The notes: generated from the sequence alone by a model not told the origin. DNA of 64,000 nucleotides from Rebecca billardiae RCC1528 (GCA_965240325.2 OZ251232.1:1798001-1862000); one strand, 5' to 3'. Counted from the first letter of the stretch, positions 1-64,000 are shown. Program-made: numbers and translations.

Positions 1-432
1 TCCTCCTCGGCATGCACAGCGGCTTTGGCATGCGCTGCGCGCACATGAACGCGACCTCCGCTGGCGGGGTGTCTGCACCGAGCACAAGGACGGCAAGGTC
101 AGCGTGCTCATCACATGCCAAGACGACGAGTCGTCGTATCAAGCGGCGCGTCGCAGTCGTCTGCAGTCGTCCCGACAGCGCCAACGTGTCCTCGGCTTGC
201 TCACCACCGTTGTCCCTGAGGGCCTTGCGCATCACACGTGGCGCATCCCTCAGCGACGCTCTGGTGTCGTCGAGCTTCGCGAAGGGCTCTTGTCCGCACA
301 AGCGGCCTGGAGTCGTGCCTCTGCGGCTGCAATCGCCTCTTCAGGCCGCAACACGCGGTTGTCCAGCTGAAATTGCGACGGGGCGTTGCTCAGGAGGTCC
401 GCCCAGTCGCTGGCGGCGCTGCCTGTCGCCAT
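1..432 (-). pseudogene. Possible frameshifted coding fragment of unknown identity, running off the window start
   Basis: Minus strand reads MATGSAASDWADLLSNAPSQFQLDNRVLRPEEAIAAAEARLQA, then in another frame LCGQEPFAKLDDTRASLRDAPRVMRKALRD...RRLIRRLVVLACDEHADLAVLVLG. Protein-like composition only; no family recognised. Confidence 0.2.
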
Positions 433-1717
433 CGCCGCGCGCCCGGGCTCACGCCCACCGGCCGCGCCCGCTGGCTGGGTGTGTAATGGTGCTGTGCCGA
501 TTCGAGTGTGTAGCCGAAGAACTTCGTACACACTGATGTTCATTTTCGTTCACACCTGGGTACACACCAAATGTGCCCATACACACCATTTACACTCCAG
601 TTTTCACGCAGTGTATGCAAATAACTGAATACACTCGCGTCAAAAAATAATAACTGAATTTGGTCGTGGGGTGGCTCCGTTGGGATTTGAGCAACGAACG
701 ATGCCAACGGGCGCTGGCAGCCGGGCGTGGCGGTTGAGCTGCTGCCCGAGGTCGAGAGGGCGCCCGCGAGTCATCAGTCACTGAGCAAGGTCGATTAAGT
801 CTGACGATGGCTCGCTGACACTGAAGTGCTCCATAGATAGACCATATCCGCCAGAGGCCGAGGGTGGGCCGGGCCCGGGGCGGGCAATAAATAAACGATG
901 AAGCGTGATGCGGGTTGACGCGACAGCGGCGAGAGCAAGAGACCATTGCATGAGGGGCGACGCGGGCGAAGACAGATGATGTCGTCGCGCCGCCGAACGA
1001 TCAGGCGGGGAGCCGGGCCACACAGACAGCCAGCGACCTTACCGAGCAGAGCGGGGCTGTGGCGACTGCGGTGCACCTCCTGCAGCGGAGAGTGCACCCG
1101 GCAGTGCCCGATGCAGGCGATCCCCCTGCCCAGCTCGGCGCCTTCGTCGTGAGCAGCCCCATGGCGCCCCCGAGAGCGAAGCCTGATCGATCCGATAAGT
1201 CGTAGCGGTAATCAACCGAGTCCTGCAGGTGCGTCGCTGTGGGCCAGATTGGCCAGCGCACCAGGACTCCTGCGCGCGGCGGTGCGCGCGGGACAACGCA
1301 GCAGGAATGCCATGCAAGCGCCGGATTCTTGGCGTCGTCGCTCATAGACACTCAGGTATGGGTTCCCTATAACGCCACATATTATACGACTTAATGACGT
1401 GACAGTAATGTCAGTATGCTGAACGGGCAGGCGTCAGAGTCAGCAAGCTACGGTAGCCAGCAGATCGAGCAGCAGAGACAAACACCATTACACCAGGATC
1501 AGCGCTCCTCGCCGTCCTCGTCCCCCCCCCCCCCTTGTACTTGTAGTCGCCCATCATCACTCCATCATCGCCGAGCGGAAGCTCGACGCACCGTCTGGCG
1601 TCGACACACGCGCGCCACCGTGGTGGTCGCGGTGGCCACTCGCGTCGTCAGCCGTCGTCTCGAAGTAGTCGACAGTAGCCTGCTTATTAATCATTATTAT
1701 ACTGTACGTATATACGA

Positions 1718-1722
1718 CTCTC

Positions 1723-1756
<34 letters not shown>

Positions 1757-1767
1757 ACTCTCTCTTA

Positions 1768-1798
<31 letters not shown>

Positions 1799-1813
1799 GT
1801 CAGACTCTGACTC
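1718..1813. repeat. (CT)n microsatellite
   Basis: Imperfect ctctct... run seen directly. Confidence 0.95.
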
Positions 1814-2138
1814 TCAATATCTGCCGTACTGCGTCGGCCGCTCCGAGCGGCGATGACTGATGCGTCTGACTGAGTTAGCTCGGTCCTACCGCCTGTAGTA
1901 TTACTGTCCGCCAGCCGCGGCATCATTATCAATTACATGCGGTCGTCTACTACAATACACTAGCGGCTAGTAGTAGCTACCCTCCGTCAGCAATCATCAG
2001 CCTAGTTCTTCCGGCCACACGGCGCCTCCATCCACGATGCCCGATGACGCGACGACGTGCCGGCGGCGCCAAGCCTCTCTGGTGCTGACTGCTGATGGCA
2101 TGATGCGCGACATGCGGCGGCGTCAAGCTGCCGTGGTG

Positions 2139-3835
2139 GATTATGCAGTTGGCAAGGCCAATGGCGGTCATAACATGCGGTTGGCAAGCCACCCGCGCGC
2201 CCTGCACCGCTGCACGTGCTCGAGCTCGGCGTCGTCATGTTATGCAGCTGCCGCACCGTCACTGTCTTGCCGACAGCCGAAGGGCGAGCACGACGGCGGC
2301 GCGCGACCGCATCCGAGGCGAGCATCACCGGATGTGCAGCAAGACGGTTCGATGCCAGCTGGACGATCATGGAGCCGTGCATGTCCCTGCAGAGCTGGCC
2401 GTGCCTCCGACGGCGGGCCGGCCGCTGCTGCCAGCGACTACGACACACCCAACATGGCTGGTAAGCTAGTGGTATGAGTGTTGGCTTGACCATCTGACGC
2501 CCGTGGCCGCGTCGCGCGAGTGAACGCTCGTCGACTTTGACGGCTTCCTTGCGCCCGCCGGCTCGAGCGCCCCGACAACGCCGACGTCGCTCGCACACAC
2601 CACCCAAGGCCAAGTGCGCGAGGAGCAAGTCACGCCAGTCACGCCCGCCTTTCGCTTGTTGCTTTTCGTCGCGCCCAATGACCAATACGGTTTGGCGCTT
2701 TTCGGCCAACTCAACAGAAGGATGTTGTTCTGTTGAGTTGGCCGATCGGCGAGGGGGGGGGGGGGTGGGCTCGACAACAGGGCCCAGGCTCTGTTGAGTT
2801 GAGCTTGGAGGCCAGCTGGACTCGACAGAAGAATGCTCTGTTGAGTCGGTCGGACGTTGGCGGCCTCTCGACAGAGCCCTGGTCTGCACTCTACTGAAGC
2901 GCGACTCGCTCGCTCGGGCCGAAAATCTGGCGAAATCTGCATCTTTCAGACTCTTTCAGACTTTTTCGGGACTAAGCACCAGATCGCACCAGATCGATAA
3001 CAATCTGCACTCTACTACTAAAGCGCGACTCGAGAGCTCGCTCGGCAAAAAATCTGGCGAAATCTGCATCTTTCAGACTCTTTCAGACTTTTTCGGGACT
3101 AAGCACCAGATCGACATCTGCCAGATCGACATCTGCCGCCGCGCTCCGGACTGTCTGTGTCCGGACTGTGGTTGGGCGCGGCGAGCGAAAAGCGATGGCG
3201 GGCGTGCCTTGCGCCCCGCGCGCTCAACCTTTGGGTGACGGCGTGCTCGCGACGTCGGCGTTGTCGGGGCGGTCGAGCCGGCGGGCACAGGGAGGCCGTC
3301 AAAGTCGATGAGCGTTCGCTCGCGCGACGCGGCCGCGGGCGTTCGGATGGTCCGGCCAGCACTCGTCCCAGCGCTGCGGCGTGTCGTCGTCCCGGTCGGC
3401 GTCGGCAGCGGCCGGCCCGCCGCAGAGCACGGCCAGCTCTGCAGGGACATGCACTGCTCCATGAGCGTCCAGCTGGCATCGAACCGTCTCGCTGCACATC
3501 GGCTGATGTTCGCCTCGGATGCGGGCCGCGCGCCGCCGTCGTGCTCGCCCTTCGGCTGTCGGCAAGACAGGGACGATGCCAGCTGCATGAGATGACGACG
3601 CCGCAGCTCGAGCACGTGCTGGCATCGAACCGTCTCGCTGCACATCCGCTGACGTTCGCCTCGGATGCGGCCGCGCGCCGCCGCTCGAGCTCGCCCTTCG
3701 GCTGCCGGCAAGACAGGGACGATGGCAGCTCAGCATGAGATGACGATGACGCCGCAGCTCGAGCACGTGCAGGGCGCGCGGGTGGCTTGCCAACCGCGTG
3801 CTATGACCGGCGTTGGCCTTGCCAGCTGCATTATC
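2139..3835. repeat. Diverged inverted repeat pair (~2139-2678 vs ~3172-3835)
   Basis: atgcagttggcaaggccaatggcggtcataacatgcggttggcaagccacccgcgcgccctgcac near 2143 matches the reverse complement of 3767-3831. Homology continues to gcttttcgtcgcgcccaa / ttgggcgcggcgagcgaaaagc. The right copy has an internal duplication. Confidence 0.85.
2883..3112. repeat. ~120-bp tandem duplication
   Basis: tctgcactctact...aaatctggcgaaatctgcatctttcagactctttcagactttttcgggactaagcaccagatcg occurs at 2883 and 3004. Confidence 0.9.
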
Positions 3836-5789
3836 TATGACGACAACGCGCCGACCTCGAGCGCACGGTCGCGCGGGCCGAACAACACTTTGCAGCACTC
3901 TTCCAAGCCGCCTCACAGCCGGTCAACGCAGCCGGCGCGGCCCGGCACGACGTCGACTGCCGCCAGGCGAGCGGGGCTCCGAGGTGTCCTTGTCAAGTGC
4001 GGTGGTGACGCCCGCATGGTCCTTGCCCGATGGGCCGGCCGCGCCCGCCCGGGACGAGCGGGGCAGAACAGCCTAGTCTGTTGAGTTGATCGTTGGTGGA
4101 CACCGGTGATGGGGGTGCCTTGGGGCGCACCGACGGCGTAAAGGCGCTGCGGGCGCTGCGGTGCGCGCGACGGCGGCGCGCCCGGTGGCGCTGCTGTTGG
4201 AAGCTACTGCGCCCCTCTCCACCTCGCGCGCTTCGCTCGTCGTCGCCGTCTCCGCACCTGCTACCGGCATGCACGCGTGCGCAGCGCCTCGGACGCCCGT
4301 TGACGGCGCGCGCCCCGGCAACCGCCCATCACCGGCGGCGGCGAGTGCTGTTGCGCTTGGATGGAATCGGATGGTCTGCTGATAGTTGGACCAACCAACC
4401 AACGCCCTCGGTGGGCTTGGGCTTTGGTGTACGGAGCGTTCGGTGGAACTTGAGCCTCGGCACATTTCCCAGCGAAGTGGCCCACCTCGACGTGGCTGGC
4501 ACGCTCGTCACGCGCTCCCGAGCGCTCGTTTCGCGGTGCCGCAGGCCTTGGGCAGACCAGTCAGACATGGCGCGACCGCATTACCGGGCCATGTGCGCAC
4601 CACATCCGCGCTACGTGGCCTGCGCTCTGGACGACTGGGAGTCAATGCCCGGACCCACTGCATTCCACTGCCCCGCATGCACCCCGAGTCACCGTCAGAA
4701 GGCGTCGACGAGCGCAGAGCGCCCGAGCGGGTGCGCGGGAGTTCAACCAACTCGTGTACCTTCTTGCAAGCACCAGTGGCGAGGTCGCACGCCCAATCGT
4801 GACCAGCCGTGGAACTTGAGCCGGTCGGCAGCAAAACCACCGTGTGGCGGCCGAGATGAAGTAGCAGCGTGCAACTGCAAGGAGGAGGCGCGGTGCGTGT
4901 CCGCGGCTGGCGAGAGGCGTCCGGACCGTGATGTTCTCGGCCGCGTCCGCGCGCTTCCCGCCACCGCAGGCCCCGTGTACGCCCGTCGTCGCCCTCGCCG
5001 CGTGGGGCGTGGGCGCCCACCGAGCTCAAGTCCCATGGCAAGGAAGTACTGTACTGATCTACAGTTTACTATGATACAGTACGTAGTAAGATTTAACGTG
5101 CACACTTGGTTCAACAGTACGTAGTGATCTTGACAATGTGGCCGTGCACGCGGCAACAGGGCTCAGGCGGCCCAGTTGTCGAGTGCAGGCGTGTGTGGCT
5201 TGCGATGGCAGCCAGCCGTCAGCCGGGGCGCCACGCCCACGGTTCGCTGGTGGGCTGGCCCGATGGCGTCGCAGAGCTCACGCGTACGGGGGAGGAGGGC
5301 ATCGACGAGGAGACGACCAAGGGCGAGAAGCAGCCGGGGGCACGCAGCACGGGGCTCGGAGCATGCCGCCAGCACGCGTGCCTCCACACCGTCGCACGTC
5401 ACCCTTGCTCGTAGCTGTGCGCTGTGCTGCACTCATCTCACCATCGCCCATGCTACGGGCGCGGCCGGGTGGTGGACATCTACCTGTCGGCGCAGCACTG
5501 GCATCGGTGGTCGCCAGACACTTCTCGACTTGCTCTGCGCGTGACAGCAAGGAGACGGCAGCGCCACAGCTGTGTGAGCAGATGTCAGGTGCTGCTCTGC
5601 TCAGTGAGGCTGATAGACTGAGCACGCATGGCGGGCGCTGGCATTCCCCCGCATCCATGAGCCCAACAGGTGCATAGCCGTGCCCAGGAGCGCAGGACCA
5701 ACCGCCCGGTGCTGCTTCAAACACCTGCGCCCCACGCTGCAGGCAGGATGAGGGGCGCTCGACTCTACGCCGCACGCGGCGGCAGCAGC

Positions 5790-8230
5790 TGGGCCGCTGG
5801 GATGGTCCTGCGCGGATGACGGCGGTCGCCGCGGCTGACAGCTTGGTGTCACTGGTTCGACGGGCCTGGACGACGGACGCGCCGAGCACGGTGACGCTGT
5901 TCGATGCGCCCACGGCACTGCCCAGCGCGCTGGAGGCGTCGCCATCTGGTGCTGCTGTGCCTGCGCCCAGCTTGGGCAGCAGCAGCTGCGCTCAACTCCC
6001 CGCCGCGGGCAGCGGCAGGGATGGTGCCACGGCGGGCGGCGGCGGTCGACGTAGCTGTCAGCTCGGCGGTGCACGCCCGAGGGGCGTGGGCGCTGGACGC
6101 ACCGAGCGCGGTGACGCTGCTCGCCTCGACCATCGCGCTGGAGCCGCTGCCATCCGGTGCTGCTGCGCCCGCGCCCAGCCGGGGCATCAGCAGCTGCGCT
6201 CAACTCCGCGCCGTGTGCGGCAGCAGCAGCAGGGATGGTGCCACGGCGGGCGGCGGCGGTCCACGGAGCTGTCAGCTCGGCGGTGCACGCCCGAGGGGCG
6301 TGGGCGGTGGGCGCATCGAGCGCCGTGACGCTGCTCGCCTCGCCCATCGCGCTGGAGCCGCTGCCATCCGGTGCTGCTGCGCCCGCGCGGGCAGCAGCAG
6401 CAGCGCTCGACTCCGCGCCGCGTGCGGCGGCAGCAGCAGGGATGGTGCCACGGCGGGCGGCGGCGGTCGACGGAGCTGTCAGCTCGGCGGTGCACGCCCG
6501 AGGGGCGTGGGCGGTGGGCGTACCGAGCGCCGTGGCGCTGCTCGCCTCGCCCATGGCGCTGGAGCCGCTGCCATCCGACGCTGCTGCGCCCGCGCCCAGC
6601 CGTGGCAGCAGCAGCAGCGCTCGACTCCGCGCCGCGTGCGGCGGCAGCAGCAGGGATGGTGCCACGGCGGGCGGCGGCGGTCGACGTAGCTGGAAGCTCG
6701 GCGGTGCACGCCCAAGGGGCGTGGGCGCTGGACGCACCGAGCGCCGTGACGCTGCTCGCCTCGCCCATCGCGCTGGAGCCGCTGCCATCCGGTGCTGCTG
6801 CGCCCGCGCCCAGCCGTGGCAGCAGCAGCAGCGCTCGACTCCGCGCCGCGTGCGGCGGCAGCAGCAGGGATGGTGCCACGGCGGGCGGCGGCGGTCGTCG
6901 TAGCTGGAAGCTCGGCGGTGCACGCCCGAGGGGCGTGGGCGCTGGACGCACCGAGCGCCGTGACGCTGCTCGCCTCGCCCATCGCGCTGGAGCCGCTACC
7001 ATCCGGTGCTGCTGCGCCCGCGCCCAGCCGTGGCAGCAGCAGCAGCGCTCGACTCCGCGCCGCGTGCGGCGGCAGCAGCAGGGATGGTGCCACGGCGGGC
7101 GGCGGCGGTCGACGCAGCTGGAAGCTCGGCGGTGCACGCCCGAGGGGCGTGGGCGCTGGACGCACCGAGCGCCGTGACGCTGCTCGCCTCGCCCATCGCG
7201 CTGGAGCCGCTGCCATCCGGTGCTGCTGCGCCCGCGCCCAGCTTGGGCAGCAGCAGCAGCGCTCGACTCCGCGCCGCGTGCGGCGGCAGCAGCAGGGATG
7301 GTGCCACGGCGGGCGGCGGCGGTCGTCGTAGCTGGAAGCTCGGCGGTGCACGCCCGAGGGGCGTGGGCGCTGGACGCACCGAGCGCCGTGACGCTGCTCG
7401 CCTCGCCCATCGCGCTGGAGCCGCTACCATCCGGTGCTGCTGCGCCCGCGCCCAGCTTGGGCAGCAGCAGCAGCGCTCGACTCCGCGCCGCGTGCGGCGG
7501 CAGCAGCAGGGATGGTGCCACGGCGGGCGGCGGCGGTCGACGGAGCTGTCAGCTCGGCGGTGCACGCCCGAGGGGCGTGGGCGCTGGACGCACCGAGCGC
7601 CGTGACGCTGCTCGCCTCGCCCATCGCGCTGGAGCCGCTGCCATCCGGTGCTGCTGCGCCCGCGCCCAGCTTGGGCAGCAGCAGCAGCGCTCGACTCCGC
7701 GCCGCGTGCGGCAGCAGCAGCAGGGATGGTGCCACGGCGGGCGGCGGCGGTCGACGGAGCTGGAAGCTCGGCGGTGCACGCCCGAGGGGCGTGGGCGGTG
7801 GGCGCACCGAGCGCGGTGCCGCTGCTCGCCTCGCCCATGGCGCTCGAGCCGCTGCCATCCGACGCTGCTGCGCCCGCGCCCAGCTTGGGCAGCAGCGGCT
7901 GCGCTCGACTCCGCGCCGCGTGCGGCGGCAGCAGCAGGGATCGTGCTACGGTGGGCGACGGTGGTCTCTAGAGCTGAAAGCTCGGCGGTGTGCGCCTGAG
8001 GGCCCTGGGCGGCGGGCGCATTGAGCGCGCTGACGCCTCTCGCCTCGCCTGGCGCGCTGGAGACGCTCCCATCCGATGCTGCTGCGCCTGCGCCCTGGCG
8101 CGCTGAGTGCGGCTGCAGCATCAGGGATGGCGCCACGGCGGGCGGGCGGCGGTGGATGCAGCTATCAGCTCGGTGCTGCACGCGCGAGGGGCCTGGGCGG
8201 AAGGCGCGCGCAATGCAGTGACGCTGATAC
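5790..8230 (+). repeat. 214-bp tandem satellite, ~10 units with degenerate edges (left arm)
   Basis: The same motif recurs at 6157, 6371, 6792, 7006, 7220, 7434, 7648 (period 214, one unit shortened). Confidence 0.95.
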
Positions 8231-9039
8231 ACGCAAGCCCGGCGGCGCAGACCCGAGTCGTAGCCCGGCAGGTAGGCGGCACAGTAGTAGCGTAGTTTTC
8301 GTCACGGCATCGATCAGCATCGATCACGCGCATCATCACTGGCTACGACATCAGCGCATCCCGGCCTACACGGGACGGAGGCGGAGTGGCGTATATATAT
8401 ATATATCGCGTCGATCAGACTGACGCAGTCCGCGCGCAACTGAGCATCAGCAGGCAGTCCGACCGGGCCGTCTCCCGATCCGCGGCCACCGTTCGTCCGA
8501 CGAAGTCACATCACCACACCGTCACAGCGCAGATATATATATATATATCCGGAGCATACATATACGCAGTCGTGATGCCTGATGGCGCCACGGTTGTGCT
8601 GGCGGCTCACAGTCACACTCGATCAGTCGTCGCGTCCGGGTATAATAATAAGTGCGATGAAGCAGTACTTAGTATGAGTATAGTCTGCTGCGCTGATGGC
8701 TTAGCAGTCGTCGATCTGCTTATTACGACTACTGCTGTTCTTAGTCTTACGGGCGGACTATACGGCTCAATAAACTCAATGATGTAGCAGCGCGCAGTAG
8801 TCGACATCACTCATCAGAGTAATAAGCTCAGTGACTAAGCTGACGACGATGAGGCGACTACGTGACGCGCGCAGTACTAGATCCGCGCCGACCGTCAGCT
8901 TATAGGCGTCATATTATCATATCCGGGCACCGTGCTACACTCCGGCGCGACACGGTCAGCTGGTCAGCAGCTAGTAGAGTCGTAGTTTATAACGACCGGT
9001 CGTCGGCGTGCCAAGCAGTACTCAGCACCGCCCGACCAC

Positions 9040-11300
9040 CGCCGCCGGCCTGGCTGTGGCACCTCCCTGCTGCTACCACCGCATGCGGCGCGAAGCCTCC
9101 TGAGCGCAGCTACTGCCAGCTCGGCATCGAATGGCAGAGGCTCGAGCGCGCTACGGAACGAGGCGAGCGGCGACACCACGCTCGGTGCGTCCAGCGCCCA
9201 CGCCTCTCGGGTGGGCACTGCCAAGCTTTCAGCTGCTGCGGCCGCCCGCCGTGGCACCATCCCTGCTGCTGCCGCCGCACGCGGCGCGGAGTCGAGCGCT
9301 GCCGCTGCTGCCCAAGCTGGGCGCCGGCGCAGCAGCGTCGGATGGCAGCGGCTCCAGTGCCATGGGCAAGGCGAGCAGCGGCACCGCGTTCGGTGCGCCC
9401 ACCGCCCACGCCCCTCGGGCGTGCACCGCCGAGCTGACAGCTGCGTCGACAGCCGCCGCCCGCCATGGCACCATCCCTGCTGCTGCTGCCGCACGCGGCG
9501 CGGAGTCGAGCGCTGCTACTGCTGCCACGGCTGGGCGCGGGCGCAGCAGCACCGGATGGCAGCGGCTCCAGCGCCATGGGCGAGGCGAGCAGCGTCACCG
9601 CGTTCGGTGCCTCCAGCGCCCACGCCCCTCGGGCGTGCACCGCCGAGCTGACAGCTGCGTCGACAGCCGCCGCCCGCCATGGCACCATCCCTGCTGCTGC
9701 CGCCGCACGCGGCGCGGAGTCGAGCGCTGCCGCTGCTGCCCAAGCTGGGCGCCGGCGCAGCAGCGTCGGATGGCAGCGGCTCCAGTGCCATGGGCGAGGC
9801 GAGCAGCGTCACCGCGTTCGGTGCCTCCAGCGCCCACGCCCCTCGGGCGTGCACCGCCGAGCTCACAGCTGCGTCGACAGCCGCCGCCCGCCATGGCACC
9901 ATCCCTGCTGCTGCTGCCGCACGCGGCGCGGAGTCGAGCGCTGCTGCTGCTGCCACGGCTGGGCGCGGGCGCAGCAGCACCGGATGGCAGCGGCTCCAGC
10001 GCGATGGGCGAGGCGAGCAGCGTCACGGCGTTCGGTGCCTCCAGCGCCTACGCCCCTCGGGCGTGCACCGCCGAGCTTCCAGCTGCGTCGACCGCCGCCG
10101 CCCGCCGTGGCACCATCCCTGCTGCTGCCGCCGCACGCGGCGCGGAGTCGAGCGCTGCTGCTGCTGCCACGGCTGGGCGCGGGCGCAGTAGCACCGGATG
10201 GCAGCGGCTCCAGCGCCATGGGCGAGGAGAGCAGCGTCACCGCGTTCGGTGCCTCCAGCGCCCACGCCCCTCGGGCGTGCACCGCCGAGCTGACAGCTCC
10301 GTCGACCGCCGCCGCCCGCCATGGCACCATCCCTGCTGCTGCTGCCGCACGCGGCGCGGAGTTGAGCGCTGCCGCTGCTGCCACGGCTGGGCGCGGGCGC
10401 AGCAGCGTCGGATGGCAGCGGCTCCAGCGCCATGGGCGAGGCGAGCAGCGTCACGGCGCTCGGTGCGCCCAGCGCCCACGCCCCTCGGGCGTGCACCGCC
10501 GAGCTTCCAGCTGCGTCGACCGCCGCCGCCCGCCGTGGCACCATCCCTGCTGCTGCCGCCGCACGCGGCGCGGAGTTGAGCGCTGCCGCTGCTGCCCTGG
10601 CCGGGCGCGGGCGCAGCAGCGTCGGATGGCAGCGGCTCCAGCGCGATGGGCGAGGCGAGCAGCGTCACGGCGCTCGGTGCGCCCAGCGCCCACGCCCCTC
10701 GGGCGTGCACCGCCGAGCTTCCAGCTCCGTCGACCGCCGCCGCCCGCCGTGGCACCATCCCTGCTGCTGCTGCCGCACGCGGCGCGGAGTCGAGCGCTGC
10801 TGCTGCTGCCACGGCTGGGCGCGGGCGCAGCAGCACCGGATGGCAGCGGCTCCAGCGCGATGGGCGAGGCGAGCAGCGTCACGGCGCTCGGTGCGCCCAG
10901 CGCCCACGCCTCTCGGGCGTGCACCGCCGAGCTTCCAGCTGCGTTGACCGCCGCCGCCCGCCGTGGCACCATCCCTGCTTGTGCCGCCAATGCGGCGCGG
11001 AGTCGAGCGCTGCTGCAGCTGGGCCCCAGCTGGGCGCAGGCACAGCAGCACCAGATGGGAGCGGCTCCAGCGCGCTGGGCAGTGCCGTGGTCGCGTGGAG
11101 TGACGTCAACGCGCTCGACGCGTACGTCGCCGTGGCCCCTCGAGCGAGCGACACCGAGCTGTCATCTGCGGCGAACGCCGTCATCCGCAGCGGGACCATC
11201 CCAGCAGCTGCTGCCGCATGCGGAGCAGATTCGCCGAGCGTGGCTGCTGCTGGTGTTGGCCCGGATGGGCGCGGGCGCAGCATCATCAGTTGCCAGCGAC
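9040..11300 (-). repeat. Same 214-bp satellite in inverted orientation, ~9-10 units (right arm)
   Basis: Reverse-complement units; ORF starts 9465/9679 and 10432/10646 show period 214. Confidence 0.95.
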
Positions 11301-13965
11301 CCCATCGCGGTGGACGCGATGGGCTAGGTCGCTACTTTCGGCGCGCCATTGCCCAGGCCGTTCAAGCGAGCACCACCGAGCTGATAGCTGGAGCGACTGC
11401 CGCCGCCCGTCGTGGTACTGTACTGCTGCTTGCTGCTGCAGCATCAACAGCGCCGCTACTACTATTACCAGCAGCGCTGGGCGCGTGTATCCGAAGCAGC
11501 ACCGTACTGTATTGATGGCCCTGCCGTCTGAGTAGGGGAACATGCCAGTAGCTCGCATGCACCAGGATTGCAGTCCATGCCAGTACTGCCTCGCCGAGTA
11601 GAGTAGTAGGACCTCATCTGCTCACACAGCTGTGGCGCTGCCGTCTCCTTGCTGTCACGCGCAGAGCAAGTCGAGAAGTGTCTGGCGACCACCGATGCCA
11701 GTGCTGCGCCGACAGGTAGATGTCCACCACCCGGCCGCGCCCGTAGCATGGGCGATGGTGAGATGAGTGCAGCACAGCGCACAGCTACGAGCAAGGGTGA
11801 CGTGCGACGGTGTGGAGGCACGCGTGCTGGCGGCATGCTCCGAGCCCCGTGCTGCGTGCCCCCGGCTGCTTCTCGCCCTTGGTCGTCTCCTCGTCGATGC
11901 CCTCCTCCCCCGTACGCGTGAGCTCTGCGACGCCATCGGGCCAGCCCACCAGCGAACCGTGGGCGTGGCGCCCCGGCTGACGGCTGGCTGCCATCGCAAG
12001 CCACACACGCCTGCACTCGACAACTGGGCCGCCTGAGCCCTGTTGCCGCGTGCACGGCCACATTGTCAAGATCACTACGTACTGTTGAACCAAGTGTGCA
12101 CGTTAAATCTTACTACGTACTGTATCATAGTAAACTGTAGATCAGTACAGTACTTCCTTGCCATGGGACTTGAGCTCGGTGGGCGCCCACGCCCCACGCG
12201 GCGAGGGCGACGACGGGCGTACACGGGGCCTGCGGTGGCGGGAAGCGCGCGGACGCGGCCGAGAACATCACGGTCCGGACGCCTCTCGCCAGCCGCGGAC
12301 ACGCACCGCGCCTCCTCCTTGCAGTTGCACGCTGCTACTTCATCTCGGCCGCCACACGGTGGTTTTGCTGCCGACCGGCTCAAGTTCCACGGCTGGTCAC
12401 GATTGGGCGTGCGACCTCGCCACTGGTGCTTGCAAGAAGGTACACGAGTTGGTTGAACTCCCGCGCACCCGCTCTGCGCTCGTCGACGCCTTCTGACGGT
12501 GACTCGGGGTGCATGCGGGGCAGTGGAATGCAGTGGGTCCGGGCATTGACTCCCAGTCGTCCAGAGCGCAGGCCACGTAGCGCGGATGTGGTGCGCACAT
12601 GGCCCGGTAATGCGGTCGCGCCATGTCTGACTGGTCTGCCCAAGGCCTGCGGCACCGCGAAACGAGCGCTCGGGAGCGCGTGACGAGCGTGCCAGCCACG
12701 TCGAGGTGGGCCACTTCGCTGGGAAATGTGCCGAGGCTCAAGTTCCACCGAACGCTCCGTACACCAAAGCCCAAGCCCACCGAGGGCGTTGGTTGGTTGG
12801 TCCAACTATCAGCAGACCATCCGATTCCATCCAAGCGCAACAGCACTCGCCGCCGCCGGTGATGGGCGGTTGCCGGGGCGCGCGCCGTCAACGGGCGTCC
12901 GAGGCGCTGCGCACGCGTGCATGCCGGTAGCAGGTGCGGAGACGGCGACGACGAGCGAAGCGCGCGAGGTGGAGAGGGGCGCAGTAGCTTCCAACAGCAG
13001 CGCCACCGGGCGCGCCGCCGTCGCGCGCACCGCAGCGCCCGCAGCGCCTTTACGCCGTCGGTGCGCCCCAAGGCACCCCCATCAGCCATCACCGGTGTCC
13101 ACCAACGATCACTCAACAGACCAGGGCTCTGTCGAGAGGCCGCCAAGGTCCGACCGACTCAACAGAGCATTCTTCTGTCGAGTCCAGCTGGCCTCCAAGC
13201 TCAACTCAACAGAGCCTGGGCCCTGTTGTCGAGCCCACCCCCCCCCCTCGCCGATCGGCCAACTCAACAGAACATCCTTCTGTTGAGTTGGCCGAAAAGC
13301 GCCAAACCGGGTTGCAATGACAGCGATCGATCGATGAAAGGGATATCCGATCCGATACTGCACGTTGACGGTAAATGGATATCAGTGAACTGCAACTACT
13401 CATTCTATATTATTTGACGACACAGGTATCATAAGGCCTCTATACCCCCATGGTGGTATTCATACTGCGCTTCTTCGTGAGAGTTGCGTTGAAGATTTGA
13501 GGGTGTCAGATTTCGATCTCCGAAAAAATCTGATGACGATGTTCTTCTCGTCGACCTGAGAATAGTCTGCCTTCGCACCTGTACTCTTGATGAGGTCTGC
13601 TTTTCCATATGGCGGGCCGTTTATACTATCATAGTATCATACATTCTCAAGACAATTGTCAATCAACGAGATCATCAAACATGTACTCTCTTTTAATACT
13701 CTCGTCTCAATATGTACTCAGTCGTCGTTCCTGCGCGAATCATGATATTGACGTAGTACTTTTGAAGGCGCCACGGCGCGGGTTCGAAGCGCCATCTAGC
13801 CAACTGAAGGAATATAAAGGGGGGGCTACCGGCGCGTACTCAAGGTGGGTGCGCAGCCGCCCCGCCGCCGGGCCGGGACTTAAATTAATTTACATGGCCC
13901 GGCGTCGGGGCTGCCGAGCGCTTTGCAGTTCGCGATCGCCTGGCAAGCAGGCACGAGGAGGCGTG

Positions 13966-15828
13966 ATGATCAAGCGCACCACCATCGCCGGCGCGGCGTG
14001 CACGCTCGCTCTCGCAGCGATGGCGTGCGCGCTCGTCCTCGCGCTCGTCTCGAGCGGCCGCCCTGCGGCAATCGGTACGCCGCTGCCTGCTCCCCTCCCA
14101 CCACGGCCATGCACTCCGCGGCGCGGCGCGCGGCGTCAGCGCTGTCCGACCACCCGCCGCGCTCGCGCCGCGCCGTACGTCGTGCTGGCTCTGATACCGC
14201 GCTCGCGCGTGGCGCCGCGCCGCTGCGCGCAGGTGCCGACGCATCTGCCCCGGCCGTAACGCTGTACCCTGTTCATCCGGGGAACCACACCTGGGCGGAC
14301 GAGCACCACCCCGTCACCGATCCCGAGGCCGGATGGATCCCACCAAACATCACGGATGATCCTCCCCCTGAGAACGCCCTTCACCTGGAGAAGGCATCGC
14401 GCAATCTGGAGAAAGGCTACCACAATACCGGTGGTACGAGCGCGCACGTGCGCGGCCCGAGCCCCCGCACGCGTCCGGGGCCACGAGGCCGTGCGCTCGC
14501 TCAGTCGCTCGGTGCGCTGCAGTGGCCAATCGCCTGCGCTCTGCGAGTCTGACGCGCGCAAGCGGCCCGCTCGCCCACCGTGCGTGCCGCGCGCAGCATG
14601 GGAATACTGCTGCCACAAGGACCACCACGCCCAGGGCATTCTCGACCCGTCAAAGACTTACGAGATCTGGTTCGGCGTGCGCTTCGAGACCGCCACTACT
14701 GAGATTCGTGAGGACATGCCGAGTACGTTCATCACGGTCGCTGGGTCGACGGACGTCTGGTGCACGCACGATGTCTTCAAGATCAATGACCTCGCGCCCG
14801 GCCACAACAAGATCTGCAAGTACCGGGTGGTCCCGCCGAGGGGCTTGGCCGAGAGCTGGGTGATCGCACAATCCCCCAACAACGACGCCTACGACTACCG
14901 CGGCTACTGGCGAGCGTATGGTCAAATCTACGAGGTCAAGATCGGGCCGCAGGGTGGGCCGTACACCTACAACGTATGCGCTGCTCCGCGCGCGCGCCCA
15001 AGCGAGCTGTAGCTGTGGCGCACCCGCGCTGCATTCGGCGCGTGCGCACGGCGCCTGCGCCGCCCGGCAGCCGCCGCCGCCGCCCGCAATGCTCCTCACA
15101 CGTGCGCGCCACTACACGCGCCCTCGCGGCCGCCGCCGCCATCGCGCGCGCAGTTCGTCGGTGCGCCGACGGGCGCGGTCAACCCGGAGTATGGCTACGA
15201 TGTGACTGGGGCCTGGTGGGCGTGTACGAAGAACTTCCTGCAGGACATGGCCCACCACATGAGCGCCTATGAGTTCTGCAGTGGCTACCGCGCGGCACCG
15301 TGGAGCAAGCTGCACTTCCACCCGTGCCGCGGGGATGCCTGCCTCGTGCAGCCTGACGTCAAGAAGTGGGTGATGGCTATCCAGGGCGTGTCCAACTCGA
15401 ACTATTACGCCGGTGAGTACATCGTCTACCGTGTCATGATGGGCCCCTACGCTCCGTGCGAGCCCCACGGACCCAATGGCTACCAGTTCATGCTCGACCA
15501 CCAGGCCAACTTCCCGAGCTGGGTACAGTCGTACCGCTGCGCCTGGGCGCCGATCGTGGAGAAGACCGATTGCCAGCTTTACTGCGACCATACTGGGTGC
15601 AACGATGGCGCCTGGATGCAGTGTCTGGAGAACGAGCTCATTGAGTTCCAGCGAGGCCTGCAGCACCAACTCCAGATTTGGAAGGATATGGCAGACGACC
15701 TGCAGCGCGCCTTCTACTCTGAGAACCCCATCATCCAGGGCGGCTTCCAGCTGTACGACTACGCCAGTGGCTTTATTTCTGACATGGTGGACTGGTTTCC
15801 CAATGCCTTTTCCTTCCTCGGCTTCTAG
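13966..15828 (+). CDS. Uncharacterised secreted/type II membrane protein, ~450 aa, 4 exons (13966-14074, 14233-14433, 14597-14973, 15154-15828)
   Basis: N-terminal hydrophobic segment TTIAGAACTLALAAMACALVLALVSS. Three GT..GCGCAG introns join ORF-track frames 13609, 13923, 14356 and 15202 with compatible phases. The product is a Cys/Trp/Tyr-rich globular-looking sequence. Confidence 0.8.
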
Positions 15829-16426
15829 AGCGCCGTGGCGACCAACTACTGTCCACGGATGAGCACCAACCGCATGAGTGAATGATGGCATGCGCGCTGT
15901 GGCACAGTGCCAAATCCCATCTCCCACAAGTGCCTGAACGAGTCCTCTGCAACCGCAAGGCCAACTACTGCACCGTCCACCACTTGCTCGGAACCCAGTC
16001 CACAACGGTAAGGCCAAGTACTACTAACTACCACATCATCCGATCCGCACGGGCTGCTGACGACAAGTAGGCGACTCCCTTGACGACACCAACATGCGCA
16101 CCCGTCTTTGACAGTTTGGTACGACCTACTTCCTGCCGGCCTGACGACTGTCCGCCTGTCGACAACATCCACTCCAGCTGGCGACCATAAGCGCCAACGT
16201 GCTCACAGACCACGATTCACTGCCTCAAGCTTCGACCAGTACGACGACAGACCGCGAATCATGAGCTGAGAGCTGCGCCCGCTCGTGCCTGTGTCTATTT
16301 TAAACGAAAGTATATATATATATTCATATAATTATAAGATAGATATATATATATAGATCGATATATGCATGCAATAGATGATGAATTATAGCATGTATCA
16401 TCATCAGACGGCCGGCCAAGTTACAG

Positions 16427-17038
16427 CAGGTGGATACGGGCTAACTGGACACAGGGGCTATCTGGACACTCAGCGGGCGGCGGGCCTCGTGGCGAGGGCT
16501 CGTGGGCGAACGAGCACGAGCGCCCACTGGCGGGTGGCCACGACGGCGCACGATGTTCGTTGAACTCACCTGGTCGTGAGACGTCGTCTGCGCACGCGCC
16601 AGGTCGCGCTTCTCGCCGCCTTCGCCTTGTTTCGTGAGTCCCGCGCACAACGGCGAACGCCAGCGTAGTTCAAGCCGCAAGGCGCGTGCGCGGACTCAGG
16701 AAGGGCGGACTCCGAGGCAAGGCGCGGTTGCGCTGGCGTGGGTAGGTCTCAGAGCAACCGTCCGAGCCGCTGCACACGCTTTTTCTCCGCGCGCGCGTCT
16801 CTGAGCTCGATTCCCATGCCTCAGCCATCAGTGCCAGGGGCTAATTGGACAGTGCCATTGCGGCCGCCACGCGCGGAGACGGGCCCGCAGCGCAGAAAGC
16901 GCGCCTGCGGCGGAACTCCAGGGACCCCCTGAAGTCCGTCCCTGGCGCCCCTTCGACCCCCATGCTCCCAGGGAGGCCTCCGCGTGAGTTGGGTCGGCCA
17001 CTGTCCAGATCACCCGTACGTAACCCGTACTCCACCTG
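16427..17038. mobile_element. Candidate MITE (~610 bp) between two (TA)n tracts
   Basis: Left caggtggatacgggcta versus right end reverse complement caggtggagtacgggtta. Repeated gggcta.(c/t)tggaca motifs near the left end and internally. TA follows the right end. Confidence 0.5.
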
Positions 17039-17198
17039 TAATCATAATATATATATATATATATATATAGACGTACTAATAGAGAGTCAATAATTAAAGA
17101 CGACGACCCTGCTGCTTCTTATTATTATATAATGCGTCTTATTCGGTCTTATTTATTAAATTGTGACACCGGATGCTGATGGCAACGCTAGATATTCG

Positions 17199-20100
17199 TC
17201 AAGCGGCAGACGATGATGCGCTGCTGATGATGAGCAGCAGCATCGTCGTGGCGTTGCCTGCTGTCTGTGACGAGCGGGCCATCGTCAGCTGTTCGGCAGC
17301 AGCGCAGCAGGCGGCGGCAGAGGCATCGACGCGGCTGCTGGCTAAGGTGTCCACTCCTTTGGGCTTGTCGTCCGGCGACTGCGGCTGTGGGCAATATCGC
17401 CGCCAATGCGCTGGGCTCGCCGCCGCGTCCTCGGAGAGCGGCTCGAGCACGCGCAGCTCGTGCGTGGCGTGCCCGTACCCGCCCGCGTGCGCCTCGACGG
17501 CCAACGCAAAGACGCCCGCCGTCACCACGCTCGACCGCTGCCCCGCGCGCGCGCGCTGTTGCCACCCCGCGCCGGCAGCGCCCGCGCCAAGCAGCGAGCC
17601 GATGCCCTCGCTCGAGCGCGCCTGCTGCAGGTCGCCCAGCAGGCCCGCGATGACGCGCACGCCGCACTGCGCCGCGTACTGCACCGCTCGAGCGTCGGCG
17701 GGCGCGTGCGTCAGCCTGTGCACCACGAGCACGTGCGGCTGGTGCGCGCTCAGCGCGGCGGTCAGCACGCTCGGCTGCGCGTCGAGCGAGGCTGGCCGCG
17801 CCACCCGCGCGCGGCCGATGCCGCCGTGCGCGTTGAGGCTGCTGCTGCCCGCGAGCTCGCCCACCGAGTCGATGACGAGCACGCGCTGCTCCGCCGACAG
17901 CTCGCGCGCCGCGTCTCGCAGCAGGTCGGCCGCCGCCGCGAGCGGCGCGCCGCGCGGTGAGAGCACGAGGATCGATGGCGCGTCCGCGCGGTGCAGCAGG
18001 TCATGGATCAAGCCGGCGCTGCCGCGCACGCAGTGGCCGGGGCGGATGGTGAGACCCAGGCACACGCTCGGGTCGTGCGGCGCGCGCAGCTGGCCCACGC
18101 AGTGCGGATAGCCGCCGCCGCCGCCGAGCGTGCCCGCGCCGGGCGCCGCGTGCGCAGGCGCGGCGCGCGCCACGCCGCCGCCGCTCGCTTCCAGCGCCGC
18201 GACGATGGCGGCGAGCTCGTCCGCCATCAGCGGCGGCTTCTCGTCGTGCGCGACGGGCGTGCTCGAGCCGAGCGCGCCCGCGTCGCCTGCGTCGGTCGAG
18301 ACGCGCTCGTCGTCCGCCCAGAAGCAGGGCGCCGTGCCCACGTCCAGCTCGACCAGGGTGACGACGCGCGGCGCGGCGCGCGCGCTGCCGCGCTGCCACC
18401 ACGGGCCGTCTCGCGCCGCGCGGACGCACGCCTGCTTGAGCTGCGCGCGCAGGAGAGGCGGCATGAGCTGCGCAAGCGCCGCCATGTCGGCTGGCCGATG
18501 CTCGAGCGCCGCATGCACCATCTCCGCAGGCCGAGTGCGCCGCAGCAGCTCGGGGCTGGCGAGCGCGCACGCGCGGCCCTTGTCAAAGCACGCGGGGCGC
18601 GCGCCCTGGTGCCGGATGCCCTCGGCCATGCGCTCGCCCGTGGCGGCGATCAGCGTGGCCAGGCGCTCGGCCGAGCCGTCGCGTTGCTCGCTCGCCATGC
18701 GCACGAGGCGCGTGCCACAGCGCAAGAGCTGCCGCGCGCGCTCCGTGCATCGCGCGACGACGCTGCTCGGGAGCGGGCGCGCGCCGGGCTGCCCGAGCCC
18801 GCCGGACGCCGCGCCGCCGGCCGCGGCGTGCGCCGTGGCCGGGCCGAAGGGCGAGAACGCCATCAGATGGTCGGCGTGGCGCGCTTGGTGCGGCGACGAG
18901 GGCGGCAGCTCGTCGCCCAGCAGCCGCGAGACCCCGTCGAGCGTCGGCGGCGCCTCGCCCAGCAGCAGCTCCGCCGCCAGCTGCACGTCGAGGGCGCGGC
19001 CGATGCACACGCCGCCGTGCGCCGAGAGCGCGTGCGCCTGCGAGTGCGCGCCGTGCATCAGCTTCACGTCGTGCGCGCCCACAAGCGCGGGCCACAGCTT
19101 CCTGAAGGCGTTCTCGGCGCCGAGCGTGAGCACGTCGACGATGTACGCGCCGTGCTGCGTCGCGAGCAGCACGAGCTCGACGGCGCTGCTCGTCGCGCTC
19201 AGCTCGAGCGCGAGCCAGCCGCCAGGCCCGGCGCCGCCCGAGCCGCCGGCCAGCAGCGGGTCGGCGGCAATGGCTGCCTCGAGCGCCTCGGCCGTGTCGA
19301 GGAGCCATGCGGGGTGTGCCGACTCGGCGTACGTCGCCGAACCCGCCGCGTGCCCGTCCGCCTCCACACCAAACGGTAGTGGCAGGGACGGCGGTGGCGG
19401 TGGGCGCGCCGCTGCTCCTGGCGGTCGCTCGGGTGCCACGGCCACGGGCGGTGCGGCCGGCTGCGGAGCGAGTGGCGGCGGCGGAGGCCGTGTCGCTCCG
19501 GCTTGCTGCGAAGGCTGCGGGGGCGACGGTGGCGGCGCCGGTGCTTGCGGCCCCGGCTGCAGCGTGGGCATTGGCTGCAGTGTCGGCTGCGGCGTCGGCT
19601 GCAGCGGCGGCTGTGGCTGCGACGTTGGCTGCAGCGGCGGCTGTGGCTGTGTCGGCGGCTGTGTCGGCGGCTGCGTCGGCGGCTGTGGCTGTGTCGGCGG
19701 CTGTGGCTGTGGCTGCGGCGTCGGCTGTGGCTGCGGCGTCGACTGCGGCTGCGATGCCAACAGGGGCCACAGCTGCGACCAGTCCTCCGGTAGCTGCGCT
19801 CCCTTCAGCCGAAGGCGCATCTCCCCGGGGTTGGGCGCCTGCGGGTCCGGCTCCACCACCCAGTCGGCCTGCGCGGCCGCCAGCTGCAGGATCGCCCTCA
19901 GCTTGCCCTTCGCCAGCGGCGCCATCTCGGGCCGTGAGCGGTCAGCCCGGTGCACCAGCGAGCGCACGTCCCACCCGGCAGGACCGTAGGTCTCCGGGAA
20001 GGTGCTCGCCAAGCGCTGCTGCAGCACGCGCATCGGGCAGGTGCCGCCGTGCGCGAGCAGGCACGTCGACACATCTGCGCTGAAGCGCGCCCCGGCGACT

Positions 20101-21272
20101 GGATCGAGGCGCAGTGACGCTGAGCTGCTCTGCGCAGGCCGAGGTGCCTCGGGCGCGAGCACGCCGGCGGGGGGAGCAGGTGGCGCGCTCCCACCGCCGC
20201 GCAGATCCGACCTCAGCTGCGCGGGCCCACCCACCTTGGCCCGGATCTCCGCCAAGTGCCATCTCAGCCTCGTCTTGCCCTCCTCGTCCACGCCCTCGTA
20301 CCGCGTGAAGCCGTGCCGGAGGAAGCCGTAGAGCAGCTCGCCCGGGCTCTTGTGCAGCGGCGGCGAGCAGCTCGAGCGGAGGCTGCGCAGCTCGGCACTC
20401 GCGTCCTCCTTTGTCGCCGGCCAGCACGACCGCGGCTGCAGGCCGAACACGCCCGCAAGGAGCCGGAGCGCGCGGAGCATATCGTCGTCGTCGACGCTGC
20501 CTGCTCGCGCGGGGACGAGCCGCGCGTGCGCCCCCCTACCGGAGCTGGAGCCGTCCTCGAGGACCTCGAAGCGATCGGGATGCGCGCGCAGAAGCTGCTT
20601 CAGCTTGGTCTGCAGAGGAGCCGCGGGGCGCACGCTCGCGCCGATCTCCCTCAGGTGTGGCGCCGGACGCCCGTCGCGCGCCTCGCTTGCGAGGAAGTCC
20701 TCGACGTCATTGAGGAACTTCGCCTCGACGGCCTCGTACGACTGTGCCAGCAGCACGCGAAGCGCGCGCCCGGACCCGAACGGGATCAGCTCGAAGCGGT
20801 CCGGGTACGAGAGGAGCAGCTGCTTCAGCTTGCAGCGCAGCGGACCCGAGGCGCGCACGTGCAAGCCGATCTCGCTGAGGAGCGGCGCTGGGCGCCCGTC
20901 CTCAAGTTCCTTCCAGACAAAGTTCTCGACGTCGTCCACAAACTGCTCCTCGACATCATCGACAAACGTCTGCGCGACAGCCGCAGCGGGAGTATCCTCC
21001 TGACAGCTGCTCTCGCTGCGGCTTTCGAGCATCGAGAGCAGCTCGTCAAGCTCCTTCGCTGCAGCTGTCGACTTCTCTGGCTTTGGCTTGTTCGATGCAC
21101 GAGTTGTCCGCGCGCGCTGCGGCGAGGTCGTCTCGGGAGGAGGCGGTGCCGCGGATGAGACGTCGTGTCGCCCAACGTGCTGCACTCGAAGGACCACCTG
21201 CACTCGCCCACCGGTGACCACGTTCAATCCGAGGAAGGTCATGACCCGAGCACCGTCATGGTCGTCGGCCAT
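17199..21272 (-). CDS. 1357-aa multidomain protein: LOTUS/OST-HTH-like repeats, Pro/Gln linker, degenerate DEDDy 3'-5' exonuclease (EXD1/Egalitarian-like), degenerate Ycf45/SpoIIIAA-type ATPase
   Basis: Uninterrupted ORF. Two repeats F.DDVE.F...L.EIG..VR...KLKQLL...PDRFE. Exonuclease-like motifs LALELS..VELVLLATQHGAYIVDV..VKLMHG..ALDVQLA..RPLP. Ycf45-like motifs LVELDVG, LGLTIRPGH, IHDLL..SILVL, RVLVIDSVGELAG, GIGRAR, HQPHVLVV. Confidence 0.8.
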   Translation of the reverse strand: MADDHDGARVMTFLGLNVVTGGRVQVVLRVQHVGRHDVSSAAPPPPETTSPQRARTTRASNKPKPEKSTAAAKELDELLSMLESRSESSCQEDTPAAAVAQTFVDDVEEQFVDDVENFVWKELEDGRPAPLLSEIGLHVRASGPLRCKLKQLLLSYPDRFELIPFGSGRALRVLLAQSYEAVEAKFLNDVEDFLASEARDGRPAPHLREIGASVRPAAPLQTKLKQLLRAHPDRFEVLEDGSSSGRGAHARLVPARAGSVDDDDMLRALRLLAGVFGLQPRSCWPATKEDASAELRSLRSSCSPPLHKSPGELLYGFLRHGFTRYEGVDEEGKTRLRWHLAEIRAKVGGPAQLRSDLRGGGSAPPAPPAGVLAPEAPRPAQSSSASLRLDPVAGARFSADVSTCLLAHGGTCPMRVLQQRLASTFPETYGPAGWDVRSLVHRADRSRPEMAPLAKGKLRAILQLAAAQADWVVEPDPQAPNPGEMRLRLKGAQLPEDWSQLWPLLASQPQSTPQPQPTPQPQPQPPTQPQPPTQPPTQPPTQPQPPLQPTSQPQPPLQPTPQPTLQPMPTLQPGPQAPAPPPSPPQPSQQAGATRPPPPPLAPQPAAPPVAVAPERPPGAAARPPPPPSLPLPFGVEADGHAAGSATYAESAHPAWLLDTAEALEAAIAADPLLAGGSGGAGPGGWLALELSATSSAVELVLLATQHGAYIVDVLTLGAENAFRKLWPALVGAHDVKLMHGAHSQAHALSAHGGVCIGRALDVQLAAELLLGEAPPTLDGVSRLLGDELPPSSPHQARHADHLMAFSPFGPATAHAAAGGAASGGLGQPGARPLPSSVVARCTERARQLLRCGTRLVRMASEQRDGSAERLATLIAATGERMAEGIRHQGARPACFDKGRACALASPELLRRTRPAEMVHAALEHRPADMAALAQLMPPLLRAQLKQACVRAARDGPWWQRGSARAAPRVVTLVELDVGTAPCFWADDERVSTDAGDAGALGSSTPVAHDEKPPLMADELAAIVAALEASGGGVARAAPAHAAPGAGTLGGGGGYPHCVGQLRAPHDPSVCLGLTIRPGHCVRGSAGLIHDLLHRADAPSILVLSPRGAPLAAAADLLRDAARELSAEQRVLVIDSVGELAGSSSLNAHGGIGRARVARPASLDAQPSVLTAALSAHQPHVLVVHRLTHAPADARAVQYAAQCGVRVIAGLLGDLQQARSSEGIGSLLGAGAAGAGWQQRARAGQRSSVVTAGVFALAVEAHAGGYGHATHELRVLEPLSEDAAASPAHWRRYCPQPQSPDDKPKGVDTLASSRVDASAAACCAAAEQLTMARSSQTAGNATTMLLLIISSASSSAA

Positions 21273-21452
21273 CGTCGGTTCGACTTTCGTGTCGGTTCTG
21301 ATTCAAGTTCAAAAAGTCGTCGCCTCGTCGGCCTTTCGTTCGATGTCCGGCTGATGACAGATGTCCGGTCGAGAGCTCGGGCAGCGTGTTGAGCACGCCA
21401 ACGGCGACATTGATTGAGATCGCTCCCGACCGGCCGCAGGCACGACCGACCG
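21273..21452. promoter_or_regulatory. Putative 180-bp bidirectional promoter between the two paralogues
   Basis: Short lower-GC gap between divergent ATGs at 21272(-) and 21453(+). Confidence 0.45.
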
Positions 21453-24400
21453 ATGCCGCGTGCGCAGGCCCTGCGAGCACCGCGCGTCGAGGCGGAGCTG
21501 ACCGTGTTTGACGGCGGGCGAGTGCATGTTTCGCTTTGCGTATTGGACGGTGGGCAGCGCAAAGTCGATCCTCATCCAAACCCGCGTGATGTGCCAGGGC
21601 AAGGTCCGCTCGAGCGCGCGGCATGCAGTACAGAGCGCGAGCGGTGTGCGACCAGTCCGTCCTCCTCGAGCTCTGATGCTTGCGTCAAGTCTGACGGCTC
21701 TGTTGACTCCACCATGTCCTTCGGCGCTGAGCTCGAGCTTGTCCGGGACATCGAGGGCTACATCGCAAAGGCGTGCCGTGGTCGGGGCCTCCCGCCTCTC
21801 CTGAGTGAGATGGAGGAGGACGTCTGCCCGCCGCCTCAGTACCACAAACCCCTTCTGCAGTTTCTGGAGCACTGGTCCACGCGGTTTGAGGTGTTCGAGA
21901 GCCTCAGCATCGTTGGTGTGGCGAAGCGCGTGCGGCTGATCAAAACGCAGGAGGAGACGGAGGAGGACGACGTGCTGCGCGCGCTCCGGCTGCTCGCGGA
22001 CCGTCACGGCCTGGAGGAGCCAGAGCGCTGGCCAACGACGAAGGAGCAGGCCAAGGCTCAGCTGCGCAGCGTTCAGCTTTGCTGCTCGCCGTAGCTCCTC
22101 CTGAAGCCGAGCCAGCTGCTCTACGGCTTCGTCACGCGCAAGCTGATCTGGTACGACGGGTATGACGATGGCGGCAACACGAGGATGCGGTGGCACCTGG
22201 GGAAGATCATGAGGATTCTTCGTTCCGACGACTCGGAGCGCTTTTCGAGCAGGCCTGAGCTACCGCCGGCTCCAACGGCTGACGCGCTCGCATCCGAAGC
22301 CTTTCCCTCTTTGCCCGCCAGCTCATCATCACGCCCCCTTCGCCTCGATCCGGAGGCCTCAGTTGCATTCAGCAGTGCTGTCAGCCTGTGCCTGCTCGCG
22401 CACGGCGGCACCTGCCCGCTGGGCGTGCTGCAGCAGCGCTTGGCGAGAACCTTCCCGGACACCTACGGTCCTGGGTGGGACATGCGCTTGCTGGTGCACC
22501 CGGCTGACCGCTCACGTCCCGAAGTGGCTCCAAAGAAGAAGGGCGTCTTCAGCACCATCGTGCGCGCAGCAGCTACGCAGGGCGGGTGGAAAAGCGAGTG
22601 GGTGGTCGAGCCCGACCCACGCCCGCCCAACCCCGGGGAGATGCGCCTCCGGCTCGCGCGAGCGCAGGCAACACGCCCACGTCCGCAGCTGCAGCTGCAA
22701 CCTGAGGCGGCGGCAGAGCCAGCGTCACTCACGCTGCCTTTGCAGCAAGGCGCGGGAGGCTCGGCAGCCATCGCGGCCACTTTCACCAAAGCCTGATCGA
22801 GCTGCGGTCGTGCTGCCACGAACGCTGTCGCCACCGCCACCGCCACGGGAAGCAGCGTTGCAGCCGCCGCCACCTCCGCCCATGCCACCGACGCATGCTT
22901 TGGGGGCAGCTACGAATGCGGCACACGCGGGCGCGCACGCCAAGCCGTGGCAGCCCGCATGGCTCCTGGACACGGCCGAGGCGCTCGAGGCAGCCATTGC
23001 CGCCGACCCGCTGCTGGCCGGCGGCTCGGGCGGCGCCGGGCCTGGCGGCTGGCTCGCGCTCGAGCTGAGCGCGACGAGCAGCGCCGTCGAGCTCGTGCTG
23101 CTCGCGACGCAGCACGGCGCGTACATCGTCGACGTGCTCACGCTCGGCGCCGAGAACGCCTTCAGGAAGCTGTGGCCCGCGCTCGTGGGCGCGCACGACG
23201 TGAAGCTGATGCACGGCGCGCACTCGCAGGCGCACGCGCTCTCGGCGCACGGCGGCGTGTGCATCGGCCGCGCCCTCGACGTGCAGCTGGCGGCGGAGCT
23301 GCTGCTGGGCGAGGCGCCGCCGACGCTCGACGGGGTCTCGCGGCTGCTGGGCGACGAGCTGCCGCCCTCGTCGCCGCACCAAGCGCGCCACGCCGACCAT
23401 CTGATGGCGTTCTCGCCCTTCGGCCCGGCCACGGCGCACGCCGCGGCCGGCGGCGCGGCGTCCGGCGGGCTCGGGCAGCCCGGCGCGCGCCCGCTCCCGA
23501 GCAGCGTCGTCGCGCGATGCACGGAGCGCGCGCGGCAGCTCTTGCGCTGTGGCACGCGCCTCGTGCGCATGGCGAGCGAGCAACGCGACGGCTCGGCCGA
23601 GCGCCTGGCCACGCTGATCGCCGCCACGGGCGAGCGCATGGCCGAGGGCATCCGGCACCAGGGCGCGCGCCCCGCGTGCTTTGACAAGGGCCGCGCGTGC
23701 GCGCTCGCCAGCCCCGAGCTGCTGCGGCGCACTCGGCCTGCGGAGATGGTGCATGCGGCGCTCGAGCATCGGCCCGTCGACATGGCGGCGCTTGCGCAGC
23801 TCATGCCGCCTCTCCTGCGCGCGCAGCTCAAGCAGGCGTGCGTCCGCGCGGCGCGAGACGGCCCGTGGTGGCAGCGCGGCAGCGCGCGCGCCGCGCCGCG
23901 CGTCGTCACCCTGGTCGAGCTGGACGTGGGCACGGCGCCCTGCTTCTGGGCGGACGACGAGCGCGTCTCGACCGACGCAGGCGACGCGGGCACGCTCGGC
24001 TCGAGCACGCCCGTCGCGCACGACGAGAAGCCGCCGCTGATGGCGGACGAGCTCGCCGCCATCGTCGCGGCGCTGGAAGCGAGCGGCGGCGGCGTGGCGC
24101 GCGCCGCGCCTGCGCACGCGGCGCCCGGCGCGGGCACGCTCGGCGGCGGCGGCGGCTATCCGCACTGCGTGGGCCAGCTGCGCGCGCCGCACGACCCGAG
24201 CGTGTGCCTGGGTCTCACCATCCGCCCCGGCCACTGCGTGCGCGGCAGCGCCGGCTTGATCCATGACCTGCTGCACCGCGCGGACGCGCCATCGATCCTC
24301 GTGCTCTCACCGCGCGGCGCGCCGCTCGCGGCGGCGGCCGACCTGCTGCGAGACGCGGCGCGCGAGCTGTCGGCGGAGCAGCGCGTGCTCGTCATCGACT

Positions 24401-25143
24401 CGGTGGGCGAGCTCGCGGGCAGCAGCAGCCTCAACGCGCACGGCGGCATCGGCCGCGCGCGGGTGGCGCGGCCAGCCTCGCTCGACGCGCAGCCGAGCGT
24501 GCTGACGGCCGCGCTGAGCGCGCACCAGCCGCACGTGCTCGTGGTGCACAGGCTGACGCACGCGCCCGCCGACGCTCGAGCGGTGCAGTACGCGGCGCAG
24601 TGCGGCGTGCGCGTGATCGCGGGCCTGCTGGGTGACCTGCAGCAGGCGCGCTCGAGCGAGGGCATCGGCTCACTGCTTGCCGCGGGCGCTGCCGGCGCGG
24701 GGTGGCAACAGCGCGCGCCCGCGGGGCAGCGGTCGAGCGCGGTGATGGCAGGCGTCTTTGCGTTGGCCGTCGAGGCGCACGCGGGCGGGTACGGGCACGC
24801 CACGCACGAGCTGCGCGTGCTCGAGCCGCTCTCCGAGGGTTCTGCGGACGCGGCGGCGAGCCCAGCGCATTGGCGGCGATATTGCTGCCGGCCACACTCG
24901 ACGATGAGCGGTGACTACGGGGAGTACGACACCGCCATCATCAGCAGCAGCCGCCGCCCTGCGAATAACGACTACGACGACGACGGTGATGACGACGACG
25001 ACGAATCCCCGCGCACCGCCGCCGCCTCGTCTGCTTTTGCTGATGCGATGATGGCGGTGGAGCACACGAGCCACACGACCGCCACGGGGATGACGCTACG
25101 GCAGACACTCACAATGTTGCTGGGGCGCGATGAGCGCATATGA
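21453..25143 (+). pseudogene. Inverted paralogue of the 1357-aa gene, with an in-frame TAG (22092-22094) and a frameshift near 22700-22800; the C-terminal exonuclease+ATPase part stays open
   Basis: ORFs 21414..22094 and 22185..22796 share a frame and align through the stop (CSP*LLLKPSQLLYGF vs CSPPLHKSPGELLYGF). The remainder is in frame 22363..25143. 22954-24885 is nearly identical to the reverse complement of 17391-19313. Confidence 0.75.
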
Positions 25144-25269
25144 TCGACGATTGACGACGCGACGATGCTGCGCGCTGACTACACGGCAGTGATATGCGCG
25201 CATCTGATCATCAACACGTCCACGACGTCGAGGCCAGCAGCAGCTCTCGACTGCTCGCGAGGCGCGGGC

Positions 25270-25275
25270 GATATA

Positions 25276-25331
<56 letters not shown>
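25270..25331. repeat. (TA)n microsatellite, left flank of the split-repeat element
   Basis: Seen directly. Confidence 0.95.
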
Positions 25332-25334
<3 letters not shown>

Positions 25335-26749
25335 TAGCCGTCCTCGAAGCGCCTGCGCCATCCAGATCGGCAGCGAGGAGGCGAGGCACACGCCGGGCAG
25401 GGCAGAGCCACGCTGCGAGATACCAGACTTTATTTGTATCATATGGGATTTTGTTCCTCGGAAACAAAGTGCGAGCGGCAGCCAGCGCTCGGGCCGAGCG
25501 CGCGGCAGGACTGGCCGCTGGACGCCGACAGACGCGCGGTGTGATGGATCTCCGCGCGCCGGCCCGCAGACTGAGAGAGCGAGCAGCATGCCAAACCGAG
25601 GAGCGGCATCGACGGCGGAGGGCGCTCCGCGCCGACGCAGCAGCAAAAGTGCCAGGCAACAAGCTGGCAACAGCGGGGGCGGGCGGGCGGGGCAGCTTAG
25701 AAGGCGCAGCTCGAGAGCCGCTAAGCCGCATGAGAGCAAGGCACGAAGCACCATCGTGCAGAGGGTATCGCGAAGATGCGGGCCCGGAAACAGCTGCAGC
25801 CATCATGCCAGTGGGCACTTCCGAAGGGCGTTCGCTGCGAGTGAGCGAGAGGCACTGGACTGCGTCGGTTCGCTCGGCGCCTGATGAAAAACCCAGTTCA
25901 CCAATTGGCCGTCCTGTGCCGCCGCCAACCTTGCCTATTTGCCTAAGGCCCAGGAGCATCACAGCGAGTAGGTTGTTCGGGGTCGTTGTGCGAGAGCACA
26001 GAGCAGGCTCAAAAGTCCCTCGTGGCACGAGAAGAGGGTGGCCAAGATGGCGGCCGGACTTGAGCTCGGCCGCCTGGCTCGGGCCGAATGGCAGGCAGGT
26101 GTTGATACGGCGCATTGCGCTCCCACCGTCCTCTTAGACAATCAGTTATTGTGCCAATAACCCCACGTCTAGCCGTCCTCGAAGCGCCTGCGCCATCCAG
26201 ATCGGCAGCGAGGAGGCGAGGCACACGCCGGGCAGGGCAGAGCCACGCTGCGAGATACCAGACTTTATTTGTATCATATGGGATTTTGTTCCTCGGAAAC
26301 AAAGTGCGAGCGGCAGCCAGCGCTCGGGCCGAGCGCGCGGCAGGACTGGCCGCTGGACGCCGACAGACGCGCGGTGTGATGGATCCCATTTGTGGTTGTA
26401 TTGGTGGGTGGTCCGCGCGTCGAGGTTGAAGAGGAAATCCCATAGATAAACGTGGACGAAGTGGGGAAGGCAACCAGGCGAGGACAAGACTGTCAGTGGA
26501 TGCGGCCCACCCGCCCAGGACAGGACTCAGCCAAAGCCAAGCACGGCAGAGGCAGCTGCGAACGACGGCGTCACAAAGCCCAGAGCGACGAGTGCCAGTG
26601 GAGCGGGCGGTCGAGCCGGTAAACCAAACGCATTGAGCGGCGAGCGACTAGAGGGCGGAGTGAGACCAAAGACGTCGCCAGCACGGGCAGCCGCGCGAGA
26701 GCAGGGGCGGACGCAAGCGCGTGAAGGCAGCGCATGCACGCTGCTGGCA

Positions 26750-28200
26750 AGCAACCCGAGGGCCGCGCGCGCCGACCGCACGCGCGACCCGAGGCCCGCG
26801 CGCGCCGACCGCTGGCCGGAGGGGGGCCGACGCAGCCAGCACGCGCGACCAGAGGGCCGCGCGCGCCGACCGCAGGCCGGAGGGGGGGCGAAGCAGCCAG
26901 CACGCGCGACCCGAGGGCCGCGCGCGTAAGCGCCGGGCCAGGCAGGGACCCAAGCCGGACGCGACCCGCGAGGGCCGCGGTGCGGGCAGCGAGGGCCCGG
27001 CACACGTGTCAGGCCCGCACGGCACTAGGACAACGTGACCGGAGGGGGGGCGCCAGCGCTACGTACGCGCGCGACCCGAGGGCCGCGCGCGCGAGCGCCG
27101 GGCCAGGTAGGGACCCAAGCCGGACGCGACCCGAGGGCCGCGGTGCGGGCAGCGAGGGCCCGGCACACGTGTCAGGCCCGCACGGCACTAGGACAACGTG
27201 ACCGGAGGGGGGGCGCCAGCGCTGCGTACACGCCCGAAGGCCGCGCGCGCGAGCGCCGGGCCAGGTAGGGACCCAAGCCGGACGCGACCCGAGGGCCGCG
27301 GTGCGGGCAGCGAGGGCCCGGCACACGTGTCAGGCCCGCACGGCACTAGGACAACGTGACCGGAGGGGGGGCGCCAGCGCTGCGTACACGCCCGAAGGCC
27401 GCGCGCGCGAGCGCCGGGCCAGGTAGGGACCCAAGCCGGACGCGACCCGAGGGCCGCGGTGCGGGCAGCGAGGGCCCGGCACACGTGTCAGGCCCGCACG
27501 GCACTGGGACAACGCGACCGGAGGGGGGGGCGCCAGCGCTGCGTACGCGCGCGACCCGAGGGCCGCGCGCGCGAGCGCCGGGCCAGGTAGGGACCCAAGC
27601 CGGACGCGACCCGAGGGCCGCGGTGCGAGCAGCGAGGGCCCGGCACACGTGTCAGGCCCGCACGGCACTAGGACAACGCGACCGGAGGGGGGGGGGCGCC
27701 AGCGCTGCGTACGCGCGCGACCCGAGGGCCGCGCGCGCGAGCGCCGGGCCAGGTAGGGACCCAAGCCGGACGCGACCCGAGGGCCGCGGTGCGAGCAGCG
27801 AGGGCCCGGCACACGTGTCAGGCCCGCACGGCACTAGGACAACGTGACCGGAGGGGGGGGCGCCAGCGCCGCGTACGCGCGCGACCCGAGGGCCGCGCGC
27901 GTAAGCGCCGGGCCGGGGGACCCAAGCAGGGGGCCGCGGTGCGGGCTGCGAGGGCGGAGGCACACGTGTCAGGCCTGCACGGCACCAGGACAACGTGACC
28001 GGCAGGGGCGCCAGCGCTGCGTACGCGCGCGACCCGAGGGCCGCGCGCGTAAGCGCCGGGCCGGGGGACCCAAGCAGGGGGCCGCGGTGCGGGCTGCGAG
28101 GGCGGAGGCACACGTGTCAGGCCTGCACGGCACCAGGACAACGTGACCGGCGGGGGCGCCAGCGCTGCGTACGCGCGCGACCCGAGGGCCGCGCGCGTGG
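26750..28200. repeat. ~160-bp tandem array with shorter degenerate subunits at the edges
   Basis: ggcacacgtgtcaggcccgcacggcactaggacaacg recurs; ORF starts at 27005, 27326, 27484 and 27648. Confidence 0.9.
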
Positions 28201-31200
28201 GCGTCGCGCGCCGGTGAGCATGCGGGCAGCATGCTGCTGTTGAGCGGCGAGGGAGCGAGCGCGCCTTTGCGCCGCGCGCGGGCGAGCGGCGTCGAGCAGC
28301 GGCGCGCGCAGAGCGTGCAGAGAGCACGGGCGCGCCGAGTGCGAGCGGCGAAGCCACCGTGCTGCGGAGCGACGGCGGCGGAGCGAGCAGACGAGGCAGG
28401 AGCCGAACGGCGCAGCCACCGTGCTGCGGGGCGACGGCAGCGGGGCGGGCTGACGGGGCAGGAGCGGGCCGCGCGTCGATGAAGCGCGCCGGCAGCGCGC
28501 TGCTGTTGAGCTGCGTGGCCGCGAGCTCGCTCCTTCGCGGGCGAGCGGCGGCGAGCGGCGGCGAGCGTAGAGCGTGTAGCGAGCACGGGCGCGCCCAGCG
28601 CGAGCGGCGCAGCCACCGTGCCGCGAAACGATGGCGGCGGAGCGCGCCGACGAGGCAGGGGCGCGCCGCACCTCGATGAGCGTGCGCGCGGCACGCTGCT
28701 GTCGAGCGGCGCGGGCGCGAGCTCGCTCCTGCGCGGGCGAGCGGCAGCGAGCGGCGGCGTGCGGCGGCGAGCGTAGAGTGTGTAGCGCACGCAACGCGCC
28801 GACTGCGAGCGGCGCAGCCACCGTGCCGCGAGGCAACGGCGACGGAGCGAGCCGACGAGGCGTGTGCGCGCCGCGCGTCGATGAGCGCGCGGGCAGCCGG
28901 CTGCTGCCGAGCGGCGCGGACGCGAGCTCGCGCCCGCGCAGGCGAGAGGCGGCAAGCGGCGGCGAGCGTAGACCGTGTAGCGAACGCAAATGCGCCGACT
29001 GCAAGCAGCGAAGCTTCGTGCCGCGAGGCGACGGCGACGGAGCGAGCCGGCAAGGCATGTGCTCGCAGCGCGTCGATGAGCGCGCGGGCAGCAGGCTGCT
29101 GTCGAGCGGCGCGGGCGCGAGCTCGCTCCTGCGCGGGCGAGCGGCAGCGAGCGGCGGCGTGCGGCGGCGAGCGTAGAGCGTGTATTGGTAGCGAACGCGA
29201 CGCGCCGAGCGCGAACGGCGCAGACACCGTGCCGCGAGGCGACGGCGTCGGAGCGAGCTGACGAGGCATGTGCGCGCCGCGCGTCGATGAGCGCGCGGGC
29301 AGCAGGCTGCTGTCGAGCGGCGCGGGCGCGAGCTCGCGCCTGCGCGGGCAAGCGGCGGCGAGCGGCGACGAGCGTATAGCGTGTAGCGAACGCAATGCGC
29401 CGACTGCGAGCAGCGCAGTCACCGTGCCGCGAGGCGACGGCGGCGGAGCGAGCCGACAAGGCATGTGCGCGCCGCGCGTCGATGAGCGCGCGGGCAGCAG
29501 GCTGCTGTCGAGCGGCGCGGGCGCGAGCTCGCGCCTGCGCGGGCAAGCGGCGGCGAGCGGCGACGAGCGTAGAGCGTGTAGCGAACGCAATGCGCCGACT
29601 GCGAGCGGCGCAGCCACCGTGCCGCGAGGCGACGGCGGCGGAGCGAGCCGACGAGGCATGTGCGCGCCGCGCGTCGATGAGCGCGCGGGCAGCAGGCTGC
29701 TGTCGAGCGGCGCGGGCGCGAGCTCGCGCTTGCGCGGGCGAGCCGCGGCGGGCAGCGGCGAGCGCAGAGCGTGTAGCGAACGCAATGCGCCGACTGCGAG
29801 CGGCGCAGCCACCGTGCCGCGAGGCGACGGCGGCGGAGCGAGCCGACGAGGCATGTGCGCGCCGCGCGTCGATGAGAGCGCGGGCAGCAGGCTGCTGTCG
29901 AGCGGCGCGGGCGCGAGCTCGCGCTTGCGCGGGCGAGCCGCGGCGGGCAGCGGCGAGCGCAGAGCGTGTAGCGAACGCAATGCGCCGACTGCGAGCGGCG
30001 CAGCCACCGTGCCGCGAGGCGACGGCGGCGGAGCGAGCCGACGAGGCATGCGTGCGCCGCGTGTCGCTGAGCGCGCGGGCAGCAGGTTGCTGTCGAGCGG
30101 CGCGGACGCGAGCTCGCTCCTGCGCGGGCGAGCGGCGGCGAGCGGCGGCGTGCGGCGGCGAGCGTAGACCGTGTGGCGAACGCAATGCGCCGACTGCGAT
30201 CAGCGCAGCTTCGTGCCGCGAGGCGACGGCAGCGGAGCGAGCCGACGAGGCATGCGTGCGCCGCGCGTCGCTGAGCGCGCGGGCAGCAGGCTGCTGTCGA
30301 GCGGCGCGGGCGCGAGCTCGCGCCTGCGCGGGCGAGCGGCAGCGAGCGCCGGCGTGCGGCGGCGAGCGTAGACCGTGTGGCGAACGCAATGCGCCGACTG
30401 CGATCAGCGCAGCTTCGTGCCGCGAGGCGACGGCAGCGGAGCGAGCCGACGAGGCATGCGTGCGCCGCGCGTCGCTGAGCGCGCGGGCAGCAGGCTGCTG
30501 TCGAGCGGCGCGGGCGCGAGCTCGCGCCTGCGCGGGCGAGCGGCGGCGTGCGGCGGCGAGCGCAGAGCGTGTAGCGAACGCAATGCGCCGACTGCGAGCG
30601 GCGCAGCCACCGTGCCGCGAGGCGACGGCGGCGGAGCGAGCCGACGAGGCATGTGTGCGCCGCGCGTCGATGAGAGCGCGGGCAGCAGGCTGCTGTCGAG
30701 CGGCGCGGGCGCGAGCTCGCGCTTGCGCGGGCGAGCGGCGGCGGGCAGCGGCGAGCGCAGAGCGTGTAGCGAACGCAATGCGCCGACTGCGAGCGGCGCA
30801 GCCACCGTGCCGCAAGGCGACGGCGGCGGAGCGAGCCGACGAGGCATGCGTGCGCCGCGCGTCGCTGAGCGCGCGGGCAGCAGGTTGCTGTCGAGCGGCG
30901 CGGACGCGAGCTCGCTCCTGCGCGGGCGAGCGGCAGCGAGCGGCGGCGTGCGGCGGCGAGCGTAGACCGTGTGGCGAACGTAATGCGCCGACTGCGAGCA
31001 GCGCAGCTTCGTGCCGCGAGGCGACGGCGGCGGAGCGAGCCGACGAGGCATGTGCGCGCAGCGCGTCGATGAGCGCGCGGGCAGCAGGCTGCTGTCGAGC
31101 GGCGCGGGCGCGAGCTCGCTCCTGCGCGGGCGAGCGGCAGCGAGCGGCGGCGTGCGGCGGCGAGCGTAGAGCGTGTACTGGTAGCGAACGCGACGCGCCG

Positions 31201-33488
31201 AGCGCGAACGGCGCAGACACCGTGCCGCGAGGCGACGGCGGCGGAGCGAGCTGACGAGGCATGTGCGCGCCGCGCATCGATGAGCGCGCGGGCAGCAGGC
31301 TGCTGTCGAGCGGCGCGGGCGCGAGCTCGCGCCTGCGCGGGCAAGCGGCGGCGAGCGGCGACGAGCGCAGAGCGTGTAGCGAACGCAATGCGCCGACTGC
31401 GAGCGGCGCAGCCACCGTGCCGCGAGGCGACGGCGGCGGAGCGAGCCGACGAGGCATGTGCGCGCCGCGCGTCGATGAGCGCGCGGGCAGCAGGCTGCTG
31501 TCGAGCGGCGCGGGCGCGAGCTCGCGCTTGCGCGGGCGAGCCGCGGCGGGCAGCGGCGAGCGCAGAGCGTGTAGCGAACGCAATGCGCCGACTGCGAGCG
31601 GCGCAGCCACCGTGCCGCGAGGCGACGGCGGCGGAGCGAGCCGACGAGGCATGCGTGCGCCGCGTGTCGCTGAGCGCGCGGGCAGCAGGTTGCTGTCGAG
31701 CGGCGCGGACGCGAGCTCGCTCCTGCGCGGGCGAGCGGCGGCGAGCGGCGGCGTGCGGCGGCGAGCGTAGACCGTGTGGCGAACGTAATGCGCCGACCGC
31801 GAGCAGCGCAGTCACCGTGCCGCGAGGCGACGGCGGCGGAGCGAGCCGACAAGGCATGTGCGCGCAGCGCGTCGATGAGCGCGCGGGCAGCAGGCTGCTG
31901 TCGAGCGGCGCGGGCGCGAGCTCGCTCCTGCGCGGGCGAGCGGCAGCGAGCGGCGGCGTGCGGCGGCGAGCGTAGAGCGTGTACTGGTAGCGAACGCGAC
32001 CCGCCGAGCGCGAACGGCGCAGACACCGTGCCGCGAGGCGACGGCGGCGGAGCGAGCCGACGAGGCATGTGCGCGCCGCGCGTCGATGAGCGCGCGGGCA
32101 GCAGGCTGCTGTCGAGCGGCGCGGGCGCGAGCTCGCGCCTGCGCGGGCAAGCGGCGGCGAGCGGCGACGAGCGCAGAGCGTGTAGCGAACGCAATGCGCC
32201 GACTGCGAGCGGCGCAGCCACCCCGCCGCGAGGCGACGGCGGCGGAGCGAGCCGACGAGGCATGTGCGCGCCGCGCGTCGATGAGCGCGCGGGCAGCAGG
32301 CTGCTGTCGAGCGGCGCGGGCGCGAGCTCGCGCTTGCGCGGGCGAGCCGCGGCGGGCAGCGGCGAGCGCAGAGCGTGTAGCGAACGCAATGCGCCGACTG
32401 CGAGCGGCGCAGCCACCGTGCCGCGAGGCGACGGCGGCGGAGCGAGCCGACGAGGCATGCGTGCGCGCCGCGCGTCGATGAGCGCGCGGGCAGCAGGCTG
32501 CTGTCGAGCGGCGCGGGCGCGAGCTCGCGCCTGCGCGGGCGAGCGGCGGCGTGCGGCGGCGAGCGCAGAGCGTGTAGCGAACGCAATGCGCCGACCGCGA
32601 GCGGCGCAGCCACCCCGCCGCGAGGCGACGGCGGCGGAGCGAGCCGACGAGGCATGTGCGCGCCGCGCGTCGATGAGCGCGCGGGCAGCAGGCTGCTGTC
32701 GAGCGGCGCGGGCGCGAGCTCGCGCTTGCGCGGGCGAGCCGCGGCGGGCAGCGGCGAGCGCAGAGCGTGTAGCGAACGCAATGCGCCGACTGCGAGCGGC
32801 GCAGTCACCGTGCCGCGAGGCGACGGCGGCGGAGCGAGCTGACGAGGCATGTGCGCGCCGCGCGTCGATGAGCGCGCGGGCAGCAGGTTGCTGTCGAGCG
32901 GCGCGGACGCGAGCTCGCTCCTGCGCGGGCGAGCGGCGGCGAGCGGCGGCGTGCGGCGGCGAGCGTAGACCGTGTGGCGAACGCAATGCGCCGACTGCGA
33001 TCAGCGCAGCTTCGTGCCGCGAGGCGACGGCAGCGGAGCGAGCCGACGAGGCATGCGTGCGCCGCGCGTCGCTGAGCGCGCGGGCAGCAGGCTGCTGTCG
33101 AGCGGCGCGGGCGCGAGCTCGCGCCTGCGCGGGCGAGCGGCGGCGTGCGGCGGCGAGCGCAGAGCGTGTAGCGAACGCAATGCGCCGACTGCGAGCGGCG
33201 CAGCCACCCCGCCGCGAGGCGACGGCGGCGGAGCGAGCCGACGAGGCATGTGCGCGCCGCGCGTCGATGAGCGCGCGGGCAGCAGGCTGCTGTCGAGCGG
33301 CGCGGGCGCGAGCTCGCGCTTGCGCGGGCGAGCCGCGGCGGGCAGCGGCGAGCGCAGAGCGTGTAGCGAACGCAATGCGCCGACTGCGAGCGGCGCAGCC
33401 ACCGTGCCGCGAGGCGACGGCGGCGGAGCGAGCCGACGAGGCATGCGTGCGCCGCGTGTCGCTGAGCGCGCGGGCAGCAGGTTGCTGT
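28200..33488. repeat. ~198-205-bp tandem satellite, ~26 units, with recurring variant blocks
   Basis: gcgcgggcagcaggctgctgtcgagcggcgcgggcgcgagctcgc recurs about every 200 bp. Variant units with gta(c/t)tggtag recur near 29180, 31175 and 31980. Confidence 0.95.
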
Positions 33489-33687
33489 GGCGCAGCTCGA
33501 GAGCCGCTAAGCCGCATGAGAGCAAGGCACGAAGCACCATCGTGCAGAGGGTATCGCGAAGATGCGGGCCCGGAAACAGCTGCAGCCATCATGCCAGTGG
33601 GCACTTCCGAAGGGCGTTCGCTGCGAGTGAGCGAGAGGCACTGGACTGCGTCGGTTCGCTCGGCGCCTGATGAAAAACCCAGTTCAC

Positions 33688-34052
33688 CTATGTGCGAATC
33701 AAGGCCTATATGGCCGGCCATGACCGATGATATTGGCCGCTAGGTGGCCATGGCCGATGGTTAGCGGTCGACCATCCATCTCTGGCCGATGGGTATTGGC
33801 CGATGGCCGTCCGGCGGCCGGACCGCCGTACTCGTAGGCCGCGCCGGACGGCGGCACGGCCACGGCGCCGGCGCGTGATGGCCGCGTGAGCACGCCGCGC
33901 GGGCTGCAGCACTGTCCGACTCTGCACGGTCGTAGTTCGAGAGGGCGGCCCCGGGGCTCGGCCGACCCAACTGGTGGACTTGTTGAGCCCCAGTGGCGGT
34001 CTCGACCGAGCTTGGCAGGTGTGTGTGTGTGCCTGTGTGTGTTAATCTGATA

Positions 34053-34089
<37 letters not shown>

Positions 34090-34527
34090 TTACAGGCGAC
34101 TATGTCTATTGCGATGTATTTGCCGATTCTGCGCGCCGGCCCGGCGAGTGAAGGACGCGAGGTGCAGCAGGCGGCGAGCCCGGCGAGACTCCGAGGGCGA
34201 GTCAGCGGCCGCACCCGCGCCCGCGACCGCGCCCACGCCCGCGCCCACGACCCCTACTTCTGCCACGGCTCACGCTTGCACTGCCAGCAGCGCTGCGGCA
34301 TCGTCTCACGCAGACCACGTCTGCCGACGCGGCGACTGCGGCAGCCTCGCGGCGAGCGGACCGGAGCGGTGGCTGCCGCAGCACAGTAGTACGTCGGCTG
34401 CAAGCAGCTTCTGCGACGTGAGATCATGCCCAGACAGAGTCAAGCCGACCGCTCGTGGCTCGTTGGGGTACCATACGTTCTGCCCGAGTGGTGAATAATC
34501 TTTTGCCGAAAAAGAAAAAGGGGTGAA

Positions 34528-34585
<58 letters not shown>

Positions 34586-34694
34586 GTTATTCATTTATTC
34601 GTCGTAGTCGGCCACTGGCCGATGAACGGGCAAAAGTGGGCATCCTGTGGCCGACGGGTTGGCCGACGCCCGTCGAGGCTTGATTCGCACACAG
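33688..34694. mobile_element. Nested non-autonomous TIR element, 1007 bp, 8-bp TSD (hAT-like size)
   Basis: TSD cagttcac at 33680-33687 and 34695-34702. The empty site is visible in the other B copy (25894-25901). TIRs ctatgtgcgaatcaag / cttgattcgcacacag match 15/16. Subterminal tggccga motifs; internal (TG)n and (TA)n. Confidence 0.88.
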
Positions 34695-34967
34695 CAGTTC
34701 ACCAATTGGCCGTCCTGTGCCGCCGCCAACCTTGCCTATTTGCCTAAGGCCCAGGAGCATCACAGCGAGTAGGTTGTTCGGGGTCGTTGTGCGAGAGCAC
34801 AGAGCAGGCTCAAAAGTCCCTCGTGGCACGAGAAGAGGGTGGCCAAGATGGCGGCCGGACTTGAGCTCGGCCGCCTGGCTCGGGCCGAATGGCAGGCAGG
34901 TGTTGATACGGCGCATTGCGCTCCCACCGTCCTCTTAGACAATCAGTTATTGTGCCAATAACCCCAC

Positions 34968-34991
34968 ATATATATATATATATATATATTA

Positions 34992-35043
<52 letters not shown>
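34968..35043. repeat. (TA)n followed by (TG)n microsatellite
   Basis: Seen directly. Confidence 0.95.
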
Positions 35044-35044
<1 letters not shown>

Positions 35045-35599
35045 TTTATATCAATATGCCATTCGTCGTATCGATATCGCGATCTGATGCTGCCGGCTAG
35101 CAGCAGACACGTGCATGATGACGACTCGATCATCATCATCTGTGCTGACGATGATTGCTGATGACGCGTACGACGCGATAGATATATATATGCGCTGATA
35201 TGCTGCTGATTGATGATAGTCATGGCCCGCGGTGCAGGGCGGAGCGCGCAGCGTGGAGCCCGCTCCGCGGGCACTAACCACGTTTCAACAAGATCTTTCA
35301 TTCTTTGATCAAAGAAAAAAGGGACGGGGGACGATTTTCAGGGCTGGAGGAGACCGAGTTTCGAATTTTGAGACCGCAAAGAGACATCTATACCAGCGAG
35401 AAAAGGAAGCGTCCGCTCTTTTGATAGTCAGAGGAATCAACGAAACCCACGTCCAAGTGACCGAGGGTGGGTAATTGTGGGTAGACTGTGACCATATAGT
35501 AAATAAGCACATGACCATAGTAAAACAAGCCTATCGCTGCCGCTACTAGGCGCGCGCCAGACACGGAGCGCGCGCACCAGTTGCGTCGCGCTGCGCACG

Positions 35600-36810
35600 G
35601 AGCATGCGTGACGAGATCGCGGCGGGGGCGGCGAGATCGCGGCGGGGGCGACGGGCAACAACCTGCCCGCGGGCGCGTTCGTCACTCGAGGAGCAGCGCG
35701 CAAGGGCGAGCCGAGTCCGGAGCACGCGAGCTCGTCGCTCGCCGCCCGGAGCAGAGCGCGCCGCCGACTGCCGAGCGAGCGGCGCGGCAGAGCTGATGAG
35801 CCGGATGCGCCCGGAGCTCGCGCGGCTGAAGGGCGAGCTCGAGCACGCGAGCTCGCGCCTCGACGCCGAGCGCGAGCTCCTCCTCAACTCGGTCGACGGC
35901 GGCGCGGAGGTGCAGCAGCGTGAGGACGAGCAGGAGCATCAGTGAAACGCGCGCCGGTTCCGGGTCGCGCAGCGGCGCCCAGCTGCCTGCACGCGAGCGG
36001 CGGCCACGTAGCGCGAGGAGCTGCGTGGGGAAATCGCCGCGCGCGTCGACGCGGCGATCACCGGGCTGCAGGCCTCGGCAATCGACGCGGTGCGCACCCT
36101 CGCCGCCAGCCGCGACGACTCCGCCGTCGAGCTGCAGCAGCTGCGCGCGCAGTAGATGCCAGAAGTGCCGATGGGCGGCGGCGTATCAGCAGGCTGACGT
36201 GCACGAGCACGTGACACGCGGAGGCGCTAGGCGCCACTAAGTAAGCTGGCGAAGTGCGGCGCCGAGCTCGACGAGCTGAGCGACGCGGCAACGGACGCGT
36301 TGGGCGCCCGCGCCGCCATCGTCGCGGCGCCCTCCTGCAGCTCGAGCAGCTGATGTGGATAGATGGCCGTCGAGGCGACCGCGGGTGTGACTCACACTCA
36401 CAGTGTGACTGTGAGTGAGCGCGCGCGGCTCAGCCTGCCGCTGGCAGCCGCCGTCTTCGAGGCCGACGCGGCGGAGGAGGCGGCGGGCGAGCACGGCGGC
36501 GCGGTGGAGCAGGCGCGCACGCGCGGCGGCAGGCGCGACGCGCCGCTCGCCTCGTTCCACCGCCCCGAGCTCCGCTCGGTCGGTCTCGGTGCGCGGCTGC
36601 GCAGCCGGCAGGTCGGCGGGCCAGCAGTGGCGCGCGCTCTCGCTCTGCCGGCACGAGGCGCGCCGGCTGAGCGACCAGCGGCCCGTCGTCGAGCGCATGG
36701 CGCAGGGCGAGTACCTCAAGCAGGTGCGCCCGCTCGCGCGCACGCGCCGGCTCGCGCCGCGCCAGCGCCTCTCGCCCTGCCTGCATGCGCGCGCGCGCGC
36801 CGGCCGCTAG
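35600..36810 (+). pseudogene. Degraded coiled-coil gene fragment
   Basis: Coding-like pieces ELMSRMRPELARLKGELEHASSRLDAERELLLNSV, LRGEIAARVDAAITGLQASAIDAVRTLAASRDDSAVELQQLRAQ*, and LSDQRPVVERMAQGEYLKQ followed by an intron-like gtgcgc. The pieces are broken by stops and frame changes. Confidence 0.4.
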
Positions 36811-37031
36811 TCCCCGCGGCGGCCCGCGGCGACAGGCCGACAGCCGACACGGTCCTCGGCCCGCCGGCCCGGTGGGCGGCAGTGACTGAGTTGGCGGTGG
36901 CAGCTCAGGCGAACTGTTACACATGTCAGACTGAGACAGCAGCCGACGGAGGGTGCACCGCGGGCCCCGAACTACGTTCGTTCTACGGAAAAAGACCGCG
37001 GAACGCGGTCAATATTGTCGTTCGTCAACAG

Positions 37032-40000
37032 TCACCAGTCATTATTCCCTCTGCCGCCGGGCGGTGGCGATGGTGCCCGCCGCAGCGGTGCGCGCCGTGC
37101 GGCATTCGCAACGGCCGATGAGTCGGCCGCGGTGACGTGCGACGCGTCGACTTGTGGCGTCGCGCTCGTCACGTGCGACGACGACTGCTCGGCCGAGCCC
37201 GGCAGCGTGTCGTGCGCCGGCAGCCCGAGTGTCACCATGCGGTCGAGCACGCGGCGGCGGCGCGCGACGGCGCGGTCGCGCCAGCCGTGGCTGCCCGCAC
37301 GCGTGAGTATGGTGGCGTGCGCGGACGAGGAGCGCCGGCCTGAGAAGTGCTTCCCACCCTGTCGCGCCGCGCGTACGCGCGTGTCCGTCTGCTCGACCGA
37401 GGCGAGGTCGAGGTCGTACGTGTGCAGTTTGGTGGTGAAGACGTGCGTGTCGCGCTGCAGCCCGTGCGAGCTCGTGCCCGCGCTCAGCATGACGCCCATC
37501 CGTGTCACGTTGGTCGGCGTCTTGCTCCGCGCCGCGCGCCGCGCGTCCTTGGCCCTCTCCGCGGCCGCGTTGGCTTCGGCGCGCAGCCGCTGCGCGCGCG
37601 CGGTCGCCGCACTCGTCACCATCGCCTCCTCCGCGTTCGCCGGCTCGGAGATCGAGACGCGTGGTGGGCGCGGTGGGCGCGCGCTGGCCGGCCGCGCCGC
37701 GGTGGCCGTCACCGCGTCCGCGGGCTCTGCGCCGCCGTCCGCGGCCGGCGCGCCGGCCGCTGCGCCGCCGTCGGCTGCGGCCGCGGCTCGCGCCGCCACC
37801 GCGTTCGCGCCCGCCGGCCGCCGCCGCTCCGGCGAGCCGCGCAGCGCCTGCAGCTCCCAGCGCGCCGAGCGATCGACAAACCCCGCCATGTCCCGTGCCA
37901 TCGCCGAGCGCTCCGCCGCCTCGAGCTCCGGCGTGCGCCGCGGCGTGAAGAGGTCGTCGATGGTCTTGGGCCGCGCGTGCCGCTTCGGCGCGTGCGCTCG
38001 GAAGCGCGTGCCAGCGCGCGCCGCGCTCGCGCTGCTGGCCGCGGCGCCCGCTGAGGCGCTCGCCGCGCCCGCCGCCGCGCTGAGCCGATCGCCCGCGCCC
38101 TTTGCGGGCGAGAGCGCCGACGCCGCGACCTTGCCCCACTGCTCGGCCGCCGCGCCGGACGTTGAGGAGTGCTCGCTCACCATCGAGCCAAACGTGGCGG
38201 CGAGCGGCGCGGGCGGGGGCGTCGGCGCTGCCTGCCGCGGCGGCGGTTGCGGCGGCGCGGGCTGCAGCTGCGAGGCGGGCTTGGGTGCGGCGCGCGCTGC
38301 CAGGCTCACGGGCGCGCCCGCGCTCGCCGCCGCCGCGGCCGCGGCCGCCTCCGCCTCCATCTGACTCTTGAGCTGCACAGAGGAGCCAATGTACTGCTGC
38401 ACGGCGGAGGACGCCTGCGCGAACGCCTCGCGCACCGCGTCCGCCGTCTCCTGCGTGGCGGGCGCGTGCTTCGACTGCGCGACCGCGGCGGCGATGCCGG
38501 TGAAGGTGCTCGCCGCGTGGTGCCCCGCTCGGCCCACGACGATCGCCTTGCCCGCCCGCCACGCGCGGTTTGTCGAGTCCATCTCCACCGGCACGAGCGA
38601 GCGCCAGCTGGTGCGCGCGTCGATCTGCCAGCCCTTCGCGCGCCCAAACGTGCCCACGTTCTCGCCCTTGAGCGACCAGAGCGACACGTTGCCGTCGGCG
38701 CACGCGGTGACCACCTGCGCCGAGCAGCGGCCGAGGGCGCGGCCGCGTGGTGCGCGCGGCCGCGCGCGCGCGCGCGGAGGGCGGGGCCACTGGGTGAGCG
38801 CCGCGCGCGCAGCCGGCCGCCGCGCGGCCGCCACGCACGCCTGCCCGCCAGCCTGGTGCGCGGCGGCAGGGCCTTCCTACCGGTACCACGCTGCCGGCGC
38901 GACTGTGCGGGCTGCAGCGCGCGCGCGCCGCGGGCGGCGCGGCCCACGCGCGGCGCGCGCCGCGGAGAGGCGCGCGCGCACCATCCGGCGCGAGGAGAGC
39001 AAGTCCACAGAGACGAGCCCGCGCCTGTGCGCGCGCCACCAAAAGGCCTGCTTGAGGTACCGGCCGCGCTCGGCGGCGGTCGACTTTGGCGGGAGCGCCA
39101 TCGTGCCCACCGAGTTGGGCTTGGTGGGCTCGGCGCCGCCGCCGCCGAACGCTCCGAGCCTGTGCACGCTGGCCGCGCGGCGCAGCGAGTGCAGCCCCGC
39201 CGCGCCGCGCCCCGACGCATCGCTCGCGCCGGGCTGCTCAAACGACGACCACGCGTGCTCCTCGACCTCCCACACCTTCACCCAGCCCGCCGTGTCCGCC
39301 GTGAGCACGAGCTCGTTGGACGCGTCCGTGACCAGGCCGACGAGGCCCTCGCCCTCCAGGTGGTCCGCGGGGAGCCGCGCGGTGCACTGGCCGCGGAAGA
39401 CGTCCCACGCGCTGATGCACCCGTCGCCGCCGACCGAGAGCAGCGGCATGCGCGGCTTGGCGCTGAGGAAGAGGAGCCGCTCGATGCTGCCGTCCTCGTC
39501 CTCCTCGTCCACGCCGGCCGCGCCGGCCGCGCCGCCCGCCGCGCCGGCCGCGCCGCCGTCTCGCGAGCGGCGGCGCGCGCCGCTCGGCGCGCTCGCGTAC
39601 CGGTGCAGGCACTGCGACGCGAGCTCGCCGATGCCCGACTTCTTGCCGAGCGCGGCGTCCGCGCTGACCGGCGCGGTCAGCTTGGGGCGGAGCGTGCGCA
39701 GCGCGCGCACGCCCGGCTTGCCGTCCACGTCCGCGAACGAGTCGAGCTCCCAGACGATCACCTCGCCGTCGTACGCGGCGGTGACCATGAGCACCTGCGG
39801 CGAGGAGGGCAGCTGCAGCACGGCGATCGCCGTGATGTCCTCCGTGTGCAGCTGCGAGCGGACCGAGCACTCGACCGTCTCAGACGGCTCGCGAGAGTCG
39901 GGGAAGAGGCTGATGGCCTGCTCGCGGGCGCGGGCGCGGGCGCGCGGCGTGGTGTCGCGCAGCGGGTGCGCGGCGGTGGGCGGGCGGGCGCGCGGCGTGG

Positions 40001-42674
40001 TGTCGATCAGCGGCGCGGTGGGCGGACACGCGCTCGGGCGGGCCCGACAGCGCGCGCGCGCCGCGCTCGGCGCGCCGCGCCAGCCAGCCCCGCCGCCCCG
40101 CCGCCCCGCCACGGCGCTTGCGCGCGCTTGCGCGCGCTTGCGCGCACCTTGTGCTGCGACGGTGTGTCTGGGTAGATGCACAGCGCCTTGGACCAGCCCA
40201 CCGTCACGAACAGACCCGAGCGCGACTTGGTGGGCGGGATGTGCGCGACGCCCGTCACCTCGACGGCGTCCGACGCCGGCGAGACGCACGCCTTCAGGCA
40301 CTCGCCGGACGAGAAGTTCCACACGCGCACCGAGCCGTCGTGCGCGCCAGAGATGAGCCGCCGGCCGGTCGAGTCGAACGCGAGCGAGGTCACCTTGGAG
40401 ACGCCGTGCGCGGACTCGAAGCGGCCGAGGAGCTGGCCGTTCTCCGCCTTCCACACGGCGAGGGTGGACATCTCGTCCGCCGAGATCACCACGTCGAACT
40501 GCGGGTTGTAGATCGCGAGCGAGACCGGGTGGTCGTGCGTGCTCCGCTCCTGCCGCGAGCCGAGCCTGGACGCCCACACGCACGGCGCGGTGTGCGCGGT
40601 GAGCAGCGCGTTCGTGCGCGGGTCGATGCCCATGCAGCTCACGTCGAGGTTGGAGACCTCGACCGAGCCGCGCTGGTCGCCGAGCTGCGTCTTGGTCGGG
40701 TCGTTGAGCAGCTGCACGCACCGCAGCGAGCGCACGTCCCACAGCCGGACCGAGCCGTCCGAGCCGAGCGAGAGCAGCTGCGTCGCGCCCGACACCTCGA
40801 GCACCTTGTGCACGGGCGACGTGTGCCCGCGCAGCACCGCCTGCGGCTTCCGAGACATGCCGAGGTTGGTGGGCCAGAGCAGGATGTCGTGGTCGAGGCC
40901 GGAGGAGACGAGCGCCTCGATCGAGCCGAGGTACGCGATCGACTGGATCGACTTGGTGTGCCCGCGCAGCCGGTGCAGCACGGCGCCGCTCTCGAGGCTC
41001 GTGATCGCGATCGAGCGGTCGAGCGAGCCGGTCGCGAGCGTGCCGCCGCCGCCAAAGTGGGACACCTCGCTGGAGGGGATCCACGCGGCGCACGTGATCC
41101 AGTCGGAGTGCACGAGCTCGAGCCGCGCCGCCGCGCTCAGCTTGGGCTGCCGGATCGGCGTGTGCGGGTACAGCTTGCTCGCGTGCATGCAGAACGCGAC
41201 CAGCTCGAAGACGGCCAGGTCGCCGCGCGCGTCGCCAATCACGAGCGCCGTGCGCCACTCGCGCTTCGACATGCCCGCGGGGCCGCCGACCTCCGCGACG
41301 GGCAGCGCGCGCGGCGCGAGGATCATCATCGTCGGCTCGTTGCTCAGCTGCATCCGCCCGTACGGCACGAACCGCCGCGCCTCCCAGCTCGAGCAGTCGT
41401 ACAGTAGCACGTGCCGGTCGGCCGTGCCCACCATCACCGTGTTGCGCTCGTGCGCGTGCAGCACCGTCGAGATCCACGGGTCGTTCGCCGAGCCGACGAA
41501 GGGCGAGCGCGCCTTGTCCGCGCGCGGGAGGAAGTCGGCGTTGGCGAACGAGCGCTCCAGCCGCAGGTCGTACGCCTCCCACAGCGCGAGCACGCCGTCG
41601 CTCGACGCGGTGAGCACCTTGTGCGCGTCCGCGAGCGGCAGCACGTGCGTGACCGCCGTGCCGTGCGCGCGCGACGTGGCCGAGGTCGAGAGGACGGGCG
41701 GGAGGTACATGTTGGGCAGCGCGCGCGCCTGCGCGTCGCGCGAGTCCATCAGCGCCTTGTTGTGCAGCACCATGAACGAGAGGAACTCGTCCCACGACAC
41801 CGAGCCGTCCGAGTTCGAGTCGACCTTCATGAAGATCTCGCGCAGCGACTCGTCTGAAGTGCCGAGCAGCACGTGCCGGAACACGCGCAGGAATTCGTCA
41901 ATGTCGAGCGTGGACGAGCCGTCGAGGTCCGCCTGCTCGAAGAGCGTGCGCAGCCGCACGATCTCCGCCATCCCGAGCTTCTCCAGGTTCGTCAGCCCGC
42001 CGACGAGCGACGCGCGCCGCCGCCGCGCGGAGGTCATCGGCGCGCCGTCGTCCGACTTGCGCGCGGACGCGCGCCGGCTCGAGCCGGGCGGCGCCGACGA
42101 CGACGAGCCCTCAGCCGCCGCGCCGGCGGCCACGAGGGTGAGGTTGAGGCCCGGCGGCGCGGCGGGCTCGCTCGGCGCGGCGCCCGCGGCGGGCGAGCGC
42201 GGCGCCCGCGCCTTCCCCTCCTCCGCCTCCTCCTCCTCGGCGATGCCGGCCGTCGCCATGCGCGTGATCATCGGCGGCGCCCCCGGCCGGCCGCTCCCCG
42301 GCCGAGCGCGCGGCTGGGCGGGGGTCGCGTCCGGCGTGGGCATTCGCCGCCCGATCGATCGGCGTGTCTCGCCGCGCCGCCTCCGCGCCTGCCGGTCCTC
42401 CGCCGAGGCGTGCGCCTCCGCCACCTCCGCCTTCCGCGCCGCCGCCACCGCCGCCATCACGTCCTTCGTCCCGCTCGCCGGCATGCTCTGTCCGGCCGCC
42501 AGCTGATAGAAGGCAAACCAGTCCACCTCCGCGTCCGCGACGGCCTCGTCGCCGTCGGGCGGGCCGAGGCCGTCGGCGGCGGGCGCGGGCGCCGCGCCGC
42601 CGGCGGCCGAGGCGCGCCGCGCCTGCTCGTCGCCGCCCCCGCCGCGCGCCTCGCCCTCGCCCTCGCCGCCGCCG

Positions 42675-42713
<39 letters not shown>

Positions 42714-43723
42714 TCGTCATCGCGGTCGTCGCCGCCATCGTCGCTGTCGGTGCGGCTGCGGCCGCTGCTGCTGCGATAGTCCGAGCTCCAGCCCTCCTCG
42801 GCCTCGTCGTCGTCCCAGCTCTCGTCGTCGTCGTCGTCCTCGCCCGAGTCGCTCAGCGAGCCCGCCCCGAGCGCACGCACCTGCGCCGCGATCCTCCGCT
42901 GCGTCTCGCCGTCGATGAGCAGCGGGTTCTCGCCCACCTCCGCGCCCAGGCTGCGCACGACAGAGTTGCGCGGCTTGGCGAGCGAGAGCGCGATCGCCTC
43001 CGCGGCCGGCTTGGAGCGGCGGGCGAGGTCGGCGAGCTGCTGCGCGTTCTCCTGCTCGGCCGCCATCTCGACGGTCGAGAGGAACGCGTCGTTGCGCAGC
43101 GCGCGCGACGAGGACAGCGCCGGCTTGCGCCGCTCGCGCACGACGGGCTGCCGGCGCGGCACGGACGCAGACTTGGGCCGGAGCGAGCCGGCGCCGTCGT
43201 GCAGCACCTGGTCGCTGGCGGGGATGCGCGAGGCGGTGGCCGGGCGCGTGCGCTCGCGGCCCTGCTCCACCTGCGCGGCGATCCGCCGGAGCTCCGCGCT
43301 CTGCTCGACCGTCGACGTGAGCTCCTCGGCAGTCATGCCGCCCAGCCGCATGCTCAGCTCGCGCATCGCCTGCGTGCGCGGCGACGGCGGCACGTGCACC
43401 GAGCTGCGACGGCGCTCCATGCGGCTGGGCGTGGCGGATTGGGTGGAGGCGCCGTACGACGGGGCGAGCTTGTACAGGTCCATCCGGTATTTCTGCTCGA
43501 ACTGCGAGCGCTCGTGCTGCGCCTGTATCTGCTCGGGCGAGCGCGAGCGCGACCGCCGCGCTGGCCGGCCGACGCCGCGCGCCTCGAGGCGTGCGAGGCG
43601 TGCGGGCGCCGCGACGTTGGCAGTGGGATCGCCCATCCGCTGCGCCGCGCTCATCGGCCGCGAGCGCGTGCCGCTCGCCGGCACGACGCCCGCGTCGGCG
43701 AGCGACCGGAATGGCTCGATCAT
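37032..43723 (-). CDS. EF-hand + WD40-repeat protein (WDR49/EFCAB8/WDR64-like, probably ciliary), ~2060 aa, exons 43723-40148, 39917-38982, 38714-37032
   Basis: EF-hands [13 protein letters not shown] and [13 protein letters not shown] are followed by many WD40 repeats ([31 protein letters not shown]). Two phase-0 GTGCGC..CAG introns link ORF frames 40007, 38877 and 37032. The exact start codon is uncertain. Confidence 0.85.
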
Positions 43724-43932
43724 GGTGCAGCCGCCACCGTGTAACCCGTGTAACCCCCGGCAGCATTTTTCCCGGCGGAGAAAAGATTGAATCTGCCGAT
43801 GTCTGGCGAACGAAGTCCGGCTCCTCACTGAGTGGGAGGGTCCGGTCCGCTCCATCCGCCATCGCCCGCAAGCGCGGCGGTCGACGAACAGCCCGCGGCG
43901 CGCGCGCGTCCCCCTGCCGTGCGCTCGCCGAG
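43724..43932. promoter_or_regulatory. Putative 209-bp bidirectional promoter (WD40 gene / RPT3)
   Basis: Short gap between divergent ATGs; contains the direct repeat ccgtgtaac-ccgtgtaac. Confidence 0.5.
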
Positions 43933-45330
43933 ATGGCGGCGATGGAGGTGGACATGGCTGTGAGCGCGCTCCACGAGAGCAAGCCCTCCGCCCACGCCGG
44001 CGCGGGCGGCATCCCCGACGACGAGCTCTACGTCAAGATGAAGGGCCTGCAGAAGCAGCTCGAGTTCCTCGAAATCCAGGAGGAGTACATCAAGAACGAG
44101 ACGCAGGCGCTCAAGCGCGAGCTCGTGCGCGCGAAGGAGGAGGTGAAGCGGATCCAGAGCGTCCCGCTCGTGATCGGCCAGTTCCACGAGGTCATCGACC
44201 ACAACCACGGCATCGTCGGCTCGACGACGGGCTCGAACTACTACGTGCGGATCCTCTCGACGCTCAACCGCGAGCTGCTCAAGCCGGGCGCGTCGGTGGC
44301 GCTGCACAGGCACTCGAACGCGGTGGTGGACGTGCTCCCGCCCGAGGCCGACTCGTCCATCTCGATGATGTCCGCCGACGAGACGCCCGACGTCTCGTAC
44401 AACGACATCGGCGGCGCAGACATCCAGAAGCAGGAGATGCGCGAGGCGGTCGAGCTGCCGCTCACGCACTTCGAGCTGTACAAGCAGATCGGCATCGACC
44501 CGCCGCGCGGCGTGCTGCTGTACGGGCCGCCCGGCACGGGCAAGACGATGCTCGCCAAGGCGGTCGCGCACCACACCACCGCCGCCTTCATCCGCGTCGT
44601 CGGCTCGGAGTTTGTGCAGAAGTACCTCGGCGAGGGGCCGAGGATGGTGCGCGACGTCTTCCGGCTCGCGCGCGAGAACGCGCCGGCGATCATCTTCATC
44701 GACGAGGTGGACGCGATCGCGACGAAGCGGTTCGACGCGCAGACCGGCGCCGACCGCGAGGTGCAGCGCATCCTCCTCGAGCTGCTCAACCAGATGGACG
44801 GCTTCGACCAGACGGTCAACGTGAAGGTGATCATGGCGACCAACCGCGCAGACACGCTCGACCCGGCACTGCTGCGCCCCGGCCGGCTCGACCGGAAGAT
44901 CGAGTTCCCGCAGCCGGGGCGGCGCGAGAAGCGGCTCATCTTCCAGGTGCTCACCGCCAAGATGAACCTCGCCGACGACGTCGACCTCGAGGACTACGTC
45001 TCGCGCCCCGAGAAGCTCTCGGGCGCGGAGATCTCGTGCATCGTGCAGGAGGCCGGCATGCACGCCGTGCGCGCCAACCGGTATATCGTCTTGCCCAAGG
45101 ACTTCGAGAAGGGGTACAAGGTGCGCCGCTGCGCCGCCGCGAGCCGAGTGGCGTCGACGCGCGCACGAGACGCGGCGCGGCCAGCCCCTCGCCACGCCCG
45201 CCCACCCGCGCCTCGCAAGCGTGACGCGCGTGCATGATATGCGCCTCCACGCACTCGCTGCCCGCCCGCGTGCGCGCGCGCGCAGGCGAACACCAAGAAG
45301 AACGAGAAGGACTTTGACTTCTACACGTAA
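43933..45330 (+). CDS. RPT3: 26S proteasome regulatory AAA-ATPase subunit 6B, 410 aa, exons 43933-45120 and 45286-45330
   Basis: [16 protein letters not shown], Walker A GPPGTGKT, Walker [43 protein letters not shown]. The spliced C-terminus KDFDFYT ends in an HbYX motif. Confidence 0.98.
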
Positions 45331-45883
45331 GCGGCGCCGCCGGGGCCGCGGGCACAACGGACTGGCGAGCGCTGGCTTGCGAGCCCAGACGCATGTTCGA
45401 AGCGGCTGTTGACATCTTCTGCAGACTGAATGACGACTCCGGGGCCGCGATCTGCGGCGGATCTGCCGATCCGTATGCGGCGCAGAATCTGGCTTGCATC
45501 GGACTGATGAGTGATGACTGCGGCCGATGGCGATGCCCGCTGGCCGATGGCCCGGCGATGATCGTAGTCGGACGATGCTGCCATTGCGCCATCCGCGCCG
45601 GCGATGATGAGTAGTGATCGATCTCAGCCGGCGCACCAGATTCCAGGGCCCCGCGGCCGCGGCGCTGCTGGCGGCCCGGCGCCTGACCGCCGCCTGGCGC
45701 CTGGCGGCTGGGCCGCGCAGCCAGGCAGCCTGCGGCTGCGCGCCTGGCCGCAGGGCCTGGGAGTGGGCGGGCGGCGCGGGCCCCCGCCGCCCGCGCGGTC
45801 AGCATCGTCCGTCATCATCGTCATCATCTGCGCGCGCTATGTAACAGTATAGTGAGCGATGACGCGATCGATAGCAGCAGCCA

Positions 45884-47101
45884 CTAGTACGCTGCTGCCT
45901 CAGACTCGGCCAGCGGAGGTGCTGCTTCGTTAGCTGGGTCTGAGAGGTTGGCGAGCGTTTCCTCGAACACGGCGCGGGCCGCGTGGAGGTTGGTCAGCGT
46001 CATCGCCGGCTGGATGGAAGGGTCTGAGGTGATGACCATGAGGTAGGTGTTCGTTGTGAAGCCCTCTATGAACGCCGAGAAGCTCGCGTTGTGGACCTGC
46101 GCGCGGGCGCGCCCTCCGACCGTCGTGAGTGCCCGCCAGCGTGCGCCGCGCGCGCCGCGCGCGGCCCCCACGCGCGTGCGCAGCCGCTCGCACCTGCATG
46201 CTCGAGAATTGTGCCTGCGTCTTCGAGCAGGACAACTTGAACTGCTTGATGATGTTGGAGATCTTCTCGAAGCGGTGCGGATCCGCGTGCCCGCGCAGAA
46301 CCGCCTGCGAGATGACCAGGAACGTCGCGCGCTCGAAGATGACGAGCTCGTCCGCGCAGCACGCCGTGCACAGCGCGGTCAGGTGCTGCTCTAGCAGCCC
46401 AGCGTTCGGCACGAGGGAGTACACCATCGTGGACCACGCCTGCGCGGCGCGGCGTAGCGGGGGCGCGACGCGGATGCGCCCGTGAGCGCGGCACGCCCAC
46501 GACGGCGCACTGCCGCCGCACCCTGCGCACGCGCAGGTCGGCAGACAGCAAGCGGGCTGCGCGGGCCGCACGTGGGCGCAGCGGCCGTCACCTTGTACAG
46601 CGTCTCATCCCAGATCGAGGTCTGGAAGCAGTGCACGTCCATCTTGCCGATGCCCGCCGCGATCTTCTTGAGGTCGGCTTCTCGTTGGCGGAAGACGGGC
46701 TCGCGCCGCTCCTCGGGCAGCATGTCCATCTTGTGCACCATCACGAAGATCTTCGCGTTGGCCGAGTTGTGCTGCAGCGCCTCGAGGCAAGACGTGAAGT
46801 AGTGCATGTCCTTCTGCAGCTCATGCGATTCGATGTCGAAGACGTAGATGAGGACCTGCACGTTGCGGAAGATGTGGTCGCGTTGAGACTGGAAGTAGTT
46901 CTCCACGAAGTCCTCCTGCCCGCCGCAATCCCACAGGTTGAGCACGAGGTTGCCCAGGAAGCGCACGTGCGAGTGCTCGACGTCGATCGTTGGGCACAGC
47001 CGCATCGTGTCGCGCGCGAGGTAGTTGGCGAAGATGATCGAGCGCATCGAAGTCTTGCCAGCGCCGGACTTGCCCATCAGCAGCACCTTCTTGAGCGACA
47101 T
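45884..47101 (-). CDS. RRAGA: Rag GTPase RagA/B (Gtr1), 322 aa, exons 47101-46592, 46439-46194, 46096-45884
   Basis: [44 protein letters not shown]|[20 protein letters not shown]. Two GT-AG introns are in phase. Confidence 0.97.
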
Positions 47102-47264
47102 GGCCCCGCGTCGCGCCCGCGAGCGCGCTGCAGACCGTGCGTGACGCTTCGGTCGGCCCGGGCAGCCCTGCTGATTCGGCGGTCGTAGTTTTCGAAAGCG
47201 CGACGAATTTCGCGCGACGAGAATTGAATAAAAAGGCCAGCATCACTGACGGACTTGCTAGCTA

Positions 47265-48058
47265 CAGTCCCCTCAACAATTGGTTACCCTTGTGTTTGGC
47301 TGTCTATACCAGCTCCGTCACTGTTTGAGGCCCACTGCTGCATGCTATCTGTTACTGCACCTATAGCCCTCACAGACCAGGTGGGTATGAGCTGGGCGGG
47401 TGTGTGGGCTGAGTCAGTCAGATAAATTGAATGCAGGTGCACAACCGGCTGACGGGTGCTGCGCGGGGGTGCTGGACCACCACGAGGGCAGGCAGGGATG
47501 GAAATTCACCCCCTGAGCAGGCTGTGGGCTGGCTGGCTGGGAGTGTAGCAGCTGTATAGTGGGCCCTGGCGCTGCAGCTGGATGGCCTTTGATACTGCCT
47601 AGCAGCCAGCCTAGCAGTACAGTCTGGCGTGAGCAGTGCGGTTTCAGTGCGCAGGCCACGTCTCTGCGGGTGGTGGTCGGGGAATGGCCACCACAGTGCA
47701 CCAGATGCACCTAGCCTGCCAGCGGCCCACCTGCTGATTGGGTATGCCCTGTAGCACAGCACACGAGGCTCCGCCGAAAATCAGCGGCGCGCTGTGCTAC
47801 AAGCTGGGCTGAAAGGGGTGTGGGAGCCAGTCGAGAGCCTGTCGGCCACTCTCACGTCCGAGCTGGCCGGCTTCACGTGCTGCCCAGAGGAGTCCTCCAA
47901 TTGTCACCCACCCGGCTGAAGTCATGATGGGTGGGTGCAGCTCGACCGAATGGAGAGTGCTGGGGCCGCAGGTGCCCGTCATGCAAGCCTAGGCGGCCAG
48001 GAGAAGGTGTGATGTGCAGGTGTGCTCTCCATAGGGTAATTTATTGTTGAGAGGACTG
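47265..48058. mobile_element. 794-bp Tc1/mariner-type MITE, copy 1
   Basis: TIRs cagtcccctcaacaat / attgttgagaggactg match 15/16. CAGT ends; TA on the outer side. Confidence 0.85.
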
Positions 48059-51000
48059 TGCTGATTGCACGAGGAGGCGTCTCAGGGCAGCCGTGCTTTG
48101 CGGGCAGCTTGGCGATGTGTTGAACGTCTGGAATCACCGCCTGGAAGCCGGCCATCACGCGCCCCATTTTATAGAGGGCTGTTGGGGTGCCACGTGAGCA
48201 TCCACAATCGCATGCGCACGGGGGCGAGCGCACGAGCGGCCGAGTGTGGCGCACAGTCACTGCTCAGCCGGCGTGGGCTCTTTTGAGAGCCCGCTCGAGC
48301 GCGGCCTTGCCCGTGCCATGCACGCGCGCGTCACGCCGCGTCGCTTGGGGATAGGAACGCGCGCTGCTGCCACGTGCGTGACTCCTCGCCGCCAACTCGC
48401 CATCATGTTGTGCCCGCGCCGCGCGGCTCTTCAGCCAAGGATGAGCCTTTCAAAACCACTGATGACTGTTAAAGTACTGACCATGACTGTACGTATCGTA
48501 CCATTTGTAAGACCCGCCGGCGCCGGTCGGCGGGCGATGCGTCCACCCGCGGCCGGGCCGGTCCAGACCGAACGGCCGGCTCATCAGAAGCTTCCGGTGC
48601 CGACCCAGTACCTGGTAATGTAAAGAGAGCAATCAAGCCCGGCCGCCCTCGGCATCGGCACGATGGGTGAGGTTCCCGTTGGTGCAGGCGCTCGTGCCAA
48701 GGTTGGATGCAAGCACGGCAAAGTGCCCCGCCTTGAGAAGCACACGCACGTCGTGCTGACGTTCAACGGCGGCGTGGGCGAATTCACGGAAGAAGTCGAT
48801 CAACATCGGCTGTGCCACTCACGGCAGCTGGCTGCTGGCGGCTGGCGGCTGGCGGCTGGCGGCTGACGACTGGCGGCTGATCGGTCGGCTGATCGGTATG
48901 GGTGGCCCCCGTGTGGCCCAACGGCACGTTCACGCGCGCGTCGGGCTCGACGCCGCCTACACTCACGCTGAACCAGCGGCTTGGGGCGCGCTAGAGTCGA
49001 TCAACATCGGCTGTGCCACTCACGACAGCTGGCGGCTGGCGGCTGGCGGCTGACGGCTGGCGGCTGATCGGTCGGCTGATCGGTATGGGTGGCCCCCGTG
49101 CGGCCCAACGGCACGTTCACGCGCGCGTCGGGCTCGACGCCGCCTACACTCACGCTGAACCAGCGGCTTGGGGCGCGCTAGAGTCGATCAACATCGGCTG
49201 TGCCACTCACGACAGCTGGCGGCTGGCGGCTGGCGGCTGACGGCTGACGACTGGCGGCTGATCGGTCGGCTGATCGGTATGGGTGGCCCCCGTGCGGCCC
49301 AACGGCACGTTCACGCGCGCGTCGGGCTCGGCGCCGCCTCCACTCACGCTGAATCAGCGGCTTGGGGCGCGCCAGAGTCGATCAACATCGGCTGTGCCAC
49401 TCACGACAGCTGGCGGCTGGCGGCTGGCGGCTGACGACTGGCGGCTGATCGGTCGGCTGATCGCCGTATGAGCGGCCGCAGTGCGGCCCAGCGGCACGCT
49501 CACGTGCGCGTCGGGCTCGGCGCCGCCGCCACTCACGCTGAATCAGCGGCTTGGGGCGCGCCAGAGTCGATCAACATCGGCTGTGCCACTCACGACAGCT
49601 GGCGGCTGGCGGCTGGCGGCTGACGGCTGACGACTGGCGGCTGATCGGTCGGCTGATCGGTATGGGTGGCCCCCGTGCGGCCCAACGGCACGCTCACGCG
49701 CGCGTCGGGCTCGGCGCCGCCTCCACTCACGCTGAATCAGCGGCTTGGGGCGCGCTAGAGTCGATCAATATCGGCTGTGCCACTCACGACAGCTGACGGC
49801 TGGCTGCTGTGGGCTGGCGGCTGACTTATCTGGGCCCCTGCGCGGCCATCAGTGGCCTGGAGGCTGCATAGTGGCGCGTTGTGGAGCCGAACAGACTACT
49901 AGAAGACGATACAGCTACATTAGGGCGTTTGGATCGCCAGCTGCGCTCGACTTTGCAGCCCTTGCCTCGCAGCACTCAGCAGCCTCAGCAATGAGCTGTC
50001 GGCGATCTGTGCTGATTGCACGAGGAGGCGTCTCAGGGCAGCCGTGCTTTGCGGGCAGCTTGGCGATGTGTTGAACGTCTGGAATCACCGCCTGGAAGCC
50101 GGCCATCACGCGCCCCATTTTATAGAGGGCTGTTGGGGTGCCACGTGAGCATCCACAATCGCATGCGCACGGGGGCGAGCGCACGAGCGGCCGAGTGTGG
50201 CGCACAGTCACTGCTCAGCCGGCGTGGGCTCTTTTGAGAGCCCGCTCGAGCGCGGCCTTGCCCGTGCCATGCACGCGCGCGTCACGCCGCGTCGCTTGGG
50301 GATAGGAACGCGCGCTGCTGCCACGTGCGTGACTCCTCGCCGCCAACTCGCCATCATGTTGTGCCCGCGCCGCGCGGCTCTTCAGCCAAGGATGAGCCTT
50401 TCAAAACCACTGATGACTGTTAAAGTACTGACCATGACTGTACGTATCGTACCATTTGTAAGACCCGCCGGCGCCGGTCGGCGGGCGATGCGTCCACCCG
50501 CGGCCGGGCCGGTCCAGACCGAACGGCCGGCTCATCAGAAGCTTCCGGTGCCGACCCAGTACCTGGTAATGTAAAGAGAGCAATCAAGCCCGGCCGCCCT
50601 CGGCATCGGCACGATGGGTGAGGTTCCCGTTGGTGCAGGCGCTCGTGCCAAGGTTGGATGCAAGCACGGCAAAGTGCCCCGCCTTGAGAAGCACACGCAC
50701 GTCGTGCTGACGTTCAACGGCGGCGTGGGCGAATTCACGGAAGAAGTCGATCAACATCGGCTGTGCCACTCACGGCAGCTGGCTGCTGGCGGCTGGCGGC
50801 TGGCGGCTGGCGGCTGACGACTGGCGGCTGATCGGTCGGCTGATCGGTATGGGTGGCCCCCGTGTGGCCCAACGGCACGTTCACGCGCGCGTCGGGCTCG
50901 ACGCCGCCTACACTCACGCTGAACCAGCGGCTTGGGGCGCGCTAGAGTCGATCAACATCGGCTGTGCCACTCACGACAGCTGGCGGCTGGCGGCTGGCGG

Positions 51001-53908
51001 CTGACGGCTGGCGGCTGATCGGTCGGCTGATCGGTATGGGTGGCCCCCGTGCGGCCCAACGGCACGTTCACGCGCGCGTCGGGCTCGACGCCGCCTACAC
51101 TCACGCTGAACCAGCGGCTTGGGGCGCGCTAGAGTCGATCAACATCGGCTGTGCCACTCACGACAGCTGGCGGCTGGCGGCTGGCGGCTGACGGCTGACG
51201 ACTGGCGGCTGATCGGTCGGCTGATCGGTATGGGTGGCCCCCGTGCGGCCCAACGGCACGTTCACGCGCGCGTCGGGCTCGGCGCCGCCTCCACTCACGC
51301 TGAATCAGCGGCTTGGGGCGCGCCAGAGTCGATCAACATCGGCTGTGCCACTCACGACAGCTGGCGGCTGGCGGCTGGCGGCTGACGACTGGCGGCTGAT
51401 CGGTCGGCTGATCGCCGTATGAGCGGCCGCAGTGCGGCCCAGCGGCACGCTCACGTGCGCGTCGGGCTCGGCGCCGCCGCCACTCACGCTGAATCAGCGG
51501 CTTGGGGCGCGCCAGAGTCGATCAACATCGGCTGTGCCACTCACGACAGCTGGCGGCTGGCGGCTGGCGGCTGACGGCTGACGACTGGCGGCTGATCGGT
51601 CGGCTGATCGGTATGGGTGGCCCCCGTGCGGCCCAACGGCACGCTCACGCGCGCGTCGGGCTCGGCGCCGCCTCCACTCACGCTGAATCAGCGGCTTGGG
51701 GCGCGCTAGAGTCGATCAATATCGGCTGTGCCACTCACGACAGCTGACGGCTGGCTGCTGTGGGCTGGCGGCTGACTTATCTGGGCCCCTGCGCGGCCAT
51801 CAGTGGCCTGGAGGCTGCATAGTGGCGCGTTGTGGAGCCGAACAGACTACTAGAAGACGATACAGCTACATTAGGGCGTTTGGATCGCCAGCTGCGCTCG
51901 ACTTTGCAGCCCTTGCCTCGCAGCACTCAGCAGCCTCAGCAATGAGCTGTCGGCGATCTGTGCTGATTGCACGAGGAGGCGTCTCAGGGCAGCCGTGCTT
52001 TGCGGGCAGCTTGGCGATGTGTTGAACGTCTGGAATCACCGCCTGGAAGCCGGCCATCACGCGCCCCATTTTATAGAGGGCTGTTGGGGTGCCACGTGAG
52101 CATCCACAATCGCATGCGCACGGGGGCGAGCGCACGAGCGGCCGAGTGTGGCGCACAGTCACTGCTCAGCCGGCGTGGGCTCTTTTGAGAGCCCGCTCGA
52201 GCGCGGCCTTGCCCGTGCCATGCACGCGCGCGTCACGCCGCGTCGCTTGGGGATAGGAACGCGCGCTGCTGCCACGTGCGTGACTCCTCGCCGCCAACTC
52301 GCCATCATGTTGTGCCCGCGCCGCGCGGCTCTTCAGCCAAGGATGAGCCTTTCAAAACCACTGATGACTGTTAAAGTACTGACCATGACTGTACGTATCG
52401 TACCATTTGTAAGACCCGCCGGCGCCGGTCGGCGGGCGATGCGTCCACCCGCGGCCGGGCCGGTCCAGACCGAACGGCCGGCTCATCAGAAGCTTCCGGT
52501 GCCGACCCAGTACCTGGTAATGTAAAGAGAGCAATCAAGCCCGGCCGCCCTCGGCATCGGCACGATGGGTGAGGTTCCCGTTGGTGCAGGCGCTCGTGCC
52601 AAGGTTGGATGCAAGCACGGCAAAGTGCCCCGCCTTGAGAAGCACACGCACGTCGTGCTGACGTTCAACGGCGGCGTGGGCGAATTCACGGAAGAAGTCG
52701 ATCAACATCGGCTGTGCCACTCACGGCAGCTGGCTGCTGGCGGCTGGCGGCTGGCGGCTGGCGGCTGACGACTGGCGGCTGATCGGTCGGCTGATCGGTA
52801 TGGGTGGCCCCCGTGTGGCCCAACGGCACGTTCACGCGCGCGTCGGGCTCGACGCCGCCTACACTCACGCTGAACCAGCGGCTTGGGGCGCGCTAGAGTC
52901 GATCAACATCGGCTGTGCCACTCACGACAGCTGGCGGCTGGCGGCTGGCGGCTGACGGCTGGCGGCTGATCGGTCGGCTGATCGGTATGGGTGGCCCCCG
53001 TGCGGCCCAACGGCACGTTCACGCGCGCGTCGGGCTCGACGCCGCCTACACTCACGCTGAACCAGCGGCTTGGGGCGCGCTAGAGTCGATCAACATCGGC
53101 TGTGCCACTCACGACAGCTGGCGGCTGGCGGCTGGCGGCTGACGGCTGACGACTGGCGGCTGATCGGTCGGCTGATCGGTATGGGTGGCCCCCGTGCGGC
53201 CCAACGGCACGTTCACGCGCGCGTCGGGCTCGGCGCCGCCTCCACTCACGCTGAATCAGCGGCTTGGGGCGCGCCAGAGTCGATCAACATCGGCTGTGCC
53301 ACTCACGACAGCTGGCGGCTGGCGGCTGGCGGCTGACGACTGGCGGCTGATCGGTCGGCTGATCGCCGTATGAGCGGCCGCAGTGCGGCCCAGCGGCACG
53401 CTCACGTGCGCGTCGGGCTCGGCGCCGCCGCCACTCACGCTGAATCAGCGGCTTGGGGCGCGCCAGAGTCGATCAACATCGGCTGTGCCACTCACGACAG
53501 CTGGCGGCTGGCGGCTGGCGGCTGACGGCTGACGACTGGCGGCTGATCGGTCGGCTGATCGGTATGGGTGGCCCCCGTGCGGCCCAACGGCACGCTCACG
53601 CGCGCGTCGGGCTCGGCGCCGCCTCCACTCACGCTGAATCAGCGGCTTGGGGCGCGCTAGAGTCGATCAATATCGGCTGTGCCACTCACGACAGCTGACG
53701 GCTGGCTGCTGTGGGCTGGCGGCTGACTTATCTGGGCCCCTGCGCGGCCATCAGTGGCCTGGAGGCTGCATAGTGGCGCGTTGTGGAGCCGAACAGACTA
53801 CTAGAAGACGATACAGCTACATTAGGGCGTTTGGATCGCCAGCTGCGCTCGACTTTGCAGCCCTTGCCTCGCAGCACTCAGCAGCCTCAGCAATGAGCTG
53901 TCGGCGAT
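48059..53908. repeat. Three apparently identical tandem 1951-bp units (starts 48059, 50010, 51961), each containing ~5 copies of a ~190-bp repeat with a variable (ctggcgg)n tract
   Basis: Identical ORF sets are offset by 1951. gtcgatcaa(c/t)atcggc recurs at 48795, 48996, 49183, 49377, 49566 and 49760. Confidence 0.95.
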
Positions 53909-54702
53909 CAGTCCCCTCAACAATTGGTTACCCTTGTGTTTGGCTGTCTATACCAGCTCCGTCACTGTTTGAGGCCCACTGCTGCATGCTATCTGTTACT
54001 GCACCTATAGCCCTCACAGACCAGGTGGGTATGAGCTGGGCGGGTGTGTGGGCTGAGTCAGTCAGATAAATTGAATGCAGGTGCACAACCGGCTGACGGG
54101 TGCTGCGCGGGGGTGCTGGACCACCACGAGGGCAGGCAGGGATGGAAATTCACCCCCTGAGCAGGCTGTGGGCTGGCTGGCTGGGAGTGTAGCAGCTGTA
54201 TAGTGGGCCCTGGCGCTGCAGCTGGATGGCCTTTGATACTGCCTAGCAGCCAGCCTAGCAGTACAGTCTGGCGTGAGCAGTGCGGTTTCAGTGCGCAGGC
54301 CACGTCTCTGCGGGTGGTGGTCGGGGAATGGCCACCACAGTGCACCAGATGCACCTAGCCTGCCAGCGGCCCACCTGCTGATTGGGTATGCCCTGTAGCA
54401 CAGCACACGAGGCTCCGCCGAAAATCAGCGGCGCGCTGTGCTACAAGCTGGGCTGAAAGGGGTGTGGGAGCCAGTCGAGAGCCTGTCGGCCACTCTCACG
54501 TCCGAGCTGGCCGGCTTCACGTGCTGCCCAGAGGAGTCCTCCAATTGTCACCCACCCGGCTGAAGTCATGATGGGTGGGTGCAGCTCGACCGAATGGAGA
54601 GTGCTGGGGCCGCAGGTGCCCGTCATGCAAGCCTAGGCGGCCAGGAGAAGGTGTGATGTGCAGGTGTGCTCTCCATAGGGTAATTTATTGTTGAGAGGAC
54701 TG
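53909..54702. mobile_element. 794-bp Tc1/mariner-type MITE, copy 2 (direct orientation)
   Basis: Same sequence as 47265-48058, followed by TA. Confidence 0.85.
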
Positions 54703-54885
54703 TACTAGTAGCTACACGTTCGTAAGCTAGTTACTGCTGCGCCTGCTGAGTGCTGTGTCTATAGCTCATGTCTCTGCCTAGTATTTGTTCAGTCTTAATG
54801 ACAGCACTCTCACTCAGCAGACGCAGTACTGAGCACGCAGAGTCCTCGACCTCGGGCAGTAAAAGATTAAAGAGTGTCGCCTCGG

Positions 54886-56315
54886 TCACCGCCCGTCGTG
54901 CCGGACGCTTGTGTTCCAGCGCGCCTCGCCGGGCGCGAGCTGCTTGCTCCTGCGACGCGCTGGCACCGCCGGCTTGTCCGGCTGCGCCGGGTTCTTCTTG
55001 GCCACGCCTGCGCCTGCTGGCACACACCGCGGGGCATCGCGCGTGTCGGTGGCAGCGTGCGCGCGCACGCACAAATACCATCCGCGCACAGCAGGGAGCA
55101 CTCAACAGCGCGGGCGCGCGCACCGCTCTTTGTCTTGGCCAGCGGCTTGTTTTCTTTCTTGTTTGCGCCGGCAGCCGGGTGTGCGAGTGCGTTGGTTGCG
55201 AGGCGGGGCGGGACGTACGGCGCGAGCGGTACGCGCGCGGCCGGCGGCGGCTCGTCCCTCGAGCGCACTTCAAGCTGCCGCAGCGCCTGCTCCACACGAT
55301 CGTACAGAGGCTCGTCGGGCACAACACCCGCGCGCTCCACCGCCAGCTCGCGCAGCGGGCAGTGCGCGGGCGCGTGCTCGAGCGCCTCCGCGAGCATGCG
55401 CAGTCCGGCGCGACCGAGACGGTTGGAGGTGAGCGAGAGGGAGTACAGCGCGGCGACGCCGGCGGAGAGGAGTGGCACCGCGTCCGCCAGAGCGCGCGCC
55501 CCGTCGACGCCGATGTTGTTGTTGTCGAGCGCGAGCGAGCGCAGCGCGCGCGCCCACGGCAGCGCCCCCGCGATCGCGCTCGCGCCTTCATCGCCAAGAC
55601 CATTCCACGAGACATCGAGCTCGCTCACCGCGGATGCGCGCTCGAGCTCCTCGGACGTGATAAGCAGGCCCTCCGCAAGCACGCTGGCGCCCGCGGGGCC
55701 GAGCAGATTCCAGCGCAGGTCGAGCGAGCGCAGCTCGCAGCCAGCATGCGTCGCCTCCCGCAGCGCGCTCACCAGCTCGCGCGCACCCTCCGCGCTCACC
55801 TTGTTGTCCGCGAGCGAGAGGCAGCGCACGCGCATGCCCCCCTCGGCGGCGACGTCGGCGAGCAGCGCACGCACGCCCGCGTCACCTAGCTGGTTCCCGG
55901 CCAGCGAGAGCTCGCGCACCCCGTCCGCGTGCGCGAGCAGGCACGAGAGTGCCGGGCAGGCGCCGTCCACGCCAATCGCATTCTTCGAGAGGTCGAGGCG
56001 CTCGACGGTCGTGTTGGCGAGCAGCGCGGATGCGACGATCTCAACGCCTTCAGCACCCAGCCTGTTGTCTGAGAGGTCGATCTCGACGAGGCACGCGTTT
56101 GCCTGGAGGCTCGTGCCAATGGCAATGGCTGCTCTCGGGCCGAGGCCGTAGTGGCCCAGCGTGCATCGATGTGCGCCGCTCGCGAGCGCACGGGCCCAGC
56201 GGCCGACGGGCACGAGGCCGAGCGATTGGCACGTGCGTTCGTACTCCTCGACGCCCGTCTGCTCCGCCTCGGCGAGCTCCTCCTCGCCGTCCGACGACCA
56301 CGCGCCGCTCGTCAT
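54886..56315 (-). CDS. RNI-like leucine-rich repeat protein, LRRC74-like, ~437 aa, exons 56315-55124 and 55007-54886
   Basis: N-terminal YERTCQSLGLVPV...LGHYGLGPRAAIAI is typical of LRRC74. Repeated LxxLxLxxNxLG motifs. A phase-1 GTGCGC..GCGCAG intron leads to the GVAKKNP...HDGR* tail. Confidence 0.85.
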
Positions 56316-56414
56316 AACCGTGGGTCGGGCGCGACCGGGTGAGGACGGGCGGCCGGCGGCCAGATCTCAAAACGCCTCGCGGTGACCCGGACCAAGATTT
56401 TCGAACTCCGGACC

Positions 56415-59042
56415 CGGGGAACTTACAGTCAGACCGTCTGAATCGGCCCCCTCGCTCAGACCGGTCTGAGCGAGGGCCCGATTCAGACGGTTTTTGGGCC
56501 GGCCGCACTGGCGAGCGCGCTGCGGGACGCACCTCGCACTGGGGGCGGTGCACACTACACTCACGGCGCGCCGCGATGTGTTCGGGCGGTGGATGGGGCT
56601 GAATCGGCCGAGAGTTACGGTGCGATCGGCCGCGATGCGTCTGCCATCACCCAGTGAGCTCGTGCGGTGCCAGCTCGCCCTTCGCTTCGTCGCCACTCGC
56701 AATCGCACCAGTCGCGCGCGTCCATGGCTTGCCTTTCGCGCGCTGTGTTCTCGCGCAGTGTGTGCTTGGCAGCAGGGTGCTCGTGGCCGGTGGTTGCCGT
56801 CGCAGAGGATCGGAATGTGCGCAGCTACGCTACATCCCAGACACCATGTGCCCGTCCTCGTCGAGCGTTGGAGAGACACGCGTGTCGCGCATGCGCTCGC
56901 GGAAGCAGGCTGCAAAGCGGCGCGCGGGCGTGGCTGCGCGCGCATGACAAGGTGCAACACACAGCTGCCCCCGCCATGAGCACCAGCTGTGTACGCACTT
57001 CTTCCGTGTTGTCTGATCCGCCAGGCCGCCACGGTGCGGAGACTGCGCGCGTGAGACACCGACAGTCAGCGGCCACGGCTGACACGGTTGCGTGCGGCAG
57101 CAATCTGGCTCACAGCTTTCTCTCGGAAGCGATGGCCACGTCGACCGGCTGGCAACGTCGGTGCGCTCAGCGATGGCGCGACATCGCTGCCACCTACCGC
57201 TGGGGACTCCTCGCGCAATAAAGCCCTCGTTCCTCGTCGGAAGGGCGGGCGCGATCGCTCCGCGCATCGCTCACGCTGCTCGCATTGCTCACGGCCACGC
57301 TTGCGCTCACGCTCGCGACATCGGCCGCGTCACCGCCCGTGGTCGTGCTCTCGGTCACCACCGCCGTGGTGGTTTCGGGTGCTTACGTTTGACCTGGTCT
57401 ACCGTGCGCCGGCAGCCGCCAGGCGAGTGCATTGGCCTCCGGCCGGCAGGGCGGCCGTTCTCACTCTGCGAGTGCGCGCGCTGGCGCGAACTGCTTCGGC
57501 ACGCATGCCCGGCGTCCTGATTCAGACGGCGAGTGCATCTGCATCCGCCCGACACGCCGCCCACTGAGCGCCAGGCGCCGGACCGATGGTGCTGTTGCTG
57601 CAGCTGGGCAGATCAGGTGCCGAGCTTCTGACGCTGTGCACGTTGCGAAACCCATCGCCATTGCCGCACCCGTCCGCATGCGCATGGGACGGCGCTGCTT
57701 GAGGCGCTGCCGTCAGGCGCGCGGCGGGCGGCCTCCGCCCTCGGCACCGCCGCCGAAGTGCGAGACGCGGAAGCCGCAGTCTCGCCCACGTACAGCGCTG
57801 CTCTGTGCGCCGCGCGGGACACGCCCACCACGCCCGGTTGGTGCAAACTCCCGAGGCTCCGAGCGCCGACGCTGTACGTGACGAGTTGAGCCCTGCTGCA
57901 CAGCTTCTGACACGCTAAGTCTCGGACTCTGCTGCAAGCTGCTTTTAATAAAAACAAATGGCTGAATAAAAAGTTAAAAAGTGGCTGCAGCAATTCCCAT
58001 TCCACAAGTCATCTCCCCTCATAACGCTAGTACGGCTGCGTTGAGGCTACCAACACGAGCAACAGCAGTTGCTGTCTCAGCCGCAGCATCTGCAGCAGCT
58101 GCTGATCCTTGGAGCAGCACTCCCGCGACAGCGCGCCCCCGAAGGAGCTGCGAGCGCGGCTGCTCGGACGACAGTGCCTATTGCCGCCGCTCAGCCGAGC
58201 ATCGTGCCACAGCTGCCGGAGGTGCAAGGGCTGCGAGTGCTGTTGGCGAGTGCGGGTGTGCCAGTGGCAGCGATTGGGGTGACTGCCACCGGCGCTGCTG
58301 CTGTTTCATCAATCGAAGCTGCAGCAACGGCTGCATCAGAGGCTGCACGCCATGGCATGTGCCAGTGACCTGTGTGCGCCGTGGCCGCTGACTGTCGGTG
58401 TCTCACGCGCGCAGTCTCCGCACCGTGGCGGCCTGGCGGATCAGACAACACGGAAGAAGTGCGTACACAGCTGGTGCTCATGGCGGGGGCAGCTGTGTGT
58501 TGCACCTTGTCATGCGCGCGCAGCCACGCCCGCGCGCCGCTTTGCAGCCTGCTTCCGCGAGCGCATGCGCGACACGCGTGTCTCTCCAACGCTCGACGAG
58601 GACGGGCACATGGTGTCTGGGATGTAGCGTAGCTGCGCACATTCCGATCCTCTGCGACGGCAACCACCGGCCACGAGCACCCTGCTGCCAAGCACACACT
58701 GCGCGAGAACACAGCGCGCGAAAGGCAAGCCATGGACGCGCGCGACTGGTGCGATTGCGAGTGGCGACGAAGCGAAGGGCGAGCTGGCACCGCACGAGCT
58801 CACTGGGTGATGGCAGACGCATCGCGGCCGATCGCACCGTAACTCTCGGCCGATTCAGCCCCATCCACCGCCCGAACACATCGCGGCGCGCCGTGAGTGT
58901 AGTGTGCACCGCCCCCAGTGCGAGGTGCGTCCCGCAGCGCGCTCGCCAGTGGGGCCGGCCCAAAAACCGTCTGAATCGGGCCCTCGCTCAGACCGGTCTG
59001 AGCGAGGGGGCCGATTCAGACGGTCTGACTGTAAGTTCCCCG
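56415..59042. mobile_element. Non-autonomous Mutator-like (MULE/foldback) element, 2628 bp, 665-bp TIRs, 9-bp TSD
   Basis: TIRs at 56415-57079 and 58378-59042 (mirror ORFs, coordinate sum 115457). Perfect TSD ctccggacc at 56406-56414 and 59043-59051. Confidence 0.93.
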
Positions 59043-59083
59043 CTCCGGACCGGCCTGGGTTGGGCGGGAGCCGCTGCGCATGC

Positions 59084-60718
59084 ATGGCGGTGTTTACCGG
59101 CTGCGTCGTCGCCGCGCTGCTCGCGGTGGGCGGCGGCCGAGGGGCAAGCTGGCGGTCGGCTCCGAACGCGGCGGTGCGGACTGGTTTCGAGCGGCAGGAT
59201 AACGTGGCGCTGCTCTACGTGCACCCCATGAAGTCGGGTGGCACCAGCGTGCGCCACGCCATGTACAAGCTCAACCCCGATTTCACTCATGCCGGTTCCA
59301 ACTTCTGCTACTCGAGCGTGCGCGACGGGCCGCGGGTGGAGAGCCCTGCGTTCCTGCGCGCGAACAAGCGCCTGTACTTCGAGTTCCACTGCAACCCGTA
59401 CGAGCACCTCATCGACAATAGCACGGTGGACGAGACGCGCGCGATGCTCGAGGCGCGCGGCTTCAAGGTTTTCAGCGCCATCACGCTTCGCGACCCCGTG
59501 ACGACGATGCCGTCGTACTACAACCACTTCGGCCCAGGGCACCCGGGGCGACGGCTTGAGCTCCTGCTCAACACCACGCTCGACGACTGGGTGCGCGCGC
59601 GCTTCAACTTCGTGCTGTGCACGATCTGGGGCTTGCGGGAGGCGTGCCAGTTCCCGTTTTCCATCGCGCCGCAGCTCCAGGCGCGCGCGGAGGAGGCTCG
59701 CGCGAGCGGCGGCGACGAGCTGCCGTGGCCCGTGCGCGAGACGTTGCACCGCGCGACCCTGCACGCTGGCGAGGGCGGGTTCATCACATCCGCCCACGCC
59801 AGGGACAACGCGCGCGAGCTGCTGCGTGGCGGGTACCCTCCGATCCTCGGCCGGCTGCTCGCCGAGTACTTGCGCACGCTCGAGCGAGAGCTCGGGCGCT
59901 TCACGCCCAAGTGCGGCGTGCGCCCGCTGATCCCGGGCAAGGAGGAGGCGACCCTCGCCGTAGACGACGCGTCGTACCACTTCTGCCAGCAGGGCTCCTA
60001 CCACGCGCTGCTGCGCGTGCAGGGCGCGTGGGCGCGCTACCTGCGCGCCGTGCACGAGGCCGACGGCGGCTCGTGTGACGCAGCCGTCGCGCGGATGAAT
60101 GCGGTCCTGCGCAAGCTCGACCTGGTGGGCATGTGCGAGCGGTGGGACGAGTCGTTCCTCTTCATGGCGCGGAACCTCGGCATCGCGCGCTTCCCGCGCA
60201 CCATCGTCAACGTCTTCCGCCCGTCGACCAGACAGTCTCGGCGCGCGGCCGAGTTGCGCGCCGAGATTGCAGCTCGCGAGCCGTGCGCCGTGCGCATCTA
60301 CGAGCACTGGCAGGCGGTGTTCGCGCAGCGGGTCGAGCGGCAGGGCGCCAAGTTCAACGCGACGCTGCAGCGGCTGCTCGCGAGACCGGCAGTCACAATG
60401 ATCTCGCACGAGCGCCAGCGCCTCAGCTTTTGGCGGCGGCCGCAGGTGCAAAGCTCGCAGCAGCTGGCGAGCGCGGTGGGCGCGCCGCTCGACGACAGCC
60501 GCCAGGAGATCGAGCGGCGCCACGCCGCGCGGCTGCAGCACAGCCGCGAGGAGGTCGAGCGGCGCCAAGCCCTGCGGCTGCAGCGGCGTCGCGAGCGTGA
60601 CGCACGGGCGGGCGTGGGCTCGGCATGGCGGCGTCATGGCCCGCCTTTGCAGGGCGGCACGGCTGGCCCTCATCCCGGGCTTGAGAGTGAGACGGCAGGC
60701 AAGATCGCACTGCCGTGA
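59084..60718 (+). CDS. Golgi-type sulfotransferase (Sulfotransfer_2 / Gal-3-O-sulfotransferase-like), 544 aa
   Basis: Signal anchor, 5'-PSB YVHPMKSGGTS, 3'-PB ITLRDPV...SYYNH, LDLVGMCERWDES, and IYEHWQAVF. Confidence 0.85.
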   Translation: MAVFTGCVVAALLAVGGGRGASWRSAPNAAVRTGFERQDNVALLYVHPMKSGGTSVRHAMYKLNPDFTHAGSNFCYSSVRDGPRVESPAFLRANKRLYFEFHCNPYEHLIDNSTVDETRAMLEARGFKVFSAITLRDPVTTMPSYYNHFGPGHPGRRLELLLNTTLDDWVRARFNFVLCTIWGLREACQFPFSIAPQLQARAEEARASGGDELPWPVRETLHRATLHAGEGGFITSAHARDNARELLRGGYPPILGRLLAEYLRTLERELGRFTPKCGVRPLIPGKEEATLAVDDASYHFCQQGSYHALLRVQGAWARYLRAVHEADGGSCDAAVARMNAVLRKLDLVGMCERWDESFLFMARNLGIARFPRTIVNVFRPSTRQSRRAAELRAEIAAREPCAVRIYEHWQAVFAQRVERQGAKFNATLQRLLARPAVTMISHERQRLSFWRRPQVQSSQQLASAVGAPLDDSRQEIERRHAARLQHSREEVERRQALRLQRRRERDARAGVGSAWRRHGPPLQGGTAGPHPGLESETAGKIALP

Positions 60719-61157
60719 TGATGACCGCCCCGACCGGGCCCGAGAGTCTGAGAGTCCGAGACCACGTACGGTTTTGGACAAGAGTTGGGCCCGAGCCGGA
60801 ACACTTGAAGCACTTGAATCAGAAGCAGGGCCTGCCCACTACTCAGACGCAGCAGCATCATCATATAGTGTCAGTGGACATCCTTGTTGTAATTCTGAGT
60901 TCACCACGGCGCTCGGATCGATGTGGTGTGACTCGGTGAGCCTCTCGCCCTCCCGCGCACGCACAGCCGGCTCCGGATCCACAAGACACAAGTTTCGACA
61001 GAAAATATGCCAAAAATCCCAAAATGGCCGTTGGCCCGCCGAAAGCTGCCCGCACGCGCTGAAGCCGGACACGGTGGGAAGGCCACCGTGGGCCGCCCCG
61101 AGGAGCTTCCACCCGCCGCCGAGCAGGCTTGCGGCGGCGAACGTCCGCGCGCCGAAA

Positions 61158-62753
61158 ATGGCCGGCACGTTCGTGTGCTTCACCGTCGCAGTTGTGCTCA
61201 TCGGCCAGCTCGGCGCTTCAGCATCCGCCGCTCGATGCCATGAGTGCCACACGCGCGCGCCGCCCGCTGTTCCTGCCGAGGACACATCCGATGACGTGCG
61301 CGCGTCCTACGGCCACCAGGGCGGCGCTCGCGGGCGCGCGCTCATGGGCGACGCGCGCTACGAAAGGCGGCGCGCGGTTCCGCGCAGGCGTGTACCACAC
61401 GCGCAGACCCGCCAGATGCAAACCCCTCACCCGCGCTCGTGGGCGCCAATCGTGACAATGGCGAGCGGCGCGCCAGTGTCGCACCGCGCGTGCGGTGCAC
61501 GCACGTATCGCGTGAGCGGCCGCTCTCCTCTCGACTCGATGCTGAGCGTGCGCCCGTGTAATTGCACGATCGTCATCTTCCACCACATTCGCAAGTGCGC
61601 CGGCGTCGTGCTGCGCGACGTGCTGCAGTCGCAGCGCCGCGCGCTCGGCCTGCTGCCGGAGCGCTTCTCGTGCACCGACCCGCTCGGCCACGCGGCGGCC
61701 ACACGCCAGGACACGGCGCTCAGGCAGCAGCAGGCGGGCGCGTCGGCGCGGCGCTCTGGCGCCTTTTACGTGTGGGAGAAGCACTGCGGGACGCACAACC
61801 TCGCGATGTTCTGGCGCGATGTGGCCAGCGCGTGGGACATGGTCGTGCAGCGCGGCGCGGCGCCGCTCCCGCGCGCCTTCCCGGGCTGCCAGCTCTTCGC
61901 CTTCACGGTGCTGCGCCATCCGGTGCGCCGGATCGAGTCGGACTACTTCTACTTTGTGAACGACTGGGACCACATCAACATGACGCTCCTCGAGTTCGCG
62001 CGCCTCCGGCCGGAGGAGCTGCTGGTCGAGGGCACGACGACCAACTTTGGCCTCGGCCTGCCGATGCCTGACGCGTTCGGCTCGGACGAGCGCGACCCGG
62101 CGCGCGCGCGCGCACACGAGCTGCACGAGCAGATGATCGCCGCGAAGGAGGAGGTGAAGCGCGTCCACACAGACCCAGTCGCGATGAAGCGCAAGTCCGC
62201 GTGGATGCGCCAGAACAAAGGGCGGCTCGTCGACCGCGTGCGCGGGCCGTGGGCGCCTGACCGGCTCGCCGGGCTGCGCGTACTCGAGCTGCGCGCGGCG
62301 TACATTGCGCACGCCAAGGCGGCCGGCGCGCTGACGTGCGACGCGATGCTCGAGCGTGTCGAGCCGCTCCTCGCCAACTTTGGGCTGGTCGGCATCTCGG
62401 AGCGGCTGTCCGAGACGCTCGTGCTGCTCGCCGACGAGCTCGGCCTCGTGCAGCTGGGTGGCGCGGGCGCGAATGCCAACGTGCATCCGCACCTCGACAA
62501 AGGCTCTGCGGCGTTCGCAGAGATCGCTGCGGTCAACGAGTGCGCCGTGCGCATGTACGAGCACGCATACTCGCGCTTCGACGCGATTGCTCGCTCGCGT
62601 GGCAAGGACTTCGCCAAGCGGGCGGCCGCTGTGCACGCCGAGCTGAAGCGCCACCCGGGGAAGATCGTCGTCAAGCGCGCGACAGTGAATGCAACCCCCA
62701 AGCAGCTCGCCGAGGGGGTGCCCGGCGAGCTGCCCGCGCACTACCACGACTGA
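61158..62753 (+). CDS. Second tandem sulfotransferase-like protein, 531 aa
   Basis: Signal peptide, FHHIRKCAGVVL, FTVLRHPVRRIESDYFYF, GLVGISERLSETL, and CAVRMYEHAYSRF. Confidence 0.82.
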   Translation: MAGTFVCFTVAVVLIGQLGASASAARCHECHTRAPPAVPAEDTSDDVRASYGHQGGARGRALMGDARYERRRAVPRRRVPHAQTRQMQTPHPRSWAPIVTMASGAPVSHRACGARTYRVSGRSPLDSMLSVRPCNCTIVIFHHIRKCAGVVLRDVLQSQRRALGLLPERFSCTDPLGHAAATRQDTALRQQQAGASARRSGAFYVWEKHCGTHNLAMFWRDVASAWDMVVQRGAAPLPRAFPGCQLFAFTVLRHPVRRIESDYFYFVNDWDHINMTLLEFARLRPEELLVEGTTTNFGLGLPMPDAFGSDERDPARARAHELHEQMIAAKEEVKRVHTDPVAMKRKSAWMRQNKGRLVDRVRGPWAPDRLAGLRVLELRAAYIAHAKAAGALTCDAMLERVEPLLANFGLVGISERLSETLVLLADELGLVQLGGAGANANVHPHLDKGSAAFAEIAAVNECAVRMYEHAYSRFDAIARSRGKDFAKRAAAVHAELKRHPGKIVVKRATVNATPKQLAEGVPGELPAHYHD

Positions 62754-63848
62754 CGAGCCCGTTGGGCGCACAGCGCGTCCCGACTCCGAGGAGGGCTTCC
62801 CCAGGCTGCCTTGCTCCCAGGCAGCCAGGCTGCGGGACCCCGGGAGCAGCAGCCATCGTGGTCACGTTCTTCCTGTTGTCTCATCGTCATTTTTCGCGCA
62901 GCTGTCGTCGAAACATTGACGGCCGTGACGGCCCGCCGGCTTGACACGTGTCCTGGCAGTGACGCTTCCCGAACGTGCAGCGCCCAGACAAGACATACTG
63001 TCATCACCCTCTGGGTGATGGCGCCCCGGCTGCGGCGTCTGGGCATGAGGGCGCGGCGTCGGCGACGACCGACGAGGTCGTGGGCGCGCTCTTCGCGGGC
63101 CCACTCGTCCCGATGGGGCGTGGGGCCGCGCCTGGCCCTGTTCACAAGGTGTTTGTGTTCGGGGCAGGCGAAGGCTCTGTGCCACAACCGGGGTAGGTGG
63201 GCAGACAGGGGCTGGCGGCAGCCGAGAGGGGCCGCTTTCCCCCGCCCCCGCTGCTGCGAAGGCGGCGGGGGTGCGCTGCTTGCCTCCGCAGGCGAGCAGC
63301 GCGCAGTTTACGCCGGGCATGTGGACCTGCCCACCCTTCATCTTCCAGTTCTTCCCTTCGGCTGGGGCTCGATCAGTCGACGTGGCGTCGCTCACAGCGC
63401 AGGCAGGTGTTTGGCGCGGCTGCACTCTCGAGGTGGCTGGGATACAACATCCAGGTGCAGCACCCTCCCCGTGTGGTGTCAGAGCGCGCTCCCGAGCGCG
63501 TGCCTCCGAGCGCGGGGCGGCCGCTTGCTGCAATGGCCGCCTCGATGAGGTGCGGCAACGCGCCCCTCACCTGCCTGCGCCGGTCTGTTTTGTGGCGGTG
63601 TCTTTGTGCAGTGTTGGATGGCGTCAATCACGCCTTAACCAAGTGTGCACGTTAAAACATAGTAAACTGTAGCCGGTGGAGGGTCCTCCGCAGAAACGCA
63701 GCTGTCAGCGTCCGCGAACAGCCAGTTTCGCACGAGCCGGAAATTCAGCAGGCGGAGAATCTCGATGCCACCCCACCGGTTCGGAGACGTGTCGCGGCCG
63801 CCGCCAGATTATTCGCGACAGCAGCAGCAGCCAGCGTTCGGTAGCAGC

Positions 63849-64000
63849 ATGGTGAGCTGCGCGAAGGAGCCGTGCACCGCGGAGGAATCCACGTCACAGC
63901 CCGCTGACGAGGCTCCCACGACCCCTGTGCACGCGCGCAGTCGATTCCTGCAGGTGACGCGGCGAAGGGCGCGAAAATCTTTAAGGTCAAGTGCGCCACG
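63849..64000 (+). CDS. CYCS: Mitochondrial cytochrome c, 5' part (ATG-only exon 63849-63851, intron 63852-63940, exon from 63941 truncated by the window end)
   Basis: Spliced reading M-SIPAGDAAKGAKIFKVKCAT matches the cytochrome c N-terminus up to the first Cys of CxxCH. Intron is gtgagc...gcgcgcag. Absent from the ORF track. Confidence 0.88.
   Translation, partial: MVSCAKEPCTAEESTSQPADEAPTTPVHARSRFLQVTRRRARKSLRSSAP

What the first reader, a model, noticed from the sequence alone, without database searches (positions are those of the whole stretch)
17199..21272. Double pseudo-enzyme: LOTUS-like repeats + dead DEDD exonuclease + dead Ycf45-type ATPase in one protein
Seen: an intact 1357-aa ORF whose two enzyme folds have both lost catalytic motifs. 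Exonuclease: ExoI DxE reads LALELS, the ExoII region HD..xD reads HGAHSQ, and ExoIII YAAxD reads RCTER. ATPase: Walker A GxPGVGKTT reads SPRGAPLAAAA and Walker B VIVIDEI reads VLVVHRL, while flanking Ycf45 motifs (GLTIRPG, RVLVIDSVGELAG, GIGRAR) persist. Knowledge: winged-helix/LOTUS-like domains with a DEDD-fold domain occur in Egalitarian, and EXD1 and LOTUS proteins act in RNA localisation and piRNA-type silencing. Inference: this may be a non-catalytic RNA-binding scaffold or decoy of an undescribed algal RNA-granule/silencing system. It sits between two large mobile elements.
Basis: partly seen in the sequence, partly recalled or inferred. Interest (0 to 1): 0.75.

Follow-up and report, generated by a model that had tools for sequence, protein, structure and literature searches.

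The report
Doubly dead Egalitarian-like exonuclease–ATPase protein
This algal gene encodes a real 1357-residue protein in which both an RNase D-type exonuclease domain and a Ycf45-type ATPase domain have lost their catalytic residues; it belongs to a widespread but apparently undescribed eukaryotic family whose front half resembles the fly mRNA-localisation factor Egalitarian.

Summary
The minus-strand ORF at 17199-21272 is coding (GC3 0.87).

**Domains**
- Two confirmed winged-helix repeats.
- A further conserved domain.
- A P/Q-rich linker.
- An RNase D/Egalitarian-type exonuclease fold (Z 21.5 and 19.2).
- A PilT/Ycf45-type ATPase (Z 16.6; E 3e-12 to the alga's own plastid Ycf45).

**Catalytic motifs.** All five DEDDy residues are replaced. 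So are Walker A, Walker B and the sensor His.

**Family.** A search of 1.84 billion proteins shows the exonuclease plus Ycf45-ATPase fusion is widespread: 93 of the 150 best cluster representatives carry it. They come from diatoms, cryptophytes, Rhodelphis, oomycetes, euglenids and a choanoflagellate. Some members carry true LOTUS domains. Dead exonuclease sites are common in the family. Dead ATPase sites are rare, and this protein is the most extreme case.

**Selection.** Four copies lie on the contig, and their differences show purifying selection (omega about 0.3).

**Best reading.** It is most likely a non-catalytic nucleic-acid-binding adaptor.

**Not supported**
- LOTUS membership of the repeats; only the winged-helix fold is shown.
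- The third repeat.
- Any piRNA or RNA-granule link.

I found no paper describing the fusion.

The parts
17199..21272 (-). Intact 1357-codon ORF (copy A), the only full-length copy of four on this contig
   Evidence: (GC3 0.87)
20745..20954 (-). Winged-helix repeat 1 (aa 107-176)
   Evidence: A profile built without this protein hits it at E 1.7e-9. The AF2 topology is H-b-H-H-b-b, with pLDDT 60-77.
20508..20729 (-). Winged-helix repeat 2 (aa 182-255)
   Evidence: The leave-out profile gives E 3.8e-12 and pLDDT is 70-84. VIA Z is 8.4-8.6 to winged helices, including the TDRD5 LOTUS domain 3s93. Pfam OST-HTH reaches only E 0.029.
20199..20489 (-). Conserved 'domain X' (aa 262-358, MLRALRLL..WPxTKE..LLYGF..RxxWHL), fold unresolved
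   Evidence: It aligns with P0001, P0064 and P0005 and with copies B, C and D. dN/dS between copies A and B is 0.33. The AF2 model is below pLDDT 50 here.
19878..20090 (-). Proposed third repeat (aa 395-465); not confirmed
   Evidence: The leave-out profile gives E 0.08. Copy D keeps a homologous stretch.
19353..19760 (-). Pro/Gln-rich low-complexity linker (aa 505-640). The boundary of the near-identical duplication (19338-19550) lies in it.
18606..19331 (-). RNase D/Egalitarian-type DEDD exonuclease-homology domain, catalytically dead (aa 648-889)
   Evidence: VIA Z values: 21.5 to T. brucei RNase D, 19.2 to the Egl ExoHD, 18.7 to Rrp6. Foldseek gives E 1e-7. The intact homologue P0005 hits it at E 7e-8.
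19197..19217 (-). ExoI remnant WLALELS (D->E, E->S)
19026..19064 (-). ExoII remnant KLMHGAHSQAHAL (HD->HG, D->Q)
18723..18761 (-). ExoIII remnant VVARCTERARQLL (Y->R, D->R)
18408..18605 (-). Conserved exonuclease-adjacent segment (CFDxxxxxxLASxELLxxxRP)
   Evidence: Family consensus. The Egl and RNase D structural alignments run to model residues 276-282.
17373..18395 (-). Ycf45/SpoIIIAA-type (PilT-like) ATPase module, catalytically dead (aa 960-1300)
   Evidence: E 3.3e-12 to the alga's own plastid ycf45, with the alignment in A1. VIA Z is 16.6 to PilT4 and 16.1 to DotB. Pfam Spore_III_AA scores 22.4 bits, below the cut-off of 27.
17916..17972 (-). Walker A remnant ILVLSPRGAPLAAAADLLR
17706..17735 (-). 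Walker B remnant HVLVVHRLTH (DE->HR)
21714..25143 (+). Head-to-head paralogue (copy D). Its C-terminal half (22930-24885) is 98.4% identical to 17391-19338. Its N-terminal half is 48% identical, with an in-frame TAG near 22093 and a frame change before the exonuclease part.

Best explanation
The gene encodes a non-catalytic 'pseudo-enzyme' paralogue of a widespread eukaryotic protein family. The family is built as nucleic-acid-binding winged-helix or LOTUS domains, then an RNase D/Egalitarian-type exonuclease-homology domain, then a Ycf45/SpoIIIAA-type (PilT-like) ATPase.

In this copy the folds are kept. Every catalytic residue of the exonuclease is replaced, and so are the phosphate-binding loop, the Walker B acids and the sensor histidine of the ATPase. 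It can therefore neither trim nucleic acid nor hydrolyse ATP in the canonical way.

It most likely acts as a nucleic-acid (probably RNA) binding adaptor. The winged helices and the exonuclease-like surface would hold the ligand, as in Egalitarian. The dead ATPase domain would serve as an assembly or docking module, possibly joining or competing with the catalytically competent paralogue encoded on contig 3.

**Shown:** domain identities, motif losses, family context, the multi-copy state and signs of purifying selection.
**Inferred:** RNA binding, scaffolding, and hetero-oligomerisation with the live paralogue.
For: **It is a real gene.**
- The ORF is 1357 codons with GC3 0.87.

**The ATPase is homologous and its motifs are lost.**
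- E 3.3e-12 to the plastid-encoded Ycf45 of the same genome.
- Column-by-column alignment shows Walker A, Walker B and the sensor motif lost. The paralogue on contig 3 keeps GPPGSGKTT, VIDEV and SAHGD.

**The family is real and widespread.**
- A profile search of 1.84 billion proteins gave 4662 hits.
- 93 of the top 150 carry the exonuclease-like domain in front of the ATPase.
- Pfam calls DNA_pol_A_exo1 (up to 68.8 bits) plus Spore_III_AA in those homologues. OST-HTH reaches 85.6 bits in P0014 and 49.6 in P0040. WH_Egal scores 26.8 bits in P0022.

**The folds are kept.**
- AF2 model of aa 640-1300: pLDDT 82, pTM 0.81.
- Z 21.5 to T. brucei RNase D, 19.2 to the Egalitarian ExoHD, 16.6 to PilT4.
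- The family profile's best solved relative is Egalitarian, E 2.9e-25.

**A non-catalytic precedent exists.**
- In Egl the LOTUS-like domains plus the ExoHD bind RNA. The putative catalytic residues are dispensable and lie about 15 A from the RNA (PMC13186709).

**Motif census.**
- Of 96 proteins (93 outside proteins plus this protein and its two paralogues), 22 are fully intact and about 65 have a non-canonical exonuclease site with an intact ATPase.
- The ATPase is degenerate only in this protein, its contig-30 paralogue and four outside proteins (P0002, P0067, P0077, P0123). Three further fragments cut off before Walker B cannot be scored.

**There are signs of selection.**
- Among the four copies, the dead half has 12 synonymous and 11 non-synonymous variable sites. 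The neutral expectation is 72% non-synonymous (binomial p 0.011).
- Domain X between copies A and B gives dN/dS 0.33 (Fisher p 0.0017).
Against: - No expression or binding data could be obtained.
- This protein has the longest terminal branch in the ATPase tree (2.22 against a median of 0.3).
- It keeps only 65 of 130 family-conserved positions. That also fits relaxed constraint.
- The selection tests rest on 23 and 46 substitutions. They could be distorted by gene conversion and by the strong GC3 bias.
- The confident AF2 model is driven partly by the family alignment, so it may overstate how well this sequence still folds.
- Three of the four copies are truncated or disrupted.
- No close orthologue turned up. 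The best outside score is 338 bits at about 25-30% identity.
Confidence: 0.6

Rival explanations
1. The gene is a decaying or neutral relic. It would be a family member that lost its function, was copied by recent segmental duplication in a repeat-rich region, and is on its way to becoming a pseudogene. The open frame would then be a leftover.
For: - It has the longest branch of 148 ATPase domains.
- Half of the family-conserved positions are lost.
- Copies B and C are 5'-truncated, and copy D has an in-frame stop and a frame change.
- The flanks are foldback and satellite DNA.
- There is no close orthologue in 1.84 billion proteins.
Against: - The ORF has no stop in 1357 codons. From base composition alone, at about 74% GC, about 0.015 stops per codon would be expected (my calculation).
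- GC3 is 0.87 along the whole frame.
- Differences among the copies are biased towards synonymous changes (p 0.011 and 0.0017).
- Losses cluster in the nucleotide-binding motifs, while structural Gly, Leu, Pro and Arg positions persist.
- The AF2 model is confident.
Confidence: 0.25
2. The protein keeps a non-canonical activity. It might bind nucleotide without hydrolysing it and act as a switch. Or it might cleave with a re-invented active site, as has been proposed for Maelstrom's exonuclease-like domain.
For: - The first ExoI acid is conservatively replaced (D->E).
- Several conserved polar residues near the exonuclease pocket persist (D713, K737, H740, D762, Q764, E768).
- An 'active site switch' in a DnaQ-H-like domain is cited for Maelstrom in the reference list of PMC2848206.
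Against: - Four of the five DEDDy positions are non-acidic (S, Q, R, R).
- The P-loop has no Gly, Lys or Thr/Ser and carries a 3-residue insertion. Walker B is HR.
- The Asp-box tail GDGD reads GSSS, and the sensor His is Leu.
Confidence: 0.1
3. This is the first reader's specific reading: the protein is a component of an algal piRNA-like silencing or RNA-granule system.
For: The only support is by analogy. LOTUS and dead-exonuclease proteins (TDRD5/7, Oskar, EXD1, Maelstrom) act in animal germ granules. EXD1 is a structural match at Z 16.8.
Against: - The repeats are not demonstrable LOTUS domains.
- The nearest relatives by sequence and fold are Egalitarian and RNase D, not EXD1.
- I did not annotate the neighbouring genes. 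The only neighbours I examined are the paralogue and repeat DNA.
Confidence: 0.05

Closest known systems
Egalitarian (Drosophila Egl; PDB 9rvy and 9uju; PMC13186709)
   Same: - N-terminal winged-helix (LOTUS-like) domains are followed by a 3'-5' exonuclease-homology domain with an adjacent helical segment.
- In Egl, catalysis by the exonuclease domain is dispensable and the module binds RNA.
- It is the best solved relative of the family profile (E 2.9e-25). The structural match is Z 19.2, rmsd 2.8 over 208 residues.
   Different: - Egl has no Ycf45-type ATPase. It has BicD- and dynein-light-chain-binding parts instead.
- Egl still has the putative catalytic residues, whereas here all five are replaced.
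- This protein's winged helices are a different sequence type (WH_Egal was not hit).
- I did not test RNA binding or motor coupling here.
Ycf45 / SpoIIIAA-type ATPases (Pfam PF19568; plastid-encoded ycf45; PilT/VirB11-like secretion-ATPase fold)
   Same: - The C-terminal 340 residues are homologous to the alga's own plastid Ycf45 (E 3.3e-12, 32% identity).
- They fold like PilT4 and DotB (Z about 16).
- The flanking motifs GLTxRxG, VxxxD and GxAR persist.
   Different: - Walker A, Walker B, the Asp-box tail and the sensor His are lost.
- The domain is fused behind an exonuclease-like domain.
- The gene is nuclear, not plastid.
- The Pfam score (22.4 bits) is below the gathering cut-off of 27.
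RNase D / Rrp6 / WRN-type DEDDy exonucleases (Pfam PF01612)
   Same: Same fold: Z 21.5 to T. brucei RNase D, 19.0 to E. coli RNase D and 18.7 to RRP6. Intact family members pass the Pfam threshold.
   Different: D, E, D, Y, D read E, S, Q, R, R. The Pfam score of this protein is 13.2 bits against a cut-off of 23.6.
Catalytically dead exonuclease-fold RNA-pathway proteins (EXD1; Maelstrom)
   Same: These also carry a DEDD-type fold without canonical catalysis, used as a binding or adaptor module. EXD1 matches at Z 16.8.
   Different: They have a different domain context, with no ATPase and no winged-helix repeats. They rank lower than Egl and RNase D by both sequence and fold.
Intact family members, e.g. 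P0014 (3 LOTUS + DEDDy + ATPase), P0005, and Seminavis robusta CAB9496493.1, annotated 'AAA'
   Same: Same overall order of domains. They align over the whole exonuclease-linker-ATPase region (profile positions 7-620).
   Different: They keep the DEDDy and/or Walker motifs. Some have true OST-HTH domains where this protein has a family-specific winged helix. Identity to this protein is only 23-30%.

Membership tests
DEDD 3'-5' exonuclease superfamily, RNase D-type (PF01612) | DnaQ-like exonuclease fold | tested here: met
   AF2 model pLDDT 82. Z 21.5, rmsd 3.0 over 224 residues to T. brucei RNase D. Foldseek E 1e-7.
DEDD 3'-5' exonuclease superfamily, RNase D-type (PF01612) | Sequence match above Pfam's gathering score | tested here: not met
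   13.2 bits against a cut-off of 23.6, E 0.077. Homology holds only transitively: E 7e-8 to P0005, whose domain scores 60.3 bits.
DEDD 3'-5' exonuclease superfamily, RNase D-type (PF01612) | Catalytic D-E-D-(Y/H)-D residues in ExoI, ExoII and ExoIII | tested here: not met
   They read E, S, Q, R, R.
Ycf45 / SpoIIIAA-type ATPase (PF19568) | Homology to Ycf45 and a PilT-like two-domain fold | tested here: met
   E 3.3e-12 to the own plastid Ycf45. Z 16.6 to PilT4 over 282 residues. Pfam gives 22.4 bits, below the cut-off of 27.
Ycf45 / SpoIIIAA-type ATPase (PF19568) | Walker A GxxGxGK[TS], Walker B hhhhDE, sensor His | tested here: not met
   They read SPRGAPLAAAA, VVHRL and GLLGD.
OST-HTH / LOTUS domain (PF12872) | Winged-helix fold (a1-b1-a2-a3-b2-b3) | tested here: met
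   Repeats 1 and 2 have this topology. Z is 8.4 to the TDRD5 LOTUS domain 3s93 and 7.8 to the Oskar LOTUS domain. These tie with MarR, Z-alpha and other winged helices.
OST-HTH / LOTUS domain (PF12872) | Sequence-profile membership | tested here: not met
   Pfam gives 14.7 bits against 23.8, covering only profile positions 47-67. hhalign of this winged-helix type against the family's true LOTUS domains gives probability 0.3%. The ESM Atlas scores of 0.80-0.82 are leads only.
Egalitarian-like architecture | Winged-helix domains followed by an exonuclease-homology domain related to Egl's | tested here: met
   Egl is the best PDB hit of the family profile (E 2.9e-25). Z is 19.2 to Egl residues 522-758. 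The Egl architecture is described in PMC13186709.
Egalitarian-like architecture | dsRNA stem-loop binding; BicD and dynein light-chain binding | not testable with these tools
   This needs biochemistry. I did not look for a BicD-binding region.
Pseudo-enzyme (retained non-catalytic homologue) | Kept by selection despite loss of catalysis | tested here: inconclusive
   Omega is about 0.3, with p 0.011 and 0.0017 on 23 and 46 changes. But the branch is very long and there are no expression data.

The most novel reading that the evidence does not exclude
The RNA-recognition module known from animal Egalitarian (LOTUS-like winged helices plus a non-catalytic exonuclease-homology domain) may be only the front half of an ancient, pan-eukaryotic machine. 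In that machine the module was coupled to a hexameric PilT/Ycf45-type ATPase. Animals would have kept the front half as Egl. This alga would show the same route to a pure adaptor in progress, in three steps: a live-ATPase paralogue (contig 3), a half-dead one (contig 30) and a fully dead one (this gene). The dead form could work as a regulator or cap of the live ring.
Probability: 0.3. Interest if true: 0.75.

Novelty: new variant of a known kind. Interest (0 to 1): 0.55.

Why it matters
If the reading is right, three things follow.

1. **An unnamed family.** A large eukaryotic protein family sits unnamed in databases, labelled 'AAA', 'SpoIIIAA' or hypothetical. It joins winged-helix or LOTUS domains, an RNase D-type exonuclease and a Ycf45-type ATPase. 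The family could give a first functional handle on Ycf45, an ATPase of unknown role that is conserved in plastids and cyanobacteria. It points towards RNA or nucleic-acid end processing.

2. **A link to Egalitarian.** The family's nearest solved relative is Egalitarian, which suggests an evolutionary origin for a well-studied animal mRNA-localisation factor.

3. **A natural series.** This genome holds a live ATPase paralogue, a half-dead one and a fully dead one. That series can be used to ask what the folds do once catalysis is gone.

The double-dead protein by itself is a modest curiosity. The family context is the more valuable result.

Tried and rejected
- **Word-index search, C-terminal half.** It returned nothing. 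Ala/Gly/Pro-rich words probably swamped the candidate list, so this blank is not evidence of absence. The exhaustive HMMER search then found 4662 relatives.
- **Word-index search, contig-3 paralogue.** It also returned nothing. Its words came from the first 500 residues of the query, which largely miss the ATPase.
- **phmmer of the whole protein against PDB sequences.** Only low-complexity noise came back.
- **NCBIfam.** No hit.
- **Three-paralogue exonuclease profile against PDB.** Egalitarian reached only E 0.21. It became significant only with the 56-member family profile.
- **Repeat profile against PDB.** No LOTUS entry appeared.
- **Iterative profile of the repeats.** It converged on a family-specific winged helix and never reached the true OST-HTH or WH_Egal domains of other members.
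- **hhalign between the two domain types.** Probability 0.3%, so I rejected 'LOTUS member'.
- **Third repeat.** Rejected as unproven.
- **AF2 of aa 96-360.** Confidence was low (pLDDT 59.6). Domain X stayed unresolved, and Foldseek gave no hit at E <= 0.001.
- **Literature searches for the fusion.** No paper describing it was found.
- **Unused search.** I left the third word-index search unused and did not identify the species. My own evidence shows only an alga with a 95-kb plastid contig that encodes ycf45.

Full report
**1. The observation**

The minus-strand ORF at 17199-21272 exists and encodes 1357 residues. GC content by codon position is 0.77/0.57/0.87, and the bias holds from about codon 100 to 1300. 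This is the signature of real coding sequence in this very GC-rich genome.

- OST-HTH, E 0.029.
- DNA_pol_A_exo1, E 0.077.
- Spore_III_AA, E 7e-5.

NCBIfam and a single-sequence search of PDB sequences gave nothing useful.

**2. Genomic setting**

The window is contig 15 of a 72-Mb, 41-contig assembly. The exonuclease-plus-ATPase half of the gene occurs four times on this contig at 97-99% identity.

| Copy | Location | State |
|---|---|---|
| A | this gene | full length, 1357 aa |
| B, C | 23 and 50 kb upstream of copy A | 892 and 895 aa; they start inside 'domain X' and lack the winged helices |
| D | 21714-25143, plus strand, head-to-head with A | N-terminal half 48% identical to A, with an in-frame TAG near 22093 and a frame change before the exonuclease part |

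The near-identity begins inside the Pro/Gln-rich linker, at 19338-19550. The C-terminal halves were therefore either recently homogenised or recently copied onto older, diverged N-terminal halves.

The flanks are a foldback with 214-bp satellites (4107-13084) and a 195-bp satellite (28.6-33.5 kb).

More distant paralogues in the same genome:
- Contig 30: a 1156-residue ORF with three winged helices, an exonuclease-like domain and an ATPase.
- Contig 3: a 762-residue ORF with an exonuclease-like domain and an ATPase.
- Contig 20: a Ycf45-like stretch that I did not examine.
- Contig 41: the canonical plastid-encoded ycf45, on a 95-kb plastid contig.

**3. The ATPase domain**

The C-terminal domain matches the alga's own plastid Ycf45 at E 3.3e-12. 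The alignment shows where each motif falls:

| Motif | Plastid Ycf45 | Contig 3 | Contig 30 | This protein |
|---|---|---|---|---|
| Walker A | GKPGVGKTT | GPPGSGKTT | GAAGAGRSS | SPRGAPLAAAA (3-residue insertion) |
| Walker B | IIIDEI | LVIDEV | IVVDEL | LVVHRL |
| Sensor | TAHGN | SAHGD | GALGT | GLLGD |

The genome thus holds a graded series: live, half-dead and dead.

**4. The family**

I built a profile from the three paralogues and searched every one of 1.84 billion cluster representatives. It found 4662 relatives. Many proteins of 600-1800 residues match across the whole exonuclease-linker-ATPase region, and 93 of the top 150 carry the exonuclease-like domain.

In these homologues Pfam finds:
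- DNA_pol_A_exo1 up to 68.8 bits, together with Spore_III_AA.
- Bona fide OST-HTH/LOTUS in some: P0014 has three such domains (85.6 bits) and P0040 scores 49.6 bits.
- WH_Egal at 26.8 bits in P0022.
- An NPM1 C-terminal domain in P0004.

Named sources are the diatom Seminavis robusta, Rhodomonas salina, Rhodelphis marinus, the oomycete Aphanomyces stellatus, Euglena gracilis, the choanoflagellate Bicosta minor, MMETSP transcripts and many metagenomes. Their database names are 'AAA', 'SpoIIIAA' or hypothetical. A 2009 paper had already noted nuclear YCF45 homologues in plastid-lacking protists (PMC3087521). I found no paper describing the fusion.

**5. Motif census**

The census covers 96 proteins with both domains: 93 outside proteins plus this protein and its two paralogues.
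- 22 keep all DEDDy and Walker residues.
- About 65 have a non-canonical exonuclease site with an intact ATPase. Some of these are alignment gaps rather than true losses.
- A degenerate ATPase occurs only in this protein, the contig-30 paralogue, P0002, P0067, P0077 and P0123.
- Three further fragments (P0064, P0093, P0108) are cut off before Walker B and cannot be scored.

So a dead exonuclease domain is the common state of this family. A dead ATPase is the rare one, and this protein is the most extreme case.

Other measures agree:
- It keeps 65 of 130 positions that are at least 80% conserved in outside homologues. The median outsider keeps 122.
- It has the longest terminal branch of 148 ATPase domains, 2.22 against a median of 0.3.
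- It shares the derived 'HG' in ExoII with the contig-30 paralogue and P0067. The exonuclease site therefore probably died before these lineages split, and the ATPase decayed later.

**6. Structure**

AlphaFold2 on aa 640-1300 with a 56-row alignment gave pLDDT 82 and pTM 0.81.

| Match | Score |
|---|---|
| T. brucei RNase D | Z 21.5; Foldseek E about 1e-7 |
| Egalitarian ExoHD | Z 19.2 |
| E. coli RNase D | Z 19.0 |
| Rrp6 | Z 18.7; Foldseek E about 1e-6 |
| EXD1 | Z 16.8 |
| PilT4 | Z 16.6 |
| DotB | Z 16.1; Foldseek E 7e-8 |
| Archaeal RuvB-like helicase | Foldseek E 2e-9 |

The 56-member family profile, searched against PDB sequences, ranks Egalitarian first (E 2.9e-25). T. brucei RNase D follows (2.5e-22), then Rrp6 (3e-15) and EXD1 (1e-13).

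The 2026 Egl structure paper describes three LOTUS-like winged helices, then an exonuclease-homology domain with an adjacent helical domain. These bind RNA stem-loops, with the putative catalytic residues dispensable and about 15 A from the RNA (PMC13186709). That is the closest mechanistic precedent.

**7. The N-terminal part**

AlphaFold2 on aa 96-360 was of low overall confidence (pLDDT 59.6). Repeats 1 and 2 reach 60-84 and have winged-helix topology.

All the structural matches are winged helices. Z of 8-8.6 ties MarR, Z-alpha, TDRD5 LOTUS (8.4), Oskar LOTUS (7.8) and the Egl domains (8.0).

Sequence tests:
- A profile built only from outside proteins recognises repeat 1 (E 3e-8) and repeat 2 (E 4e-11), but not the proposed third repeat (E 0.07).
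- The same winged-helix type heads P0001, P0006, P0032, P0037, P0051, P0062, P0064 and P0071, and occurs three times in the contig-30 paralogue.
- hhalign against the family's true LOTUS domains gives probability 0.3%.

The repeats are therefore LOTUS-like in fold and in position, but they are not demonstrable OST-HTH members. Domain X (aa 262-358) is conserved in several family members, and its fold remains unresolved.

**8. Selection**

Across 628 aligned codons of the dead half, the four copies differ at 12 synonymous and 11 non-synonymous sites. The neutral expectation is 72% non-synonymous (binomial p 0.011).

Domain X between copies A and B gives dN/dS 0.33 (Fisher p 0.0017).

This argues for continued constraint. 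The counts are small, however, and gene conversion and GC3 bias are confounders.

**9. Verdict**

The best explanation (0.6) is a retained, non-catalytic nucleic-acid-binding adaptor derived from an Egalitarian-like exonuclease plus Ycf45-ATPase family. It may act with or against the live paralogue.

The main rival (0.25) is a relic in decay within a repeat-rich segmental duplication.

Earlier notes from this scan:
- Another note describes the A/D palindrome (s1-365616).

Noticed in passing
window 21714-25143 (+): Copy D is a head-to-head paralogue. It has one winged helix, domain X and a remnant of aa 395-515. It also has an in-frame TAG near 22093 and a frame change before the exonuclease part. 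Yet its C-terminal half is 98.4% identical to copy A. It looks like a pseudogene, or an intron-bearing gene, whose 3' half was homogenised by gene conversion.
   Followed up: partly
L012:3777-6455 (-) and L013:3946-6633 (-) (contig 15, 23 and 50 kb upstream of copy A): These are two further copies, of 892 and 895 residues. They start inside domain X (MTKESAKAQLRSLRS...) and lack the winged helices. Copy B shares at least 1.7 kb of 3' flank with copy A at 99% identity.
   Followed up: partly
L009:4694-8164 (+) (contig 30): This paralogue is a 1156-residue ORF. It has three winged helices, a dead exonuclease site and a half-degenerate ATPase (Walker A GAAGAGRSS, Walker B DE intact, sensor His->Leu). 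Its nearest outside relative is the metagenomic P0067 (clade support 97).
   Followed up: partly
L010:4326-6614 (+) (contig 3): This paralogue has an exonuclease-like domain without catalytic residues but a fully intact Ycf45-type ATPase (GPPGSGKTT, VIDEV, SAHGD). It is the likely catalytically active partner or ancestor type in this genome.
   Followed up: partly
L017 (contig 20, 1162800-1163360, -): This is another Ycf45-like ATPase stretch (41% identity to P0005 residues 787-981, open frame 532 aa). I did not examine it.
   Followed up: no
L011:5809-6918 (-) (contig 41, 95 kb): This is the plastid contig. It carries a canonical 369-residue ycf45 next to rpl2, which shows that the organism has a red-lineage-type plastid genome.
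   Followed up: no
window 4107-13084 and 28600-33550: One flank is a large foldback palindrome with mirrored arrays of a 214-bp satellite. The other is a long array of a 195-bp satellite. Together they flank the gene pair. I did not test whether they are mobile elements.
   Followed up: partly
P0004 (Bicosta minor), P0025: Family members carry other N-terminal modules: a nucleophosmin C-terminal domain in P0004 and a Nup98 GLEBS motif in P0025. This suggests the ATPase-exonuclease core is coupled to varied nucleic-acid or nuclear-pore-related adaptors.
   Followed up: no
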